Assembly: GCA_963716175.1 (NCBI GenBank)
Contig: OY970296.1
Coordinates: 2,880,001 to 2,944,000, forward strand
Length of the DNA: 64,000 nt
Source of the DNA: an uncultured Armatimonadetes bacterium
GTDB taxonomy: Bacteria > Armatimonadota > Hebobacteria > Hebobacterales > Hebobacteraceae
Direction: 5' to 3'
This document shows positions 1-64,000 of this stretch, piece by piece. The stretch's first letter is position 1. Every line of letters starts with the position of its first letter. The notes beneath the pieces are model-generated. The model was given only the letters and a program-made list of their open reading frames with translations, was not told the origin of the DNA and did not search any database. The translations under genes were made by a program, and so were the position numbers.

Positions 1-2
1 GC

Positions 3-572
3 AAGCGCAGGATCGCCAACGACGGCGCGAACGACTTCGAGACGTTTCTGGCGAGAGCACTGCCGGCCATCAAGTCAGTGATGAAGCGCGGGTCGGCGCT
101 GTACTGGTTCGCGGGAGGCGGTGGCAGCGAGCCGGTGCTCGCGAAAGCGCTGCTGGCGATCAGCGAGCATCTCGATCTCCAGAACGTCCTGGTCTGGGAT
201 AAGATTGACCCAGGCCTGGGCTGGCGCTGGCGGCGATCGTGGGAGGCGATTGTGGAGGCCTCTTACGGCCAGCCCAAGGTCTGGCACGGAGGCACCGACA
301 GACGGAACGTTCTCCGCTTCCCCAAGGCCATCCCGCAGGCCGATGACCATCCCACTCCGAAGCCGGTGCCGTTGCTGGAGGAGATCATCCGTGCGGCCGC
401 CCCGGCGCAGGGCCGGGTGCTCGATCCCTTCGCCGGCTCGGGCTCGACTCTCATCGCGGCGGAGCGGACCGGCCGGACCTGCCTGGCGGTCGAGCTCGAA
501 CCCCGCTACTGCGACATCGTGCTGGCCCGCTGGGAGGCGCTGACTCAGGCTAAGGCAGCGCGAGCCGGGTGA
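3..572 (+). CDS. Site-specific DNA methyltransferase (N6/N4 type, phage-associated), 5'-partial
   Basis: Frame is open from the window edge (KRRIANDGANDFETFLARAL...). Motifs VWDK, HPTPKPV, VLDPFAGSGSTLIAAERTGR, ELEPRYCD. Confidence 0.9.
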   Translation, partial: KRRIANDGANDFETFLARALPAIKSVMKRGSALYWFAGGGGSEPVLAKALLAISEHLDLQNVLVWDKIDPGLGWRWRRSWEAIVEASYGQPKVWHGGTDRRNVLRFPKAIPQADDHPTPKPVPLLEEIIRAAAPAQGRVLDPFAGSGSTLIAAERTGRTCLAVELEPRYCDIVLARWEALTQAKAARAG

Positions 573-630
573 TGTGCTGCCTCAGGGGAAACGCAGACGC
601 AGCAGTACAGACCATGAATGGAGCAGACCG

Positions 631-2220
631 ATGGCACAAGCGACACGACCAGCCGAGGAGGCGAAGCTCCGGAAGCTGCGCGAGTATGCACGAAGGGCGC
701 AGGCGATCCTCGCACTGCGCGCCGATCCCCGGCGCTGGATCGAGGACAACCTGTTCATCCGGACCAAGGACCAGCGGCTGATACCGCTGGCGCTGAACGC
801 CGTGCAGGCCGACTACTACACTCGGCGAGGGCTTCGGGATCTGATCCTGAAGCCGCGGCAATTGGGGTTCACGACGCTGATCTGCGCGCTCTTCTTCGCC
901 GACACGGGGCTGCATCCCAATACCGCATCGGTGATCGTCGCCCACGACGCGGACTCGGCCCGGCGGATCTTCGCCATCGTCCGGCTGTTCTGGGAACGGC
1001 TGCCCGAAACCGAGAAGCGGCGGATGGGGAAGCCCCAGATCCTGAACCGCCAGGAGATGTATTGGCCCAAGCTCAACTCTCGCTTCTACGTGGGCACTGC
1101 TGGCGCATTCACCTTCGGCCGGGGGCAAACCATCAGTAACCTTCATTGCTCGGAGTTCGCCTTCTGGCCCAAGCCGGAGGAGGCACTCATTGCGATCTCA
1201 CAGGCGGTGCCGTCCGGGGGTCGGATCGTGATCGAGTCCAGCGCGAACGGGATGGCCAACTTCCTCTGTGAACTCTGGTCCCAGACCAAAGAGGGCGCCA
1301 CCGGCTACACTCCACATTTCTACCGCTGGTGGCAGGATCCGACCTACCAGCTTCCGGGGGAGCCACTCCAAGGGCTGAGCGAGGAGGAGGTCCATCTCCA
1401 GAGTGCCTATCGCCTGAGCGATGAGCAGCTACGGTGGCGGCGGGCGAAGCAGCAGGAGTTGCGGATGCGCTTCCTCCAGGAGTACCCGGAGGATGATGTC
1501 ACCTGTTTCCTGGCGACCGGGCGCTGCTGCTTCGACACCCGCGCGCTGCTCGCGGCCCAACAGCGCATCGCGGCGGAGCCCGAGCCGGTGCTACTGGCCT
1601 CGCTGCCCGATGCGGAAGGAGGGGCCCTGGCAATCGCGCCAGCGACGCTCGCCATCTACCGCGCGCCGGAGCAGGGCAAGGAGTACGTCGTCGGGGCCGA
1701 CATCGGAGAGGGGCTGGCCCACGGGGATGCCTCCGCGGCCTGCGTGCTGGAATACGAGTCGGGCGAGCAGGTGGCTGAGCTACATGGGCGCGTCTCGCCG
1801 GAGCGCTTCGCCAGGTTGCTGGATGCGCTGAGCAGATACTACGGCACCGCCAGGCTGGGGGTTGAAAGGAATCAGCACGGTCATTCCACGCTCAACACGC
1901 TCTACAACACGCTCCACTATCCCCGCCTCTACCAGCACTCCCGCTACGACCAGCACGATGCCGAGACGACGACCCTGGGCTGGCCCACCGATGTCTCCAC
2001 CAAGCCGATCCTCGTGGATGACTTCGCGGCCGCGATCGCCGAGGGTCACCTGCGGATGCATTCGTCGGGGTTGGTGGAGGAGTGCCTCTCCTTCGTCACC
2101 ACCGACACGGGCTCCCAGGAGGCGGGGCCCGGCCATCACGACGACCGGGTCATCGCCGGCGGCATCGCTTGGCAAATCCGGAAGAGACGAGAGCCGGAGG
2201 TAGGGGGCTTCCAGGCGTAG
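631..2220 (+). CDS. Phage terminase large subunit
   Basis: Walker A-like LILKPRQLGFTT, Walker B LHCSE, coupling motif IVIESSANG, RNase H-like nuclease YVVGADIGEG...HDDRV. Start at ATG 631 chosen for an upstream GGAG; the ORF is open from 574. Confidence 0.88.
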   Translation: MAQATRPAEEAKLRKLREYARRAQAILALRADPRRWIEDNLFIRTKDQRLIPLALNAVQADYYTRRGLRDLILKPRQLGFTTLICALFFADTGLHPNTASVIVAHDADSARRIFAIVRLFWERLPETEKRRMGKPQILNRQEMYWPKLNSRFYVGTAGAFTFGRGQTISNLHCSEFAFWPKPEEALIAISQAVPSGGRIVIESSANGMANFLCELWSQTKEGATGYTPHFYRWWQDPTYQLPGEPLQGLSEEEVHLQSAYRLSDEQLRWRRAKQQELRMRFLQEYPEDDVTCFLATGRCCFDTRALLAAQQRIAAEPEPVLLASLPDAEGGALAIAPATLAIYRAPEQGKEYVVGADIGEGLAHGDASAACVLEYESGEQVAELHGRVSPERFARLLDALSRYYGTARLGVERNQHGHSTLNTLYNTLHYPRLYQHSRYDQHDAETTTLGWPTDVSTKPILVDDFAAAIAEGHLRMHSSGLVEECLSFVTTDTGSQEAGPGHHDDRVIAGGIAWQIRKRREPEVGGFQA

Positions 2221-2560
2221 TGCGAAGAGCAGGGGCTGGGCCGGGAGCGACGTTCTTATCAGTTGGGTCAAGGCCCGAGTCGGATTCCTGTCGTCTCCCG
2301 GCTCACCGCCTCCTCTCACTTGCCTGCCGGCCACTCCTCAATCCTGCATGAGGCCACCACCACTATCCATGATACGAGTCGGAATATCGTCCGATTCCCA
2401 AGGGCTTCCGGGCCGGCTCCGCGGGCGCATTACGGACAGCGTGTGCCAGCAGGAGGACCGCTTCGCGACGAAGCCGTCCAGAGGTATCCGTGGCGCCACG
2501 AAGAACAGGAGCACTGCCCACGGTGCGGCGCCGCCCGGCAGGCCGGAAGAGGATAGCTGA

Positions 2561-3580
2561 GTGACTCACGCCGACACTGGAAAGAATGATGCCTGTCCTT
2601 GCGGCAGTGGCCGGACCTATGGGGAGTGTTGCCTCGGACGGCAGGAAGCCCCGACTACCTCTCCCGTTATTGCGGATGCCATCGCGGGGCTGCGCCAGGC
2701 GCTCGCGGGCAGGGAGTTCTCCTCGGAGCAGGATCTCCAAGCCTACGTGCGTAGCCTCAGTGACCAGCGCAATCAGAGACCGCTCAATGACTTCTGCGGC
2801 CTGTCGGCCCATCAGATGCACCGGTTTCTTCACTTCCCCTTTGACTCTCCGCAGCTGGTGACCTTCCCCCCTTGCCTCGCAGTCACCCCGCGGGCACCGC
2901 TGCTCACCCTGTTTCGGCTGCTTGCGGAAGCTCTCGGTGAGCAAGGGCTGAAGGCGACGGCCAAAGGAAACCTCCCGCGGAAGTTCGTCCAGGAGGCGGC
3001 CCTGGCGTTCGAAAGGCAAGGACGTCATGAGAGATACGCTCCCGTCGCCATTCGTACGGAGGAGGACTTCTACGAACTGCACGTTACCCGGCTGGTCGCC
3101 GGGCTGAGCGGGCTGGTCCACAAGACCAAGGGGCGGTTCTTGCTGAGCCCCGCCGGCCGCACGGTGCTCACGGACGAGGGCTTGGCCGGCCTCTACCCCA
3201 GACTCTCTCTGACCTATGTGCGGGACTTCAACTGGAGCTATTGGGATCGGTATCCGGAGCTTCCCTTCATCCAGCAGTCCTTCCTCTTCACGCTCTACCT
3301 TCTCCGCTGCTACGGCGACCAGTGGCGCCCCAGCACCTTCTATGAGGACGCCTTCCTGAAGGCCTTCCCCAAGCTCCTGCAGGAGGTGGAGCCCCTGCCC
3401 TACAGCTCGCCGGAGCAAACTGTGCGCCGCTGCTACTCCTGGCGCTGCCTGGAACGGTTTGCCGGCTTCCTCAGTCTGATAGAAGTCGAGAGAGAATCGA
3501 ACCGACTCCTGGACCGGAGCTTCCGACTGAGGAGCACGCCTCTGCTGAAGGCAGCGGTCGAGTTCAGGGCTGGTCTCTGA
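2561..3580 (+). CDS. SEC-C metal-binding motif domain protein
   Basis: N-terminal GKNDACPCGSGRTYGECC; 339 aa; AGAGG upstream of the GTG start. Confidence 0.8.
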   Translation: MTHADTGKNDACPCGSGRTYGECCLGRQEAPTTSPVIADAIAGLRQALAGREFSSEQDLQAYVRSLSDQRNQRPLNDFCGLSAHQMHRFLHFPFDSPQLVTFPPCLAVTPRAPLLTLFRLLAEALGEQGLKATAKGNLPRKFVQEAALAFERQGRHERYAPVAIRTEEDFYELHVTRLVAGLSGLVHKTKGRFLLSPAGRTVLTDEGLAGLYPRLSLTYVRDFNWSYWDRYPELPFIQQSFLFTLYLLRCYGDQWRPSTFYEDAFLKAFPKLLQEVEPLPYSSPEQTVRRCYSWRCLERFAGFLSLIEVERESNRLLDRSFRLRSTPLLKAAVEFRAGL

Positions 3581-4321
3581 GTCGTCGCCCCGGACTCGAT
3601 GCGGTTCACAAGTGGGCCTGGGACAGCAACTGAGGGACTCAGACCGGCTCCGGCCTCCAGGGGTGGCGGTGCGACAGCGCGCGTGACGACGACGATGGGA
3701 CATGGATGAGTCGTGACAGGCATCGGGTGGGGTGGAAGAGGGTCGCGAACCCGCGGTGAGACGCGCCGGAGCGGGAGGTTACACCGACCGCGGTGGGCAG
3801 AGGAGTCAGGCGGCGAGTCGGTAGGCGGTGATCCGGGTGTCGGGGAAGACGCGGCGCTCCAGGTTGGTCGGCAGTGTCTTGGCTGACTTCCCCGGCTTAT
3901 CCCACCGCTCACCCCGATACCTCACTGTGGGGACCGCGCCCCCCAGCCTAGCGCGCGTGCCGCATGCCTTCTCGCCGCGGTCGATGAGGGCCAGGACTCA
4001 CTTGGACCGCTCGAGTGGCGGCCCGAGCCCCAGACGCTGCGCATCAACGTCGGGACCGGCGCTCCAGACAAGCCCGGAGAGGTCAGGATTCGTGAGCTGA
4101 GCATCGGACGGCCGCAGGAGCCTGCTACTTGCCTCCCGGGGGGACAAGCGAGGGGCCGACGGCTCTGGCGTGCGCCCCGGTTCATGCCATTCCGTGACTG
4201 GGCTACACGGCCTGCCGCGCGTCTTGTACCATGCCAGCCCTTAGTGCTATCTTCAGCTAGTGCGCCATCTGCGGCCAACCATGCGGTGAGCCCAGGTGTG
4301 GCTTCGCAACGGAGGAGCGAG

Positions 4322-5704
4322 ATGCGTATCTTCGTCTGTCTGCTGATCGGGGCCCTGCCTTCCTGGGGATCCGCCGCTGCTGCTGTCTCCCAGCCCGCCC
4401 CAGTCCCGACTGACACCGTCTCCGCGAGTTCGGGTAACCTCGTCCCCACCCCCGGATTCGAGGAGATCGCGGACGGCCTGCCTGTGGGCTGGACGACACA
4501 TGCGCCTCGCCCTGAGATCGCCCCTGCTTTCGCCTCGGACAGCGAAGTCGCGCGGTCTGGCCGGCGTTCTCTCCGCCTTTCGGGAGATGGGAAGATGGGG
4601 GTGGTAGGGTGGGTCACGGGCAGCTGCTCAGGCATCCGGGCGGGAAGCACGTACGAGCTGGTCGCGCACTTCCGGGCGGAAGGGATTCCCAGCTCCCAGG
4701 AGTCGGTGTGGGTGAACCTGACCTGGCGGCGCGACGCCTCCGACCCCAGGCCGCGGGTAGCCTACCTCTCTGCGGTAACGCGGGAAGGGGACTGGTGGCA
4801 GGTATCAGGCCGACTCCGGGCCCCGGAGAGCGCCACCATCGCCGACATCTCCCTCGGCCTTCGCCAGGCTCCTGACGGGCGGCTGTGGTGGGACGACGTT
4901 TCGCTCCGGGAGGTGCCGGCCGGCCCGCCCCGTCGTATCCGGCTGGCCACCACACTTGTGCCGCGAGCGGAGCACAATCCCGCGGGATGGCGGAAGGCGA
5001 TCGAGCGGGCCGGGGACGGAAAGGCTGATGTGGTCTGCTTGGGCGAACTCCCCCCGATCGTTGTTCCTGACCCGGGGACTCGTCCGACTATCCCGGGGGC
5101 GGCCACTGCAGTCCTGGCCGAACTCGCCCGGAAGTACCACATGCTGATTATTGTCAGTCTTCCCGAATGGAAGGGAGACGTGTTCTACAACACGGCCGTG
5201 ATCATAGGCCGTGACGGCGACGTCCTGGGAACATATCGCAAGAGCCATCTCCCCGAAGTAGAGGTGGAGCGAGGCAGCACGCCCGGCTCGGAACTCCCGG
5301 TTTTCGACACCGACATCGGCCGCATCGGCCTCCAGATCTGCTACGACCACTTCTTCCCCGAGGTCGCTCGCGTGCTGGCGCTGAAGGGCGCGGAGATCAT
5401 CTTCACTCCCATCGCCGCGGATGAGCGTGCGGCCTACAGAGAGGTGGCCGTGGCGCGGGCCGTTGACAACAGTGTGTTCTACGTCACCTCCACCCGCGGT
5501 GACCCCAGCAGCCTGATAGTGGACCCATCTGGCCGTGTCCTGGCAGAGGCCACGGGCAACCCGGAGGTGGTCTTCGCGGATGTGGATCTCGACGCACCTC
5601 ACTATGAGTTCGAACTGTCGGTCGAGGGCGAGGCCGAGTTCCGGCACCTGTGGCCCAAGGAGCGGCGCCCTTCTCTCTATCGCGAGCTAACTGAGGAGCG
5701 GTGA
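4322..5704 (+). CDS. Exported carbon-nitrogen hydrolase (nitrilase superfamily) with N-terminal CBM4/9-like domain
   Basis: GGAGGAG RBS before ATG 4322; signal peptide; NLVPTPGFE...WDDVSL jelly-roll signature; catalytic triad motifs CLGE, YRKSHL, QICYD. Confidence 0.88.
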   Translation: MRIFVCLLIGALPSWGSAAAAVSQPAPVPTDTVSASSGNLVPTPGFEEIADGLPVGWTTHAPRPEIAPAFASDSEVARSGRRSLRLSGDGKMGVVGWVTGSCSGIRAGSTYELVAHFRAEGIPSSQESVWVNLTWRRDASDPRPRVAYLSAVTREGDWWQVSGRLRAPESATIADISLGLRQAPDGRLWWDDVSLREVPAGPPRRIRLATTLVPRAEHNPAGWRKAIERAGDGKADVVCLGELPPIVVPDPGTRPTIPGAATAVLAELARKYHMLIIVSLPEWKGDVFYNTAVIIGRDGDVLGTYRKSHLPEVEVERGSTPGSELPVFDTDIGRIGLQICYDHFFPEVARVLALKGAEIIFTPIAADERAAYREVAVARAVDNSVFYVTSTRGDPSSLIVDPSGRVLAEATGNPEVVFADVDLDAPHYEFELSVEGEAEFRHLWPKERRPSLYRELTEER

Positions 5705-5719
5705 CCGCTTTGTCTCCTG

Positions 5720-7777
5720 CTAGGCCCAGGGGGAAAGCTGCATGTGCAGGCCCAGCAGTGGGTCTATGGCGCTGCGCAGCCCGATGATCACGAAGTGGCC
5801 CAGGGCCATGCCCACGAAGGCCGGACGCATGGTGGTGTAGAGGCGAAGCCCGCCGAAGCGGCGCAGCAGCGAGACCAGCAGCCAGGCGATGAAGGCGTTG
5901 CTCCAGATGCGGCTGTTCATGGCGCCCGTTCCCCCCATGATGAACCCAATCGGGCTGAGGCCCCACCAGACGAAGCGGGAGTGAAGCCAGTCGAGGCCGT
6001 ACATCGCCGCCGCACCACACACCAGCGCCAGAGTGAGATAAGGGGTGCGGCCTTCGGGGCTCTGCAGGCTAGCGGCGAGTTCGCCGAACTGCCAGTTCCC
6101 GCTGTCCCGGAACTGCCAGGTGTCGAAGTTGAGAGCTGCGTGACGGTAGGCCGCATTGATGTTCACCCAGGGCACGATGGCCATCATCAAGACTACCGCC
6201 AGCAACAGCATCAGCAGGCTGGTGCGGCCGGACACCCGCCCAACATGAAGGAGCTTGAAGTCGTTGACGGTGTAGCTGAGGAAGTTTACTTTCCATTGCA
6301 GCATGAAGGTGTGCTGAAGCAGGGTGACCATGGTGAGAGAAGCCGGGGAGAAGGCGCTGGCGCCCGTGAGGCCCACCAGCACGTCGCGAGGAGCCATGCT
6401 GATGGCGGGTGTGTAAATTCCGCCCGCGGCCACCAGGCGAGCCGTAGCAAGAGAGAAGGTGTAGAAGATAGCCATTAGAGCCACCACCACCCAGAGTTCC
6501 ATGCCAGCACGAAAGGACCAGATACCGACTAAGATAGCGCTGATTGCCAGGCCGATCGCGGCGCCCCGAGGGGAAAGGGGGGCAAGCGGATCGGGAGGCA
6601 AGCCGGGACGGCCATAGAGACTCCGGAGCGCTGCCGCGAGAGAGCGGCGGGACTGCCAGAGGACCAGCAGAGCCAGCATGAAGCAGCCGCCAGTCTCCTG
6701 ATAGGCGATGAAGGCCGAGGGGCTGAAGAGACTGGCGCCCACGGCTTCCTGCCCATAGCCCAGAGCAGCGAAGGTCAGCACTTGGGTGCGATTGGCGAGG
6801 AAGAACAACCATAGGCTCAAGGAGACCTCGGCCGGCAAGAGCGCCAAGATACCGATGGTCTCGAAGCCGATGTAGACATAGGTGTAGAGCAGCGAACTCA
6901 TGGGCCCGGATTGACCGAACCATCGCCCCACCTGCCAGTACATGGATGAGTAGGGCACGGAGGGTGCGAAGGAATGCGCCATCTGGAACAGGGACTGGCC
7001 GACCGGGAGAGCGAAGCCGGCCCAGAGATAGGGGTTGCGAAAGAAGGCAGTCGGGGCCGTGGAACCGTTTCCGGTCATCTCGATGGGCAGAACCGCGAGA
7101 GGGAAAGAGAGGCGCTGGGATTCGATCCAGTCTCGCCGTATCAGGCAGGCCAGCGAGAACAGGCCCAGGTAGAGTGCGAACGCGATCAGGGACCAGTTCC
7201 AGATGGGGGCCAGCCATTCCACCCAGGGGAGGTGAGCGCCGGCCGGCGCGCCTTCGAAGAACCAGCGCACGGCCTCGGGGCTGGTGACCTGGAGCCAGGG
7301 GGGGACGTTCGGGAGCAAGATCTGGGTCCAGCGATTCTCGGGGCTGGCGTAGTACTGCGGTTGGACGGAATTGACCATGACGTAGACGTAGAGCCCCTCA
7401 CCGGCGAAGGCCGCGCAGATCGCCATCATCGCGTACATGAGGAGGAGTTCCGGCCGGGTGAAGGCCAGGTCGGGGCGGAGACGGCGCAGCAGGGCGTTCA
7501 CCGGCCAGACCAGCAGAAAGAGGAGGAAGACCGGGCCCACCCCGAGGGGACGGAAGGCCCAGTCAAACTTGTTGAGCGACAGGTTGAAGTAGGGGATCAG
7601 GAAAGCCAGGGCGATGACGAGGCCGGCGCCCACGGACAGGGCCCAGCCGCGGGGCAGGCGCAGCCGGCGTTGCTCATCAGCAGGGAGGTCGGACATCATA
7701 GCACCGGGTCGGTCGCTGGCAAGAGATTCGATGGCGATGGGCCGGCTCCCCGCCGAAGAATCGCGATCCCTCGCCAT
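5720..7777 (-). CDS. Polytopic membrane protein, DUF6785/DUF6784 type (putative transporter)
   Basis: 685 aa with many TM helices; motifs YYASPENRW, W..SQRLSFPL, WWGLSPIGF, RFGGLRLY...RPAFVG. Start may be ATG 7699 or 7696. Confidence 0.75.
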   Translation of the reverse strand: MARDRDSSAGSRPIAIESLASDRPGAMMSDLPADEQRRLRLPRGWALSVGAGLVIALAFLIPYFNLSLNKFDWAFRPLGVGPVFLLFLLVWPVNALLRRLRPDLAFTRPELLLMYAMMAICAAFAGEGLYVYVMVNSVQPQYYASPENRWTQILLPNVPPWLQVTSPEAVRWFFEGAPAGAHLPWVEWLAPIWNWSLIAFALYLGLFSLACLIRRDWIESQRLSFPLAVLPIEMTGNGSTAPTAFFRNPYLWAGFALPVGQSLFQMAHSFAPSVPYSSMYWQVGRWFGQSGPMSSLLYTYVYIGFETIGILALLPAEVSLSLWLFFLANRTQVLTFAALGYGQEAVGASLFSPSAFIAYQETGGCFMLALLVLWQSRRSLAAALRSLYGRPGLPPDPLAPLSPRGAAIGLAISAILVGIWSFRAGMELWVVVALMAIFYTFSLATARLVAAGGIYTPAISMAPRDVLVGLTGASAFSPASLTMVTLLQHTFMLQWKVNFLSYTVNDFKLLHVGRVSGRTSLLMLLLAVVLMMAIVPWVNINAAYRHAALNFDTWQFRDSGNWQFGELAASLQSPEGRTPYLTLALVCGAAAMYGLDWLHSRFVWWGLSPIGFIMGGTGAMNSRIWSNAFIAWLLVSLLRRFGGLRLYTTMRPAFVGMALGHFVIIGLRSAIDPLLGLHMQLSPWA

Positions 7778-7858
7778 GGTGCCAGTCCGTCCGCGGGTGC
7801 GGCAGCGCTGTTGGGCAGGGCACGCGAGACTCGCGGCGTGTCACACTGGCGTGGGAAG

Positions 7859-7896
7859 GCAATGGGCGGAGGCGCTGCGGTGGCTCCGCCCATTGC
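7859..7896. repeat. Intercistronic hairpin with a 13-bp perfect stem
   Basis: GCAATGGGCGGAG-N12-CTCCGCCCATTGC between the prepilin-like gene and the transporter-like gene; no strong U tract. Confidence 0.65.
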
Positions 7897-7941
7897 GTCT
7901 TCCAGTGGTCGCGCGGAACTCCGTCTGTTGTGCGCCGACTG

Positions 7942-8994
7942 CTACGCCGCCGGCTGGCCGCAGAAGCCCCTGATGTTGCCCTCGTAGTGGTAGACCATGT
8001 CGCTGTAGCCGGTCTCGTCAGCGCAGCACTCGCAGTGAGGCGTGTTCGCCATCAACGCTTCGGCGTTCATCCAGCTGGCATGCCCGTCCGCGAAGCCCAG
8101 GTTGCTGCCGCCCAGGTGCCGGGTGTACTTGGCGCGGAAGGTGGGGTCGGTCGCGAATTTGGGGTACAAGTCCGGGGGCAGCGCGCACGTCTGGGTCCAC
8201 GGGCAGTCCTCCCAGTTCGCGCAGCCCCCTCGGAAGCCGCAGATCTGGTAGGCCACAGTCTCGACGTTCTCTATCACCGACAGGACGCCCAGGTCGGCAC
8301 AGACCATGTACAGTGCGGGATCGGGTATCGCCGAGGTCTTCAGATCAGCGTTCTCTCGCTCGGCGAAGCCGATGCCGGGGTCAAAGGCACCTGCGGTAGC
8401 CGTGGTTGGACCGGTGACCCAGGGGAAGGCCCCGGGCGTTGCCAGTTGCTGCTGGGCCACGGAATCTGTGACCGTGCCTCCCCATCCCGGTGGGTAGGCA
8501 TAGGCGCAGGGGCTGACCACCAGGCCAGTTCCCCATTGGCCCTCACGAGCCTGGAGATACTGCCACCAGCCGTAGCCGTAGTCGGGTACGATGAAGAATG
8601 CTCCCACCTCGAACCGGGCGCTAGGGCAGCGCCAGACATCGCGGTTCCTCACGTACTCGTCCAGGACCACAGCCCAACGCAAGAACGGGTTCGCATTCAG
8701 GGCGCGGCCGCAGTTATCCCTTGGGCCGCCTCCGCCTGGCCCGGTGTCGAAGTAGGCCTGGGCCGCCGGATCGTGAAATCCGGGCGGAAACCGGTCATAG
8801 TCAGTGAGGTACATCTGGACCGCCAGGGCGATGTTCTTCACATTCGACAGGCACTGGATCTTGCGCGCTGACTCCCTGGCCCGGGCGAAGACCGGGAACA
8901 GCATGGCCGCCAGGATCGCGATAATCGCGATCACCACCAACAGCTCAATCAGGGTGAACCCTCTGCATCTCCGACGCAGCATGGAACTTTGCAC
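7942..8994 (-). CDS. Prepilin-type N-terminal methylation domain protein with H-X9-DG motif (DUF1559-like)
   Basis: [34 protein letters not shown]...CLSN; C-terminal [15 protein letters not shown]; GGAGG RBS. Confidence 0.93.
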
Positions 8995-9178
8995 CTCCTC
9001 AGGCTGGGTAACCGCATACTGCTCACAAATGCTCGGGCCGAATCACAAAGCCAACCGCTGGAACCGCACAGTGCGCCGAAGGCAACACCTCCCTTCTGAT
9101 CGCCGACGCCGCCCCCGTTGTTCCGCCTGTATAAGCGTCCTGCCTATGGGGATCGGAGCCACTAGGCCGCTACGTCAT

Positions 9179-9208
9179 ATTGTAGCGTCACAGCCCAGGG
9201 TTCGTCAC
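9179..9208 (-). promoter_or_regulatory. Candidate promoter for the prepilin/transporter operon
   Basis: TACAAT -10 at 9184-9179 and weak GTGACG -35 at 9208-9203 on the minus strand, in the divergent gap next to AraC. Confidence 0.35.
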
Positions 9209-9228
9209 TGGACAAACTTCCTGCGTTC

Positions 9229-10134
9229 TTGTACATTCTTACTCGCGCGAGGTCCGAACCCATAGCGAGTGGCGCCTCCAAGTCTCTCACATCAGTTGAC
9301 AAAGGGCTGACGCCCAGCAACCCGGTCCGCGTTCTCGCCTTGGCTCAGCCGTACCCAGATCCGCCTGCCCGCCACATACACTCGACTTTCGAGATTGGCG
9401 TTCTCCTGACCGGGCAGACAGACAGGTACCTCGAGGACTTGCTGGTCCGGCTGAGGACTGGCGATCTCTACTTGAGTCCGACATGTGAGTCCCACGGGTG
9501 GAGCACCGTTGCTCCCGGCAGCGTGCTGCTGGTAATCTACTTCCTACCACAGTTCCTCGGAGAGGAGACCTTCGAGGGGATACTGTGGATCAACCTGTTT
9601 GCCAGACCTCCGAGCGAGCGCCCGCGTGTCACCAACCCCGAAATGAGGGAAAAGGTCCTCGAGATCGCGCATGAGCTGGAGGAGGAGAGCCGGCACCAGC
9701 GGCCAGGATGGCGGACGGCAGTGCGGCTGGGCATAGTGAAGCTGCTGTTCACCATCAGTCGTGGCTGGCAGCCCGCGAGCCAGGGAGAGCGCCAGCGTGG
9801 CGCGCACTCCAGCGATCTGCTTCGAGTCATGCCCGCGATTAGGCTGATGCAGTCCGACCCCGAGCGCCGGGTAGGCTTGGCCGAGGCGTCGGCAGCATGC
9901 TCGCTCAGCCCTTCACGATTCTCGCTGATCTTTCGCCGGGCCATGGGCGGCAGCTTCGGGAGACTCGCATTGCGATCTCGTGTGGGCAGCGCCGCCGAGC
10001 TTCTCCTGACTAGCGAGCTGTCGGTAGCAGCAGTGGCAGAGAGGTTTGGGTTCGCGGATGCCAGCCATTTGCACCGTGCCTTCTCCAAGCTCTACAGACG
10101 CACTCCGACCGATTACCGACGTGAGGCGCAGTAG
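9229..10134 (+). CDS. AraC family transcriptional regulator
   Basis: Cupin motif HIHSTFEIG; C-terminal double HTH LSPSRFSLIFRR...VAERFGFADASHLHRAFSKLYRRTPTDYR. Start uncertain. Confidence 0.9.
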   Translation: MYILTRARSEPIASGASKSLTSVDKGLTPSNPVRVLALAQPYPDPPARHIHSTFEIGVLLTGQTDRYLEDLLVRLRTGDLYLSPTCESHGWSTVAPGSVLLVIYFLPQFLGEETFEGILWINLFARPPSERPRVTNPEMREKVLEIAHELEEESRHQRPGWRTAVRLGIVKLLFTISRGWQPASQGERQRGAHSSDLLRVMPAIRLMQSDPERRVGLAEASAACSLSPSRFSLIFRRAMGGSFGRLALRSRVGSAAELLLTSELSVAAVAERFGFADASHLHRAFSKLYRRTPTDYRREAQ

Positions 10135-10479
10135 CTGCCCTGTCTTCGGCCATTGCCTACATTCGCAGCCGTCCCCGGTATCGTGCCACCATGCCTCAGA
10201 CTGAAGCGCGTTGCCTGCGTCGCCCAACGGGTGTCCCAGATGCCCATGCCGAGAAGCAGCACGGCAAGTGCTATTCCGACCTGGCCGCCAACGTGGAAGC
10301 GCGTCGGGTCTTCACGCATGACCGGCCGGTGACATAGCCCTGCCCCAACTGCGGGTATGTGCACGAGGCAACAGAAGCACCCAAGGTGTGTCACGCCTGT
10401 GCCCATCTGTCCTTGTCAAGGCCTCGTGAAGCCGGCTGTGGCTGTTCCTATAAGACGGCACGTCAAGACTCCCCCCGTG

Positions 10480-10607
10480 CAGTTTCCCGACGACCATCTT
10501 GTGGTCTCTAATGAGACATGTCCCTATCGGCGTTAACAGCGCGCACGCTATCGTCGGTTTCGGGGGCCTCTCAGGTCAAGCGAGGGCGCTAACTTCGGCC
10601 AAACAGC
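10480..10607 (-). ncRNA. Candidate bridge/seek RNA in the 3' non-coding end of the IS
   Basis: Four short segments match the reconstructed target and the donor junction in the order LTG, RTG, LDG, RDG, with hairpin GTCTC-N4-GAGAC between the donor guides. RNA ends are approximate. Confidence 0.7.
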
Positions 10608-11660
10608 CTACGGGAGAGTGCCCCCATATTGGGCAACAGCTTTGCGGGCTCGGGGTGCCCTGTAATCCTCCTCTTTCTTGAGCATGTAGTAGACCAGATC
10701 CAGCAGGCGTCGCGCCACTGCGATCTTTGCTGGGTTGCGTCCGTGGCGGAAGGCGACCGAGAGGAAGAGGCGCTTCAGGCGCGGATCGGGCTCCTTCATC
10801 TGCCCGATCCGCTGCGCCGCTAGCACCGCGGCATACCGCAGCCACTTGTTGCCGGCCTTGGTGAGCGGGCCCCGAGCGTCCTTGTCTCCGGTCTGGTAGA
10901 CCGCCGGTACCAGCCCGGAGTAGCCCCGCAGCTGCGCCCGTCCCGGGAAGCGGTTGATGTCGCCGATCTCCACCGCCAAAGCAAGACTAAGGAAGGGACC
11001 GATCCCAGGGATCGTTCGCAGGCGCCGCGCCATCGGATGCTTCGCTGAGGTGTGCTCAACCATGCGCTCGAAGTCATCCACTTTGGCTTGCACAACAACC
11101 AGAATCTCTCGTAAGCCGGCCAGCATCTGCCCCGCGTGGCCTTCCAGCTCCACCTCCTCCAGCCACAGCTGTCCGCGTTCGCTCATCAGGTCTCGATGCG
11201 GACACTCATGACCGTGACGCGCCAACAGCATTCGGATCATCGTCCGCACCTGGGTCGACATACGAGTCAGCGCGGTCTTGCCTCGGGTCAGCTCTCTCAG
11301 ATCCATCGTCTGCCCATCCGGTCGCCACTGTGGCTTCAGTACGCCCTTTGCAGCCCACCACGCCAAGGCGGCCGCATCCCGCCGATCGGTCTTCGAAATC
11401 GTGTGCTGCAACCTTCGGACCTCTCCTAGGTCTACGATCCACACCTCCTCCGCCATCGACTCCAGCAGGCCCGCCATGTGGTAGCTGCTCCGTCCGGCTT
11501 CCAGCACCACCGTCTTCGGACAGGGCAGCCCCTCCAGCGTCTCCTCCAGGGCTGATGCCTCGTTGCTCACCGACCCCAGATCGTGTACCTCTCCGGTCGC
11601 AGGATCGAAGCACCCCATCCGAGAAAAGCGCTGGTGTACGTCCAGTCCAATCCAGATCAT
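10608..11660 (-). CDS. IS110 family transposase (bridge recombinase)
   Basis: DEDD domain IGLDVH, VLEAG, KTDRRDA; Transposase_20 domain LRTIPGIG...EIGDINRF...GLVPAVYQTG...GNKWLR; AGGAGG RBS before ATG 11660. Confidence 0.96.
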   Translation of the reverse strand: MIWIGLDVHQRFSRMGCFDPATGEVHDLGSVSNEASALEETLEGLPCPKTVVLEAGRSSYHMAGLLESMAEEVWIVDLGEVRRLQHTISKTDRRDAAALAWWAAKGVLKPQWRPDGQTMDLRELTRGKTALTRMSTQVRTMIRMLLARHGHECPHRDLMSERGQLWLEEVELEGHAGQMLAGLREILVVVQAKVDDFERMVEHTSAKHPMARRLRTIPGIGPFLSLALAVEIGDINRFPGRAQLRGYSGLVPAVYQTGDKDARGPLTKAGNKWLRYAAVLAAQRIGQMKEPDPRLKRLFLSVAFRHGRNPAKIAVARRLLDLVYYMLKKEEDYRAPRARKAVAQYGGTLP

Positions 11661-12075
11661 CGTCGGTCTCCTCCTGATGAGAGTGTTTGTGCTTCGAGCA
11701 CCTTTCAACACTTACAGGGGGAGACCGTCTTATGATAGTCAAGGGCCGCTGGAACCGTCTCATACTGGGCCCAGACGTGCCGTTACGTGCCAGGATTAGT
11801 GAGCCCGCCGCGGGTGGCGGCCTTCAGAGCGGCTTCCTCGCGGCGATGACGGCCTCTTCCAGATCCTGCCAGACTACATCAACCAGCTCGAAGCTACACT
11901 GGCGCCACTCAGCGATATGTAATCCGCTCGGACATACACCAGGCACCCACATGCAGGCTGCTGAACATGACCGCGGCAACGGACCTGCGGAGCCAAACGG
12001 CTGGCCCTGCGCGTTCCCCCGCGAAGCCACTCTAGTGGCTCATGCCTGCAGGATGAACCTGTTGGCGCTGTGGAG

Positions 12076-14448
12076 TCACTTCGGCGCAACCCTCTCATCT
12101 ACGCCCAGATGCGGCGTAATCAGAATCGTCAGGACATTTTCGTCCACCCGGCGGTGGTTGGAGCGGAAGAGCTGACCAAGTAGCGGAAGGTCGCCGAGCA
12201 ATGGCGTCTTGCTCGTCGCCTGCGTCTCCTGCCTGAGCACCAGCCCGCCAATGACGATGGTCTCGCCGTCCTTGAGCACGACGCTCGTCGTCGCCTGTCG
12301 TGCCGTGACATCCGGCAGGCTGCTCGTAGCCGTGAACGTGAAGTTGCCGACCATCACCTCCACATCCACTTGCACATTGCCCGCGCCCAGCACCCGCGGC
12401 GTGATCTTGCCTCCGATGTCCGCGGAGATGTCGCTCTGCTGAATGATGGGGCGGCCGAACTGGTCGTAGCCCTGCGTATAGAAGTAGTACTTCGTCCGCC
12501 GGATGTTCATGGTGGCGGTCTTGCCGCTCACCGCGGTCAGCCGCGGGTTGGCGCGAATGGTCACCTCGCCTTTCTCCTCCAGCGCGTTGAGCGAGACGAA
12601 GAACTTGTCATCTAGCCGCTGCACGCCCTGGTAGAAGACCTGGCCCGGCCCGAAGTCACCGATAGGTAACCGACCGCCCAGGTGCCCCTTGGCATAGGCC
12701 CAATCCAGGCCCAGGTCGCGGCTCGCCGTCTTGGACATCTCGGTCACTAGCACATCCATCACCACCTGCGGGGCCGGCGTGTCGATCGGCTTGAGGTAGT
12801 CTCGGATCCGCTGTGCGGCATCGGGTGGGCCGTTCACAATGAGGAGGTTCCGCTCGGGGTTGATGACCACATACGCCTTGTCTCCGGCGGGCAGCGAATC
12901 CAGCGCCTGCTGTGCGGTCATGTTCACCGGCTGGATCAGTGCGTAGCCCAGCGCAGCCGCCGTCGCAGCAGGAGCCGCCGGCCCGGCATTCAGAGCGGCG
13001 GCAGAGGCCGGAGGTGTCGGGGCGGGAGCCGCAGCCTCAGCTGAAGCCGATGACGCGGGCGCCGACGACCTGCTTTCCCCCGGCACCTCGAGCACGTAGA
13101 GGTCGGGCTCGTACTCCTGCTTCTCCCAACTGATGACCTTCGACTGGCACAGGAGAATACGCCTACCATCCGGCGCCCAAGACGCGGCATCATTATGCAA
13201 GTAGACAGGATCCTTCTGTCGGCGGTAGTAGAGCAGCTCCGTGGCCGTCCCCGTCGGCACGTCGTAGATCGCGAAGTCGTCGCCGGGGTCGGTCTCCTGC
13301 TCATTGCCCGCGCCCCGCACCACGTAGGTGATTCCGTGACGGAAGACCTTCTTGGAGTCCGGCGAAATCGTCCAGTCGTGCTGGTCGCTGTGCTCTCGCG
13401 ACCCCATCTGGGTGCCCATGATGCGCCGCCACTGGCGCGACTTCCAGTGGATGAGGAACGTGCCCTGATACCCGCGGCCGGAGGCATCTGCCTGTACGCC
13501 GTGGCAGATGATGAAGCTGCCGTCCGGCGACCAGGAGGGATGGACGAAAGTGCCCCGTCCATCGCTCGACTGGCTTCGGCCCGAGATGAGTGTCTGCTCA
13601 TCGCTGCCATCCGGCCGAATCACCAGAATGTCCCAGTTCCAGCCGTTGCGCGCTTCATCGGGGTACCGATCCTTGGCCGAGAAGAACACGATCCACTGCC
13701 CATCCGGCGACCACTTCGGCTCGCCGCAGTCGCGCCGGTCGTTTGTGATCTGCTTGAGCGTCATGCCATCGCTGCTGGCCACCCAGAGCTCGGGCTGCGC
13801 GTCCTTTGAGGGAAGTGCGTTGAACACGATCCGCGTGCTGTCCGGCGACCATGATCCCAACGTCTCGAACGGCTTCGTGGTGGCCAGGTTCGCTCCCAGT
13901 CGCACCGGGGCCGATCCGTCTATCGGGAAGACCGTGACGAAGGTGCCGTCGCGCTGCCGGTCATAGACCTGATAAGCCAAGTGCTGAGAGTCAGGAGCCC
14001 AGATCGGCGGCGCGCTGTCGGCCGCGCCGAAGTCGCCCCGACGATAGCCGCCGCTGGTTCTCTTTGTCTCTCCGCCAGCCAGGGTGTAGACGCACACCGT
14101 CGCCCCGCTGGCATCCTCGTTCTTGCTGGCGAAGACGTAGCCGATCCTCTTGCCATCGGGCGCCCAAGCGCACAGCATCGGCCAGCCCACTGGGCTGATG
14201 GCCTGGCCCTCACTTCCGTCTCCGCGCATGAGCCAAAGCTGGCGGTCGGTCTTGCTGACGGCCTTGTAGAAGACGATCTGGTCCCCGACCGGGGCGAAGC
14301 CAGCGCCACGCTCAGTGGAAGACTTGCCGTCATTCGTGGTCCGGTGGATAACCAGTCCCGGCGCCACTGTCTGTGCCGTGGCCGGTCCACACACGTGGAT
14401 GGAGAGCACCAGACACAGCAGGACAAGCTTCAGGGAATGCTTGAGCAT
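12076..14448 (-). CDS. TolB/PD40 beta-propeller fused to a secretin (GspD/PilQ-type) domain
   Basis: Signal peptide; about 7 W(S/A)PD(G/S)-type repeats; Ala/Pro linker; N3 domain NLLIVNG...IDTPAPQV; secretin core ANPRL, RQATTSVVLKDGETIVIGGL, PLLGDLPLLGQLF, ILITPH. Confidence 0.87.
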   Translation of the reverse strand: MLKHSLKLVLLCLVLSIHVCGPATAQTVAPGLVIHRTTNDGKSSTERGAGFAPVGDQIVFYKAVSKTDRQLWLMRGDGSEGQAISPVGWPMLCAWAPDGKRIGYVFASKNEDASGATVCVYTLAGGETKRTSGGYRRGDFGAADSAPPIWAPDSQHLAYQVYDRQRDGTFVTVFPIDGSAPVRLGANLATTKPFETLGSWSPDSTRIVFNALPSKDAQPELWVASSDGMTLKQITNDRRDCGEPKWSPDGQWIVFFSAKDRYPDEARNGWNWDILVIRPDGSDEQTLISGRSQSSDGRGTFVHPSWSPDGSFIICHGVQADASGRGYQGTFLIHWKSRQWRRIMGTQMGSREHSDQHDWTISPDSKKVFRHGITYVVRGAGNEQETDPGDDFAIYDVPTGTATELLYYRRQKDPVYLHNDAASWAPDGRRILLCQSKVISWEKQEYEPDLYVLEVPGESRSSAPASSASAEAAAPAPTPPASAAALNAGPAAPAATAAALGYALIQPVNMTAQQALDSLPAGDKAYVVINPERNLLIVNGPPDAAQRIRDYLKPIDTPAPQVVMDVLVTEMSKTASRDLGLDWAYAKGHLGGRLPIGDFGPGQVFYQGVQRLDDKFFVSLNALEEKGEVTIRANPRLTAVSGKTATMNIRRTKYYFYTQGYDQFGRPIIQQSDISADIGGKITPRVLGAGNVQVDVEVMVGNFTFTATSSLPDVTARQATTSVVLKDGETIVIGGLVLRQETQATSKTPLLGDLPLLGQLFRSNHRRVDENVLTILITPHLGVDERVAPK

Positions 14449-14629
14449 GCGATTTCCTTGTTCACGGGTTCGTCCGCGCCATCAAAGGAACGGTTGGTCG
14501 GCCACGCCGCTACAGCCATTCCCTCAGCACTGCTCTGACTTGGTCTGGCGATTCCCCGCTGCCAAGTACAATGCAATGCGGTGTACCGCTCAGGTCAAGC
14601 TGCGTGCTATGGACTTCCCTGCCAGCGAG

Positions 14630-14890
14630 GTCGACCAGACGATTCCGGGCGGACTCCACCAACAGGCGCGTGAGTTCCGGATCCGCTGGCCTGGCAGCCG
14701 CAGTGGCTTCGCCAAGCGCACTCGGGAGCTTCTGAGGCTCCTGAGCGGGAACGACCACTTCCTTGAGCTGCCCAGTGCCGAGATGAACACGTAGCTCGTA
14801 GCCGGCGGCCGGCTGACGGGCAGCCTCTACCTTCACCGGGCCGTCGAAGTGGCCGGTCAACGTGACCTGTCGGCCGATCAGTGTGCTGGC
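14630..14890 (-). pseudogene. N-terminal remnant of an SNF2/RapA-like helicase gene
   Basis: LIGRQVTLTGHFDGPVKVEAAR...YELRV...RLLVESARNRL resembles, from recall, the N-termini of SNF2-type helicases in defence loci. No helicase motifs follow. Confidence 0.5.
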
Positions 14891-15676
14891 GGCATCATCC
14901 ACGTCGCACACCCCTCATCGCGACTGGTTCTAGCTCTTGGGCGCGAAGGCGTCAACCCCTGGGAGAGCGGCACGGGCGGAGGCACCGTCTGGGCCTCGCC
15001 GTGGCCGCGACTCGCCTGTGCGTACGTTCGACGAGGGCAGGCATGGCGCCTGCTACTGAGGGTAGCGCCCGGGCGGGGCAGATGGGATTGGGAGGGGCGC
15101 CTCAGAATCGCCATTCACCGCGGCAGAGTCGCAGGAGCAAGGCCCATGCCCACCGCTCGCCAGCGGTGGGCACTATCCGTTCATCCTGCACCCACTTGCC
15201 CACCCTGCCCTCGGCCCCCCTCGCCGAGTCCCACAATGGGTTATACCTGGAAAGCGGCCGTCTCCTAGACTCGGGCGCGATCGCCCCACCCCTCCACCCC
15301 AGTACGGCCTCGAACCGTCCCTCTCAGCCCCACGTGTGGAGCCATTTTCGGGCGAATCCCGCCGTACCCGCCCTGGAGGCGCTTTCCCCCCTGGCGCCGG
15401 CGATCGGCAGCGTCTCACGGTCCCGTAGTATGCCAGAACTCATCCGTAGGCTCCAGAGACCGAGTCTCGGTTTCGGCCGTCTGTGAGACCGCTGCCCTGG
15501 GCCCATAGGTCGGATGCTGTGGCCACACGGACAGCACAGCCCAACCATCCGGAATGGCCCGGCCTCTGAAGACAGTGCCTCACGATCTCACAGACTCTAC
15601 GTAGTGACACGGAGTTGAGCGCTTGGTCGGAGGTGTCCGCTGTCCTCCGGGCGCGACAAGAAACTCTGGGAGAGTC

Positions 15677-15704
15677 TTGACGAGACCCCGTGACGTGACA
15701 CAAT
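15677..15704 (+). promoter_or_regulatory. Candidate sigma70 promoter
   Basis: TTGACG-N16-CACAAT with an extended TG, about 210 nt upstream of the GYD gene. Confidence 0.4.
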
Positions 15705-15831
15705 CGGGCCATCGCAGCAAGGCCCGCGGCCTGGTGGCAGCCCTGCTTGGAGCAGAGCGAAGGCCCTCGGTAGGGGGGAGGATGGGTAGCCGAGGGGCGG
15801 GCAAGAATAAGGCTGGCAGCGACCTGGAGGT

Positions 15832-15877
15832 GGCGCCTGCTTCGTCCGATCAGACGGAGGGGCGCCTTTGTCTTTTT
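15832..15877 (+). terminator. Intrinsic terminator-like hairpin upstream of the GYD-CBS genes (possible attenuator)
   Basis: GGCGCC.TG.CTTCGTC-loop-GACGGAG.G.GGCGCC followed by TTTGTCTTTTT. Confidence 0.65.
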
Positions 15878-15913
15878 GGGCCTGGCGGGAGAGCGAGAAA
15901 GGAGGGTGAACAG

Positions 15914-16171
15914 ATGACCTTTGTGACTTTGGCGAAAGCAGTGCCGGGAAGGGCGAAGGAGGCGACGGAGGGCCTCAAGGGGCTGTCCTCGCTGCCGGGA
16001 GGGGCCAAGGTGGTCAGCTGCTATGTGACCTTCGGGCGCTATGATGCGGTGTGCATCTGGGAGGCTCCGGACCTGGCCAGCGCCAATCGCGTGATGCGGG
16101 CCTTGGTGGAGAAAGGGCTGGTCACCACGGAGACCATGGTGGCCCAGTCTCCGGAGGAGTTCCTGAAGTAG
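15914..16171 (+). CDS. GYD domain protein
   Basis: 85 aa; YVTFGRYDAVCIWEAPD...TETMVA; GGAGG RBS. Confidence 0.85.
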   Translation: MTFVTLAKAVPGRAKEATEGLKGLSSLPGGAKVVSCYVTFGRYDAVCIWEAPDLASANRVMRALVEKGLVTTETMVAQSPEEFLK

Positions 16172-16181
16172 GGGATAGCTC

Positions 16182-16580
16182 GTGGTCACAGCCCGGGAGA
16201 TCATGACCAAGGAGGTGATGAGCACTCGGCCCCACTGCAGGGTGGCGGAGGTGATCCGGGTTCTCTACCACCACGGGATAAGCGGCCTGCCGGTACTGGA
16301 CGAGGAGAAGCACGTGATCGGGATGGTGACGGAGGCCGATATTCTGGACCTGAAGAGCGGGCAGGAGCTAGTCCAAGATATTATGTCGGCGCCGGTCTGC
16401 GCGGTATGCGAGGATATGCCGCTGGAGGAGATCGCGGCCCTGCTCAGGGAGAAGAAGATCAAGCGGGTGCCGGTGGTGAGGGAGGGCAAGCTGGTGGGGA
16501 TTGTCTCCCGGGCGGATGTGGTGAGAGCGCTGGCGATGGTGAAGTGGGGGGAGCATGGTGGGCGGGGAGATGTGGGATAG
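16182..16580 (+). CDS. CBS domain pair protein
   Basis: AREIMTKEV, ISGLPVLD...IGMVTEADIL, IKRVPVVREGKLVGIVSRADVV. Confidence 0.92.
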   Translation: MVTAREIMTKEVMSTRPHCRVAEVIRVLYHHGISGLPVLDEEKHVIGMVTEADILDLKSGQELVQDIMSAPVCAVCEDMPLEEIAALLREKKIKRVPVVREGKLVGIVSRADVVRALAMVKWGEHGGRGDVG

Positions 16581-16590
16581 GAGACGGGGG

Positions 16591-16703
16591 ATGGCGCCAC
16601 GGGCGAGAGACATCATGACCAAGGGGGTGCCTGTGCTCCGGGAAGGGAAGCTGGTGGGGTTGTCTCCCGGGCGGAGGTGGTGAGAGCGATTGCGGGCAGG
16701 TGA
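16591..16703 (+). pseudogene. Internally deleted, frameshifted tandem copy of the CBS gene
   Basis: ARDIMTKGV is joined directly to PVLREGKLVG/VSRAEVVRAI, matching both ends of 16182-16580. Confidence 0.8.
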
Positions 16704-16884
16704 CGTCCCCCTAGGCCTGCCCGGCCCAGGACCCTGCAGCCCATAGCAGTCGAGCCGCAGGGCCTGGCGGGGGCGGGGACTGGCAGAGGCAAGAAGAGTT
16801 GGGCCACAGCTTCTCGAGCAGGACAGGGGTTCCAGCTGTGGTTCGGTCCCCGCCCTCCCTTCCTGTGGCGGCACAAAGAGAGCG

Positions 16885-17193
16885 GTGACAAGGATGGTTA
16901 TCTGCAGCCGCTGCGGCAAGGCCCTTCCCAAAGTCCCCTGCTATCCTGGCGGGGCCGTTAAAGAGCGCGGCCAGTTCCAGTGCTGGCAGTGCTTCTTCGC
17001 GGGCAAGAACCTGACCCCGCCCAGGCCCTATGTCGCCTCTCCTTTCGCTCATTGCCTCGAGCGTGTTGGCGAGCTGGAGGCTTGGCTCTGGGTTGCGGCC
17101 TTGGAGACAGCGGGGGAGGAGCGAGAAGGGACAGTGGTGGCCGAGGCAGCCGGAGGGCCGCTGGAGAGAAGCCGCCAGAAAGTGGCGGCATGA
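16885..17193 (+). CDS. Hypothetical protein with two CxxC motifs
   Basis: CSRCG...CWQC; 102 aa; start may be ATG 16894. Confidence 0.45.
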   Translation: MTRMVICSRCGKALPKVPCYPGGAVKERGQFQCWQCFFAGKNLTPPRPYVASPFAHCLERVGELEAWLWVAALETAGEEREGTVVAEAAGGPLERSRQKVAA

Positions 17194-17375
17194 GCCCGGC
17201 CGGCAGGAACGGCTGTGTGTCACGGCCACGAGGCCGACCAAAGACCCAGAGAGCGACAGTTAGACCGGAGGGGCGGCCTCAACACGTCTCAGACGTAGGT
17301 GAGAAGTGCCAGACCCTGGCGTCGCAGGGGCAGAGGGCGCTTGATCGGAGCACTGCGATCCCGGGGAGGTGGGAG

Positions 17376-17912
17376 ATGCGGAAGCTGCGGTGGAGTCGGC
17401 TGGGTCCCGGGTTGGCGCTGGCCGCGGGTGGGGCGGAGCTGCTGTGGTATGCCTGGACAGTGGAACATGTCGGCTGGTGGTGGGTGGCCACCATCGCGCT
17501 GGTGTCCGGCCTGCTGCTGATTCGCGCTGGTATCTACGTTCCTGCTCGCCCCTCCAAGCGTCTGGGCGAACTGCTGCTGGAGAAGGGGTGGACCAGCGAG
17601 GGACAGCTGGGGGAGGCGCTGGCCCGGCAGCATCACACCAAGCAGCGGCTGGGGCAGATCCTGGTGGAGATGGGGGCGATCACCCGCTTCCAGCTGGTGG
17701 AGGCGCTGCAAGAGCAGGCCCGGTACCTGGACAAGCCCAAGCCCTCGCCCGGAGGTATCGGGATCTCATCGGCCCGCGATCTTGCGCGAGGTCGAGAAGC
17801 AGGGCTGGTGGGCCTGATCCCCAAGGTGCTGGCGTGGCTGGAGCAGGGGGAGGAACCCAAGGGCGTGCTCTACTGGCTGCTAGTAGTGCTGAGTGAGACA
17901 TTCTCAGTGTGA
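17376..17912 (+). CDS. Membrane protein with MshEN-type c-di-GMP-binding domain (N-terminal part of a split gene)
   Basis: Two TM segments, then tandem RLGELLLEKGWTSEGQLGEALARQ and RLGQILVEMGAITRFQLVEALQEQ; GGAGG RBS. Confidence 0.82.
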   Translation: MRKLRWSRLGPGLALAAGGAELLWYAWTVEHVGWWWVATIALVSGLLLIRAGIYVPARPSKRLGELLLEKGWTSEGQLGEALARQHHTKQRLGQILVEMGAITRFQLVEALQEQARYLDKPKPSPGGIGISSARDLARGREAGLVGLIPKVLAWLEQGEEPKGVLYWLLVVLSETFSV

Positions 17913-18402
17913 GTCAGTGGGCATCCGCTGGCAGGCGGGGGAGGGCTGCCCCTACTATGTCACCCGGGGCTTCAGCCCTGACTTCGTGCGGCAGGAGGGG
18001 TGGCTGTGCGACCGGGATGCGGGTGGGCAGATCCTGCGGCACCCAGACGGCCGGCCCTGCCTCGCTTGCCTGTGCGGGGCGGTGGTGGAGGGGAAGACGG
18101 ATCGGGTGCAGCCCTGCTTCACGGAGGGCGGCAGCTTCTGGACGAATGACATGACAGAGCTGTTGCGCAGCACGCCTCCCCGCGCCGCCGGGATCAGCAT
18201 GCGCAGCCACTGTCACCGGGAAGGCTATGAGTCGGTGGGGCTGGTGCCCCTGCGGGCCCAGGGGCAGAGCTACGGACTGCTGCAGTTGAACAGCCGAACC
18301 CCGGGGCGGTTCACGGCAGGCCAGATGGCTTTCTACGAGGCGCTGGCGGAAGAGGTGGCGGCCGGGGCGGCGGAACGGATCGGGCAGTTGCCGGCAGCGT
18401 GA
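17893..18402 (+). CDS. Cys-rich GAF domain (C-terminal part of the split gene)
   Basis: CESVGIR, PYYVTRGF, CLCG, FTEGGSFWTN, C..EGYESVGLVPLR, GLLQLN. Overlaps the previous ORF in a shifted frame and has no clear RBS. Confidence 0.75.
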   Translation: MRHSQCESVGIRWQAGEGCPYYVTRGFSPDFVRQEGWLCDRDAGGQILRHPDGRPCLACLCGAVVEGKTDRVQPCFTEGGSFWTNDMTELLRSTPPRAAGISMRSHCHREGYESVGLVPLRAQGQSYGLLQLNSRTPGRFTAGQMAFYEALAEEVAAGAAERIGQLPAA

Positions 18403-18504
18403 GGCGGGCGGAGAGGATCCGACTGAGCAGCGCGGTACGCTCTAGTGTTCAAGCTCCGGACTGTACCCCGGTCGCGCCAGGAGAAGGGCGGAGGGGGAAG
18501 GGCA

Positions 18505-18600
18505 ATGCACCTCAACATCTGGGTGTTAGTGCTTGCGGTCCTCTGTGCGCTGCTGGTGGGAGGGGCCGTGGTCTATGTCGCGTGCTGCCTCAGGAAGTAG
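18505..18600 (+). CDS. Small single-TM protein (31 aa)
   Basis: MHLNIWVLVLAVLCALLVGGAVVYVACCLRK with a purine-rich GGAGG upstream; below the ORF-track size cutoff. Confidence 0.5.
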   Translation: MHLNIWVLVLAVLCALLVGGAVVYVACCLRK

Positions 18601-18643
18601 CTCGGGTCCGGGAAGATCGGGCCTGGGCGGAGAGGAGAGAGCG

Positions 18644-18937
18644 GTGACGGAGCCAGTGGCAGAGGTGGTCAGGGGGAAGCGGTTTGAGCTGGTAGACGGC
18701 GAAGGAAGAGTGCGGGCCGCCTTGGTGCTTCACGAAGACGGGACCCCTGGACTGGACCTGTGGGATGACAATGGGAATGTGCGCGCTACCTTAGTACTGA
18801 GCAGAGACGGGATACCGCGTTTGAACCTGCTGGGGAAGACGGGGGAGGTCCGGGCTGCTTTGGGATTCGGTACTGACTGGAGGGTAGGGCTTGTGCTCAG
18901 TGACCCGCACGGGCAGGTGCTCTGGTCGGCGCCGTAG
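18644..18937 (+). CDS. Hypothetical beta-repeat protein
   Basis: Four LxLxDxxGxVRAxL-like repeats ending in LWSAP; GAGGAG RBS. Confidence 0.7.
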   Translation: MTEPVAEVVRGKRFELVDGEGRVRAALVLHEDGTPGLDLWDDNGNVRATLVLSRDGIPRLNLLGKTGEVRAALGFGTDWRVGLVLSDPHGQVLWSAP

Positions 18938-19120
18938 GGGCGCTGCGGCGCAAAGGCAGAAGTTCCCAGCAGGTCGCGGCCGCCTGCCACGGTCAGCGAG
19001 CCCCGGGCCGGCTGCGCTGGGCCGCTAAGCCGGATGCTGTCGCCCCAGGGCTTCTGGCCCGTTCTGACGGTGCAGATCAGTTTCGGAAGACTGCCTGCAC
19101 ATCCTTGCGCTCTGACCCCC

Positions 19121-19432
19121 TCAGAGCAACTCCCGCGCCGGGAGGCTGAACACCTTCAGGCCCAGAGTGTGTTGCTGCCGGCTGCTATGCAGCGCCGTCA
19201 GCGTCTCCAGTACGGGCCCGACCTGCACTTGGTGAACGCACGAGTAGATCATGGTGCAGTCCCCTGGCCAGACCGGTGTCCCTTCGTGCCGTCCGGTCTC
19301 TCCGCATCCGGTGACCCCCCGATGGATCGTATAGCGGTCCACGCCCGCGGCCTGGATGCGTCGGAGCACTTCATTGCACGTTCCGCTCTCGCAGATGATG
19401 ATCAGGAACTCCCTGTCTCTATCCTCTGGCAT
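19121..19432 (-). CDS. PII-like protein (PG0541-family-like)
   Basis: 103 aa; YTIHRGVTGCGETGRHEGTPVWPG; GGAGG upstream. Confidence 0.7.
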   Translation of the reverse strand: MPEDRDREFLIIICESGTCNEVLRRIQAAGVDRYTIHRGVTGCGETGRHEGTPVWPGDCTMIYSCVHQVQVGPVLETLTALHSSRQQHTLGLKVFSLPARELL

Positions 19433-19668
19433 CTTCTCTCGCCTCCCTGGCGTCGGCGCTGCCGGCCAGCCGCTCTTTCCCAGACTGAAGCGCGAGCCGC
19501 CAAGCAATGTGACGCTCAGCGACCGTACCGTCTGAAGTGTCCAAGAGGCGCTGAGGCCATGCTTCTGGGCCCGCAGCACTCGTCTCGGCGATTCTGCGGC
19601 AGGAACGCGGCCGCTTTCGACTCCGGTTCACAGCATGAAGAGCGACGCGCCCTTCGGCCCCCGCCGGC

Positions 19669-19908
19669 CTAAGCGGGCGGGGGGTTGGCGGGCGCGTAGC
19701 TGCGGCAATAGGTGCTTGCGGATGCGTAGGTCGGGTAGTGAGATTCGCCCGGCGCGATTGGCCGGTTGACGGCTTTGCAGAGCGAGACCCTAACGTCGTA
19801 GTGGGCGCAGTCCGCGCAGCGCCGCAGCACCGTCCGATAGCTGGGGCAGGTGGCAGTCTTCTCGTCCGCGCTCTGCACCTCTTTGCACTTCGGGCAGGTG
19901 ATCCTCAT
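19669..19908 (-). CDS. Small Cys-rich (zinc-finger-like) protein
   Basis: CPKC, CPSY, CADCAHY, C...YC; GAGG RBS. Confidence 0.6.
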   Translation of the reverse strand: MRITCPKCKEVQSADEKTATCPSYRTVLRRCADCAHYDVRVSLCKAVNRPIAPGESHYPTYASASTYCRSYAPANPPPA

Positions 19909-20499
19909 CTGCTCTCACCTCTCTCTCATCGCATGGGCTGGTTACATCGAATCGGCACTGTCATTCTCCCAGGCCTTAAGCAGAGACTCGGTCCTTACCA
20001 TGCCACGCCCGCAGTCCAGGAAGGCGGGTTCCCGCAGCCGAGCGACGAGTGTGCCAGTACCTCGGTATCAAGCCGCCCAGGGGCAACTCGGTTGCTGACG
20101 AGCCTTGGGGGCCGACGGGAGTGCAGAAGGGCGACGCGTCCCTGACCCGGCTGCCGTGCAGGTCTCATGCCACGTCTCCAAGGATAGGCTGGCCTGCTCA
20201 GCGAGGTGACTCAGAGGTTCGATAGAACGACGTGCAAGCGCCCTTAGTGTACCAGAAATAGGCCGTGGCACAAGCGGCATTCCCTGGTGTACGGTCGGCT
20301 TCGATGCCGCAGGAGGGTGAGCCCACGTGCCGCGGTCAAGAACCGCCTAGACCAGCGAAGTGGAACCCAGAACATTGGTTCTGGCTGCATTCTCTCGGCC
20401 GTGTCCGGAAGAATGGCAAACACCACGAGCACTGGACCCTAGCGCTTGCGAGCCGACTCAATTGGGAAAGCGTCGCCACTTGCCGACGTGGGATGGGGA

Positions 20500-23127
20500 T
20501 CAGTCCGTGGCGATCTCGTACCAGAGACTGTGGTAGCCGGGCGAGATGGTGAATGTCAGGCGGCCGTTCGCCAGCGAGGACGCGACCGGCATGATGCGCC
20601 TGCCAGTGGCGTCGAGTGCGTAGACCGATGCGGTGCGCGCTTCAGTTGGCACGGTGATGGTGGCGGTGACAGTCTCAGCCATAGTCGGCCCGCTGGCCCA
20701 TGAGTTCTTTGCGAAGGTGCGGTCAGCGTTCCACTCCAGGCCCTGGTTCTCGACCTCATCCACGACGGTCAGCAGCAGTGACCGTGACTTGGTCATCGCC
20801 TTCGCGTCCATGCTGGCGAGCACGAGGGAGACGAAGTTGCGCTGGGTCAGCTCCATCGCCACAGTCACGCCGTCCAGGTCCACCGACTTGCCGCCGAGGA
20901 AGCCCACGACGGTTTTCGCGCATTGGGAGTCTACGGTGAACAGGGCTTCGGCCGGCTTCTCACTTGACCACTGGAGTGAGGGCGCGCCGGTGCCGCCTCG
21001 CCGCTCGATCTGGATCGGTCCGGCCCCGCTCGCGAAGCGGACGGCGGTGCGGCGGGCGATCATGTCACGGGCGGAAACAGGCGTGCCCTGCGCGGCCTGC
21101 CAGAAGCCGTAGTCCGTGCGCTGGGTGACGACCTCGGCGATCCTGTCTGCGGGAACGACGAGGATTTGCTCAGCAGGGGCTGGAGCAACGCAGCCGCGGA
21201 GGAAGATCTCAGCGGCCGCAGGCAGGAAGGCGAGCTTGCCCGGGTGCGCGGACTGATCGAAGAAGCCGTCGATATGGTCGCGGTCCCATCCCTTCGCCTC
21301 GCCATGGTACGCGAAGAGGAATACTCCGTCCCAGTCCTGCCAGGCGGCGTAGGCGAAGAGCATGGGCACAGCCTCAGAGGCATACTCATTGGGCGCGGGC
21401 TCGTCGTATTCGCTCACGGTGAACGGCATGCCCGCGACGCGATGCATCGCCAGACCTGCGAGCGTGCCGCCGCCCTGATCGCGAACCATCGGCGTGTTCT
21501 CGATGAGGTAGTCCTCGGAGTCCCAGTCCTGGTGCGGGAAGCTGGGGTGCTGCCAGTAGGCGTGCATGTCGATCCAGTCCATGTGTGACTCGCGCCAGAC
21601 GCCGCCGAGTCCGCCGTAGCTGGCCTGAGTGCAGGTGACGGGCGCCTTCGCGCCGAGGGTGCGCTGGATGTAGTCGCGCATGCCCCGGGTGAAATCGCGC
21701 TCGACCTGGATGAGGTAGGTGACGTAGTCCCGGCCCTCCGGGCTCTCGGCGACCACCGGGAGGGAGATGCTGGCACCCTTGAGGGACTCGCCGGGAGCCA
21801 ACTCGACCGCTCCGCCGCCCGGACGCACGGCGACGTCGGCGAGGAAGACGTCGCCGGCCTCGCCGCCGAAGACGAAAGAGAGGCGCGTGTGGTTGGAGAC
21901 AGTGGTTCGGGCGATGAAGCTGAAGCTGCAGCGCTGCCACTGGGGCTTGAGGGCAACGCGTGCGTCGAGGCCGACATTGCGCCACGGATCCTCGTCCAGC
22001 AGCACGCCGACGCTGATGGAGCGCGGGACAACGGAGCGGCCTGCGAAGGAGACAGTGTAGGTTTCGCCGTCCTCTAGGTTCAGACCGAGCTGATGGAACT
22101 GGAGGTGCCAATCGGTGCCGTCCAGCCGCAGCTTCGCCAGTCGCAGAGCGCGGCCGGCCGGCGCGCCGGCGTCCTGCGGGATTGGCTCCAAGGTTGTCTC
22201 AGCGCTTGTTCCCTCGTGCTGCTCGAGCGTCCAACCTTCCGTGCCGCCGACGAATCTCGGATTGCGCAGCAGGTTCGCGCCGAGGGGCTTGGCACGCGCG
22301 TTCCAGGCCGCGAGCATCTTCTCGGTCGTGCCGTACTTGCGGGAGAGGAACTGATTCCAGCCGGCGGCGAGGATGTTGCGATAGTAATCGGGCAGGCCGG
22401 GCACCACGTCGGCCGAGGCGAGGAGGGAGTCTTCGTTGGTGATCTCGATCAGGGCGACGGTCGGCTCATCGGCATACGTCGACTTCGTGTAGGGATTGAG
22501 GTGGGTGAGGAGCTGCTGGGCGTAGAGCTTCTGGCGCTCGATCATACCAGGCACGAAGTAGCCGACGACCTTGCCCATCTCATCGATCTTATCGGTGTCA
22601 CGGAACCCGTCAGCCTGGTTGAAGCCGCGAGAGACGTGCAGGTTCATGTCCACGTAGATCCCGTGGAGCTTGAACTGATAGATGAGGTAGTCGAGGCGGT
22701 CGAGGCTTTGCGGGTCGAGCCGGTCGGTCTTCTTGCCATATGAGCCGCCGGAGATGAAGAACATGTTGGGCTCGGCCCAGGTGGCATCCATGTGGTGCAG
22801 GCGAACGCAGTTGAAGCCGAGCTTATGCATCCTGGCGGCGATCTGCGGCGCGTCCTCTTTCGCGGGGAAGCACGCCCCGGCGGCCAGGTTCGTGCCGACG
22901 AAGCGCACGCGGCGTCCCGTTCCATCGAAGAAGTGGCCGTCCTTGATGACGACGCGACGGCTCTCATCGATGGGGGCGGGGTTCAGCGCAGAGACGTCGA
23001 CAACGGTCTTCGAAGCATCGTTCCAGGGCATGACGAAGGGGAACTGCTTGGGCGCACTGAGTGCCGCCTGAGCCAGAGTCGCGGCCAGCAACAACGCTCC
23101 GGCGGCAATCACCACGGATTTCGTCAT
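20500..23127 (-). CDS. Exported clan GH-A glycoside hydrolase with inserted CBM4/9 (GH148-like)
   Basis: RFVGTNL, NCVRLHHMD, LLTHLNPYT, EITNED (acid/base), inserted NLLRNPRF...WHLQFHQ...ADV module, DMHAYWQHP, TVSEY (nucleophile); signal peptide; GGAGGAG RBS. Confidence 0.8.
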   Translation of the reverse strand: MTKSVVIAAGALLLAATLAQAALSAPKQFPFVMPWNDASKTVVDVSALNPAPIDESRRVVIKDGHFFDGTGRRVRFVGTNLAAGACFPAKEDAPQIAARMHKLGFNCVRLHHMDATWAEPNMFFISGGSYGKKTDRLDPQSLDRLDYLIYQFKLHGIYVDMNLHVSRGFNQADGFRDTDKIDEMGKVVGYFVPGMIERQKLYAQQLLTHLNPYTKSTYADEPTVALIEITNEDSLLASADVVPGLPDYYRNILAAGWNQFLSRKYGTTEKMLAAWNARAKPLGANLLRNPRFVGGTEGWTLEQHEGTSAETTLEPIPQDAGAPAGRALRLAKLRLDGTDWHLQFHQLGLNLEDGETYTVSFAGRSVVPRSISVGVLLDEDPWRNVGLDARVALKPQWQRCSFSFIARTTVSNHTRLSFVFGGEAGDVFLADVAVRPGGGAVELAPGESLKGASISLPVVAESPEGRDYVTYLIQVERDFTRGMRDYIQRTLGAKAPVTCTQASYGGLGGVWRESHMDWIDMHAYWQHPSFPHQDWDSEDYLIENTPMVRDQGGGTLAGLAMHRVAGMPFTVSEYDEPAPNEYASEAVPMLFAYAAWQDWDGVFLFAYHGEAKGWDRDHIDGFFDQSAHPGKLAFLPAAAEIFLRGCVAPAPAEQILVVPADRIAEVVTQRTDYGFWQAAQGTPVSARDMIARRTAVRFASGAGPIQIERRGGTGAPSLQWSSEKPAEALFTVDSQCAKTVVGFLGGKSVDLDGVTVAMELTQRNFVSLVLASMDAKAMTKSRSLLLTVVDEVENQGLEWNADRTFAKNSWASGPTMAETVTATITVPTEARTASVYALDATGRRIMPVASSLANGRLTFTISPGYHSLWYEIATD

Positions 23128-23404
23128 CTCCTCCACTCCTGAGACCTCACGGGGACTCTAGCAAACCGATGATGCTTTGAGCGGCCGCCAGCCAAACCGA
23201 CACTGGTTTCGCTCGTCGCGCCGGACATGCCTGCCAGCAATAGCGCTGTTCAAGAGCCTGGCAGATACCAACGCCCGTTTGTGGCGACGAAACGGAAGTT
23301 CTGGGTAACCCCCCATTCCCTTGCTGGGCGCCTTGACAGCGGTCTCATTGGTGGTTGACGAGTACTGGCGGCCTTGCAGGCGCTTAGCATGGATAGGAGG
23401 CGCC

Positions 23405-24541
23405 TCACTTCGCGTTGTTGCGCGGCGCGGGCTGTGCCGCCACGGGTCCGCGGCGTGCGCTGCCCCTGTGACTGCCCGGCCAGCACGAACAGAGGCCCTC
23501 GAGCTTCGGATCGGCGAAGGGCTCGACGCTCGTCACCAGCCAGTCGGATGGGCACCACTTCGCATGTCCGTCGAGGAAACCGATGTTGCTGCCGCCGTCG
23601 TGCCGTGTGAACGTCTTCCGGTAGGCCTCATCTTTCATCACGCGCGGCAGCGCGTCCGCGCTCAGGCCGCACTCCCGCGTGAAGGGGCAATTCACCCAGT
23701 CCGCGAGCGCGCACGTGCTTGCGCTGTCCCTGCTCCCCGGCTCCGCGCCTATCCCGTTGAGCTTGCAGGTGTCGGGGAAGGCCACGGACTCCATACGATC
23801 GATCTCTGTCTGTCTGCTGTCGTCTCCGCAGGTGACGTACCGTGCAGGCTCGGGTACCGAGGCCAGCTTCAGTCCGCGCAGATGGCTGTTGACCGCCAGG
23901 GCCTGCTGGAAGCCGGCCCGATGCTGCTGATGCGGGCTGGGAGGGCCCATCCCCGGCGCTACCGCGGCGCGGCCTTGTGCGAACGAATCCGTTAAATCGC
24001 CGCCCCACCCTGACGGCCAGGCTGTACAGCACGGCCCTGCACCGCCCGTCTGCTGGCAGTTCGCATTCACACGCCCCCACCTGCCCTGGTGATCTTGGTA
24101 GGCGCGCACCCAGTCGCGGTCCGGGCCCAGCGGCAGGATGAAAGAGGCGGGGTTGCGCATCTTCGCGTTGGGACAGTCCCAGACCCTGCGATCCTCCGTG
24201 TACTTGTCGAGCAGCACAGCCGGACGCAGATATGGGTTGGCAGCGAGGAGGTGGGGGCACTCACTAACATCGGCACGCGTCTGGCCGCCCCCCGGGGCGC
24301 GGCTGAAATAGTCGACGGCTCCCGGGCTATGCTCGTCCGGAAAGAGCGCCCCCCAGTCGTGCTGGTACATCGTGATGGCCAGGGCGATAGTCCGCACGTT
24401 GGACAGGCATTGCTCGTCCCCCGCCGTCTGCCTGGCGCGACCGAACACGGGCAGCAGCACGCTCGCCGGCACCCCAATGATCGCGAGCGTGACCAGCAGT
24501 TCAATAAACGTGAACCCAGTGCCTTTCCCAGGCTCGGCCAT
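23405..24541 (-). CDS. Second prepilin-type / H-X9-DG protein (DUF1559-like)
   Basis: GFTFIELLVTLAII...CLSN; RHDGGSNIGFLDGHAKW. Confidence 0.88.
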   Translation of the reverse strand: MAEPGKGTGFTFIELLVTLAIIGVPASVLLPVFGRARQTAGDEQCLSNVRTIALAITMYQHDWGALFPDEHSPGAVDYFSRAPGGGQTRADVSECPHLLAANPYLRPAVLLDKYTEDRRVWDCPNAKMRNPASFILPLGPDRDWVRAYQDHQGRWGRVNANCQQTGGAGPCCTAWPSGWGGDLTDSFAQGRAAVAPGMGPPSPHQQHRAGFQQALAVNSHLRGLKLASVPEPARYVTCGDDSRQTEIDRMESVAFPDTCKLNGIGAEPGSRDSASTCALADWVNCPFTRECGLSADALPRVMKDEAYRKTFTRHDGGSNIGFLDGHAKWCPSDWLVTSVEPFADPKLEGLCSCWPGSHRGSARRGPVAAQPAPRNNAK

Positions 24542-24983
24542 CTCTATTCCCCTTTGCTCCGAGGCGTGACGCGAGCGTACCAAGCCGCACCTCAGCCGTC
24601 AACGTGCAGAAGGCCCCTGTCCACCGCAAAAGCCACACCTGGAGCGGATCGGGTGTACTCAGCAGCCTTGTCTCACGAGGAATGCCCACCTTGTCGGGCA
24701 GTGGCTTCGTAAGATTGGGTAGCCACGTGCTCACGTGCGCCACAGGGCGGACGTTGCGCTGGCGCTCGGCTGCGCCAGCGCTCCTCAGAGCGCCGGGGCA
24801 ATGCTCTTCCGGAGGACTGGGGTCTGTTTCCTGCCTATCGGGAGCAATCTTGTGTCGGCTATGAGAGGCGGTAGAGCGCCCGAGGGGAATATGCTCTTTG
24901 CCTGGGGCGCCATCACGCCACTTGCTGCTGGCCATCCCGATTGTACCGGCACATTTCCACGCGCCCACGGCCGGTAGGTAAGC

Positions 24984-25568
24984 TTGCCACGCTACGACAG
25001 GGACGCGGCGCTGGTCGGTAGCTTCCTGCAAGGGGACCTAAGCGCTTTCGACGCGTTAGTGGCGAGGCACCGAGGACACGTGTATGGCGTAGCCTATCGG
25101 ATGACACGGGACAGAGAGGCGGCAGAGGATATCACTGTCGAGGCCTTCTGCGAAGCCTATCGCGGCTTGCCTCGCTTCCGGCCCCAGGCGAGGTTCTCTA
25201 CCTGGCTGCACCGGATCACGGTCAATGTGTGCTTAGAGCATCTCCGCCATGCTCGACGCAAACGACAAGTGGAGGAAGTGGCACTGGAGGATGACCTGCC
25301 CGCACCCACCGATGCGGCCGAGACAGTCATCACCAGAGACTTGGCGTGCCGCATCGTGCGAGCCATTGAGGAACTGCCCCCAGCCCAACAGGAAGCGATC
25401 AGGATGTTCTACTTCGAGCAGCGATCCTGTGCCGAGATCGCGCAAGCGCTCAAGATTCCTCGCAACACCGTGAAGACCCGCCTTTTCTACGGCACAAAGG
25501 CGCTCAGAGATCGTTTCGAGGCAGAGGCGGTTCTCGAATCGGAGGGGGAGCTTCATGTCGAGATGTAA
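24984..25568 (+). CDS. ECF RNA polymerase sigma-70 factor
   Basis: GDLSAFDALV, AEDITVEAF, FSTWLHRITVN, EIAQALKIPRNTVKTRLFYG. Confidence 0.92.
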   Translation: MPRYDRDAALVGSFLQGDLSAFDALVARHRGHVYGVAYRMTRDREAAEDITVEAFCEAYRGLPRFRPQARFSTWLHRITVNVCLEHLRHARRKRQVEEVALEDDLPAPTDAAETVITRDLACRIVRAIEELPPAQQEAIRMFYFEQRSCAEIAQALKIPRNTVKTRLFYGTKALRDRFEAEAVLESEGELHVEM

Positions 25569-27888
25569 GTGGGTGAGACCACGGCTGACGGCATTCCTTC
25601 TGGGGGAACTCTCGCAAAGGGGTACTCAGAGAGTGGCCTCCCATCTGGGCGCCTGCCCAGAGTGTCTCCAGGCACTTGACGGGCTACGCCAGGCGGTCGG
25701 CGTGCTGGAACAACTGGCGGAACAGGAGCGGAGTGCTTCCACAGTCGTGGCGAAGGCGGGGACCCATGAGGCCGTCTTCCCACCGGTTGATGTGCACAGG
25801 ATACGAGCGTTGGTGGCGCCCGTCAGAAGCAGGCGGCTCGTAGCCTGGGCGCTCGCGGCCTCCGCTGCAGTAGTCCTGGCGGGGATGGCCTGGTGGACTC
25901 GTGGCTTCCTGCCGCAGCATCAGCGCGTAGTTGGGGAGGTCATCCGCGTGTTGGGCCATCCCCAGGTGAGCATACAGCCGCATGGTGAGCCGAGGGGGAC
26001 ACGTGTTGGCGAACTCATAGGATCGGGTGCTCGACTCAGCACAGGGGAGACAGACAGGCTGGAGCTGCAGTTGCAGGATGGCTCGCGGGTCCGCCTCGAC
26101 TTCAACACCTCGGCGACGGTGAGCAATGCCCGGCACAGAGGTGTCACCGCAGGCCGGGCCGATCTGAACCTCCAGCGCGGACGTCTCTGGGTGCTGGTGA
26201 CGTCGGGACAGATCGGCCTCACCGTGCACACTCCGGCAGGAACGGCCGAGGCGGTGGGAACCTTGTTCGAGGTTAACGCCAGCGGCGGCCCGCCTGGAAA
26301 GCCAAGAGCCGGCGTGCCACAGCCCGAGCCCACCGCCCGGACGACGGTTACGGTGTTCCGGGGCAAAGTCAGATTCGGCAACCGGCACGGTACAGTGGTC
26401 GCAGATGCCGGCATGACCGCAGATGCGACTGAGGCACGCGCCCCGCAGGCACCGCGGCCAGTCACGCGCTTGGAGACGATTCGGAGTCAGGCTCCTTGGG
26501 GGCAGACTAACTATGAGGTGTGGGTACTGCCTCCGCTGGGCCTCGGCGAGGTAGCAAAGAGACTGGTCGGTGTCCGGAGTTGGCTCGGGCTGGAGGTGAC
26601 GCCTGCGCCGATGACGCTAGACGGGAGGGCTCTCACGGGACCGGGCGCGGCGGTGGTGCGCGTCGTGCCCAGGTTGCCGGCCCAAGCTGTCGGTATGAAC
26701 ACCGCCGATGTCCTGCTGGCGGTGGGCGGGGTCGCGATCTCCGGCGCCTCCGATCTCTGGCGCACAGAACTGCTTTTCTCGCCCGGCCAGTCGGTAGAGG
26801 TGGTCTCCGATCGCGCTGGTAGGCAGTACCGCTATCAGGTAGCTCTCGCCCGTCGCCGGGAACGAGTCACATCCAGATACACAGCGGCTCTGGCGGCCGG
26901 CAACTCCAGCCTAGTAGCCGGTCGGGTTGCGCAAGCGAAGGAACGCTATCTCGCCATTGGGTCGGCTGCGGACGGAGCCGTGTACAATAACCTTGGGGTG
27001 GTGGCTGAACTCGAGGGTCGGATCGAACGTTCCGAGGAGCTGTATAGAAGAGCCGCGGATGCAGCACCCGATCAGCCGCAGTACCACTCCAACTGGGCGG
27101 TGGCGCTGTGCCGTATCGGGAACCTGCCCAGCGCCGCTCGCGAGCTTGAGGCGACCCTCAGGCTGGACCCGCAGTTCCCTGACGCTGCCTTCATGCTTGG
27201 CAAGACGTACGCGTTCCTGGGAAACCTCAAGGGTGTCGAGGGAGAGGTTCAGCGGTTGCTCGCGACCCCCGATACCAAGGCTCAAGGGCTCTGCCTCGCG
27301 GGCGAGATCGCGTGGCTGCAGGACGATCTGAGGGGGGCAGTGTCCTGGTACCTCAAGGCGGCTGCGGCCGGTCCGTTCTACGACAATCCTCCTACCTACC
27401 TGGGAGGGGCCTACTTTGGCCTGGGCAATCTGGACGAGGCGGAGAAGTGGACTAAGCGGGCGCTAGTCCTGGATCCGAACTCGGTTCGCGCCCTCAACCG
27501 CCTGGGGTTGATCCGCTACCGCCAGGGACGCCTGGGAGAGGCCGAGCAGGCCTTTATGCGAGCGGAGTCCGAGCACCCCGGCTATGCGGTCGTCTACAGC
27601 AACCTGGCCGCGGTCTATCTGAAGCAGGGCAATGTCGCCGCCGCCACGGCCGCCTATGGCAAGAGCATAGCCGCGGATCCCGATAGTGTATATGCCCACC
27701 TGGGCCTCGCCATGGCGCTCGAGCGGAACGGGGAGTTTGCTGCGGCCAAGCGGGAGTATCAGACTGCTCTGGCGATAGACCCCACCTACAGCGAGGCCTA
27801 TCAGAGGCTTGCTGCTTTGCATCGTCAGCTCGGCGAGGTGGAGCTCGCACGAAACGTGCTCGCTTCTGCCAAGCGCTACGGCCTGTAG
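25555..27888 (+). CDS. Anti-sigma-like protein: zf-HC2, TM, FecR, PDZ and TPR repeats
   Basis: HLGACPEC; one TM; LQLQDGSRVRLDFNT...VHTPAGTAEAVGTLFEV; WLGLEV...PAQAVGMNTADVLLAVGG; several YNNLG/YSNLA-type TPRs; overlaps the sigma gene. Confidence 0.85.
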   Translation: MSRCKWVRPRLTAFLLGELSQRGTQRVASHLGACPECLQALDGLRQAVGVLEQLAEQERSASTVVAKAGTHEAVFPPVDVHRIRALVAPVRSRRLVAWALAASAAVVLAGMAWWTRGFLPQHQRVVGEVIRVLGHPQVSIQPHGEPRGTRVGELIGSGARLSTGETDRLELQLQDGSRVRLDFNTSATVSNARHRGVTAGRADLNLQRGRLWVLVTSGQIGLTVHTPAGTAEAVGTLFEVNASGGPPGKPRAGVPQPEPTARTTVTVFRGKVRFGNRHGTVVADAGMTADATEARAPQAPRPVTRLETIRSQAPWGQTNYEVWVLPPLGLGEVAKRLVGVRSWLGLEVTPAPMTLDGRALTGPGAAVVRVVPRLPAQAVGMNTADVLLAVGGVAISGASDLWRTELLFSPGQSVEVVSDRAGRQYRYQVALARRRERVTSRYTAALAAGNSSLVAGRVAQAKERYLAIGSAADGAVYNNLGVVAELEGRIERSEELYRRAADAAPDQPQYHSNWAVALCRIGNLPSAARELEATLRLDPQFPDAAFMLGKTYAFLGNLKGVEGEVQRLLATPDTKAQGLCLAGEIAWLQDDLRGAVSWYLKAAAAGPFYDNPPTYLGGAYFGLGNLDEAEKWTKRALVLDPNSVRALNRLGLIRYRQGRLGEAEQAFMRAESEHPGYAVVYSNLAAVYLKQGNVAAATAAYGKSIAADPDSVYAHLGLAMALERNGEFAAAKREYQTALAIDPTYSEAYQRLAALHRQLGEVELARNVLASAKRYGL

Positions 27889-28044
27889 CTGATGCCGCGT
27901 TGGTTGCCAGGGCCTCCCTTGACTTCGGCAGCGGTGCGGCCCAGGGGCGTGACCACAGGGAATCCCCTGCGGTGCCTGGCTGAACCACCCACTCCTTTCC
28001 TGCAATAAACCTAATGAGGGTAAAGGCGGGAAAGGAGGCTGAGG

Positions 28045-28428
28045 ATGAAGCGGTTCGTGTGCATCGTGGTCCTGGCCGCAGCGGTTGCGCTCGGACTAGT
28101 ATTCGCGATTGCTCATGCGTGTGATCCGCCGATCGGCGGCATCCACGGGATCCCCCAGAACGCCGCGGTCTCCGGCAAGATCACGGTTGAGGTCGAAGTC
28201 AAGAGGGTTGAGACTACGATCAGGGGGGTTGATCTGTACGCTGACGGGAACTTGGTAGAGAGCATGAACCAGGCTCCTTACCGACAAGACGTGGATACCA
28301 CCAAGTTCAAAGACGGAGACCACAAAGTCTACGCCAAGGTGCGTGCCCTCGACCGCCCCGACGGGATGTCGCCCACCATTTCTTTTACGGTGAGCAACGG
28401 CCCTGAGGCGCCGAAAGAGCACGAGTAG
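28045..28428 (+). CDS. Secreted Ig-like domain protein
   Basis: AAGGAGG RBS; signal peptide; VDLYADGNLV...APY...DTTKFKDGDHKVYAK. Confidence 0.8.
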   Translation: MKRFVCIVVLAAAVALGLVFAIAHACDPPIGGIHGIPQNAAVSGKITVEVEVKRVETTIRGVDLYADGNLVESMNQAPYRQDVDTTKFKDGDHKVYAKVRALDRPDGMSPTISFTVSNGPEAPKEHE

Positions 28429-28623
28429 TCAAGGCCCGCCGGCAGAGGGGGAGAGGGGGATAGTGCGTAGTGGGCGCCAGCGAATTGTGCCGGCGCCCAC
28501 TACCAGGCGGCAACAGTCTGCCTACAGTGATGACTGAACGAGGAAAACCAACGGAATAGCGTCGTCCGAGGGGAACACCCGGCGAGGCTTGGTCACAGCA
28601 GATACCCCAACGAGGTAAAGGCG

Positions 28624-29262
28624 ATGCCGCCCGCGACCCCGACGAGATCCGAGGGCATCTCGCCGACCTCTCCACAGGACCAGTTTAGGCAAACCGAGCA
28701 CGCTCTGCTGCGGGTGCTGCAGCAAGGCCAGAATGTCAGCCTCGTCGGCCCTGCTGGTTGCGGAAAGACCCATCTGCTAAGAACCGTCGCTCGCAAAGGG
28801 TCACTCCATATCCCCGATGCGCCGCTGCTGGTCTACCTCGACCTGAGACCCCTCGCGGATGCGACTCAGGAGGAATGCTTCGCGTGCCTGGCTGAGGCGC
28901 TTATCCGCGCGCTTCGCCGCGCTGGCTCGGCTGAGGACTCCAGACGGGCGGGACTTCGCATCTGCAACCTCGTCTCTTCACACTTGCTGGCCGTGCTCGG
29001 GAAGTTCACCCTGCGCGGTGTGCGCGTCTGTTACGCGTTGGACCACTTTGAGTACGCGGCCTGCAACACGCGCCTGAGTCCGGCTTTCTTCGGCGCACTG
29101 CGGAGCCTTTGCAGCGAGCCCGAAGTCTCCATCATCTCCGCCACCCGAGTCCCGCTTTGGCAGTTCGAGAGACTTGCCTCTTGCCTCAGCTCCCCGTTTC
29201 CGAACGTGTTTCTAACCTGGGGAATGAGTGCTGGTGAGAGGGTGTCGGGGATCCGTTGCTGA
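28624..29262 (+). CDS. P-loop ATP-binding protein, STAND-like, probably truncated
   Basis: Walker A GPAGCGKT; VYLDL; altered Walker B YALDHFE; FFGALRSL; SPFPNVF, then a stop. Confidence 0.65.
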   Translation: MPPATPTRSEGISPTSPQDQFRQTEHALLRVLQQGQNVSLVGPAGCGKTHLLRTVARKGSLHIPDAPLLVYLDLRPLADATQEECFACLAEALIRALRRAGSAEDSRRAGLRICNLVSSHLLAVLGKFTLRGVRVCYALDHFEYAACNTRLSPAFFGALRSLCSEPEVSIISATRVPLWQFERLASCLSSPFPNVFLTWGMSAGERVSGIRC

Positions 29263-29934
29263 TCGCAGCACGGCAGCAACTGGCCGGCCGTTCGGGCGCG
29301 ACCGTCAACGGCCCATGGAGTGGGGCTGAGGCTGGAAGTTGGGCCGGCAAGAACTGACACTGGATGGCGCGCGCCGGCTCATGGAATAACCCCTTAGGTG
29401 AGCAGGTCACGCCGGCCCCTGCAGCAGGTCTAGAACAGCAGGGGCCGGCGTCTTTGATGTGGCAGGGGCCGTGATCTGAAACGGTTGCATCGCGGGGGCA
29501 GCGCTGCTGGGATGATGCCTCGTCCAGGCGCAAGATGAGCAAGTGGTTCTCGAGCCTCGGCCGCCTCTTCCTGACCTCCCACCCAGACCAACTCTCCCGT
29601 ATCCCCACCCACGGCAGCGCCCTGTCCTAAGCAGATCAGCCCCTCCCGAGTGGCCGACTGCACGCCTGGCACCATGGAGTGCTGGATCAGAGACACGGTA
29701 ACTCGCAGGACATGCAGTTTGGCCGATTCCTCGGAAGGAATCCGGGCCGGAGGCCCCGCAGACCGCTCTCATAGGATAGAACGCTCTGGGGTCACAGGCG
29801 AGCCCTGTGGGCTGCCGGCTCTGTCTCCTCCTGTGTTGGCGCGTGCAGACTGCCTGGCGACCCAGCAGGTCAACACTCCGATTCGGCCTGGGCCGAACCG
29901 CGGTGTCGTGTCTACGTCCCGGGTCGAGCCGCCC

Positions 29935-30156
29935 TCACAGCCCTCTGAAGAGGTCGGAGATCGAGGTACCCAATCCCCTCGCGATGGCTCGGACGTTGAT
30001 CAGCGACACATTCCGGCGGCCCCGCTCAATGCCGCTGATATACGTCCGGTCAAGTCCGCATTCCGCGGCAAAGTCCTCTTGCGAGAGGCCCTTCGCCTTC
30101 CTCAACTCCCGGACTCGACGGCCGAACCTGATCAGGATGTCACTGGACTTGCGCAT
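29935..30156 (-). CDS. XRE family HTH regulator, controller (C) protein-like
   Basis: [44 protein letters not shown]; 73 aa. Confidence 0.92.
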
Positions 30157-30175
30157 CGCCGGTATGCTAGGGCCG

Positions 30176-30209
30176 CTGGGACAATGGGTCTACGGACTAT
30201 CGGTCACAG
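30176..30209 (-). promoter_or_regulatory. Tandem C-box-like operator upstream of the XRE gene
   Basis: Minus strand CTGTGACCGATAGTCCGTAGACCCATTGTCCCAG contains two GAC-N5-GTC boxes separated by CGTA; TAGCAT -10 lies 7 nt before the ATG. Confidence 0.7.
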
Positions 30210-30275
30210 GAAGACGTGGTGCGCAAGCCGGGGGCTGGTGGCGCCAGGTGGGCTCCAGTCGGGATTCTGCCGGAC

Positions 30276-30307
30276 TTGACATTAGATGGAATGTGACCTA
30301 ATGTCAA
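30276..30307. repeat. Perfect 10-bp inverted repeat TTGACATTAG-N12-CTAATGTCAA
   Basis: Read directly; AT-rich spot 55 bp upstream of the recombinase. Confidence 0.85.
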
Positions 30308-30362
30308 CAGCCGCCAAGCCCCGTCGGCAGGATGATCCTTTGGGGCGCGACGGAAGGTAAGC

Positions 30363-31931
30363 GTGACCGGACCTTCTGAGGACGGCGAGCAGTCCGAACG
30401 AGCGACCACGCGTGCTCGGGCTGTAGCATACGCCAGGATGTCTACCGAGCATCAGCAGTACTCGGTCGACAACCAATGCGACGTGATGCGGGAGTACGCC
30501 TCCCGGCACGCCATGGAGATAGTGCGTGTGTACGCCGACGAGGGAAAGAGCGGGCTGCGGCTCAGCGGCAGGGACTCGCTGAAGCGACTCATTGCTGATG
30601 TGAGCAGCCCGACTAGGGACTTCAGCGCCATCCTCGTCTACGATGTCAGCCGGTGGGGCCGGTTCCAGGACGTCGACGAGAGCGCGTACTACGAGTACGC
30701 GTGCCGACGTGCAGGCGTCGATGTGCACTACTGCGCAGAGCAGTTTGCCAACGACGGCAGTCCGGTCTCTACCATCGTGAAGGGCATAAAGCGGGCGATG
30801 GCCGCAGAGTACAGCCGAGAGCTGTCTGCCAAGGTCTTCAGGGGCCAGTCCCGACTGGTTCAGCTTGGGTTCAGGCAAGGGGGCCGTGTCGGCTATGGCC
30901 TCCGCAGGGTACTCGTTGACCAGGAGGGCAACGTTAAGGGCTTGCTCTCCGAGGGCGAGCACAAGAGCATCGCGACCGACAGAGTGGTATTGCAGCCAGG
31001 GCCCCCGGAGGAGCTGGCGATCATCCGATGGATGTTCCTGCAATTCGCCGTTGAGAGGAGAACCGAACCGCAGATTGCTGAGACCCTCAATGCGGAGGAG
31101 ATCGTTGCCCACTCCGGGGGCCCTTGGACACGGGCGATGGTCCACTACGTTTTGACGAACGAGAATTACATAGGCAACAACGTCTACAATCGGACGAGCT
31201 GCAAGCTGAGGAAGAAACGCGTGCACAACACCCCGGATATGTACGTTCGCGCCAATGGGGTGTTCGAGCGAATCGTTGATCTGGACTTGTTCGCCCGAGC
31301 GCAGGAGATCATGGCGGAGCGATGGCGGAAGCGGCCCGATGCGGAGTTGGTGAAGGGGCTGAAGCAGCTCTTGCAGCGGCACCGTCATCTCTCGGTCCGG
31401 ATCATCAACGCGTATGACAAAGGCCCATCGGCCTCAACCTACACCAGGCGGTTTGGCAATTTGCTGCCAGCCTACCGGATGGCCGGCTATGTGCCGAGGC
31501 GCGACTTCGCGTACCTGGAGATCAACAGGCAACTCAGGAAGCTGCATCCCCAGGTAGTGCTGCAGATCAGAACCGGCATGGTGGCCCAAGGCGCGGTGGT
31601 CACGTATGATGAGGAAGCTGACCTGCTAACGGTTAACAGCGAGTTCACGGTGTCAGCAGTGATCGCCAGGTGCCTCCAGACACGTTGTGGCGCGTGCCGG
31701 TGGGTGGTCCGTCTGGACACAAGGCTGAAGTCTGACATCACGGTCGCTGTTCGCATGGATCACGACAATATCGGCCCCATGGACTACTACCTGCTCCCCA
31801 CCACGGACATGCCGGGTGAAGAGCTCCGGCTAGGCGAGACCAACGGGCTGCTGGTCGACCGGTACAAGTTCCAGGATCTCGACTACTTGGCGCGGATGGC
31901 ACGTCGAGCTCATATCCAGGAGGTGATCTAG
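30363..31931 (+). CDS. Large serine recombinase (recombinase family protein)
   Basis: AVAYARMSTEHQQYS, YADEGKSG, LVYDVSRWGR, MAAEYSRELS, GYGLRR, VLTNENYIG. Confidence 0.93.
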   Translation: MTGPSEDGEQSERATTRARAVAYARMSTEHQQYSVDNQCDVMREYASRHAMEIVRVYADEGKSGLRLSGRDSLKRLIADVSSPTRDFSAILVYDVSRWGRFQDVDESAYYEYACRRAGVDVHYCAEQFANDGSPVSTIVKGIKRAMAAEYSRELSAKVFRGQSRLVQLGFRQGGRVGYGLRRVLVDQEGNVKGLLSEGEHKSIATDRVVLQPGPPEELAIIRWMFLQFAVERRTEPQIAETLNAEEIVAHSGGPWTRAMVHYVLTNENYIGNNVYNRTSCKLRKKRVHNTPDMYVRANGVFERIVDLDLFARAQEIMAERWRKRPDAELVKGLKQLLQRHRHLSVRIINAYDKGPSASTYTRRFGNLLPAYRMAGYVPRRDFAYLEINRQLRKLHPQVVLQIRTGMVAQGAVVTYDEEADLLTVNSEFTVSAVIARCLQTRCGACRWVVRLDTRLKSDITVAVRMDHDNIGPMDYYLLPTTDMPGEELRLGETNGLLVDRYKFQDLDYLARMARRAHIQEVI

Positions 31932-32924
31932 GTGAGGGAAGACCACGACGACGGATACGAGATGGAGCAGGATCAAGCGGTTTCGGGAGAGACGCATGCC
32001 GAGACCGGGGGCACTGATCCCGCAGAGAGTGGGACCGGGTGCGGGTCCACGCTGCAGAGCCTGGAGGTGCAGTTGCTGCCACTGGGTAGCATTCGGGTCC
32101 TGAACCCTCGGGGGCGGGAGAGGAGGAAGTTCCGGCAGATCGTTGCGAACATCAGGGACGTAGGGCTGAAGAAACCGATAACGGTGCGGCCGTGCCAGGA
32201 CGGCGGGTACGAGCTAGTATGCGGCCAGGGCAGGCTCGATGCCTTCAGACAGCTGGGACAGACCATGGTTCCGGCCATCGTCCGTGACGTGTCGCAGGAG
32301 GAGATGCTGCTCATGAGCCTGGTCGAGAACATCGCTCGGAGGAATCCGACTAGCATGGAGACCGTCCGTGACATCGCGGCGCTGCGCGAGCGAGGCTACA
32401 GCCAAACGGAGATCGGACAGAAGATCGGGATGGCTCTCAGCCAGGTCAACGGGTTGCTCTACCTATACGACCATGGCGAAAAGCAGCTCATGACGGCAGT
32501 TGAGGCCGGAAAAGTCCCAGTCTCGACAGCCGTCATCATCGCGCGCAGCGATCACAGCGAGGTCCAGGCGGCGTTGCTCCAAGCCGCTGAGCGGAAGGAG
32601 CTGACGGTTGGCGAACTGCAGCGCGCACGTACACTGGCGGATGCGCACGGGGCTTCCGGCAGGAAGCGCCAGGCCACAGGCGATCGCACCTCACAGCCAG
32701 TTACGGGTGACAGCATAGTGAAAGCGTTGCGCCGTGAACAGGCGAAGCACCGCCAGGCTCTCAAGAAAGCAGAGCTGTGCGAGAAGCGCCTAGTCTTTAT
32801 TGTCAACGCGTTGCGTAGGCTCTTCAAAGACCATGGCTTCGTGAATCTACTCCGTGCGGAGGCCCTGGAGACCGTCCCGGAGTACCTGGCCGAGCGGATC
32901 AAGGATGGAGGCGCCAATGGCTGA
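31932..32924 (+). CDS. ParB/RepB/Spo0J family protein
   Basis: IRDVGLKKPITVR, LVCGQGRLDAF, SLVENIARR, HTH region, C-terminal FVNLLRAEALETVP. Confidence 0.88.
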   Translation: MREDHDDGYEMEQDQAVSGETHAETGGTDPAESGTGCGSTLQSLEVQLLPLGSIRVLNPRGRERRKFRQIVANIRDVGLKKPITVRPCQDGGYELVCGQGRLDAFRQLGQTMVPAIVRDVSQEEMLLMSLVENIARRNPTSMETVRDIAALRERGYSQTEIGQKIGMALSQVNGLLYLYDHGEKQLMTAVEAGKVPVSTAVIIARSDHSEVQAALLQAAERKELTVGELQRARTLADAHGASGRKRQATGDRTSQPVTGDSIVKALRREQAKHRQALKKAELCEKRLVFIVNALRRLFKDHGFVNLLRAEALETVPEYLAERIKDGGANG

Positions 32925-34014
32925 TGAGAAGGCGGCGAACTCGCTGAGCGGACCGGCAGCTGACTCTGGAGGCAACGCGGCCTGCATGCCGGCCCAAGAG
33001 GATATGGCCCAGGAGGCCACCGAGGGTGCGGGTGCTGGCCGTGAGACCGGGGTGAATCGCGACGACCTGCCTGCTGCTGCTCTGGCCGGTGGACTGGGTG
33101 ACAGTCCAGCCAACAGCCAAGGTGAACGAGTCAAGCTCGGGTTCGAGCTTGGTGTCGTCTCCATCCCGCTCTCGCAAATCCTCCCCTCCAAGCCCCTGGG
33201 TGAGCAGGCCAAGAGGTCGCATAAGTATGCGGCGGTGGTTTCCTCTATCCAGGAGATCGGGATAATCGAACCCCTGGTGGTGTACCCGATGAGGATGGGC
33301 GGAACAGATCCACCGGGCCAGTACCTTCTGCTAGACGGCCATCTGCGCATTGAGGCGCTCAGGGAACTGGGCCGTGAGGAAACGCTCTGCCTCATTGCCA
33401 CTGATGACGAGTCTTACACCTATAATCACAAGGTCAACCGACTCGTCCCGATACAGGAGCACTTCATGATCCTGAGGGCCCTGGAGCGAGGCATCGGTGA
33501 GGAGCGCATCGCCCGGGCGCTGAAGGTCGATGTTGCGCATATTCGGGAAAAGAGGGACCTGCTCCGAGGCATCTGCACCGAGGTCGTCGTCCTCCTCAAA
33601 GAGGCACCCATCGCGGCCAGTGCACTCCAGCTCCTGCGGGCGGTCAAGCCGACGCGCCAGGTGGCGATCGCCGAGATGATGAACTTGGTTGGGAACTACA
33701 GCAGCACATACTGCCGAGCTCTGGTTGCGGCAACGCCTCAGGAGCAGCGTGTTCGCGCTCGGAAGAGAAGTGCGAAGATGGCACTCAGCGCAGACGAGGT
33801 CGCTCGCATGCAGCGCGAGGAAGATGCCCTGCAGAGCGGTTGGCAGGCCCGCGAGGAGACCTACGGGCAGGACTTCCTGAACCTGGTGGTCGCTCGCGGG
33901 TACGTGTCCAGGCTGCTGGGCAACGCCCGGGTGATGCAATTCCTCTCAGACCAATACCCGGATCTGCTGGAGGGCCTCCGGCAGATAGCGGAGTCAGCAA
34001 GCCTGGAAGGGTAA
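32917..34014 (+). CDS. ParB/RepB-like protein (second, divergent paralog)
   Basis: SIQEIGIIEPLVV, LLLDGHLRIEAL, DDESYTYNHKVNRL..IQEH; GGAGG RBS; overlaps the upstream gene. Confidence 0.88.
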   Translation: MADEKAANSLSGPAADSGGNAACMPAQEDMAQEATEGAGAGRETGVNRDDLPAAALAGGLGDSPANSQGERVKLGFELGVVSIPLSQILPSKPLGEQAKRSHKYAAVVSSIQEIGIIEPLVVYPMRMGGTDPPGQYLLLDGHLRIEALRELGREETLCLIATDDESYTYNHKVNRLVPIQEHFMILRALERGIGEERIARALKVDVAHIREKRDLLRGICTEVVVLLKEAPIAASALQLLRAVKPTRQVAIAEMMNLVGNYSSTYCRALVAATPQEQRVRARKRSAKMALSADEVARMQREEDALQSGWQAREETYGQDFLNLVVARGYVSRLLGNARVMQFLSDQYPDLLEGLRQIAESASLEG

Positions 34015-35187
34015 GTGCATTGGCGCGCCGGGAGCGTGCTATCCGCCCCAACGCCGGTCGCAGAAGCGGCCAGGCCGAGCGCGCCCAACTGGACACAGTC
34101 GCGATGCGTCAGGGGCACCGGTTCTGCCTGGCATGTCAGGTCCTGCCGGTGTTGCAGTCAGTTCGATCTGGATTGCCAGTTGCTCCCCAGCATGCCAGTC
34201 AGCTTCCATGTCGTCGCCTGCGTGGACACGCCAAGTTCACAATGGTCGACCCTCCGCGAAGCGTCGCGCACGGAACCGAGGGCTCAACGGGGAGGCCGAT
34301 TGCCCCTGCTCCGTCCTTGACCAATCGTCATCGGCTACTGGTGCCTTCCCGTGAAATAGCTAGCTCGCTGGGCTGACCCTGTCTGCTATGCCCAAGGGCC
34401 GGCGCGGTTGATCCGCAGCGGGGTCGGCCTAGACGTTACCTTTTCGCTCGAGCTAACAGCCGCTGTTGGCAACCCACCGGTTAGGCGATCTACTGCAGCC
34501 AGTCATCCGCGGAGCACTCCCAAGAGGCTGGAGAGCCACAAGACCGCCAACCGTTCCAGGGCAAACGGGCATTTGTGGCAACGAAAGTCCAGTTATGTCG
34601 CCAGTGCAGCTACGCGCGCTAGAGGCGAGCCTATCACATGATACGCAATGACCATCTGGTGAGCGGACCAGTCAAGGCCCCCGCCGCCAAAGCTGAGATC
34701 TTGGTGGCCTGGGTCCACTCTTCGGCTCCATGACCTGAAGCGGCAGCCCTCGGCACACCGAGCGGACGTCTGTTGTACCTACCAGGCGGCGATGAAGCTC
34801 ATGGTGACCCCCCGAGACGGAGCGAAGCACGGGCAGGTATTGGCCGGCGTGTTGGCATGACCCACCTGGCAACCGGGTCGGCGTCGAGAGTTGCCCCGCG
34901 ACAGATGATTGCCAGGAACCGAGAAGAGGGATCTGAGGGGCGAGGCGACCCGACTTCGCTCGTCCAGGGTGGCTCAGAGGTGGCCGCCGACTACGGGCCA
35001 GCTGCGGATGCCGGCTGATGGACGAGGTTGGTCGCATGCACCGCGAGGAAGACGCCCTGCAGAGGTGTACGCATGTGACCCTCCAGTCGGACTGTGCGCG
35101 CCCAAAGCGTCGGCCTCGCTCGGCAGGACTGCGGCAGCCGTACCCAACGAACCGGGCTCTATGCTATAATGGCTAAGAACTGATGCC

Positions 35188-35565
35188 ATGCCCACGACGC
35201 GTTTTCAGCGTAGCAGCGCTGCTCCCGGCGTCACGGGCGAGAACCCAACCGTTGGCATCCTGATACGGGACCGGCTGGGCAATGACATATGGGGCACCAA
35301 CACCTATGGCCTGGGCCGGGGGACCGGAGCCTTTGGCGCGGGTGACCGGCTGGAGGTGAGGTGGGCCTTGGACATGGACATCGGCCCCGGGCAGTACACT
35401 GTGACGGCGGCGGTGCACACCGAGGACGTGCACCTGTACCGCTGTTTTGACTGGGCAGACGCGATGCTTTCCTTCCAGGTGCTGCCGCGGACCGACTACC
35501 ACTTCATCGGGGCCGCCCACTTGCGCCCCCAGGTTTCTTTTCGGCGCGGCAGAGGGAGTCTCTGA
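35188..35565 (+). pseudogene. Wzt C-terminal carbohydrate-binding domain fragment (no ATPase domain)
   Basis: ENPTVGILIRDRLGNDIWGTNT...IGPGQYTVTAAVH...DWADAMLSFQV...FIGAAHL; no ABC motifs upstream. Confidence 0.7.
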
Positions 35566-35575
35566 TCTCGCCTCC

Positions 35576-35998
35576 GTGATCGCGGCCCTCTATCCCGAGG
35601 CACCGCGGTCGCTGGATATGCGGGATGAGAAGCATCTGCTGCAAGGATGGTATCACGTAGAGGACGCAGGCGGCCGGCCCATGCGCTGGACCAAGGGGGA
35701 GTTCGCTTTCGTGCTGCGGGGGCCGGCGAAGGCGGTCGGCCTGGCGGCTTCCTGCCAGCGGGGCGATATTCGCGAGCGGCCGGTGCGGGGGCGGGTGTGG
35801 GTCAACGGGGCAGAGGTGGGAGAGTTCCAACTGGACTCGAATCAGCTCAGGACCGTGAGGATCCCGGTTGACCTGGAGACCGACGCGCCGGTGAAGGTCG
35901 AGGTTCGGCTGGATGGCACCTGGGTGCCAGAAGAGCACGGCTTCAAGGGGGACCGGCGGGAGCTGGGGATCTTCGTGGCGAGAGCATGGACGGAATAG
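35576..35998 (+). CDS. Hypothetical beta-sandwich protein (glycan-locus accessory domain)
   Basis: GWYHVE...MRWTKG...WVP...DRRELG; start uncertain. Confidence 0.7.
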   Translation: MIAALYPEAPRSLDMRDEKHLLQGWYHVEDAGGRPMRWTKGEFAFVLRGPAKAVGLAASCQRGDIRERPVRGRVWVNGAEVGEFQLDSNQLRTVRIPVDLETDAPVKVEVRLDGTWVPEEHGFKGDRRELGIFVARAWTE

Positions 35999-36014
35999 GA
36001 GCGGGGGAGATCAC

Positions 36015-37412
36015 ATGCCTGACCAACTTTTCGAGATTCACGATGACCAGATCAACGTGGACGAGATCATGAGCCGGATCCAGGAGCGAGCCCGGCAGCG
36101 CACCCTGCAGGGGCCGATCCCGAGCGGGGCCACGGCCCCTCGGACAGCATCACTCCTGCCCGCCGCCGCTTATCCCTCGGGCGATGAGGTCCGGAACCTG
36201 GAAATCCTGAACGCGAACTTCGACCCCGAGAGCACGCTCCCGGAGCGCACGCGCTTGCGTGGCCTCAAGCGCTTGGTCTTCTGGGCGGTCAGGGCCTTCG
36301 CGCGCGCTCAGGCCTCCTTCAACGCGGCGGCGACGGCGCTTCTGTCCAAACAGGTGGACCAGATCAGCGCCGTGGTCCAATGTCTGTCCGCGCTGGAGGA
36401 GAGAGTCGGCGGCCTCGATGAGCTAAGAGGCGTGATGGACAACCGCGTCACGGATCTTGAGAAGGCGCTGGATGGGCTCTGTGCTGGCCTAGCCGGAAGG
36501 GAAGTGGGCCCGGATGGCCGGGTAGCTTGCCTGAAGGCGGCCGCGGCCGAACTCCACGAGTTGGAGGATCATGAGCGCGCGCTCGGCCAGCGTCACGAGT
36601 TGCTGCGCCAGGAAGTGCTGCTGCAGAAGAGACGGCTGGAGCTGATTCTGCGCGAGGTGAGGCGGAAGATGGGGCTCGATCGCGAGACCGCATCCCGGTT
36701 CCGCGAGCAGGAGGAGCGGCTGTCAGACCATCTGTTCGTGCTGCACGATCAGACCTTCCGTGGAACAGATGAGGAGATCCGCCAGCGAATGGCGATCTAC
36801 ATGCCGGTGTTGGCAGAGCGGCGGGCGCAGGTGGGCGAGGACGCGTATGTCCTGGACATCGGCTGCGGCCGCGGTGCCCTGCTCGAGCTGCTCCGGGAGG
36901 CCGGCATCCCTGCCCGCGGAGTCGAGCAGAACGAGGAAGCGGCCCAGGTCTGCCGCGACAAGGGACTGACGGTAGCCCAACGAGATGGCCTCGCCGAGCT
37001 TGCCTCCCTTCCCGACGAGTCCCTACTGGGCGTGACGGCATTGCATGTGGTCGAGCATCTGGCGCTGCCGGACCTACTGGAGTTCATCAAGCTCTGCCAC
37101 CAGAAGATCCGGCGGGGCGGCGCGCTGGTGCTGGAGACACCCAACCCCACCAATCTGGTGGTGGGAGCGGCCGAGTTCTACCTCGACCTGACGCACCGGC
37201 GCCCCATCCATCCGCTGGCGCTCTCCCATCTCGTCGAGAGCCTAGGCTTTGTGGACGTGGAGCTGCGCAATCTCCAGCCGGCCGAGCCCGAGCTGCTGCT
37301 GCGCCTCACCTCAGGCAGCACCGGTGACCTGGCGACAGAGAATGAGAACTGGAGACGGCTCAACGATCTCCTGTTTGGCCCAAGAGACTATGCTGTCATC
37401 GCCACCCGATGA
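36015..37412 (+). CDS. Coiled-coil plus class I SAM methyltransferase (WbdD-like candidate chain terminator)
   Basis: INVDEIMSRI, long helical region, FRGTDEEI, VLDIGCGRG, HVVEHL, ETPNP, FYLDLTHRRPIHP. Confidence 0.85.
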   Translation: MPDQLFEIHDDQINVDEIMSRIQERARQRTLQGPIPSGATAPRTASLLPAAAYPSGDEVRNLEILNANFDPESTLPERTRLRGLKRLVFWAVRAFARAQASFNAAATALLSKQVDQISAVVQCLSALEERVGGLDELRGVMDNRVTDLEKALDGLCAGLAGREVGPDGRVACLKAAAAELHELEDHERALGQRHELLRQEVLLQKRRLELILREVRRKMGLDRETASRFREQEERLSDHLFVLHDQTFRGTDEEIRQRMAIYMPVLAERRAQVGEDAYVLDIGCGRGALLELLREAGIPARGVEQNEEAAQVCRDKGLTVAQRDGLAELASLPDESLLGVTALHVVEHLALPDLLEFIKLCHQKIRRGGALVLETPNPTNLVVGAAEFYLDLTHRRPIHPLALSHLVESLGFVDVELRNLQPAEPELLLRLTSGSTGDLATENENWRRLNDLLFGPRDYAVIATR

Positions 37413-37448
37413 GCATGAGGGATGAGGGGTCTCCGCGGCCGGCGGCGC

Positions 37449-38516
37449 ATGAACGCCATCCACCAACTGGTCACCGGGTTCACCTCCGGCGACGCGATCA
37501 GCAATGATGCCCGCACGATACGCTCTGCCCTGGAAGCATGGGGATACTCGTCACGGATCTTCGCGGTGCACATCAATGAGCATCTCGCACCGGAGGCTCG
37601 GCCCTACCAAGAGCTGGCCAACTGCCTCCACGGCAGCAGCGGTGTGATCCTCCACCACTCGATCGGCTCAGCGGCCACCCGCGCTGCGCTACAGGCCCGC
37701 GCAAAACGCATGCTCATCTACCACAACATCACGCCAGCCGAGTTCTTCGAAGCCTTCGATCCTCACAGGGCCGCTCTCCTGAGGCAGGGACGCGAAGAGC
37801 TGCGCCACCTGCGAGGTCGCTTCGACCTGGTGATGGCAGATTCCGCGTACAACGCGGCCGAGCTGGCAGAGCTGGGCTACGAAAGGGTGGAAGTGGTGCC
37901 AATTCGGATCCGCTTCGACGATCTGGCGGAGCCAACAGACCCCCAGGTGTTGGCCGCGCTGTCGGGCCCGGAGCGCAAGATCACCTTCGTGGGGCGCATC
38001 TCGCCCAACAAGAAGCAGGACGACCTGGTGACGGCGTTCGCCTACTATCAGCGGATCAACCCTCGTTCCCGGCTGTTTCTGGTAGGCGATTTCCTGCCCA
38101 CAGAGCGCTACTACCGCGCCGTAGTCCAGCTCATTCGGGATACCAATGCCACCGGAGTCGTGCTCACCGGGAAGGTCAGCCAGGCGCAGCTCAATGCGTA
38201 CTACCAATCCACTGACCTGTTCGTCTCCATGAGCGAGCACGAGGGCTTTGGCATCCCGCTGGTGGAGGCGATGCATTTCGGCATACCTGTGCTGGCCTAC
38301 AAGGCGGGCGCGGTTCCTGAGACCATGGGTGAATCGGGTATACTGGTCACCGAGAAGCGCTACCTTGAGATGGCGGAAATGATGGACCTGTTGATCGAGG
38401 ACCAAGGGCTGCGGGAGCGGATCATCGCCGGTCAGCAGCGGCGCCTGCGAGACTTTCTGCCCGACCGCGTCTTGCCTCAGCTCAGGGCCGCGGTGAAGGA
38501 GTTCGCCGCTCTATGA
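37449..38516 (+). CDS. Glycosyltransferase family 4
   Basis: GDAISN, YHNITP, FVGRISPNK, EHEGFGIPLVEAM. Confidence 0.92.
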   Translation: MNAIHQLVTGFTSGDAISNDARTIRSALEAWGYSSRIFAVHINEHLAPEARPYQELANCLHGSSGVILHHSIGSAATRAALQARAKRMLIYHNITPAEFFEAFDPHRAALLRQGREELRHLRGRFDLVMADSAYNAAELAELGYERVEVVPIRIRFDDLAEPTDPQVLAALSGPERKITFVGRISPNKKQDDLVTAFAYYQRINPRSRLFLVGDFLPTERYYRAVVQLIRDTNATGVVLTGKVSQAQLNAYYQSTDLFVSMSEHEGFGIPLVEAMHFGIPVLAYKAGAVPETMGESGILVTEKRYLEMAEMMDLLIEDQGLRERIIAGQQRRLRDFLPDRVLPQLRAAVKEFAAL

Positions 38517-39703
38517 AAGTCGGCTTCGTGGTGCAGCGCTACGGCAGCGAGGTTATTGGCGGCGCTGAGTACCTCTGCCGGCAGGTCGCGGAACACATGG
38601 CCAAGCACTGGGAAGTAGAGGTGATCACCACCTGTGCTCGGCTTCACACCACCTGGCGCAATGAGTACCCTCCCGGCGAGCGGACAGCAAACGGCGTCGT
38701 GGTGCGTCGGTTCCTGGCAGATCGCGAGCGTGACCAAGCAACCTTTTCCCGGCTGTCACAGCGGGTCCTGCTCGGCCTGCCCCACAGGCTCGAAGAGGAA
38801 GTGGAATGGATGCAGGCCCAGGGCCCATACTCCACGCCGCTTCTCCAGTACCTGAGCAAGCATAAGGCTAGCTACGATGCTTTCCTCTTCTACACCTATC
38901 TCTACTGCACCAGCTACTTCGGCCTCCCCTTGGTGGCGGGCAAAGCTCTGCTGGTCCCGGCCACTCACGACGAGCCCATGCTCCGCCTCTCCATCTTCGA
39001 TGAGTTGTTCCATCTGCCCCGCGCAATCATCTTCCTGACTCCGGAGGAGCAGCAGTTAGTCCACCGCCGCTTTGGCAATCGTGGGATTCCCCACACCATC
39101 ACTGGGATCGGAATGGGCGCACCGCGCGACTCAGACCCAGGCCGCTTCCGCCATCGCTACGGCATCTCGGGCCCTTTTGTCGCGTATCTGGGTCGCGTGG
39201 AGGAGGGGAAGGGCTGTCTTGAGATGCTGGACTTCTTCCTCTCGTACCGTGAGCGCAGGCAGGAGGAGGTGACGCTGGTGCTGATGGGGCCATCCATCAT
39301 GCCGATCCCAGACCGGCCGGACATCGTCCACCTTGGCCCGGTGGATGAGCAGACCAAGCAAGACGCGCTGGCCGGGGCCGAGGTGCTGATCCAGCCCTCT
39401 CCCTACGAGAGTCTCTCCATTGTGATCCTGGAGGCTTGGCTGGCCGGGACCCCGGTGCTGGTGAATGGTCGCTGCGCGGTGTTGAAGGGGCAGTGCCGTC
39501 GCTCCCAAGGCGGCCTCTGGTACGAGAGCCGATACGAGTTTGAGGAGGCGCTCTCACTGCTGCTCGCTGACCCGGCTCTGCGCCAGCGCCTTGCCGCCGA
39601 CGGGCGCCGCTACGTGGAGGCGAACTACTCCTGGGACAGCATCGAGCAGAGATACCGGGAGATTGTGGCCAGGGCGCTGCCGGAGACTGTGGGTGGGGTG
39701 TGA
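38513..39703 (+). CDS. Glycosyltransferase family 4
   Basis: VQRYGSEVIGGAE, YLGRVEEGKG, PSPYESLSIVILEAW. Confidence 0.92.
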   Translation: MKVGFVVQRYGSEVIGGAEYLCRQVAEHMAKHWEVEVITTCARLHTTWRNEYPPGERTANGVVVRRFLADRERDQATFSRLSQRVLLGLPHRLEEEVEWMQAQGPYSTPLLQYLSKHKASYDAFLFYTYLYCTSYFGLPLVAGKALLVPATHDEPMLRLSIFDELFHLPRAIIFLTPEEQQLVHRRFGNRGIPHTITGIGMGAPRDSDPGRFRHRYGISGPFVAYLGRVEEGKGCLEMLDFFLSYRERRQEEVTLVLMGPSIMPIPDRPDIVHLGPVDEQTKQDALAGAEVLIQPSPYESLSIVILEAWLAGTPVLVNGRCAVLKGQCRRSQGGLWYESRYEFEEALSLLLADPALRQRLAADGRRYVEANYSWDSIEQRYREIVARALPETVGGV

Positions 39704-39710
39704 TTGGCGC

Positions 39711-42239
39711 ATGGAGCAGCGAATCGCGATATCAGCCTTGCTAGTCCTCCTCTTGCTGCTGCCAGGCCCGCTCGCCTGGTACCTGGCGAGTTGCCGGCGG
39801 CGAGCGGCTTACTTGCTTGGGCCTGCCACTGCCTTCATCGCGCTCGTCACCAGCCTTGCGATCACCTCCATCATCGGCATCTGCCTGCTGTCGGCGGGGC
39901 AGTTCCGGGTGCGCTGGTTGCTGACTCTACATGGGCTGGTAAGCCTGGCCCTGCTCTTCGCTGTGCTGAGGGCCGGCCGGCAACCGATTCGCCTGCACCG
40001 CGCGCGCCAAGGGTTGAAGGGTCTGGCCACCGGGCTCCTGCTCCTGGGGCTGCTGGTCACGGCTGCAGTGCTGCGGATTCCGCCCTCTTTCTATGTTGAT
40101 GGCGGCCAAGATCAGGGCGTGTACGTCAACATGGCCGCGCACTATGCCAAGCACCATACCCTCTTCATCCACGATGATCTGCTGGAGCGCGCCTACTCGG
40201 GCAGCAAGGCAGAGCGCGCGGCGCTACAGCCTCTGTTACCCCTCGCCTCACATCCGGTTCCAGGCCGCGTGGAAAGCTGGAGATACCCGGGACTCTACAT
40301 TGGGGATTCAGCAAGCGGCACCGTGGTGCCTCAGTTCTACCATCTGCATCCCATGTGGATGTCGCTGTTCTGGCTCATGTTTGGGCCTGCGGGCTCGGTC
40401 TACGCGGTCGCCCTGTTCGCGCTGGTGGCGTTGATGGCGATCTACTTCCTGTGTCAGGAGCTCTTCCGGACCCGCTGGGTGGGAGTGCTGGCTGTCGCTC
40501 TCCTGGCCGTCAACGTCCTTCAGGTGTGGGTGAACCGCTACCCGGTGTCGGAGACGGTTGCTCAGTTCTGGCTGTTCGCCGGGCTGTTTCTCTATGTGGA
40601 ATGGCGGCGAACCGACAGCGCGGGCGAAATGTGGCTCTCTGCTGCCTGCCTGGGCCTGTACGCCTTCACTCGCTTCGCTGCTCTGCTCATGCTGCCGGTT
40701 TACATCCTTGCGTTCTGGTTAGGCGAGGAAAGGCGAAGGGATTACCTGTTCTACAATCTGCTCTTCGCTTTCCATGTCTGGGCCTTCGCGCACGCAACCG
40801 CCTTCTCGTTCCCGTATCTGCGGGACCTCTTCTACCAGCACGGCCTTTGGTACGCGGTGGAGCCATGGCAGGTGGTGATCATGGGACTGGCAGCGATAGC
40901 CCTGCTGAACCTGGCCAAATGGTCGTTTCAGAGGGTCCTATGGGATAGGTTGGGCGAAGCGATCCTGCGCTACCGGGCGCTGCTGGTGCTGGCTGTCGCT
41001 ATCGTGGCGGCCGCGCTGTTGGTGAGACACTTGGTGCTCACCCGGGCTCCCGCCTCCATGCGGCTGGTGCAGTTCAGTTGGTACATCACCGCCCCAGGCC
41101 TGGCCGCCGCTCTGATTGGCTCCTACCTCATCATCCGCCACTGGGTGGCTGCTCGCGACCGGATGCTCCCGGCGGGCTTGATGGTGGCAGTGGTACTATT
41201 CCAGTTCGTGATCCAGCGCACTAATGGTTACCAGTTCTACTACGCCAGGTACTACGTCTCAGAGGCGCTGCCATTCTGCGCCATCGCGCTGGGATTCTTA
41301 GTGGTGCGGCTAGTTCAGAGCAGACGGGTGTGGGCGCGGTCCGTGGGTGCAGTGAGCGTGATGGGGCTGCTTTCTGCCTACCTGGTTCCGTACACGTACA
41401 ACCCGGCCTTTCGAGTCCGGGAGCTAGACGGCCAATACGATACCATGCGCAGCATCGCCCACTACCTGCCTGGGAACAGCGTGACGTTTGTAGCCGTTGA
41501 TGGCAGCGTGCCACTCACCGACACCGGTGCCCTGGCCACCGGGCTGATGCACGTCATGGATCGCTATACACTTCCGGCTAGCGATCCGGCCCGCGTATTC
41601 GCGGCCGTTCCCCTTATCAGGTCGCTGGGGAAAGCAGTCTACTTGCTCCAGGCCTCAGCCGACAGGCAGATCGAGGATCGCTCTCTGGAAGTCGCGAGCA
41701 CCTGGATCGCCGCTGGCAAGGGCAGGCTAGTCATCTCCGAGCATGAACTCGCGGTGCCGGAGAAGACGGTCTCCTGTGCGGTACCGTGGAAACTGTACGA
41801 GCTCCGCGTACGGAGCGCGGGCGAACCTTGGGCGGTCCGCTATGACAGCAGACTTGTCTCCGTCTCTAACCTCGACACGGCCGAAGGTTTCGGCTGGACC
41901 AGGGGCCATGCCAGCATCGCAGGCATTCGCACCCCGGCGGCCACTCCCCTTACCTTGAGGGTCATTCTCAATCATCTTTTCCCGGTGGAGGTCAGCCCCC
42001 GCGTCCAGGTCGTCGTCAACGGGGCCACTGTCTTCGACCGCGTGGTCTCGGGCACATCACTGCACGACCAGGCAGAGATCGGGCCTATTCGGGTGCCGTC
42101 CTCGCTGAACCGGTCGCCGCTCACAGTCGAGCTGATCTCCGACACCTGGTGCCCCGCTGAGCTGTGGCCAGACAGCACAGATTCCCGCAGGCTGGGACTA
42201 GACCTGGTGGAACTCAAGTTCGCGCGAGCTGAGCCATGA
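39711..42239 (+). CDS. GT-C-fold (ArnT/PMT-like) membrane glycosyltransferase with C-terminal extracytoplasmic domain
   Basis: Many TMs; GGQDQGVYVN, VPQFYHLHP, RYPVSE, YARYY. Confidence 0.78.
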   Translation: MEQRIAISALLVLLLLLPGPLAWYLASCRRRAAYLLGPATAFIALVTSLAITSIIGICLLSAGQFRVRWLLTLHGLVSLALLFAVLRAGRQPIRLHRARQGLKGLATGLLLLGLLVTAAVLRIPPSFYVDGGQDQGVYVNMAAHYAKHHTLFIHDDLLERAYSGSKAERAALQPLLPLASHPVPGRVESWRYPGLYIGDSASGTVVPQFYHLHPMWMSLFWLMFGPAGSVYAVALFALVALMAIYFLCQELFRTRWVGVLAVALLAVNVLQVWVNRYPVSETVAQFWLFAGLFLYVEWRRTDSAGEMWLSAACLGLYAFTRFAALLMLPVYILAFWLGEERRRDYLFYNLLFAFHVWAFAHATAFSFPYLRDLFYQHGLWYAVEPWQVVIMGLAAIALLNLAKWSFQRVLWDRLGEAILRYRALLVLAVAIVAAALLVRHLVLTRAPASMRLVQFSWYITAPGLAAALIGSYLIIRHWVAARDRMLPAGLMVAVVLFQFVIQRTNGYQFYYARYYVSEALPFCAIALGFLVVRLVQSRRVWARSVGAVSVMGLLSAYLVPYTYNPAFRVRELDGQYDTMRSIAHYLPGNSVTFVAVDGSVPLTDTGALATGLMHVMDRYTLPASDPARVFAAVPLIRSLGKAVYLLQASADRQIEDRSLEVASTWIAAGKGRLVISEHELAVPEKTVSCAVPWKLYELRVRSAGEPWAVRYDSRLVSVSNLDTAEGFGWTRGHASIAGIRTPAATPLTLRVILNHLFPVEVSPRVQVVVNGATVFDRVVSGTSLHDQAEIGPIRVPSSLNRSPLTVELISDTWCPAELWPDSTDSRRLGLDLVELKFARAEP

Positions 42240-43996
42240 GGCCGCTTCTCCCGGAACAAGGCGCTGAGCCGGTCTCCGCGGGCGGCCGCGCTCAGGCCAG
42301 GTACCTGCTCGTGGTCGTGCTGTTCGCGGCCGTCGTCGCTTCCCTCAGCTACCTCACTTACAACGAATACTACGGAGGCGCGGACGAAGGCTGCTATACC
42401 ACTATGGGCTACCTGCTATCCCGCGGCAACGGGTTCATGCCTGTGGACCCCGTGGTAGTAGCTGCTGGTGGGTGGGCCAATCGGAACTGGTTCTTGCCGC
42501 ACCCGTATCGCGCGCACGTTGACAAGAGCGGCCGCATTATGGCTCAGTGGGTGAAGGGATATCCCCTGCTCACCGCGCCGCTCTGGCGCGTGTTCGGCTA
42601 CCCTGGCCACAAGCTTTGGAACCCGCTCGCAGCTGGGCTGCTGCTTGTTCTGACCTTCCTGCTGCTGGTCACGATGAGTACACCGGCCGCCGGTGTTGCT
42701 GCTGCTCTGCTGCTAGGCACCTCGTGGATCTTCCTCTGGCACGCGCGCTATCCGATGTCGGAGATGACCAGCGCCCTGCTCTTCATGCTCGCTGCCTTGC
42801 TGATTGCCCGCCACCGGGTGGCGGGTGGTTACTGGCGGCTCTGGATCAGCGGGCTTGTCGTCGGCTACGCCACGTGGGTGCATGCGGCCAATCTGGTTCT
42901 GCTGCCGGCCTTTGCCCTCTGGGTAATCCTTGCGCCTGCTTCGGCCCCAGTCGGTTCGGAGGCGCCGCGCCGGCCTCGTTTGGCCAGAGGAGCTGTGCTT
43001 GTGACTGTTCTCCTACTTCCCCTCTTCCTTACGGGTTCCTACCGCTTGCTCGACCCAGGCTCCTATATGGTGAAGGGGACCGCTCGGGGCGCAAAGCCCG
43101 CTGAGATCGCCGAACACTCCTCAGTTGACTTCTTCAGGTGGGAAGCGAAGCCATTTCTCCGCCAGCATCACGTCCCAGACGCCCTTGGGACGCCTTACTT
43201 TGCCTTGCTCAATGCGAAGTTGCTGCCTTGGGCAACCACCTGGAATCTCCTGGTGCCGATGCCGTTCACTCTGCTCGCCTGCTTGGGATTGCCTCTAGCC
43301 TTGCGTAATCCAAGATGGCGCCCGCTATGGCTCGGCCTCCTGGTCTGTGCTGGGGGCTCTCTGTTCGTCCATGCGGCAAGGGATGTGGGCAATCCTCATG
43401 TGCTCTACACTGCCCGCCGTTTCCTCCCGTCGGTGCTGCCCGTGGCAGCTCTGCTGGCCGGGGTAGCCCTTTCGAGTCCCCTTACCAGTGGCCGCTGGTG
43501 CGGGCGGGCAATCGCCTGGGGGTTCGTGATCGCCCTGGCGGGCGCGCAGTTCAGCACCCACGCCGCCTTCTACCGCATTCGAAAGGGCAACAGCACACGG
43601 CAGGTCGCGGTCGAAATCCGCCGCGCGGTGCAGGCAGAGGGGCCTCTGAGCGATTCTCTGGTCGTCCTCTCAGCGTATGCCGGAGCGCTCGGCTCTGGCC
43701 TGCGCTACATAGAAGGAGTCCCGATAGTCAACGGCGATCGAGCGCGCCCCGCCGATCTGGCCACCATCATCGCGCATGAGCTGCGGGCGGGCAAGCGCGT
43801 CTACCTGCTCGCCAAGGCGGCTCCGCCAGAGGGCGTGGGCGGTCCCGGTGTCCAATGGCGACGAGTGTTCCAGCGAAGGATCGTTGAACACGACCCGAAC
43901 TCACCAGCCTACACCTACCCCAGGCTCGGCGGATGGGCGGATCGGCTCAGCCTGTTCCGCGCCGAGCCCGACCTGGCGCAGAGAAAGGGCCGGTGA
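42236..43996 (+). CDS. GT-C-fold (ArnT/PMT-like) membrane glycosyltransferase
   Basis: GGADEGCY, GYPLL, RYPMSE, RRFLP; many TMs. Confidence 0.78.
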   Translation: MRPLLPEQGAEPVSAGGRAQARYLLVVVLFAAVVASLSYLTYNEYYGGADEGCYTTMGYLLSRGNGFMPVDPVVVAAGGWANRNWFLPHPYRAHVDKSGRIMAQWVKGYPLLTAPLWRVFGYPGHKLWNPLAAGLLLVLTFLLLVTMSTPAAGVAAALLLGTSWIFLWHARYPMSEMTSALLFMLAALLIARHRVAGGYWRLWISGLVVGYATWVHAANLVLLPAFALWVILAPASAPVGSEAPRRPRLARGAVLVTVLLLPLFLTGSYRLLDPGSYMVKGTARGAKPAEIAEHSSVDFFRWEAKPFLRQHHVPDALGTPYFALLNAKLLPWATTWNLLVPMPFTLLACLGLPLALRNPRWRPLWLGLLVCAGGSLFVHAARDVGNPHVLYTARRFLPSVLPVAALLAGVALSSPLTSGRWCGRAIAWGFVIALAGAQFSTHAAFYRIRKGNSTRQVAVEIRRAVQAEGPLSDSLVVLSAYAGALGSGLRYIEGVPIVNGDRARPADLATIIAHELRAGKRVYLLAKAAPPEGVGGPGVQWRRVFQRRIVEHDPNSPAYTYPRLGGWADRLSLFRAEPDLAQRKGR

Positions 43997-45816
43997 GCAT
44001 TCCAGGCTCAGCAACGCGCGTTCCCCTTTGGCAGCGTGTTGCCATTCCGGCGGCGGTGCTCTTGGTCGTCTTCGTCGTCCACGCGCTGAGTCCTATCAAG
44101 ACCTCCTGGGACTCCAAGTGGTCGATCCCAACCGCGCAGAGCATCATACGGGAGCACAACACGAGGCTGGACGAGTATGCGAAGGAAACAGCAGGCGACT
44201 ACGCTGTGGCGAGAGTGCGCGGGCACATCTACAACGCGTACCCCCTCGGACCTGCGCTGGTGGCTTTGCCGTTCGTCTATACGCTCGACCTGACTCTGCC
44301 ATACCTCATGGCGGCTTCAGCCAGCCTCAGGCACCGCCTCGAGATCACGACTCCTCTGCCCTATACGAGTGTCACGGTTGATGACGTAGTCTTCCGCCAC
44401 CACGCCTACTTCGAAAAGGTCATTGCCTCTTTCGTGATCGCCCTCACCGCGGTTCTCATCTTCCTGGTGGCTCGTCAGTCTTTGAGCGTGCCCCTGTCGC
44501 TGCTGGCCACCGGCATCTTCGCCTTTGGCACTGCCGCCTGGTCGTCGGCCAGCCGCGCCCTCTGGCAGCATGGCCCCTCGATGCTTATGCTCACAACCAC
44601 GCTCTATCTGCTTGTGCTCTCCAAGAGGAAGGAATCGCTGGCCCGGTATGCCAGCTTGCCGTTGGCTTTCTCCTACGTCATCCGCCCGACCAATAGCATC
44701 TCCGTCGCGTTGCTGACAGTCTACGTTTTCCTGGCGCACCGAAAGCAGTTTCCCGCCTATCTGCTCTGGAGCCTGCCGATCGCTGTGCCCTTTCTCGTCT
44801 ACAACTGGGGGGTCTACCACCAGCTCCTCCCACCGTATTACACGCAACGAGGTGGCTTCTCTACTGCTCAATTCTGGGTGGCATTGGCGGGCCAGTTCAT
44901 CAGTCCAGCCCGCGGGCTTTTCATCTACTCCCCAGTGTTGGTGTTCAGTACTGCTGGCGTCGTCTGGAAGATCAAGGACAACCAGATGGAAGCGCTTGAC
45001 TACTTCTTGATCTGCATCACGTCTCTTACCGTGTTGGTTCACTCGTTCTGGAGTGACTGGTGGGGTGGCACGGTCTACGGTCCGCGGCTGCTTTCAGACA
45101 TGATCCCGTTCCTGATCTATCTGCTGCTGCCTGCCTTATCTGCGGTGGCGAAGGCGAGGGGCGGGAAGCGCGTGCTCCTCGTCTCCACGGGGAGCGCGGC
45201 TCTGCTGATCAGCGGGTCCATGCACTACCGGGGGGCGACAAGCTGGAAAGTCTACCAGTGGTGGTCGGATCCATGTACCGTGAGTGGGACCGAACGGCTA
45301 TGGGACTGGCGGGATGCTCCGTTCCTGCGCGGCATTCTCCCAAGCCCTGGTGACCCCGCGCTGCGGCGTGTTGGCGGAGGCTGGGAAGAGCCAGTCATCA
45401 CGCCTCGCTTCGGACGTGAGTGGGGGCTGTCGGAACCTGACGCCGATGCCTCCCATGGCGAGGCCTGGGTAGGGCCAGCAGAGGCAACACAGCGAGGAGT
45501 CTTGGTCTTCGGGCCATACCTGAGCGCCCCGTCGGGAGCATACGAGGCCACTTTCCGTGTGAAGCTGTCACCGAAGGGAGCGGAGACGCCAGTAACGTTT
45601 GACGTGTTCTGCAGCGGCGATCAATGGAACAGCCCATTACCAGGATCTCTGGCAAGCATGACTGTGGACCGTCCCACCTTCGGGTATGAGAATCTGGCGC
45701 TGCAGTTTTCTGTGCCCAGAAGCTTGGCCGGCCACTTCGTGGGCACGCGCGTCACGTCCAATGCGCCTGGGGTGGAGATTCGGTTGGACAAGATAGGGAT
45801 CCACCGCCTCAGCTAG
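43993..45816 (+). CDS. GT-C-like membrane protein with C-terminal beta-sandwich domain
   Basis: SRALWQHG, SPARGLFIYSP, WWGGTVYGPRLL; C-terminal FGPY...GAYEATF. Confidence 0.75.
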   Translation: MSIPGSATRVPLWQRVAIPAAVLLVVFVVHALSPIKTSWDSKWSIPTAQSIIREHNTRLDEYAKETAGDYAVARVRGHIYNAYPLGPALVALPFVYTLDLTLPYLMAASASLRHRLEITTPLPYTSVTVDDVVFRHHAYFEKVIASFVIALTAVLIFLVARQSLSVPLSLLATGIFAFGTAAWSSASRALWQHGPSMLMLTTTLYLLVLSKRKESLARYASLPLAFSYVIRPTNSISVALLTVYVFLAHRKQFPAYLLWSLPIAVPFLVYNWGVYHQLLPPYYTQRGGFSTAQFWVALAGQFISPARGLFIYSPVLVFSTAGVVWKIKDNQMEALDYFLICITSLTVLVHSFWSDWWGGTVYGPRLLSDMIPFLIYLLLPALSAVAKARGGKRVLLVSTGSAALLISGSMHYRGATSWKVYQWWSDPCTVSGTERLWDWRDAPFLRGILPSPGDPALRRVGGGWEEPVITPRFGREWGLSEPDADASHGEAWVGPAEATQRGVLVFGPYLSAPSGAYEATFRVKLSPKGAETPVTFDVFCSGDQWNSPLPGSLASMTVDRPTFGYENLALQFSVPRSLAGHFVGTRVTSNAPGVEIRLDKIGIHRLS

Positions 45817-45848
45817 CAGGCTGCAGCATTGCCGCATGTCCCGTCGGG

Positions 45849-46538
45849 TCAGCGGAAGAGATTGTACCTCAGTATGCACCAGAGCGCGTTCACGCCGTCA
45901 CGCCAACCGATCTTCTTCCCCTCGGCGTAGGTCCGACCGTAGTAGCTGATCGGCACCTCGTAGATCCTGGCCTTGAGCCTAGCCACCTTGGCCGTGATCT
46001 CGGGCTCGAACCCGAAACGGTTCTGCTTGATCTCTATCTGGGACAGGATCTCCCGGCGGAAGACCTTGTAGCAAGTCTCCATGTCCGTCAGGTTAAGATT
46101 GGTCAGCATGTTCGACAGAGTGGTCAGGAAGCGGTTGCCGACGAAGTGCCAGTAGTAGAGCACCCGATGCGGCCCCCCCAGGAAGCGAGAGCCATAGACC
46201 ACGTCGGCAACATCATCGAGGATAGGCTGCAACAGCACCGGGTACTGGGCCGGGTCGTACTCCAGGTCAGCGTCCTGGACGATGACCAAGTCCCCGGAGG
46301 CATGCCCCAAGCCCGTGCGAATGGCTGCCCCCTTGCCCTTGTTCCGGTCATGGAGGATGATCTTTGCTATCCGGCCGCGGAGGTTGTCATAGACGTCGCG
46401 CGTACCATCTGTCGAGCAGTCGTCAACCAGGATGATCTCCTTGTCCAAGCCGGCGGCGTCGGCCTCACACACCCGTTCAACGAGCTCCTCGACGGTAGCG
46501 CGCTCATTGTAGACGGGGATGACGATCGAGAGCCTCAA
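45849..46538 (-). CDS. Glycosyltransferase family 2 (polyprenol-phosphate sugar synthase-like)
   Basis: [49 protein letters not shown]. Confidence 0.92.
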
Positions 46539-47254
46539 GGCCGGGTTCCTTCCCGTTTGGCTAGCACAAGCAGCAGAGAAAGGCCGACCGGAGGGCCGGT
46601 GATGTCCTCGATCAGCCGGAAGACATCGGCGAGACGGTCATACAGGCGTAGTTGCCCGGTGGGGAGTATGCTGCGCCCCAGCACCCGCCCATTCAGGAAC
46701 CACCCCAGGATGCCGAACAGGTTCACGTAGCGAGCCACCACGGCCGTGAAGCCCAGTTGCGACGTTGCTGTGACCAGCGCGGCACGGCTGTAGCGCCGCC
46801 AATGGCCGAGGTGCTCATCCAAGGACCCGTATAAGGACGGCAGGGCCGGAACATAGAGAACAAGCCGGCCTCCGGGGCTAAGCACGCTGTGGATATTGCG
46901 CAGGGCCGCTGCATCATCGGCCACATGTTCCAGGACGTTCACGCACACCGCGCTGTCCCACTTGCCCTCCTCCCCGACGGTCCAGGAGACGTCCGCGGCA
47001 TCGCCCTCCACAGCGCGGATGCGAGCGTCCCTGTACTCCCGCATGGCGGCTATGTGGCCCCGATCGCAATCGAGGCAGAGCATGGCCACGCGCTCGGGGA
47101 GCAGCAAGCGAGTCAGGGTCCCGGACCCGCACCCCACCTCCACTGTGAGCGGGCCCAGGAACGGCCGCACCAGATCAGCCAGCCAGCAGTTGAAGCGGCG
47201 CATCGCCGCAATGCGCCGCAGGGTCTCCTTGCCTACCTCCTCGACGGTCTGCAC
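46535..47254 (-). CDS. Class I SAM-dependent methyltransferase
   Basis: [31 protein letters not shown]. Confidence 0.88.
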
Positions 47255-47342
47255 CTAGTCACCCCGGGCAGAGCCACCCATCTCGTCCCCTCGCACCGAC
47301 CGCGCACAGCTGGGTCGTGCTCTGCTGCCCTGACGGCCGGTC

Positions 47343-47453
47343 ATGTGGTTTCATCACCCTCCGCCTGACCTCCTGCCGCTGCACCCGCCTCAGGATCTCG
47401 CGGATTGGCTTCTCTTCGTTGTAGACCGGCATGACAACGGTGAGCTTCGTCAC
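47343..47453 (-). pseudogene. GT2 N-terminal stub
   Basis: TKLTVVMPVYNEEKPIREILRRV, then no further similarity. Boundaries approximate. Confidence 0.55.
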
Positions 47454-47722
47454 TTCCAACTCCCTCGCCCGACGCCCTGGGATGCACCCACAGCGCCGTG
47501 CGGCGGACTTGGCTGGACTCACCCTTCACCGTCCGCCAGAGGTCGGGCTCCTTGCTCCGCCACTTCAACGCCAGGGGATCGCATCCCTGCTGTCCCGCTG
47601 CCGGCATCTGGAACCAGCCGGGCTCGGCAGGGTATCGAGCGGTTTGGGCGAAACACATAATAACACGGCCGGGGTTCGGACTAGCCCGGCCAGGATCGTG
47701 ACAAACGGTGGCGTTGCGCGAC

Positions 47723-48325
47723 ATGAACGGGAAGCGTGTGTGGCTGTTGGCGGGCGGTCTGGCAGCGGCGATCGCGCTATCTACCGCGGTCGGCTGCGGC
47801 CGCGAGCCGCCTATCGCAGAGAGGTCGGGCACGGGCGGCCGGCCGATATCGCCTGTGGATCCTTACACCCGCGGCCAGGGTCACTGGGTCTTCGAGTCCG
47901 AGGGCGGCGAGATGGGCCACGGGTGGGGGGAGCGCGTCCTGGATCCCGGGGCCAGCGGAGCCGCGGCCTGGGGTACGCCCACTGGTCCACACGCCAGAGT
48001 TGGTACGTTCGTCTTCGGACCCTACTACAGGCGCCTCCCCGCGGGCAAGTACCGGGTAGACTTCCACCTCAGAATCGAGCAGGCAGAAGCCATGCCGGCA
48101 GCGCTGTTGGATGTCTATGTTGACAAGGACATCGTGGGGAAGACCGTGGCGCGCACGCTGGCCAAGCGCAGCATCGGCGAGAACACGGGCGCGAACTACC
48201 GCGCCTTTCCCGTGGACTTCGAGCTTCCCAGAGACCTTGTGGGCGCCGGGGTGGAGTTCCGGGTGCGAGTGACAGACCCCGCGGCCCAGGTCCGGGCCGA
48301 CCGTGCCGAAGTGTGGACGCGATAG
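47723..48325 (+). CDS. Putative lipoprotein with beta-sandwich domain
   Basis: Lipobox-like TAVGC; FGPYYRRLPAGKYRVDF...VEFRV. Confidence 0.72.
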   Translation: MNGKRVWLLAGGLAAAIALSTAVGCGREPPIAERSGTGGRPISPVDPYTRGQGHWVFESEGGEMGHGWGERVLDPGASGAAAWGTPTGPHARVGTFVFGPYYRRLPAGKYRVDFHLRIEQAEAMPAALLDVYVDKDIVGKTVARTLAKRSIGENTGANYRAFPVDFELPRDLVGAGVEFRVRVTDPAAQVRADRAEVWTR

Positions 48326-48389
48326 CCACTCGGCATCTTCAGGTATCTCCGGAGTGTTGGGGGCAAGCCCCATTGTCAGAGATGCCTCA

Positions 48390-50168
48390 ATGAAGCTATG
48401 GAGTTGCGAAAACACTCGGGGGGCGGTGTTGCTCTATGCCTTGAGCTTGGCGGCCTCCCTGCTGCTGCTGGCATGGGTGCTGCGGCTCTGGGAGGCGGAC
48501 CTTCACGTCCCGTTTGCTTATAGCGGCGATGCTCTCTTCACCAGCTCTTCCATCAAAGGCATGGTCGAGAACGGCTGGTATCTGTCCAACCCGAACATAG
48601 GCCTTCCCGACGGCAGCACCCTCTACGACTATCCTGGCTCCGACCTTCTGCATTGGAGCATCATCAAGGCCGTCTCGGTCTTCGCACGGCATTACGCCGT
48701 CACCCTCAACCTGTTCTTCCTGCTGACCTTCCCGCTGACCACGCTGTCGGCGCTCTTCGTGACGCGCCAGCTCGGCCTCTCGCCTCTCGCTGCATTCTCT
48801 GTGGGGCTGCTCTTCACGTTTCTCCCCTATCACTTCTTGCGCGGCGAGCCCCACCTTTTCCTCTCAGGCTACTACATGATCCCATGGAGCGTCCTGATTG
48901 TGTTGTGGGTGGCCCGGGGCGAACCTCTCCTGCTGGGGGCCCAGGGACGGTTTTGCCTCCGGAAGAGAGGTCTGGCAGCAGCCGCGATCTGTGCTCTGGC
49001 GGCGGCCTCTGGCATCTACTACGCGGTCTTCGCTTGCTTCTTCCTGGGCGTCGCGGGCATAGCTGCCGCGTTGCGGGCTCGGAAGGCGCGCAACCTTGTG
49101 GACTCGCTCTCCCTTGTCCTGGTCATATTCGCTACGGTCATCCTGACTATGACGCCCACCCTATGGTTCCAGTTCAAGCACGGCAGGAATCCCGCGGCGG
49201 TGGTCCGCAATCCGGCCGCCGGTGAAGCGTACGCGCTGAAGGTAGCTCAGTTGCTGATCCCGGTGGACGGCCACCGCATCGGCTGGGTCGCGGCCAAGAA
49301 AGCGGCCTACAACCGCGTGATGCCACTGGTCAATGAAAACCGCACCGCGACCCTGGGCCTCGTTGGCAGCATCGGCTTCGTGTTACTCATTGGGCGCATT
49401 CTCTTCATCCGCCGGACTGAATCCATGGTTGACCACCTCGCCGTTCTCAACCTCTCCGCAGTTCTCTTTGCGGGTATCGGCGGGATTGGGCCGCTCCTGA
49501 CCGCCGCCTTCGTGCGGCCGGTGCGGTGCTACAATCGCATCAGCGTCTTCATCGCCTTCTTCTGTCTGGTCGCTGTGGGCCTGTGGTTCGATGAACTGCG
49601 AAAGCGCGGGAGTGGCAGGAAGCTAGCCGGCGCCCTGCTCACGGTGGGAGGGGGCGCGGCCCTGATCCTGGGGCTGCTTGATCAAACTTCCCCGGCATTT
49701 GTTCCGCCCTATTCAGCTCTCAAGTCCGCGGTCGCGCATGACCGTGCCTTCTTCCAGCGGATCGAATCATCTTTGCCTGACCGCGCCGCCGTCTTCCAGT
49801 TGCCCTACATTGCCTTTCCCGAGTATAGGCGTCTCCACAAGATGATCGACTACGACCACTTCCGCGCCTATCTCAACTCCCACCGCTTGCGGTGGAGCTA
49901 TGGCGCCATGAAGGGGCGGCCCGGGGACCTGTGGCAGCGGACTGTGGTCGCCTTGCCTCCCGCGGAGATGCTCAGATACCTGGCTCTCTCCGGCTTCGAT
50001 GGGGTCTACATCAACCGTGCCGCCTATCGGCATGGCAGTACTCAGATCGAGCGTGAGATCAGCAGGACGCTGGCCGTTGCTCCCTTGGTCAGCGACAACA
50101 GGCAGATGGCGTTCTACTCCATGGTGGCATATAAGCGGAAGCTGGCGGCCGTGGGCGGCGGGGCTTGA
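48390..50168 (+). CDS. GT-C-like polytopic membrane protein
   Basis: YSGDA, ENGWYLSNPNIG, LPYHFLRGEPHLFLS, RCYNRIS, VFQLPY, LRWSYG. Confidence 0.75.
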   Translation: MKLWSCENTRGAVLLYALSLAASLLLLAWVLRLWEADLHVPFAYSGDALFTSSSIKGMVENGWYLSNPNIGLPDGSTLYDYPGSDLLHWSIIKAVSVFARHYAVTLNLFFLLTFPLTTLSALFVTRQLGLSPLAAFSVGLLFTFLPYHFLRGEPHLFLSGYYMIPWSVLIVLWVARGEPLLLGAQGRFCLRKRGLAAAAICALAAASGIYYAVFACFFLGVAGIAAALRARKARNLVDSLSLVLVIFATVILTMTPTLWFQFKHGRNPAAVVRNPAAGEAYALKVAQLLIPVDGHRIGWVAAKKAAYNRVMPLVNENRTATLGLVGSIGFVLLIGRILFIRRTESMVDHLAVLNLSAVLFAGIGGIGPLLTAAFVRPVRCYNRISVFIAFFCLVAVGLWFDELRKRGSGRKLAGALLTVGGGAALILGLLDQTSPAFVPPYSALKSAVAHDRAFFQRIESSLPDRAAVFQLPYIAFPEYRRLHKMIDYDHFRAYLNSHRLRWSYGAMKGRPGDLWQRTVVALPPAEMLRYLALSGFDGVYINRAAYRHGSTQIEREISRTLAVAPLVSDNRQMAFYSMVAYKRKLAAVGGGA

Positions 50169-50247
50169 CGGACTGCGGCCATCCCCCAGGAGCCGATGGC
50201 TCGCCGATGGTATGCAGGTACCGCGCTGCGCGGCAAGGAGGTCAGCG

Positions 50248-51036
50248 ATGAAGGCCTGTATCCTGGCCGGAGGCATGGGCACAAGACTGGCGGAGGAAAC
50301 TGTGGTGAAGCCCAAGCCCATGGTCGAGATCGGCGGCAAGCCCATGCTGTGGCACATCATGAATATCTACGCCTCCTACGGCTACACCGAGTTTGTGGTG
50401 GCTGTGGGGTACAGAGGGGACGTGATCAAGGGCTACTTCCTCGACTTCTATTCGCTCAACGGTGATCTCACCGTCAACCTCCGCACCGGTGAGACCGCAG
50501 TCCACCACAGCAAGCATCCGGACTGGACGGTGCATCTCGTGGACACTGGCATCAACACTCAGACGGGAGGCCGGATCAAGCGCCTGGAACCGTGGGTCGG
50601 CGGCGAGACTTTCATGGTGACTTACGGTGACGGCGTGGCGGACATAGACATCAACCAGTTGGTGGCCTTCCACCGCTCACATGGCCGCCTGGCCACCGTC
50701 ACCGCGGTGCGACCTCCCTCCCGTTTCGGCGGACTTGCTTTTGATGGCGACCAGGTGGTGTACTTTGCGGAGAAGCCGCAGACCGGCGAAGGCTGGATCA
50801 ACGGCGGGTTCTTCGTGCTGGAGCCGGGCGTGTTCAGCTACATCAGCGGAGACGCCATGCCGTGGGAGGCGGAACCCATGGAGCGGCTGGCGGCCGAAGG
50901 AGAGCTCATGTCCTACCGGCACGAGGGGTTCTGGCAGCCCATGGATACCCTGCGCGAGAAGCACATGTTGGAGTCCCTCTGGGCCTCCGGGAGAGCGCCC
51001 TGGAAGGTGTGGAAGGATGAGCCAGTTCTGGACTGA
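50248..51036 (+). CDS. rfbF: Glucose-1-phosphate cytidylyltransferase
   Basis: [54 protein letters not shown]; AAGGAGG RBS. Confidence 0.95.
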
Positions 51037-52018
51037 CAGGCGCACCTTTGTCACCGGGGCCACCGGCCTGGTCGGCTCCTGGCTGGTGAGGGCCCTGGTG
51101 GAGCGGCGGGCCTATGTGGTGGCCCTGGTGCGGGACTGGGACCCGCAGAGCGAGCTCGTCCGAAGCGGCATCATCCATCGGGTGACCGTGGTCAACGGCG
51201 TGTTGGAGGACTACGCTGCTCTGGAGCGGGCGATCAACGAGCACGAGATCGAGATTGCGTTTCACCTGGGGGCGCAGACGATTGTGGGTACCGCCCTGCG
51301 CAGCCCGTTCCCCACCTTCGAGGCCAATATCCGGGGCACGTACAACCTGCTGGAGGCCTGCCGCGTTCACCAAGATCTGGTGAAGCGCATCGTGGTTGCT
51401 TCGAGCGATAAGGCCTACGGGGACACTGAGATCCTGCCCTACACGGAGGAAATGCCTCCCCTCGGTCGCCACCCCTACGATGTGTCCAAATCCTGCGCCG
51501 ACCTGCTCGCCCGGGCCTATCACCAGACCTACCGCCTGCCGGTTGCGATCACCCGGTGCGGCAATATCTACGGCGGCGGCGACCTCAACTGGAGCCGGAT
51601 TGTTCCTGGCACCATTCGCAGCCTCTACCAGGGAGAGCGCCCCATCATCCGCAGCGATGGCAAGTTCGTGCGCGATTACCTCTATGTGCAGGACGCCGTG
51701 CAGGCCTATCTGTGCACCGCCGAAGCGCTCGAGAGACCGGCAATGCCGGGTGAGGCTTTCAACTTCGCCCCCGACCAGCCCCGCGCCGTGCTGGAGGTGG
51801 TGGAAACACTCTGCCGGCTGATGGGTCGAGAGGACCTGCCACCAGTGATCCTCAACCAGGTCAAGGCCGAGATTCGCGACCAGTATCTGTCCTCGGAGAA
51901 GGCAAAGCGGCTGCTGGACTGGACCGCCGCCTACAGCTTCGAGCAGGGCCTTGCTGAGACCGTCGAGTGGTACACTGACTTCTTCCGTCAGACTGCTGCC
52001 CCACCAGGACGGGCATGA
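51017..52018 (+). CDS. rfbG: CDP-glucose 4,6-dehydratase-like SDR
   Basis: [34 protein letters not shown]; lies between rfbF and rfbH. Confidence 0.8.
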
Positions 52019-53337
52019 GAACCGCTGAAGAGCTGCGCAACCTGATTCTTGAGTTGACCCGCGAGTACTATCAGGCTCAATGGCCGGAGCGGCCGTTCCG
52101 GCCGGGCGAGACGCCAGTGCCTGTGAGCGGCCGCGTGTTCGACCAGGAGGATGTCGCCACCTTGGTTGACGCCTCCCTCGATTTCTGGCTGACCACGGGG
52201 CGCTACGCGGCTGACTTCGAGGCCACGTTCGCGCAGGTGGTTGGCACGCGCTTCGCCGTTCTGACGAACTCCGGCTCCAGCGCCAACCTGCTGGCTCTCT
52301 CCTGCCTGACCTCTTCGGCGCTGGGCGAGCGTAGGCTGAGCTCGGGCGACGAGGTGATCACAGTAGCGGCCGGTTTCCCGACGACGGTGAACCCCATCGT
52401 CCAGAATGGGCTGGTGCCGGTGTTCGTGGACATCACAGTGCCGACTTATAACGTAGACATTTCCCAACTGGAAGCCGCGCTTAGCGACCGCACGCGGGCG
52501 ATTGTTCTCGCCCACATGCTTGGGAACCCCTTCGAGGCCGGTACCGTCAAGGCCTTCGCGCAGGCTCACGGGCTGTGGTTCGTCGAGGACTGCTGTGACG
52601 CGCTGGGGGCCAGCTACCAGGGCCGGCAGGTGGGGACTTTCGGGGACCTGGCCACCTTCAGCTTCTACCCGGCACACCATATCACCATGGGCGAAGGGGG
52701 TGCGGTGGTCACAGACTCACCCCGGCTCAAGAAGCTGGTCGAGTCCTTCCGGGACTGGGGCCGGGACTGCTGGTGTGCGCCGGGCAAAGACAACACCTGC
52801 GGTCGGCGCTTCGATTGGCAGCTCGGCGAGCTGCCATATGGCTATGATCACAAGTATACGTACTCGGAGATCGGTTACAACCTCAAGGCCACCGACATGC
52901 AGGCCGCGGTCGGCGTGTCACAGTTGAGCAAGCTGCCGCAGTTCATCGCCGCGCGGAGGCGCAACTTCCGGTTGCTGACCGAGCACTTGCATGATCTCCA
53001 GGACTTCTTCATCTTGCCAGAGGCGACCCCTGATTCCGAGCCAAGTTGGTTCGGCTATCCCATCTGTGTGCGCCCCACCGGTGCACTCACCCGCGACCAA
53101 GTTGTGCGGCGCCTGGATGCCGCCAGGGTCGGCACGCGGCTGCTGTTTGGGGGCAATCTGGTGCGCCAACCAGCCTACCAGGGTGTGTCCCACCGCAGCA
53201 TCGGTGAGCTGCCGAACTCCGATTTCGTGATGAGGCATCTGTTCTGGATCGGCGTCTATCCTGGCCTGCGCGAAGAGATGCTGCACTATGTAGCCGAGGT
53301 GCTGCACACTTGCTGCGCGGAGGCCGGTCATCAGTAA
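52015..53337 (+). CDS. rfbH: CDP-4-keto-6-deoxyglucose 3-dehydrase (E1)
   Basis: [14 protein letters not shown] (His in place of the PLP Lys), RDWGRDCWC...NTC Fe-S ligands, GYDHKY. Confidence 0.93.
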
Positions 53338-54379
53338 CCCGCTAGCGGCAGACCTGGATCACATCCTCGCCCACACCCGGGACCTGTGGGAAGACCTGCG
53401 CGGCAGACGCGTCTTCATCACCGGGGGCACTGGCTTCTTCGGCTGCTGGTTGCTCGAGAGCTTCCTATGGGCGAATGACAAGCTCGATCTGCAGGCCTCG
53501 GCCACCGTGTTGACCAGAGACCCCGATGCTTCTCGCGCCAAGGTGCCCCACCTTGCCGGCCATCCGTCCATTGATCTCCAGGCGGGCGATGTCACGGATT
53601 TCCGCTTTCCGGGTGGGGGGTACTCTCATCTCATCCACGCCGCCACCGAGGCCAGCGCTCAGCTCATCCGAGACAACCCGCTGCTGATGTGGCGCACCAT
53701 AGCGGAAGGCACGCAGCGCACACTGGAGTTCGCAGTGCATTGCGGGGCAGCGCGTTACCTGCTCACCAGCTCGGGCGCGGTCTATGGGAAGCAACCGCCC
53801 GAGCTGAGTCACACACCGGAGGACTACCCAGGCGCGCCCGACTCGCTCGACCCGGGGTCGGCCTATGGGGAGGGCAAACGGGCGGCTGAGCAGTTGTGCG
53901 CCCTCTACGCGGCCGGACACGGGATCGAAGTCGCCATCGCGCGCGGGTTCGTCTTCGTCGGCCCCTACCTGCCCCTCGACCGGCACTTTGCGGTGGGGAA
54001 TTTCATCAGAGACGGCCTGCGAGGCGGCCCTATCGTGGTGACCGGCGACGGGACCCCGTATCGCTCTTACCTCTACGCCGCCGACCTGGCGATCTGGCTC
54101 TGGACTATCCTCTTGCGCGGGAAGTCTTGCCGTGCGTATAATGTCGGATCAGAGGTAGCCGTTACCATCGCTGACCTGGCACATGCAGTTGCGGATGCCT
54201 TCGAGCCGCCACAGCACGTCATCGTTGCCCGGAAGCCCGTCCCCGAGGCGCCTTCCGAGCGCTATGTTCCCTCCACCGCTCGGGCGCAACGAGAGCTCAG
54301 CCTTCGGCAGACGGTCTCGTTGCAGCAATCTATACAGAGAACCCTGGACTGGCACCGATGTCGCATTTCGATGGGCTGA
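53330..54379 (+). CDS. NAD-dependent epimerase/dehydratase/reductase (SDR), apparent non-canonical ATC start
   Basis: In-frame [10 protein letters not shown] lies upstream of the first ATG/GTG/TTG (53450); SSGAVYG, YGEGK; GGAGG 6 nt before ATC 53330. Confidence 0.82.
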
Positions 54380-54439
54380 TCGCTCGAGTGACAGATGGCA
54401 GGGGAAGCGTTCTGGGGAACGGCCCGGAAGTAGTAGATA

Positions 54440-56182
54440 ATGGCCTCGTCCCAGGTTAAGTCGGCGGACTATCTCGTATCGTTCCTCGAAGCCCAGGGGG
54501 TGCCCTGCGTTTTCGAGTTGTCGGGAGGCATGATAACTCATCTCCTCGATGCCTTCTGTCGCCGTGGGCGGATTCCGCTGGTTAGCATGCACCACGAGCA
54601 GGCAGCAGCATTCGCGGTGGACGCGGTCGGAAAACTCACCGGGAAGCCAGCTGTTGCGATGGCCACTAGCGGACCAGGAGCCACTAACCTTCTTACCGGT
54701 ATCGCCACCTGTTTCTTTGATTCCTCGCCCGGTGTCTTCGTCACGGGACAGGTGAACCGCGACGAGCAGAAAGGCAACCGCCCCATCCGGCAGTTGGGGT
54801 TTCAGGAAACCGACATCGTCGCCATCGCTCGTCCTGTCACGAAAGCTGCCTGGCAGGTTCGGGTTCCCGAAGAGCTGCCAGGCCTGCTGTATCAGGCCTT
54901 CGCACTGGCCGTGGCCGGGCGGCCCGGGCCGGTCCTTCTCGACATCCCAATGGACGTGCAGCGTGCGCCTATCGCGGCCGGAGAATCGCAGGGACCGCTC
55001 CCGCCGCCAGCGCCTGCGCAGACCATTGATTGCGCCGCTCTGAGTGAGTTGTGCGCTGCGCTCATGGCGGCTCAGAGACCACTGATTCTCGCTGGTGGAG
55101 GCGTGCGGTGCGCTCAGGCCATTTCCGAGCTGCGCGCCTTTGCCCTTGAGCTTTCTGTGCCGGTCGCGTACTCGCTGCATGCTGTTGATGTGCTGCCCTC
55201 AGGCGATCCGCTACGGGTGGGGATGATCGGTAGCTACGGCAACCGATGGGCCAACCTCACGCTAGCGAGATCCGATCTTCTGCTTGTGCTTGGCAGCCGC
55301 CTTGACATCCGGCAAACTGGGTCGCAGGTGCAAGCAATCGTCGAGGGCCGTCGCGTTTTCCACGTTGACTGTGATGCCGGCGAGATCAACAACCGGGTCA
55401 CGGGATGCTACCCGGTCGTCGCTGACCTGCGAACGTTCTTCGCCGCTGCCAAGCGACACATGGCCGGGCGGCGCTTCCCGGATCGCGCTGCCTGGCTGGA
55501 GGAGATTGGTGCCCTAAGGCGCGCTTGGCCCGACACTCGCGAGCTTGCGGGCGTCCCTGGCATCAACCCCAATACCTTCATGCACCGGCTCTCGGGCGCG
55601 TCCACCCGCGCTGCTGGCTACGTGGTAGACGTAGGCCAGCATCAGATGTGGGCTGCGCAGTCTCTCGACCTTACTCCTGACCAGCGTTTTCTGACAACAG
55701 GTGGCATGGGATCCATGGGCTATGCCTTGCCCGCCGCTATCGGCATGTCCTGCATTACCAAGCCGCAGCCGGTAGTGGTGATCTCTGGCGACGGCGGCTT
55801 CCAGTGCAACATCCAGGAGCTGCAAACCGTCGTGCACAATGAGCTTCCCACGAAGATCGTCGTCCTGAACAACGGCTGTCTTGGCATGGTGCGCCAGTTC
55901 CAGGAGTCTTACTTCGAGTGCCGCTATCAGTCCACCATGTGGGGCTACAGCGCCCCTGACTTCGCCCGCGTTTGCAGCGCCTATGGCGTGCCTGGTCGCA
56001 CTATCACCGTAGAGAGCGAGCTTGACGACGCCCTAGCCTGGCTCTGGCGACAACCCGATCGGCCGGCCTTGCTCCAGGTCATGGTCGATCCCTTCGCAAA
56101 CGTCTATCCAAAGATCGCATTTGGACGGCCCATCGCCGAGATGGAGCCACTTGCGAAGCCATTGCCGATGGACGGCACCTGA
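54440..56182 (+). CDS. Thiamine pyrophosphate-dependent enzyme (acetolactate synthase-like, YerE-like)
   Basis: HHEQAAAFA, TSGPGATN, DVGQHQMW, GSMGYALP, SGDGG...NN; sits inside the CDP-sugar operon. Confidence 0.88.
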   Translation: MASSQVKSADYLVSFLEAQGVPCVFELSGGMITHLLDAFCRRGRIPLVSMHHEQAAAFAVDAVGKLTGKPAVAMATSGPGATNLLTGIATCFFDSSPGVFVTGQVNRDEQKGNRPIRQLGFQETDIVAIARPVTKAAWQVRVPEELPGLLYQAFALAVAGRPGPVLLDIPMDVQRAPIAAGESQGPLPPPAPAQTIDCAALSELCAALMAAQRPLILAGGGVRCAQAISELRAFALELSVPVAYSLHAVDVLPSGDPLRVGMIGSYGNRWANLTLARSDLLLVLGSRLDIRQTGSQVQAIVEGRRVFHVDCDAGEINNRVTGCYPVVADLRTFFAAAKRHMAGRRFPDRAAWLEEIGALRRAWPDTRELAGVPGINPNTFMHRLSGASTRAAGYVVDVGQHQMWAAQSLDLTPDQRFLTTGGMGSMGYALPAAIGMSCITKPQPVVVISGDGGFQCNIQELQTVVHNELPTKIVVLNNGCLGMVRQFQESYFECRYQSTMWGYSAPDFARVCSAYGVPGRTITVESELDDALAWLWRQPDRPALLQVMVDPFANVYPKIAFGRPIAEMEPLAKPLPMDGT

Positions 56183-56247
56183 TTGTAGCATCGAATCCCT
56201 GTGCGCGCAGAACCGTTCTGTGCTGCTGGGGATATGAGGGATAGGTC

Positions 56248-57216
56248 ATGCGTCTCATCAGTGTCGTTACGCCCTGCTACAACGAGGAGGAGAACGTCGC
56301 TGAGCTGTACCGGCAGGTCAAACAGGTCTTTGCCGGCCTGCACGGCTACTGCTATGAGCACATCTTCATAGACAACGCCTCCAGAGACAACACGGTGCCG
56401 ATACTCAGGGAGATCGCGGCCGCTGACAGGCGAGTCAAGGTCATCGTGAACGCTCGCAACTTCGGCCACATTCGCTCCCCCTACTACGCGATGATGCAAG
56501 CCAGAGGCGATGCAGTTATAGGTATCGTAGCCGACCTGCAAGACCCGCCGGCGCTGATCCCCGAATTCATCCGCCAGTGGGAGGAAGGGTACAAGGTCGT
56601 CCTCGGCATCAAGGAGAAGAGCGAGGAATCACGTCTCTTCTTCCTCCTGAGAAGCATCTACTACAAGCTCTTGCGCCGCCTCTCGGATGTCGAGCTGATC
56701 GAGCACTTCACCGGCTTTGGGCTCTACGACAGGCAGGTGGTGGAAATCCTGCGCGGCCTGAAGGATGCTTACCCCTACTTCCGCGGCATCATCGCCGACA
56801 TCGGCTTCGAGAGCGCGAAGGTGAAGTACCTCCAGCCGGTCAGGAAGCGCGGCCTCACCAAGAATAACCTCTACACTCTCTTCGACATGGCCATGCTCGG
56901 CCTGACGAGCTACACGAAGGTGCCGCTTCGTCTGGCCACGATCTTCGGGTTCGGGTGCTCCGCGCTCAGCCTGCTGGTGGCGCTAGTGTACTTCGTCTAC
57001 AAGCTGATCTTCTGGCGGAGCTTCTCGGTGGGCGTCGCACCGCTGGTGATAGGTCTGTTCTTCTTCGCCTCGGTGCAGCTTTTCTTCCTCGGGATTATCG
57101 GCGAGTACATCGGGGCTGTGCACACCCAGGTGCTCGGCCGGCCCCTGGTGGTCGTAAAGGAGACGATCAACTTCTCTTCCGGCCCGGCCGACGACACCGC
57201 GCAGGACAAGTCGTAG
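56248..57216 (+). CDS. GT2, GtrB-like polyprenyl-phosphate glycosyltransferase
   Basis: VVTPCYNEE, RNFGHIRS, ADLQDPP, two C-terminal TMs, GIIGEYI. Confidence 0.9.
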   Translation: MRLISVVTPCYNEEENVAELYRQVKQVFAGLHGYCYEHIFIDNASRDNTVPILREIAAADRRVKVIVNARNFGHIRSPYYAMMQARGDAVIGIVADLQDPPALIPEFIRQWEEGYKVVLGIKEKSEESRLFFLLRSIYYKLLRRLSDVELIEHFTGFGLYDRQVVEILRGLKDAYPYFRGIIADIGFESAKVKYLQPVRKRGLTKNNLYTLFDMAMLGLTSYTKVPLRLATIFGFGCSALSLLVALVYFVYKLIFWRSFSVGVAPLVIGLFFFASVQLFFLGIIGEYIGAVHTQVLGRPLVVVKETINFSSGPADDTAQDKS

Positions 57217-57223
57217 CGGCCGC

Positions 57224-58195
57224 ATGGCGCCAGGGCCCCGCCACAAGGCGCTGCTGCTGCGGACGTTCGTTGTTCTCCTGGCTGCCGCCGGCCTGTTCTT
57301 CGCCTTCCGCGGCGTGGACTGGCACGAGATGCTCGGCATCATGCGGCGTGCCCGCCTCACCTACCTCGCCCTTGCCTGCCTGGTGCTGAGCCTGTCATAC
57401 GGCCTCCGGGGTCTGCGCTGGCGGGTGCTGCTCAGCGCAGAGAAGCTGATCCCGGCCAGCACGGTATTCTGGGCGAATATGGTGGGCTATCTGGGCAACA
57501 ACTTCCTTCCCGCCCGCGCCGGCGAGCTGATCCGGTCGGTGATGCTGGGCCAGCGCGCAGGTATCAGCAAGAGCTTCGTGCTCGCCACCGCCATCACCGA
57601 GAGAATCATGGATGTGGTGGTCCTGGTCATCATCAGCGCAGTAGCAGCGGTGACCCTGGGCAACCTGCCGGGGTGGTTGGTCTCGGCCGCCAAGGTCATG
57701 GGCGCGCTGGGGCTGGCCTGCTTGCTCATCCTTTACCTGGCCGCTCGCTCTCACGCGTTCCTTGCTGGGCTGCTAGCGCACCTTCCCTCGCCTGTGGGCA
57801 TGCGCTCGCGCGTCGCCAGCATCACAGAGCAGTTTCTGGCCGGCACCCGGGCGATCCACCATCCCTCTCGGGGACTTGGCTTCGCCGGCCTGGCCGCGGC
57901 GATCTGGCTGATGGACGCCTTCTCCTCAATGCTCGGAGCGAAAGCCCTGTCCCTGGTCCTGACCCTGCCCCAGGCCCTGATCCTGCTCGCCGCCCTGGGC
58001 CTGGCCAGCGCCCTTCCCTCCACCCCGGGCGCGGTGGGCATCTACCAACTGGTGGCCGTGACCATTCTCATGCCCTTCGGCTACAGCCGCGACTCCGCCC
58101 TCGCCTACATCCTCGTCGCCCAAGCCTGCGCCTATGTGGTCGTCACCGTCTGGGGCCTAGGAGGGCTGTGGCGACTAGGAGCAGCGAGCGGTTAG
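57224..58195 (+). CDS. Lysylphosphatidylglycerol-synthase TM domain / flippase-like protein
   Basis: RWRVLL, NNFLPARAGE, ERIMD, PSTPGAVG. Confidence 0.85.
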   Translation: MAPGPRHKALLLRTFVVLLAAAGLFFAFRGVDWHEMLGIMRRARLTYLALACLVLSLSYGLRGLRWRVLLSAEKLIPASTVFWANMVGYLGNNFLPARAGELIRSVMLGQRAGISKSFVLATAITERIMDVVVLVIISAVAAVTLGNLPGWLVSAAKVMGALGLACLLILYLAARSHAFLAGLLAHLPSPVGMRSRVASITEQFLAGTRAIHHPSRGLGFAGLAAAIWLMDAFSSMLGAKALSLVLTLPQALILLAALGLASALPSTPGAVGIYQLVAVTILMPFGYSRDSALAYILVAQACAYVVVTVWGLGGLWRLGAASG

Positions 58196-58410
58196 GCATG
58201 CAGAGCAGTCTGTGCTCCTGCCGGAAGCGTCCGGCCGGGTCCCTCATACCCGCGGCCGGCACTGGCAGGTGAGCGAACCTTCAAGGCAGAATCATGGAAG
58301 TGAGGCCAGAGCAGAGTATCCTGGTGTGATGGCGGCCCCGCAGTCCGGCCCGCGAGGGGTGCGGTGCGAGAGTCGGCTCGGGCGGACGAGCGGCAGGGTG
58401 AATCAGTGAC

Positions 58411-59439
58411 ATGAGGACAAGCGCAGGCCTCCGTGTGGCAGTAGTGGGATGTGGCTACTGGGGGCCCAACCTGGTGCGCAATCTCGCCGCGTTGGAGGGG
58501 GTGGAGGTAGCAGTTTGCTGCGATCTCCAGCAGCCCAACCTGGCGCGTGTGGCCTCTCTCGTCCCTTCCGCTCAGCTAGTCACCTCCCTCCGCCAGGCTC
58601 TCTCCGAGGACGTCGCTGCCGTCGCCATCGCCACCCCGGCCGATACCCACTACGAGATGGCGCGGGAGACTTTGGAGGCCGGGAAGGATGTGCTGGTCGA
58701 GAAGCCTCTAACTCTCTCGACCTCCCAGGCCGAGGATCTGGCCCGACTGGCCCATGAGCGGGGGCGCATCCTCATGGTCGGCCACACGTTTCTCTACAAT
58801 CCCGCGGTGCGGCGTCTGAAGGAGTACCTGGACGCGGGCGAGCTGGGGGAGATCTACTACGGGTACTCCCATCGCCTCAACTTGGGGCAGGTGCGGAGAG
58901 TCGAAAACGTGTGGTGGAACCTCGGTCCCCACGATGTTTCCATCTTCAACTATCTCTTTGCCTCTTGTCCGGTGGCCGCGCAGGGGTATGGAGCGGCCTA
59001 CCTGCAAGAGGGGGTAGAGGATATCGCCTTCGTCGTGCTTCACTACCCCGCGGGGAAAGTGGCGCACATCCATGTGTCTTGGCTCGATCCGGGGAAGGTG
59101 CGAAAGGTCACCGTCGTGGGCGCGAAGAAAATGGCGCTGTTCAACGATATGCAGAGCGACGGGCCGCTCATGCTCTTCGACAAGAAGGCGGTGCGAGAGC
59201 CGACCGAGGACATCCACGGGGGCTATCGTCTGCGTCTGCATTCGGGCGATGTGCTGATCCCGAGCATCTCCCGGCAAGAGCCGCTGCGAGTGGAGTGCGA
59301 GCACTTCATCGAGTGCGTCCGCACCCGCCAGCAGCCCCTCACCGGCGCTTGGCACGGGGTGGAAGTGGTGCGGGTCATGGAGGCGGTCTCTCGCTCCATG
59401 AGGAACTCGGGAGAGCTAGTGCAGGTGCCGGCGGCATGA
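58411..59439 (+). CDS. Gfo/Idh/MocA oxidoreductase (WbpB/WlbA-like)
   Basis: VGCGYWGPN, VLVEKP, MVGHTFLYNP, PHDVS. Confidence 0.9.
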   Translation: MRTSAGLRVAVVGCGYWGPNLVRNLAALEGVEVAVCCDLQQPNLARVASLVPSAQLVTSLRQALSEDVAAVAIATPADTHYEMARETLEAGKDVLVEKPLTLSTSQAEDLARLAHERGRILMVGHTFLYNPAVRRLKEYLDAGELGEIYYGYSHRLNLGQVRRVENVWWNLGPHDVSIFNYLFASCPVAAQGYGAAYLQEGVEDIAFVVLHYPAGKVAHIHVSWLDPGKVRKVTVVGAKKMALFNDMQSDGPLMLFDKKAVREPTEDIHGGYRLRLHSGDVLIPSISRQEPLRVECEHFIECVRTRQQPLTGAWHGVEVVRVMEAVSRSMRNSGELVQVPAA

Positions 59440-60095
59440 GCGAAGTGTCAGCTCCGGCCGAGCCGATCATCCTGGCCCAAGTCCAGATCGGTGAGGGCTG
59501 CCAGTTCGAGCCCTACACTATCCTGGGCAAGCCGCCGCGGGGCGCCCGGGAGGGTGAGTTCCCGACCGTGCTGGGGTCCGGGTGCGTGATTCGCTCTCAC
59601 ACTGTCATTTACGCGGGTAACACCATCGGCCACCGGCTTCAGACAGGCCACCATGTCACGATCCGCGAGCACAATCAGATCGGCGATGATGTCAGCATCG
59701 GCACCGGGTCCATCATCGAGCATCACATCACCGTCGGGCGAGGTGTGCGGATCCACAGCGGGGTGTTCATCCCCGAGTACACAGTGCTGGAGGAGGGGTG
59801 CTGGATCGGGCCCGCGGTGGTGGCCACTAATGCCCTGCACCCGCTCTGCCCCAGCGCCAAGCAGTGTCTGCGGGGGCCGACGGTGCGCCGGGGGGCCAAG
59901 GTAGGGGCTAACGTCACCTTGCTGCCTGGAGTGGAGATCGGGGCTGGCGCGGTGGTGGGCGCGGGGTCGGTGGTGGCAGACGACGTGCCAGCTGGGTCAG
60001 TGGTGGTGGGCAACCCGGCGAGGGTGATCAAGCAGGTCGCCGACCTCCGCTGCCCGTTTGGGCTGGTGGAGAAGCCTTATCCCGCGGAGCCCTGA
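59436..60095 (+). CDS. Hexapeptide-repeat N-acyltransferase (WbpD/WlbB-like)
   Basis: Left-handed beta-helix repeats; VGAGSVV, VVGNPAR. Confidence 0.88.
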   Translation: MSEVSAPAEPIILAQVQIGEGCQFEPYTILGKPPRGAREGEFPTVLGSGCVIRSHTVIYAGNTIGHRLQTGHHVTIREHNQIGDDVSIGTGSIIEHHITVGRGVRIHSGVFIPEYTVLEEGCWIGPAVVATNALHPLCPSAKQCLRGPTVRRGAKVGANVTLLPGVEIGAGAVVGAGSVVADDVPAGSVVVGNPARVIKQVADLRCPFGLVEKPYPAEP

Positions 60096-60096
60096 C

Positions 60097-61209
60097 ATGC
60101 GCATACCGCTGGTGGACTTGAAAGCCCAGTACGCGGCGATCAAACCCGAGATAGATGCTGCCATCCGGCAAGTGGTGGAGAGCACCACTTTCATCATGGG
60201 GGAGCCGGTCAAGCGGTTCGAAGCAGCCTTTGCCAAGTACTGCGGGGCCCGACACTGCATTGGCACCAGCTCCGGCACCACGGCCCTCCATCTGGCGCTG
60301 CTGGTATGCGACATCAAGCCGGGCGACGAAGTCATCACAGTGCCCCACACTTTCATCGCCACTACCGAGACCATCAGCCAGACAGGGGCGCGTCCGGTGT
60401 TCGTGGATGTGGACCCGGCGACTTACACCATGGGCCCGAAGGCGCTGGAAAGAGCGATCACGCCTCGCACCAGGGCCGTGCTGCCGGTCCACCTGTACGG
60501 GCATCCCGCCGACATGGACCCGATTCTGGAGGTGGCGCATCGGCACGGGCTGAGGGTGATCGAGGATGCCGCTCAGGCCCATGGGGCCGAGTACAAGGGC
60601 AAGCGAGTGGGCCTGCTGGGCGACATAGCCGCGTTCAGCTTCTTCCCGGGGAAGAACCTGGGAGCCTATGGGGACGCGGGCGCGCTGGTGACCAATGACG
60701 ACGCGCTGGCCGGCCGCGCCCGCCTCCTGGCCAACCACGGCCGGGAGTCCAAGTACGAGCACCTGGTGGAGGGGTTCAACTATCGGCTGGATGCCCTGCA
60801 GGCCGCGGTGCTGGAGGCCAAGTTGGCTCATCTGGAGGCCTGGACTGAACGGCGCCGCAGCCACGCGGCTCGCTATCACGAACTCCTTCAGCTGACCGGC
60901 CTGCCCCTGCCCGTGGAAGCGCCTTGGGCGAGGCACGTCTACCACCTCTACGTGGTGAGGGTCCCAGACCGCGATGGGGTGCTCGAGCGGCTGCAAGCCG
61001 CAGGGATCGGCGCGGGCGTGCACTATCCCATCCCGCTGCACCTGCAGCCGGCCTACTCACGCCTGGGGCACCGCCGGGGTGACTTTCCGGCCTCCGAGGC
61101 GGCCGCCGATTCCGTGCTCTCTCTGCCCCTGTACCCTGAGATGACGGCGGAGATGGTCGAGACCGTGGCGCGCGTGCTCCAGCAAGAGCTGAGACGAGGA
61201 ACCGGCTAG
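60097..61209 (+). CDS. DegT/DnrJ/EryC1/StrS aminotransferase (WbpE/WlbC-like)
   Basis: IPLVDL, PVHLYG, IEDAAQAHG, SFFPGKNLGAYGDAG. Confidence 0.93.
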   Translation: MRIPLVDLKAQYAAIKPEIDAAIRQVVESTTFIMGEPVKRFEAAFAKYCGARHCIGTSSGTTALHLALLVCDIKPGDEVITVPHTFIATTETISQTGARPVFVDVDPATYTMGPKALERAITPRTRAVLPVHLYGHPADMDPILEVAHRHGLRVIEDAAQAHGAEYKGKRVGLLGDIAAFSFFPGKNLGAYGDAGALVTNDDALAGRARLLANHGRESKYEHLVEGFNYRLDALQAAVLEAKLAHLEAWTERRRSHAARYHELLQLTGLPLPVEAPWARHVYHLYVVRVPDRDGVLERLQAAGIGAGVHYPIPLHLQPAYSRLGHRRGDFPASEAAADSVLSLPLYPEMTAEMVETVARVLQQELRRGTG

Positions 61210-61376
61210 TGGCCTATCGTGATCGCTCTGTGGCTCTGGTGATCCCGGCTCGCAACGAGGAGCGGCTGATCACGCCGACCCTGGAATCGGTGCCCCCCTT
61301 CGTGGACACCATCTATATGGTAGACCATGGCAGCACCCATCAGGCGCCGGAAGCAGTTGGCAAGAGCACGCAGTAG
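61209..61376 (+). pseudogene. GT2 N-terminal stub (55 aa)
   Basis: VALVIPARNEERLI...DTIYMVDHGST, then a stop; start overlaps the aminotransferase stop. Confidence 0.65.
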
Positions 61377-61405
61377 GCCTGAGCGCGCATGGGGCGAGGA
61401 CGGCG

Positions 61406-62365
61406 ATGAAGCTCATCATCCAGATCCCGTGCTACAACGAAGAGGAAACGCTCCCGGCGACTCTCGCCGACCTGCCTCGCGAGATCCTGGGCATAGAGTC
61501 CGTCGAGGTGCTGGTGATTGACGACGGGAGCACTGATGCCACCGCAGATGTGGCTCGCCGACTGGGTGTGCATCACATCGTGCGTTTCGCCAGAAACCGT
61601 GGTCTTGCCACCGCCTTTGCCGCAGGGCTCAATGCTGCGCTCACCGCCGGCGCCGACATCATCGTCAACACTGATGCCGACAACCAGTATCACGGGGCCG
61701 ACGTCACTGCCCTCGTCACCCCCATCCTCCGCGGTGAGGCCGACATCGTCATCGGCGACCGCCAAACCCACACTATCCCGCACTTCTCCTGGACTAAGAA
61801 GCGCCTCCAGAAGGTGGGCAGTTGGGTGGTCAGAAGGCTGTCCGGGCTCGAGGTCGCCGACGCCGCGAGCGGGTTCCGGGCCTACTCCCGGGAGGCCGCG
61901 CTACGCCTCAACGTTGTCTCCGATTTCTCCTACACCCTGGAGACGATCCTCCAAGCCGCGAACGAGGGCCTGAAGGTTGTCTCTGTGCCGGTGCGCACCA
62001 ACCCTGTGCTGCGCAGGTCCCGGCTCTTCCGCGGGATCCTCGTCTACGTTCGCCGTCAGGTCGAGACCCTTGTCCGGGTCTACGCCATGTATCAGCCCCT
62101 CCGGCTTTTCCTCTGGCTTGGCAGCCTATTCGCGCTCGTCGGATTCGCGTTCGAGGCCCGGTTCCTCTACTACTTCCTGGCCGGCCGCGGCGGGGGGCAC
62201 ATCCAATCCGTCATCATCGGCGGGGTGCTGCTAGTGATGGGCTTTTTCTGCATGCTCGGCGGCATCATCGCGGACCTGATCGCCTCCAACCGCAAGCTGC
62301 TCGAGGATGTCCTCTATCGAGTGCGGCGACAGGAGGCCGAGCGCGACCAAGACACGCCCCGGTAG
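61406..62365 (+). CDS. Glycosyltransferase family 2 with C-terminal TMs
   Basis: LIIQIPCYNEE, DDGSTD, NTDADNQY, DAASGFRAY. Confidence 0.92.
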   Translation: MKLIIQIPCYNEEETLPATLADLPREILGIESVEVLVIDDGSTDATADVARRLGVHHIVRFARNRGLATAFAAGLNAALTAGADIIVNTDADNQYHGADVTALVTPILRGEADIVIGDRQTHTIPHFSWTKKRLQKVGSWVVRRLSGLEVADAASGFRAYSREAALRLNVVSDFSYTLETILQAANEGLKVVSVPVRTNPVLRRSRLFRGILVYVRRQVETLVRVYAMYQPLRLFLWLGSLFALVGFAFEARFLYYFLAGRGGGHIQSVIIGGVLLVMGFFCMLGGIIADLIASNRKLLEDVLYRVRRQEAERDQDTPR

Positions 62366-62473
62366 GTCGCAGCCAGCGCCCGCGCCCATCCCCGACGCGC
62401 CAGAAGTCAGCCGTGGCACCAGATACGGAAACCGTGGATCCCCGTCTCCGCGGAGAAGTAGGCCGGCCGCTGA

Positions 62474-63442
62474 CTAGGCATCGGGCCCCTGATACTGACT
62501 GCGGTTTCGCAGCAAATCCACCCCCCCGCAAGCGAGCCCGAAGGGCACTAGCACCACGAAGCTCAGTACCCGCAGCATCGCCACCACGATCACCGCCTGC
62601 GCCATCCCGACCTGCATCTGCTTTCCGATCAGTCCGTAGGCAAGCTCCAGCACCCCGAGATTCCCCGGCGTCACGATCACATAGCCGCTCATCTTGTGCA
62701 GCACGTAGAATAGCGCCAGGGCCGGCAGGCTGGCGCGCACGTTCAGGACCTGGAAGCACGCATACAGCAGTGTCACCACTACCGCGAAGACGACGAGGTT
62801 GAGCAGAACCAGCTTAAGCATATAGCGCCAGTCGCGCAGGCTCCTGACTGACACGGTCAGCGCTTCCGCGAGCTTTGAATGCACCCAGGCAATATGCCCG
62901 TCAGGGATCCTGATACGGCTGAACACCGCCTCGAACAGTATCGGCCCCGCGATCACCAGACCCGTCGCGGTCAGCAGCAGCTTCGAAGCCCCGAGGCCCC
63001 ACAGGCGAAGGCCGGGGGCCGCCACCGATAACACGACGAACGCGAAGATCAAGTTCAGGAAAGTGTCAATCCAGGCGAAGGACGCGTAGCTGCTCACATA
63101 TCTCGTGTACGCCACATGGTAGTCCTGCTTGAGCCGAATACCCCGGTAAACCGTCCCCGTCTGCGGGATGAACTGGTTCAGGAACGTGCTCAGTGCGAAC
63201 AGCTTGAACCATGGAAACACCGGGATCCTTGAGCCGCTGCACTTCTCGAGCACGATCTGGTACCGGTAGCTGTGAAGCGCCAGGTAGGTTGCGCTAAGGC
63301 CAAGCAGCAAGCCGATCGTGGGCGGGCTGAACGCCACCACCAGCCTCAGGTCACTTCTGTTCTGAAGCAAGAAGCGGACGATGTACCCGACACACCCAAG
63401 TGCAACAAACCACTGAAGGGCTCTCTTGAAGCCCCGCTTCAT
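62474..63442 (-). CDS. Flippase-like membrane protein (LPG synthase TM family)
   Basis: About 8 TMs; NQFIPQTG, TPGNLGVLE. Confidence 0.8.
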   Translation of the reverse strand: MKRGFKRALQWFVALGCVGYIVRFLLQNRSDLRLVVAFSPPTIGLLLGLSATYLALHSYRYQIVLEKCSGSRIPVFPWFKLFALSTFLNQFIPQTGTVYRGIRLKQDYHVAYTRYVSSYASFAWIDTFLNLIFAFVVLSVAAPGLRLWGLGASKLLLTATGLVIAGPILFEAVFSRIRIPDGHIAWVHSKLAEALTVSVRSLRDWRYMLKLVLLNLVVFAVVVTLLYACFQVLNVRASLPALALFYVLHKMSGYVIVTPGNLGVLELAYGLIGKQMQVGMAQAVIVVAMLRVLSFVVLVPFGLACGGVDLLRNRSQYQGPDA

Positions 63443-63578
63443 GCCCTGTCCTCCACCGCTCCGCGCGCTTAACCCCGAGCGCTAGGCTCTCCCAACGATC
63501 TCCGCCTTGTGCTCGCCGGTCCAGCATCTTCTTGCCATGCCTCCTGCTCCCCTTTCGACGTCCGCGATTCTCCTGAAA

Positions 63579-64000
63579 CTACTGCCCACTCGCACAGGGG
63601 AGCAGCATATTTGCATGCCGCTTTTCGCAAATGGCAAGCAAATCGAGGCTCTCCTGGACGTCATCTTGTGTGACGCAGAAATCATCGACACTGTACCTGG
63701 GGAAACATTCCAGTCGTTGCTTTCTCTTGTTGGCTGGACTCAGGAGTCTTTTCAGGATTGCGCTCACAATCAGCCTGAGTGGCTCTGGTATGAGCTTCCG
63801 CAGGTTGAACGGGTCAAGGGACTCAACCAACTGATTCCGTCTCACTCTTTCCATCTCGGCTTCCTGAATCTCATCAACTGCCCGAATCCCCCAGATGCGC
63901 ACGTGAGAGAACCGCGTTGCGAGCAGTCTCTCCAGGTCATCCGGGTAGTATTCCCTTACATGGAATCTGTTCCAGGGCCTATGTCCGGGTTTCACTCGGT
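63579..64000 (-). CDS. Class I SAM methyltransferase, C-terminal part (5'-partial)
   Basis: PWNRFHVREY..DDLERLL..RFSHV, the type of motif that follows a methyltransferase core; runs off the window edge. Confidence 0.65.
   Translation of the reverse strand, partial: RVKPGHRPWNRFHVREYYPDDLERLLATRFSHVRIWGIRAVDEIQEAEMERVRRNQLVESLDPFNLRKLIPEPLRLIVSAILKRLLSPANKRKQRLECFPRYSVDDFCVTQDDVQESLDLLAICEKRHANMLLPCASGQ

Follow-up and report, generated by a model that had tools for sequence, protein, structure and literature searches.

The window examined here is a 64-kb stretch of Armatimonadota DNA (64,000 nucleotides), and each gene that the initial annotation had listed in it was found to be real and at its place. 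A gene for a CN_hydrolase amidase of the nitrilase superfamily (4322–5704, plus strand; PF00795, E 9e-42) converges on a gene for a polytopic membrane protein with DUF6785 and DUF6784 domains (5720–7777, minus strand; Pfam E 6e-110 and 5e-19), the two stops lying 16 nt apart. The latter gene is co-oriented with an H-X9-DG/DUF1559-type pilin-like gene (7942–8982, minus strand; PF07963, PF07596, TIGR02532 and TIGR04294), from which an AraC-family regulator with a cupin ligand domain (9229–10134, plus strand; PF12833 and PF02311; exact start uncertain) is divergent; both arrangements are as originally described. The control region between pilin and AraC (8983–9240, no strand) contains overlapping sigma70-like sites at 9179–9237, three sites being found versus 1.4 in shuffled sequences, which is not significant. 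A GC-rich hairpin in the pilin–permease spacer (7855–7900, minus strand; z -1.84 in an RNAfold analysis of 7780–7941, with 8 of 200 shuffles folding equally well) could conceivably be a processing or attenuation site.

Beyond the regulator lie an IS110-family insertion sequence (10444–11742, minus strand; limits approximate, taken from end homologies elsewhere in the genome), its transposase (10608–11660, minus strand; NF033542 over the cut-off), and a gene combining a TolB-like beta-propeller (PD40) with Secretin_N and Secretin domains (12076–14448, minus strand; Secretin E 2e-33). The IS110 element is no part of an uptake module. The window has an island-like character, with a terminase, IS110, a serine recombinase, and ParB. 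It gave no match to TonB-dependent receptors or ABC permeases, which, for SusC-type receptors and ABC importers, agrees with the earlier view of the region.

The product of the first pilin-like gene has a short, basic class III leader with a G|F cleavage site, Glu5, and a hydrophobic tract (PF07963, E 5e-11; TIGR02532 over the cut-off). It matches PF07596 with 41.8 bits (cut-off 23.3), as an N-terminal DUF1559 stub only, and carries the C-terminal H-X9-DG motif (TIGR04294, 20 bits; cut-off 19). Phe1 and Glu5 are invariant in 118 homologues. Among 41 intact paralogues, mean identity is 98% in the shaft versus 39% in the head; the family shows almost no variation over its first 43 residues, and the heads are variable and Cys-rich. 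This pattern of a common shaft with variable heads fits the earlier proposal that the proteins are interchangeable subunits, a function that is predicted. The AF2 model (pLDDT 90.5) has a helix at residues 3–54 and strands at 284–298. Foldseek gave no match for it at E 0.001; the 17 best VIA-align matches were all pilins or pseudopilins, ComP among them, with weak scores (Z up to 4.5) and an alignment comprising mostly the helix to about residue 300. There may be room for so bulky a head only at the tip of a filament.

The genome contains 53 pilin genes, 47 DUF6785 loci, and two TonB-dependent receptors, both PF00593 matches being far from the window; 14 relatives have zero to four such receptors each. 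A complete T4aP gene run is present elsewhere in the genome, together with PilD and five ORFs with a PilT-type motif.

The genome-wide neighbourhood statistics proposed in the initial annotation were strongly positive for pilins with AraC, DUF6785, and CAZymes. All 13 AraC genes of the genome proved to be pilin neighbours (13/13), 12 of them within 500 nt and seven divergently. A pilin followed by DUF6785 in tandem was found at 9 of the 47 loci, against expected values of 0.41 (genome-wide null), 1.08 (100-kb null), and 1.36 (30-kb null), and under each null none of 1000 draws reached nine. The tandems did not arise from a single copied cassette, for they require at least five changes on the DUF6785 tree. 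CAZyme domains were found in 25 of 139 pilin neighbours versus 6 of 104 control genes (p 0.006), an approximately threefold enrichment. Tandems also occur in seven relatives (19 of 165 DUF6785 loci, about 1.2 expected): five genomes of five families had 17 at 107 loci (0.85 expected), and two further relatives, G127 and G128, had 2 at 58 (0.31 expected), a signal that is weak in each (1/39 and 1/19, respectively). In the five-genome set, 10 of 22 AraC genes had a pilin no more than 1.5 kb away, as did 14 of 19 in G127 and G128 (0.63 expected).

These figures bear on the possibility that the pilins are a repertoire for varying the cell surface, for instance in defence against phages, situated in accessory regions where the neighbouring genes simply co-travel. 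The near-identical 5' block with variable heads, the island-like window, and the clustering of both pilins and DUF6785 genes around contig ends would suit such a repertoire. We nevertheless consider it very improbable, as the linkage holds under local nulls and for 13/13 AraC genes and recurs in other families, and the heads of the cobalamin-linked pilins described below are conserved across families.

A fixed pairing of pilin and transporter was not supported by the data. No pilin was found within 5 kb of 28 of the 47 DUF6785 loci, and 33 of the 53 pilins had no DUF6785 gene within that distance. Heads and permeases showed no co-divergence (Mantel rho -0.06, n 8, and 0.05, n 12; low power), and each family occurs alone in other phyla. 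Pilin-like matches were found in 121/121 genomes of the phylum, including 23 without DUF6785; two Poribacteria-labelled genomes had 29–35 DUF6785 matches and no pilin match, and DUF6785 was absent from the five Planctomycetota-labelled genomes tested. Among five close homologues of the present permease, one has a tandem pilin, and another lies in an AraC–lyase–permease–amidase module without a pilin. In the reading favoured below, pilin and permease belong to a common pathway and not necessarily to one complex.

The permease is 685 aa long from the first ATG or about 659 aa if it starts at 7699, which agrees better with the homologue consensus. Its AF2 model (pLDDT 92) matched 7wst in Foldseek (E 7.7e-10, TM 0.60) and 7wsr in VIA-align (Z 23.4, rmsd 4.3, 557 residues aligned), where the next match had a Z of 5.0. 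In sequence, none of 13 DUF6785 proteins matched Pfam OPT at E up to 1, and a PDB sequence search with a 105-row profile gave no match. On the basis of these models, DUF6785/6784 has the OPT/Yellow-Stripe transporter fold over its whole chain, and the protein is probably an inner-membrane secondary importer. The earlier assignment as an inner-membrane transporter is upheld to the extent that a secondary-transporter fold was found, transport itself being predicted. The literature searched, which was limited to papers free of subscription, gave nothing on DUF6785, DUF6784, or PF20581, and an earlier description may exist elsewhere. The fold match gives DUF6785 its first testable job.

The flanking gene at 4322–5704 had been described as an exported hydrolase. 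The gene is present and its product has a hydrophobic N-terminus, as judged by eye, but it encodes a nitrilase-superfamily amidase instead of a glycoside hydrolase and is convergent with DUF6785. Its PDB matches are amidases and nitrilases, and its N-terminal approximately 200 aa had no Pfam match. Seven of 13 CN_hydrolase family members have a pilin or DUF6785 gene no more than 4 kb away, and the amidase is probably a catabolic partner.

As the initial annotation had it, a second H-X9-DG pilin-like gene (23405–24541, minus strand; same family as the first, 39% identity) lies upstream of a GH148-like hydrolase gene, co-oriented and at a spacing of 268 nt. The hydrolase (20500–23136, minus strand) is a clan-A-like glycoside hydrolase that is secreted and contains an inserted CBM4 (CBM_4_9, E 9e-10), with a weak GH5 match and a match of residues 339–439 to the laminarinase 16A chain 1gui; in the Atlas it clusters with CBM4/GH5/GH42 proteins. 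The layout of the present clan-A-like enzyme resembles the one described for the GH148 endo-beta-glucanase EngU, which likewise has a CBM4 inserted mid-sequence (PMC5725463), and the enzyme is a candidate member of GH148. The second pilin has a degenerate shaft with an extra Pro in the hydrophobic tract. Hydrolase and pilin (20500–24541) form a second module.

The initial annotation had also placed an orphan secretin beside the module once the IS is removed, with the propeller-secretin as a dedicated outer-membrane pore and the five genes as one machine. The gene is real and in that place; a role in the module was not supported. At 3.1 kb from the pilin, this secretin is the only one of nine within 44 kb of any pilin, and its propeller fusion is unusual, both of which speak for a dedicated pore. 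However, since a pilin is found within 5 kb of 11% of genes, one secretin of nine is the value expected by chance, and none of three full-length secretin orthologues has a pilin, DUF6785, or AraC gene within 8 kb; they adjoin a serine recombinase, a transposase, or unrelated genes. AraC, the IS, and a gene remnant separate the secretin from the module: without the IS, the AraC and secretin genes, which are convergent, would be approximately 640 nt apart, with a Cys-motif remnant that has no start in the spacer, and the secretin is thus not co-transcribed with the pilin and permease. Here and in the three orthologues it stands alone, without ATPase, platform, or alignment genes. Other secretins of the genome belong to full T4P, T2SS-like, and Tad clusters. 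The orthologue context largely refutes the full original model, which we regard as scarcely probable; the propeller-secretin is probably an incidental neighbour and not part of the module.

Riboswitch-controlled relatives tie the pilin family, at the level of gene arrangement, to the uptake of defined nutrients. The usual gene in the slot behind a cobalamin riboswitch is btuB. In eight genomes, all seven cobalamin riboswitches found, and two of three TPP riboswitches, lie ahead of a pilin, which in the cobalamin loci occupies the btuB slot; the distance from riboswitch to pilin cleavage site is 97–205 nt. The heads of the B12-riboswitch pilins form one homologous group conserved across at least five families, and cobamide-salvage or BtuF-type genes follow downstream in four of the seven loci. 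These pilins belong to another subfamily, with head similarity to the present pilin of only about E 1e-4, and transferring their role to it is therefore an inference. In one relative a TonB-dependent receptor directly adjoins a pilin.

The riboswitches also bear on whether the pilins could be substrate-induced adhesins on pili that transport nothing, uptake being left to secreted enzymes and ordinary porins. The linkage to CAZymes and AraC suits adhesion equally; modular tip pilins are known as adhesins (PMC8179133), Akkermansia MUL2 has been interpreted in terms of attachment (PMC13174399), and dextran is reported to be bound by planctomycete fibres (PMC5394234). Adhesion would leave unexplained both the cobalamin and TPP riboswitches before salvage and import genes and the scarcity of TonB-dependent receptors, and we consider it quite unlikely.

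It is also possible that the pilins are substrate-specific without a filament, acting from an inner-membrane anchor provided by the shaft, or from a short pseudopilus, in periplasmic binding or sensing and passing substrate on to DUF6785 or other carriers. The head is bulky on a small pilin core, the Pfam name of the domain is SBP_bac_10, the Tuwongella proteins are reported to fractionate with detergent-soluble membranes (PMC8567305), and a published pilin promotes the acquisition of iron with neither piliation nor cleavage (PMC13170364). Against this, a separate Peripla_BP_2 binding protein is present in three of the seven B12 loci, so the pilin is not simply a periplasmic binding protein; Glu5 and a shaft with 98% identity point to selective pressure to engage an assembly machine; and heads and permeases show no co-divergence. 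We hold this explanation to be unlikely, though not negligibly so.

The reading that we favour, with reasonable though far from full confidence, is that 4322–10134 is one substrate-specific nutrient-acquisition module among dozens in the genome, with its pilin working through shared machinery. The layout suggests that AraC would sense a small breakdown product and then activate the divergent pilin–permease pair. The pilin-like protein would be cleaved by the prepilin peptidase of the genome, the motifs and machinery for which are present. The near-identical first 43 residues would make any family member fit for one shared type IV filament machine, presumably assembled from the components encoded elsewhere (PilMNO, secretin, PilB, PilT, and PilC). 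The variable Cys-rich head may confer substrate specificity through binding; displayed by a retractile filament or at its tip, heads would haul substrate through the shared secretin into the periplasm, a route doing the job that TonB-dependent receptors do elsewhere. Retraction is the most likely form of this step, to which we give about an even chance within the main explanation. The DUF6785 carrier, as its fold suggests, would then import the periplasmic product, possibly with proton coupling, and the exported amidase may trim the substrate at an amide or acyl group.

More tentatively, and with considerable doubt, we suggest that in Armatimonadota, and possibly other DUF1559-rich phyla, TonB receptors have been replaced by tens to hundreds of plug-in pilins on one shared retractile filament. 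If so, these pilins, each induced by its substrate, would haul glycans, vitamins, and other large nutrients through the shared secretin, and OPT-fold DUF6785 carriers or ABC systems would take over in the periplasm, a general pilus-powered nutrient route across the outer membrane. In Planctomycetota, Verrucomicrobiota, and similar phyla, DUF1559/H-X9-DG is described as one of the largest protein families without a known function (PMC4807772), and polymer entry across the outer membrane of Planctomycetota, Verrucomicrobiota, and similar TonB-poor diderms is described as unknown (PMC11131199, PMC12673574). Modules of regulator, pilin-like protein, and importer point to a so far undescribed form of nutrient capture, and the neighbourhood statistics allow substrate-by-substrate predictions for pilins: B12 or thiamine from riboswitches and named glycans from CAZyme neighbours.

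Several known systems invite comparison. Bacteroidota polysaccharide utilisation loci of the SusC/SusD type are numerous substrate-specific loci with a regulator, a capture protein, an inner-membrane importer, and hydrolases, and riboswitch-led vitamin uptake is known from riboswitch-controlled btuB operons. As in utilisation loci, which are mentioned in PMC11131199, regulator and CAZymes are co-located here at the family level (AraC 13/13, CAZymes 25/139). Unlike them, the present module has no SusC/SusD pair, an amidase rather than a CAZyme, and no outer-membrane channel of its own, in a genome with two TonB-dependent receptors where a pilin-like gene takes the receptor's place. Competence pili with ComP exemplify uptake by type IV filaments. 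Streptococcus sanguinis PilB is a modular pilin (PMC8179133), and Akkermansia MUL2 (PMC13174399; 10.64898/2025.12.30.696933) and the dextran-binding fibres of planctomycetes (PMC5394234) are further cases. Such systems combine a pilin scaffold with a binding module, and polymer uptake in them requires, or is connected with, pilus genes. The present pilins resemble them, binding being predicted here, but they comprise about 50 paralogues that have one shaft in common and occupy separate catabolic or vitamin loci; their module interrupts the pilin core instead of being grafted at the C-terminus, and their uptake role is predicted.

The DUF6785 proteins resemble members of the OPT/Yellow-Stripe-like family (reviewed in PMC3061005), represented by barley YS1 (7wst/7wsr), in whole-chain fold, size, and hydrolase neighbours; they differ in being only 11–15% identical, without a Pfam OPT match, in having glycan-catabolic neighbours instead of mainly peptidases, and in their approximately 47 copies in the genome. 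The expansion and localisation of DUF1559/H-X9-DG proteins in Planctomycetota have been reported (PMC8567305, PMC4807772), one of these accounts calling the DUF1559 domain exclusive to the PVC superphylum. The Armatimonadota pilins share with that family the class III leader, the DUF1559 stub, the C-terminal H-X9-DG motif, and a large dispersed expansion, and differ from it as reported in their links with AraC, DUF6785, CAZymes, and riboswitches.

Every gene that the initial annotation had listed at the locus was found with the expected domains: the H-X9-DG (DUF1559-type) pilin-like protein, hereafter pilin (7942–8982, minus strand), the DUF6785/6784 permease directly downstream of it (5720–7777, minus strand), and the AraC regulator (9229–10134, plus strand). 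The flanking hydrolase (4322–5704, plus strand), which had been listed as an exported hydrolase, turned out to be an amidase of the nitrilase superfamily, convergent with the permease gene. Genes were called with our own dicodon caller, and the start sites are approximate. A second Shine-Dalgarno-like purine run, which no usable start codon follows, lies at 9086–9097 (minus strand), approximately 105 nt ahead of the start of the pilin gene; a promoter scan of the pilin/AraC control region yielded sites that were not in significant excess over shuffled sequence.

The propeller-secretin at 12076–14448 (minus strand), previously proposed as part of the module, was rejected as a component on the basis of proximity statistics and orthologue contexts. 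It is the sole one of the nine secretins of the genome near a pilin, but 11% of all genes lie within 5 kb of a pilin, so that its proximity is at chance level. Three full-length orthologues were found among 77 related loci (74, 55, and 55% identity), and no pilin, DUF6785, or AraC gene was present within 8 kb of any of them. The settings of these orthologues (L040–L042) were beside a serine recombinase, in a tandem pair (L041), and near a transposase. We therefore treated the secretin as a mobile bystander. The protein is a rare, stand-alone fusion of a TolB-like β-propeller to a secretin, with mobile-element genes near two of the orthologues. Between it and the pilin–permease pair lie the opposite-strand AraC gene, an IS110 element (approximately 10444–11742), and a spacer of approximately 640 nt. 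The spacer includes a start-less remnant with two cysteine pairs (10337–10410), which matched none of the called genes of the genome and which we take to resemble the C-terminal, rubredoxin-like end of rubrerythrin.

The region is framed by a terminase-like gene (574–2220) and by a serine recombinase with two ParB/RepB genes (30363–34014), which suggests an island-like, integrative element; the sequence at 15.5–20.4 kb is mostly duplicated near 2.80 Mb of the source genome. The names of homologues indicate Armatimonadota. The second pilin (23405–24541, minus strand) is degenerate and divergent from genes for an ECF sigma factor and an anti-sigma-like protein with zf-HC2, FecR, PDZ, and TPR domains (24984–27888). 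This pair could, in place of AraC, regulate the second pilin and the GH148-like hydrolase (20500–23136, minus strand).

The neighbourhood analysis named in the initial annotation was carried out in the source genome (4.56 Mb, single contig), and the predicted enrichment of DUF6785, AraC, and CAZyme genes near pilins held. The genome contains 57 DUF6785 matches, which merge into 47 loci, nine of them in pieces, and 53 pilin-like loci (41 intact) that match our own family profile via the C-terminal motif; TIGR04294 gave 50 matches above cut-off. Frameshifts split the nine DUF6785 loci and several pilins, and both pseudogenes and sequencing errors are possible causes. A pilin directly upstream of DUF6785 on the same strand (tandem) was found at 9 of the 47 loci, versus 0.41 (genome-wide), 1.08 (100-kb null), and 1.36 (30-kb null) expected, and none of 1000 draws reached nine. 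Within 3 kb, the pilin–DUF6785 count was 16 versus 3.0–8.3 expected; at 10 kb with the 30-kb local null the excess was not significant (23 versus 19.1; 75 of 1000 draws). The tandems occur in several DUF6785 clades and force at least five changes on a quick DUF6785 tree, the only tree used, and the descent of all tandems from one duplicated cassette was therefore rejected. When matched pairs were compared, pilin heads and adjacent permeases did not co-diverge, at low power.

Each of the 13 AraC genes identified with Pfam has a pilin as its neighbour; the distance is at most 500 nt for 12 of them and 1.6 kb for the other, and seven are divergent as in the window. Since they fall into two paralogue groups, they do not represent 13 independent events. 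As to enzymes, the pilin neighbourhoods (up to 2.6 kb away) contained 139 genes once the pilins, DUF6785, and AraC themselves had been excluded, and GH, PL, or CBM domains were found in 25 of these versus 6 of 104 controls (p 0.006). The controls were taken from sites >10 kb away from pilins and DUF6785 alike, a choice that favours a difference. With other catabolic enzymes added, the counts were 58 versus 16 (p 1e-5). Both tallies were made by hand, with categories chosen after the tables had been seen.

Over the entire chain, the structure model of the DUF6785/6784 permease (pLDDT 92) matched the Yellow-Stripe 1 transporter of barley (Foldseek E 7.7e-10, TM 0.60), and VIA-align gave Z 23.4 over 557 residues to the Yellow-Stripe transporter, the next row scoring 5.0. 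There was no Pfam OPT match in any of 13 DUF6785 proteins, and a DUF6785 sequence profile found no match in the PDB. Judging from the model, the permease is an OPT-like carrier by fold; since the Pfam match is absent, we do not file it as a member of the OPT family. In the pilin model (pLDDT 90.5), a helix of 52 residues forms the N-terminal part, and the H-X9-DG segment supplies strands at the C-terminus. The top structural matches of this model were pilins, aligned from the helix to approximately residue 300 at low Z (≤4.5), and the model suggests a small pilin core carrying an insertion of approximately 220 residues. Among the 41 intact paralogues, mean identity was 98% in mature residues 1–43, 39% in the insertion, and 66% in the H-X9-DG segment, with 8–18 cysteines. 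The variable head gave no PDB match with Foldseek or VIA-align when the whole pilin model was the query, but may nonetheless have a known fold, and its Atlas neighbours were unnamed or DUF1559 clusters. A complex prediction of permease (residues 36–680) and pilin (1–330), run with unfolded controls, gave no answer (score 0.00) and carries no weight either way.

We searched eight genomes for cobalamin and TPP riboswitches. Seven cobalamin riboswitches were found, one in each of seven genomes, with 118 candidates scored per genome. All seven end 107–205 nt upstream of the cleavage site encoded by an H-X9-DG pilin gene; pilins make up approximately 1–2% of genes. The heads of these seven pilins are mutually homologous (21 of 21 pairs, 27–64%), indicating a single conserved pairing and not seven separate events. 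Of three TPP riboswitches, two are followed by pilins of a different group and one by Thi4. The pattern thus implies that the head clade tracks the predicted nutrient. Cobamide-salvage or BtuF-type genes follow the riboswitch pilin in the source genome and three relatives (G058, G030, and G127). In the source genome, genes for CobS and for a binding protein of the BtuF type come after the H-X9-DG pilin that follows the only cobalamin riboswitch found (L191; G000:C1:3988000–3995370). At loci that also encode a periplasmic binding protein, the riboswitch pilin is additional to it and occupies the place usually taken by btuB. These pilins are only distant relatives of that in the window.

TonB-dependent receptors number only two in the source genome and 0–4 per genome in 14 genomes of the phylum; in one relative, such a receptor is convergent with and directly adjoins an H-X9-DG pilin (L201; G030:C1:262000–269000). 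The source genome has 12 ABC permease (PF00528) matches. It also encodes one run of PilM, PilN, PilO, secretin, PilB, PilT, and PilC, a T2SS-like cluster, a Tad cluster, PilD, and 21 T2SSE matches; five ORFs carry what we take to be the PilT-type motif. At L179 (G000:C1:1423000–1428300), a tandem array of three secretin genes, whose scanned neighbours include no pilus gene, is a candidate shared or heteromeric pore.

DUF6785 was found in 98 of 121 sampled genomes of the phylum, usually with many copies each, and the pilin profile matched all 121, mostly by its N-terminal part. In five genomes from five families, tandems were present at 17 of 107 DUF6785 loci versus 0.85 expected (uniform model), and 10 of 22 AraC genes lay no more than 1.5 kb from the start of a pilin gene (G030, 2/2; G117, 2/3; G058, 6/15; G049, 0/2; G103 has no AraC), two duplicate fragment rows having been dropped. 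A further relative (G095; 15 DUF6785, 35 AraC) was excluded from every adjacency count. In two complete related chromosomes, among the pilin matches listed and with fragments merged, the tandem is rare (1/39 and 1/19); AraC–pilin linkage is strong (10/12 and 4/7 among the matches listed, versus 0.47 and 0.16 expected). DUF6785 gave 35 and 29 matches in two Poribacteria-labelled genomes, neither of which had a match to the pilin; none of five Planctomycetota-labelled genomes, the whole sample, had DUF6785, and the four examined had 11–78 pilin matches. Pilins and DUF6785 are not obligate partners. Five homologues of the window permease (54–63%) had, respectively, a tandem pilin, pilins converging within 2 kb, an AraC–lyase–permease–amidase module without a pilin, no pilin, and a contig cut off upstream.

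Starting from the observed gene content, non-random linkage, transporter fold, shaft-and-head design, and the shared assembly and retraction genes present, the module may be read as follows. AraC would induce it, the pilin would be processed and displayed, its head would bind substrate, retraction would proceed through a shared secretin, DUF6785 would import, and the amidase would trim. We consider it fairly probable that the module is a substrate-specific uptake unit of such a kind, and give true retractile transport about half that likelihood; a categorically new outer-membrane uptake route is doubtful. The two main rival readings take the pilin for a membrane-anchored binding protein or for an induced adhesin. 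As to the substrate, the presence of an amidase and of the OPT fold gives a hint of an amide- or peptide-bearing compound, not a plain glucan.

In the literature searched, neither H-X9-DG/DUF1559 proteins nor DUF6785 were connected with any regulator, riboswitch, or uptake function, although the supplementary tables of PMC8567305 and PMC11131199 might list such clusters; the accessible sections of PMC11071339 held nothing on the module genes. The module is alike in logic to a PUL but has no SusC. In its use of pilins close to uptake, the module is similar to competence pili, modular pilins (PMC8179133), Akkermansia MUL2 (PMC13174399), and planctomycete dextran-binding fibres (PMC5394234).

Follow-up and report, generated by a model that had tools for sequence, protein, structure and literature searches.

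The window, a stretch of 64,000 nucleotides from contig OY970296.1 of an uncultured Armatimonadetes bacterium, very probably carries an intact, single-copy insertion sequence of the IS110 family, IS1111 type, with a predicted promoter at the junction of its joined ends, a predicted bridge RNA (seekRNA) 3' of its gene and an insertion into a repeat at an AC core. The ends were fixed by alignments of the reference with 77 loci and with 44 loci, in which similarity begins at AC/TATCAT and ends at GGRAC/ (slashes mark the boundary); the comparison set consisted of 5 loci from kin genomes and 77 metagenome loci. In these alignments the AC core is found at both junctions in the reference and in nearly all related insertions. 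On the minus strand the left junction reads CCCTTGAC/TATCATAAGACGG (11745-11725) and the right junction CCGTCTTATAGGAAC/AGCC (10458-10440), and the interval 10440-11745 extends beyond the element by 8 nt on the left and 4 nt on the right.

10444-11737, minus strand: element proper, 1294 bp, beginning with TATCAT and closing with the right-hand core AC, ends taken from the alignments
11725-11733, minus strand: left subterminal inverted repeat ATAAGACGG, 9 nt, 100% complementary to 10450-10458
10450-10458, minus strand: right subterminal inverted repeat CCGUCUUAU, 9 nt, 100% complementary to 11725-11733
11738-11745, minus strand: left target half and core, CCCTTG-AC, the 3' end of a type-A interspersed repeat, where similarity between elements ends
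10440-10443, minus strand: right target half AGCC, complementary to the right target guide

The inverted repeats are inset 4 and 6 nt from the element ends, and their length falls within the 7-17 bp of the IS1111 group. Their separation of 10 bp in the joined circle, claimed in an earlier note on this DNA, can be read directly from the sequence, and every string quoted in that note is present on the minus strand where it had been placed. The non-coding regions measure 77 nt on the 5' side (11737-11661) and 164 nt on the 3' side (10607-10444), the longer one lying downstream as in the IS1111 group. Comparison with related loci gave the same ends, with flanks that co-vary with the guides. A contig search with the transposase protein alone yielded three loci, one close relative among them. 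Since the host family includes an Armatimonadota MAG, it is fair to speak of a poorly studied lineage.

The gene and the predicted expression signals are arranged as follows.

10608-11660, minus strand: transposase/recombinase gene, 350 aa and stop, ATG at 11660 after a Shine-Dalgarno sequence
11664-11727, minus strand: 5' untranslated hairpin, arms 11715-11727 and 11664-11676, 13 nt, 92% complementary
11732-11737, minus strand: TATCAT, -10 box and start of the left end, shared across nearly all rows of the 77-locus alignment
10461-10466, minus strand: TTGACG, -35 box, with TTGAC invariant in 30/30 sequences (alignment A2)

The gene product contains both domains of the family, DEDD_Tnp_IS110 (PF01548; 45.7 bits, cut-off 29, 7.8e-12) and Transposase_20 (PF02371; 73.1 bits, cut-off 21.3, 2.5e-20), and scores 199.5 bits (cut-off 140) with the NCBIfam model NF033542, 'IS110 family RNA-guided transposase'. 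Together with the subterminal repeats and the 3' non-coding region, these matches uphold the assignment to the IS110 family, IS1111 type. D7, E54, D92 and D95 do not vary in alignment A1, and the GL-P----TG motif is represented by GLVPAVYQTG at residues 249-258, with SG in relatives. By family motif, these four acidic residues and the TG would be catalytic positions. Membership of the family likewise suggests that the protein is a programmable recombinase. The 3' arm of the 5' untranslated hairpin covers the Shine-Dalgarno sequence AGGAGGAG, and the hairpin may block translation. The predicted promoter TTGACG-N17-TATCAT arises only on joining of the element ends; both boxes are present, and joining gives the 17-nt spacing read from the sequence, as the earlier note had proposed.

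Downstream of the gene lies a structured non-coding region of approximately 140-160 nt. In the consensus structure 93.9% of 840 cells are paired, compared with 33-56% when the partners are slid, and the folding energy is unremarkable (z -1.5 and -1.7). An Rfam search of 10200-12000 returned nothing beyond a chance snoRNA-like match (13.6 bits, E 1.9). No RNA sequencing run containing the element sequence was found, and the DNA sequencing runs (n=20) contained at most 0.37 of the sampled words. Contigs from four of the runs give patchy cover, in which no circle junction was seen; they leave the reference near the left boundary, with loose ends at 11733-11757, and the contig of run X2 continues from 11733 into a different left flank ending ...CTCGAC. 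The first part of the RNA is a stem-loop that contains two target guides.

10562-10625, minus strand: target-binding stem-loop of the non-coding RNA, from the RNAalifold consensus and pair counts
10603-10608, minus strand: right target guide GGCUGU, in the reference 6/6 complementary to top strand AC-AGCC
10575-10582, minus strand: left target guide CGCUUGAC, same sense as left flank and core, 7/8 in the reference

The closing stem P1 (10624-10614 with 10572-10563) is paired in 98.1% of cells, and two of its pairs have changed on both sides; the distal hairpin P2 (10600-10585) is paired in 99.2%. The right target guide, which overlaps the TAG stop codon of the transposase gene and may gain an additional U.G pair at 10602, tracks the right flank across 33 insertion events: 99/132 positions agree, against 57.7 +/- 4.5 in shuffles that ignore kinship, with 0/10000 as high. 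Sixteen distinct 4-mers are represented in these events, and agreement is 4/4 in nine, 3/4 in 18, 2/4 in four, 1/4 in one and 0/4 in one. In L009, L010 and L016 the gene ends at a TGA 6-8 codons earlier, so the conserved GGGGCACUCUCC... is non-coding in these loci. The left target guide CGCTTGAC (CGCUUGAC in the list above) behaves as the earlier note had expected, matching the left target half and core at 7/8 in the reference and following the left flank at 111/138 positions (77.7 +/- 5.3 in shuffles that ignore kinship; 0/5000 as high). Of its 27 mismatches, 10 are wobble-compatible, which raises the count from 111 to 121 of 138. The mismatch in the reference itself, one of four mismatches counted in the earlier note, is G against C and is not wobble-compatible.

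One might suppose that the 3' region is merely a protein-binding or terminator structure, and that its matches to the flanks come from copying or conversion at the DNA level. Guide and matching DNA do form short direct or inverted repeats, which such processes might keep alike. However, the flanks belong to a host repeat and vary by insertion event, yet they fit the guides of the resident element; moreover, mismatches are enriched in the U.G/G.T types, as in the 10/27 above, and RNA guidance has been demonstrated experimentally in four IS1111-type elements (PMC11187229). We regard this explanation as extremely improbable, and continue with the reading as a bridge RNA, whose guide segments co-vary with flank and end sequences.

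The earlier note had described a fully readable layout like that of IS621, with guides for left target, right target, left donor and right donor (LTG-RTG-LDG-RDG) in that order. Its left target and left donor guides stand, while its right target guide is not borne out, tracking being found at 10608-10603 instead, and its right donor guide decays in relatives. The segment GCTGTTAA (10540-10533), there taken as the right target guide, was rejected. In the reference, GCUGUUAA does match the opposite strand of the target at 7/8 (8/8 with wobble), and UGUCA in the loop consensus is complementary to the TGACA conserved where the element inserts. Across relatives, however, the segment ignores the variable flank positions (117/200 against 120.0 +/- 2.3 shuffled, with 4689/5000 as high), scoring only 2/8 against the flank in L042, and it forms the loop of P4, a conserved 4-bp hairpin, rather than a strand of an internal loop. 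Agreement with the right flank is far closer for the segment 5' of the left target guide. In the target loop the guide that would pair with the top strand (10608-10603) lies 5' of the one that would pair with the bottom strand (10582-10575). The same order is described for IS1111 seekRNAs by Siddiquee et al. (2024, PMC11187229), and the predicted order in the target loop is therefore the published IS1111 one and not that of IS621.

The second domain of the RNA contains the segments that relate to the donor.

10487-10557, minus strand: donor-binding domain, closed by stem P3, CCGACG 10557-10552 with CGUCGG 10492-10487
10530-10544, minus strand: hairpin P4 with a 7-nt loop, 97.5% of cells paired, loop not tracking the flank
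10504-10517, minus strand: hairpin P5, GUCUC-AUUA-GAGAC (DNA GTCTC-ATTA-GAGAC, 10517-10504), 87.3% of cells paired
10520-10527, minus strand: left donor guide AUAGGGAC, same sense as the right-end tip ATAGGAAC
10493-10498, minus strand: GAUGGU (GATGGT), the right donor guide of the earlier note, not borne out across relatives
10548-10554, minus strand: candidate right donor guide ACGAUAG, 6/7 complementary to CTATCAT (second core base and left end)

P3 is paired in 87.2% of cells without compensatory changes, P5 is altered in the L016 subgroup, and the unpaired cells of both stems lack compensation. The left donor guide ATAGGGAC (AUAGGGAC in the list) is well supported as the earlier note had placed it, being identical to the terminal 8 nt on the right in 31/37 loci and matching at 7/8 in the other 6, with three co-varying variants, ATAGGG, ATAGAG and ATGGAG. 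In the reference it differs from the right-end tip at a single position, which would form an rG:dT pair.

The right donor guide is less easily placed. GAUGGU, which scores 5/6 in the reference, retains 5/6 Watson-Crick pairs in 5/16 distinct combinations and falls to 0-2/6 in another 5/16, even though 13/16 combinations share the reference left-end start ACTATC (two carry ACTAAC); the sole 0/6 case is L028, in which the left-end tip is replaced. GAUGGU is not supported, as relatives that have this left end do not conserve it. With neither of its right-hand guides following the DNA it should match, we consider the IS621-like order of guides very unlikely. A version of the earlier right donor guide displaced by 3 nt (AUGRU-C-GU with ATCAT...AC) is attractive in the reference subgroup because the changes there are A/G opposite T; it was not adopted because the subgroups of L027, L016, L030 and L048 lack it although they have the same left end. 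ACGAUAG, on the 5' strand of the domain, is a candidate for the right donor guide, and a better one than GAUGGU. Its GAUAG part would pair at 4-5/5 positions in 17/19 distinct combinations; non-wobble changes (GACAG, GAUCG) occur in 7/19 combinations with the reference left end. In IS-B, a second, 38%-identical element of the same genome, the donor loop has no free 5' strand other than the ACGAUAG segment. The candidate is without covariation because the left end is almost invariant, and GAUGGU does not co-vary either. In L065 (53% identity) the core is apparently GT and the 5'-strand segment GAUAU fits neither expectation cleanly; its right end was looked for and not found.

It could be argued that the copy is a dead relic, in which the features are real while the element is no longer mobile and the RNA is not made. 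A genome search found a single full copy alongside at least 7 truncated remnants, no sigma-70-like promoter was found within the integrated element, and the donor guide and end tip differ by one position. Against this, the 350-aa frame is open with D7, E54, D92 and D95 kept, the two ends, the inverted repeats and the promoter boxes are all intact, and the target guides fit the present flanks at 6/6 and 7/8. The single donor mismatch is of the rG:dT type, a natural instance of which is described for IS621 (PMC11208160), and the tip ATAGGAAC also occurs in L009, L027 and L032. The lack of an internal promoter is the norm described for IS1111-type elements (PMC11187229). An immobile relic seems unlikely on balance, and we retain the reading as an intact element.

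As its target the element uses the 3' end of a short, abundant interspersed repeat, ...CGGTTGAC/AnnnACA, and a second such site lies close by.

11738-11745 and 10440-10443 (listed above), minus strand: target sequence of the element, CCCTTGACAGCC
10407-10435, minus strand: second target-like site, uninterrupted, with the type-A repeat end ...CCTTGAC and then AAGGACAG

The second site begins 9 nt past the element (genome position 2890435, minus strand). The target repeats at eight loci gave nothing in Rfam at E <= 0.01. The idea that they are the ends of transposon-encoded guide RNAs, with a link to TnpB, was abandoned, as a search of the genome (90.85% complete) gave no PF07282. A search with the left flank across 15 family genomes yielded no empty site. 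In G011 (90% identity) and G001 (74%) the match to the left flank covers the coding part only and similarity ends at 12104; synteny with these two matching kin genomes breaks off where the neighbouring secretin-like gene stops.

IS-B provides a further co-varying pair of left donor guide and end, with the variant AUAGCGAAC; 2/3 of its right-end junctions lack the AAC that the IS-B donor guide predicts. [quoted passage not shown] The DNA of the left target guide by necessity repeats the left target half and core, and the TTGAC of the -35 box does likewise. Such internal look-alikes might, though this is rather unlikely, serve as recombination sites and give rise to 5'-truncated modules, donor half plus right end, lying beside an intact left target half. 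If so, truncated modules would be landing pads for new copies, giving a tandem of element and module, or non-autonomous units moved in trans by the transposase, and by-products of self-targeting would be inherent to bridge-RNA elements. A limited search of main-text literature found no report of an orphan, standalone or non-autonomous bridge RNA or seekRNA.

Taken as a life cycle, these features suggest that the element would excise as a circle, as in its family, and that joining of the ends would create the promoter TTGACG-N17-TATCAT. A transcript from the junction would cross the gene for the 350-aa DEDD/Ser-type recombinase into the 3' non-coding region, which would be processed into the bridge RNA (seekRNA). 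The first stem-loop (10625-10562), closed by P1, would act as the target loop; in the second domain (10557-10487) the left donor guide would pair with the right-end tip ATAGGA-AC via one rG:dT pair, and the 5' strand would probably supply the right donor guide ACGAUAG. Recombination at the AC core would then insert the element into the 3' end of the abundant short repeat without duplication beyond the core.

The element resembles ISEc11, ISPa11, ISKpn4 and ISPst6 of the IS1111 group, as described in PMC11187229, in size (330-350 aa in the group), in the GL-P----S/TG motif, in its subterminal inverted repeats and long 3' non-coding region, in a promoter that is predicted to form only at the circle junction and in the use of a repeated host sequence as target, REP in the case of ISPa11. 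It differs in its Armatimonadota host, its AC core and a right target guide that overlaps the stop codon. No sequence-level relative was found among named elements, the best plasmid-borne IS110-family genes being at most 33.9% identical and named 'IS110 family transposase' only, and the IS1111 type is assigned here from domain matches and layout. With IS621 (Durrant et al., 2024, PMC11208160; PDB 8wt6) it shares a predicted two-domain RNA with target- and donor-binding loops, one guide per DNA strand in the target loop and probably in the donor loop, with overlap at the 2-nt core, tolerance of rG:dT pairs and a DEDD recombinase with a C-terminal serine domain. Similarity between the proteins is restricted to that C-terminal domain, which matches IS621 and ISCro4 chains (E 1.1e-05). 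In contrast to the arrangement here, with the RNA 3' of the gene and a target loop reading right then left, the RNA of IS621 lies in the left end, 5' of the gene, with left then right guide; its subterminal repeats are 2-3 bp and its core CT, compared with 9 bp and AC. ISPpu9 (Pares-Guillen et al., 2025, PMC12288879) likewise has full elements and lone 3' modules in one genome, and its alternative internal end-like boxes yield several circle forms. It belongs to the IS110 group, however, and its separate module, ssr9, is not a bridge RNA, whereas the modules here comprise the donor-binding half and the right end.

Overall, the known picture of the IS110/IS1111 family is unchanged by this element. 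RNA-guided IS110/IS1111 recombinases are under development as genome-editing tools, and mechanistic work has mostly concerned IS621-like systems. The relatives of the element form a natural covariation set for an IS1111-type RNA, which places three of the four guides. The comparison also indicates that guides are misplaced when a bridge RNA is read from one sequence alone, since other parts of the RNA contain short chance matches to the conserved core region (TGACA, ATAG). For its hosts, the family is one that inserts at the ends of abundant repeats in an uncultured phylum.

The minus strand at 11737-10444 holds the complete set of parts of an insertion sequence, which is very probably an IS1111-type member of the IS110 family with a predicted bridge RNA. 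It lies within the 1.9-kb gap between a secretin-like and an AraC-family gene, 338 nt past the secretin-like stop codon, and is the one full copy, accompanied by fragments, in the host genome (one contig, 4.56 Mb).

Features at and around the element
11660-10608, minus strand: transposase ORF, 350 aa, ATG start preceded by AGGAGGAG
12076-14448, minus strand: secretin-like neighbour, 790 aa, with PD40 beta-propeller repeat, Secretin_N and Secretin domains
9229-10134, plus strand: AraC-family regulator neighbour
10435-10407, minus strand: second, uninterrupted target-like site of the first type, beginning 9 nt past the element
10407-10435 and flank 11738-11765: target-repeat sequence within the window (short interspersed repeats)

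The 350-aa protein carries the Pfam domains DEDD_Tnp_IS110 and Transposase_20 and scores 199.5 bits (cut-off 140) with the NCBIfam model NF033542 ('IS110 family RNA-guided transposase'); the family assignment made in an earlier note was right. Among solved structures, matches were confined to IS621 and ISCro4, in the C-terminal domain (E 1.1e-05). A longer GTG-start frame was rejected, being without counterpart in relatives. For the IS1111 group, Siddiquee et al. (PMC11187229) describe subterminal repeats, non-coding sequence on the 3' side, transposases of 330-350 aa that carry a GL-P----S/TG motif, RNAs of a long (~150 nt) and a short (~80-96 nt) form, and a guide order in which the top-strand match comes first, 5' of its bottom-strand counterpart; the present element fits on every point. 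Durrant et al. (PMC11208160) place IS1111 bridge RNAs within the right end, with one predicted in 93.0% of IS1111 elements. Related transposases occur in 8 of the 61 genomes searched (E <= 1e-30, G000 counted), the close relatives all coming from the family of the host, and plasmid-borne named relatives are distant (identity <= 33.9%). A metagenome scan with an alignment of four proteins recovered 77 loci, many with 62-93% protein identity. Candidate guides, and the flank or end that each would be expected to match, were pulled from the alignments and compared.

In the left-end alignment (reference and 77 loci), similarity starts at AC/TATCAT in all rows reaching that point except L028 and L057/L058, in which the tips are replaced. 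Minor variants are TAACAT (L009, L059, L067) and CATCAT (L078), and L065 has GT instead of AC at the left junction. Similarity in the 3'-region alignment (reference and 44 loci) stops after GGRAC. These points set the limits at 11737-10444, with flanks CCCTTG-AC and (AC-)AGCC, in agreement with the ends and flanks of the earlier note, whose quoted strings are each present where it had placed them. The empty target site that it had proposed to find in related genomes was sought via the left flank in 15 genomes of the host family and was not found. The 9-nt subterminal inverted repeat has perfectly complementary arms. Joined ends would set TTGACG (10466-10461) 17 nt from TATCAT (11737-11732); a scan for sigma-70-like promoters within the integrated element found none.

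Two further observations concern the ends. In the 5' UTR (11664-11727, minus strand), a 13-nt inverted repeat pairs GGUCUCCCCCUG, from the left end, with CAGGAGGAGACC, the Shine-Dalgarno region, and in the L016 subgroup UCC for CCC in the left-end arm gives perfect pairing with AGGAGGAGACC; the repeat probably provides translational masking of read-through transcripts. The right end is cut at the identical point, after TTGACACGCC, in R124 (host contig C1, 124460-124570) and metagenome locus L064, with the same foreign sequence following, a pattern that suggests insertion of a different element into the right inverted repeat.

The earlier note held up in large part. From a single sequence, it had mapped four guides, of which the left target and left donor guides stood and the right target and right donor guides did not. 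The left target guide CGCUUGAC follows the left flank at 111/138 positions over 23 distinct guide-flank pairs (121/138 with wobble pairs counted), against 77.7 +/- 5.3 with shuffled flanks; none of 5000 shuffles scored as high. The right target guide proposed earlier, GCUGUUAA, corresponds to the 7-nt loop capping hairpin P4 and does not follow the flank (117/200, shuffled 120.0 +/- 2.3), its baseline likeness arising because conserved UGUCA mirrors the conserved insertion-point TGACA. Instead, the opening 4 nt of the right flank are tracked by the 4 nt lying 5' of GU (10604-10603), with 16 distinct 4-mers in 33 events and 99/132 positions matching (shuffled 57.7 +/- 4.5; 0/10000 as high). These events include L023 and L064, which have disrupted right ends, and leave out L020 (sharing a contig with L010) and L057 (not alignable). 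In the reference, the segment reads GGCUGU, fully complementary to AC-AGCC and overlapping the TAG stop codon; since the gene stops at a TGA 6-8 codons upstream in L009, L010 and L016, conservation of this stretch does not derive from coding.

RNAalifold, applied to 30 distinct 3'-region sequences, predicts a stem P1 (10624-10614 with 10572-10563) closing a loop with the right target guide on its 5' strand and the left target guide on its 3' strand, and a small distal hairpin, P2. Within the five-helix model, 93.9% of 840 cells are paired, compared with 33-56% for slid partners. Two pairs of P1 show changes on both sides; the model outside P1 is conserved rather than co-varying, and P3, which closes the donor-binding domain, and hairpin P5 have breaks without compensation in some subgroups. 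Single-sequence folds recovered P1, P3 and P5 (z -1.5 and -1.7).

In 31/37 loci, the left donor guide AUAGGGAC is identical to the final 8 nt of the right end, with one difference in the other six, and guide and tip change jointly in three variants (ATAGGG, ATAGAG, ATGGAG). The shuffle test (28/30 matches; 260/5000 as high) is weak, with five distinct pairs after de-duplication. Because the left end is nearly invariant, covariation cannot decide the right donor guide. Across 16 distinct combinations, the site chosen earlier, GAUGGU, pairs at 5/6 in five and falls to 0-2/6 in another five, and it is improbable as the guide. GAUAG (in ACGAUAG, 10554-10548), which lies on the donor domain's 5' strand, complements the second core base plus TATC, and pairing of 4-5/5 is kept in 17/19 combinations, both failures having replaced left-end tips. 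An assignment to the 5' strand, parallel to the target loop, also draws on the donor-domain architecture of a second IS1111-type element of the host genome (38% protein identity to the reference), present as two identical copies of 1403 bp.

Copies of the second element (contig C1; loci L019 and L017)
~1969.3-1970.7 kb, plus strand
~1884.3-1885.8 kb, minus strand

Of its own guides, CGAUGAAC corresponds to the left flank and AUAGCGAAC to the right-end tip. Its donor domain consists simply of a stem, an internal loop and a hairpin, the sole free strands being CGAUAGCAU (5') and CGAUAGCGAAC (3'), the latter matching its own right-end tip. The expected AAC is absent at two of its three right-end junctions. 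Taken together, these data give the ACGAUAG region about an even chance of being the right donor guide; beyond the small share left to GAUGGU, the remaining probability falls to something else, or to protein recognition of the inverted repeat. In IS621, pairing of the right donor guide is discontiguous, according to Durrant et al. (PMC11208160).

Short interspersed repeats of two families, numbering dozens of copies in the host genome, act as landing sites. For the reference and its close relatives, the left flank is a repeat 3' end (...CCGGCTTCACGGGCGGTTGAC/AnnnACA), a 21-mer of which has 53 matches in the genome at <= 4 mismatches. The L016 subgroup targets a different repeat end (...GATGAGTTTCTGGAC/AGCRCGG), whose 15-mer has 51 matches at <= 2 mismatches, some of them unrelated coding sequence. 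BLAST with 750-nt queries gave up to 64-88 matches over the final 100-300 nt. One copy, when folded, has long terminal inverted arms and is therefore REP- or MITE-like; an Rfam search of the target repeats gave no match and a TnpB domain search of the host genome found none. Several subfamilies are alike in only the last ~30 nt, and some copies form inverted pairs. The right-flank consensus, AGGGACA, is similar to TAGGGAC, the right-end tip of the element itself.

A 3'-region profile search revealed at least seven transposase-less copies in the host genome, mostly 5'-truncated, and more in kin genomes.

Transposase-less copies of bridge-RNA region plus right end
C1 1713094-1713232, minus strand
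C1 57493-57623, plus strand
C1 124460-124570, plus strand
C1 1626982-1627086, plus strand
C1 157074-157146, minus strand
C1 2968270-2968318, plus strand
C1 267779-267881, minus strand
Further copies: loci L122, L128, L133, L136, L141

Donor guide and end tip agree in these copies (ATGGAGAC in the 57 kb copy, ATAGGGAC in the 1713 kb copy). Several start at common RNA positions (~59 or 105/106), directly abutting a complete target-type repeat end; three (two in the host genome, one in G007) start at the C-run ending P1 and adjoin a complete repeat end, and two start at the left-donor-guide core. The clean case is copy b of the second element, in which a 90%-identical module (donor loop and right end) comes in tandem after the right end, joined at the AC core; the join reads ...GCGA-AC-TGGGAGG, identical to what comes after the left-target-guide core in its own RNA gene. 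Guide-coding DNA could conceivably stand in, within the element, for the target half-site, yielding truncated modules, an unlikely explanation that fits copy b and fits the other modules only partly. Separately, kin genome G014 has twelve donor-loop and right-end matches (L120, L127, L131, L133-L141), mostly at contig ends and with differing right flanks, and no transposase match at E <= 1e-30; they probably mark an element present in many copies, at which the assembly broke. L120 has a second 15-nt right-end tip between right end and flank.

Overall, the element belongs to an already known kind and is ordinary for its family, its named relatives being distant. Its chief value lies in the covariation data set and in the caution it offers against reading guides from one copy.
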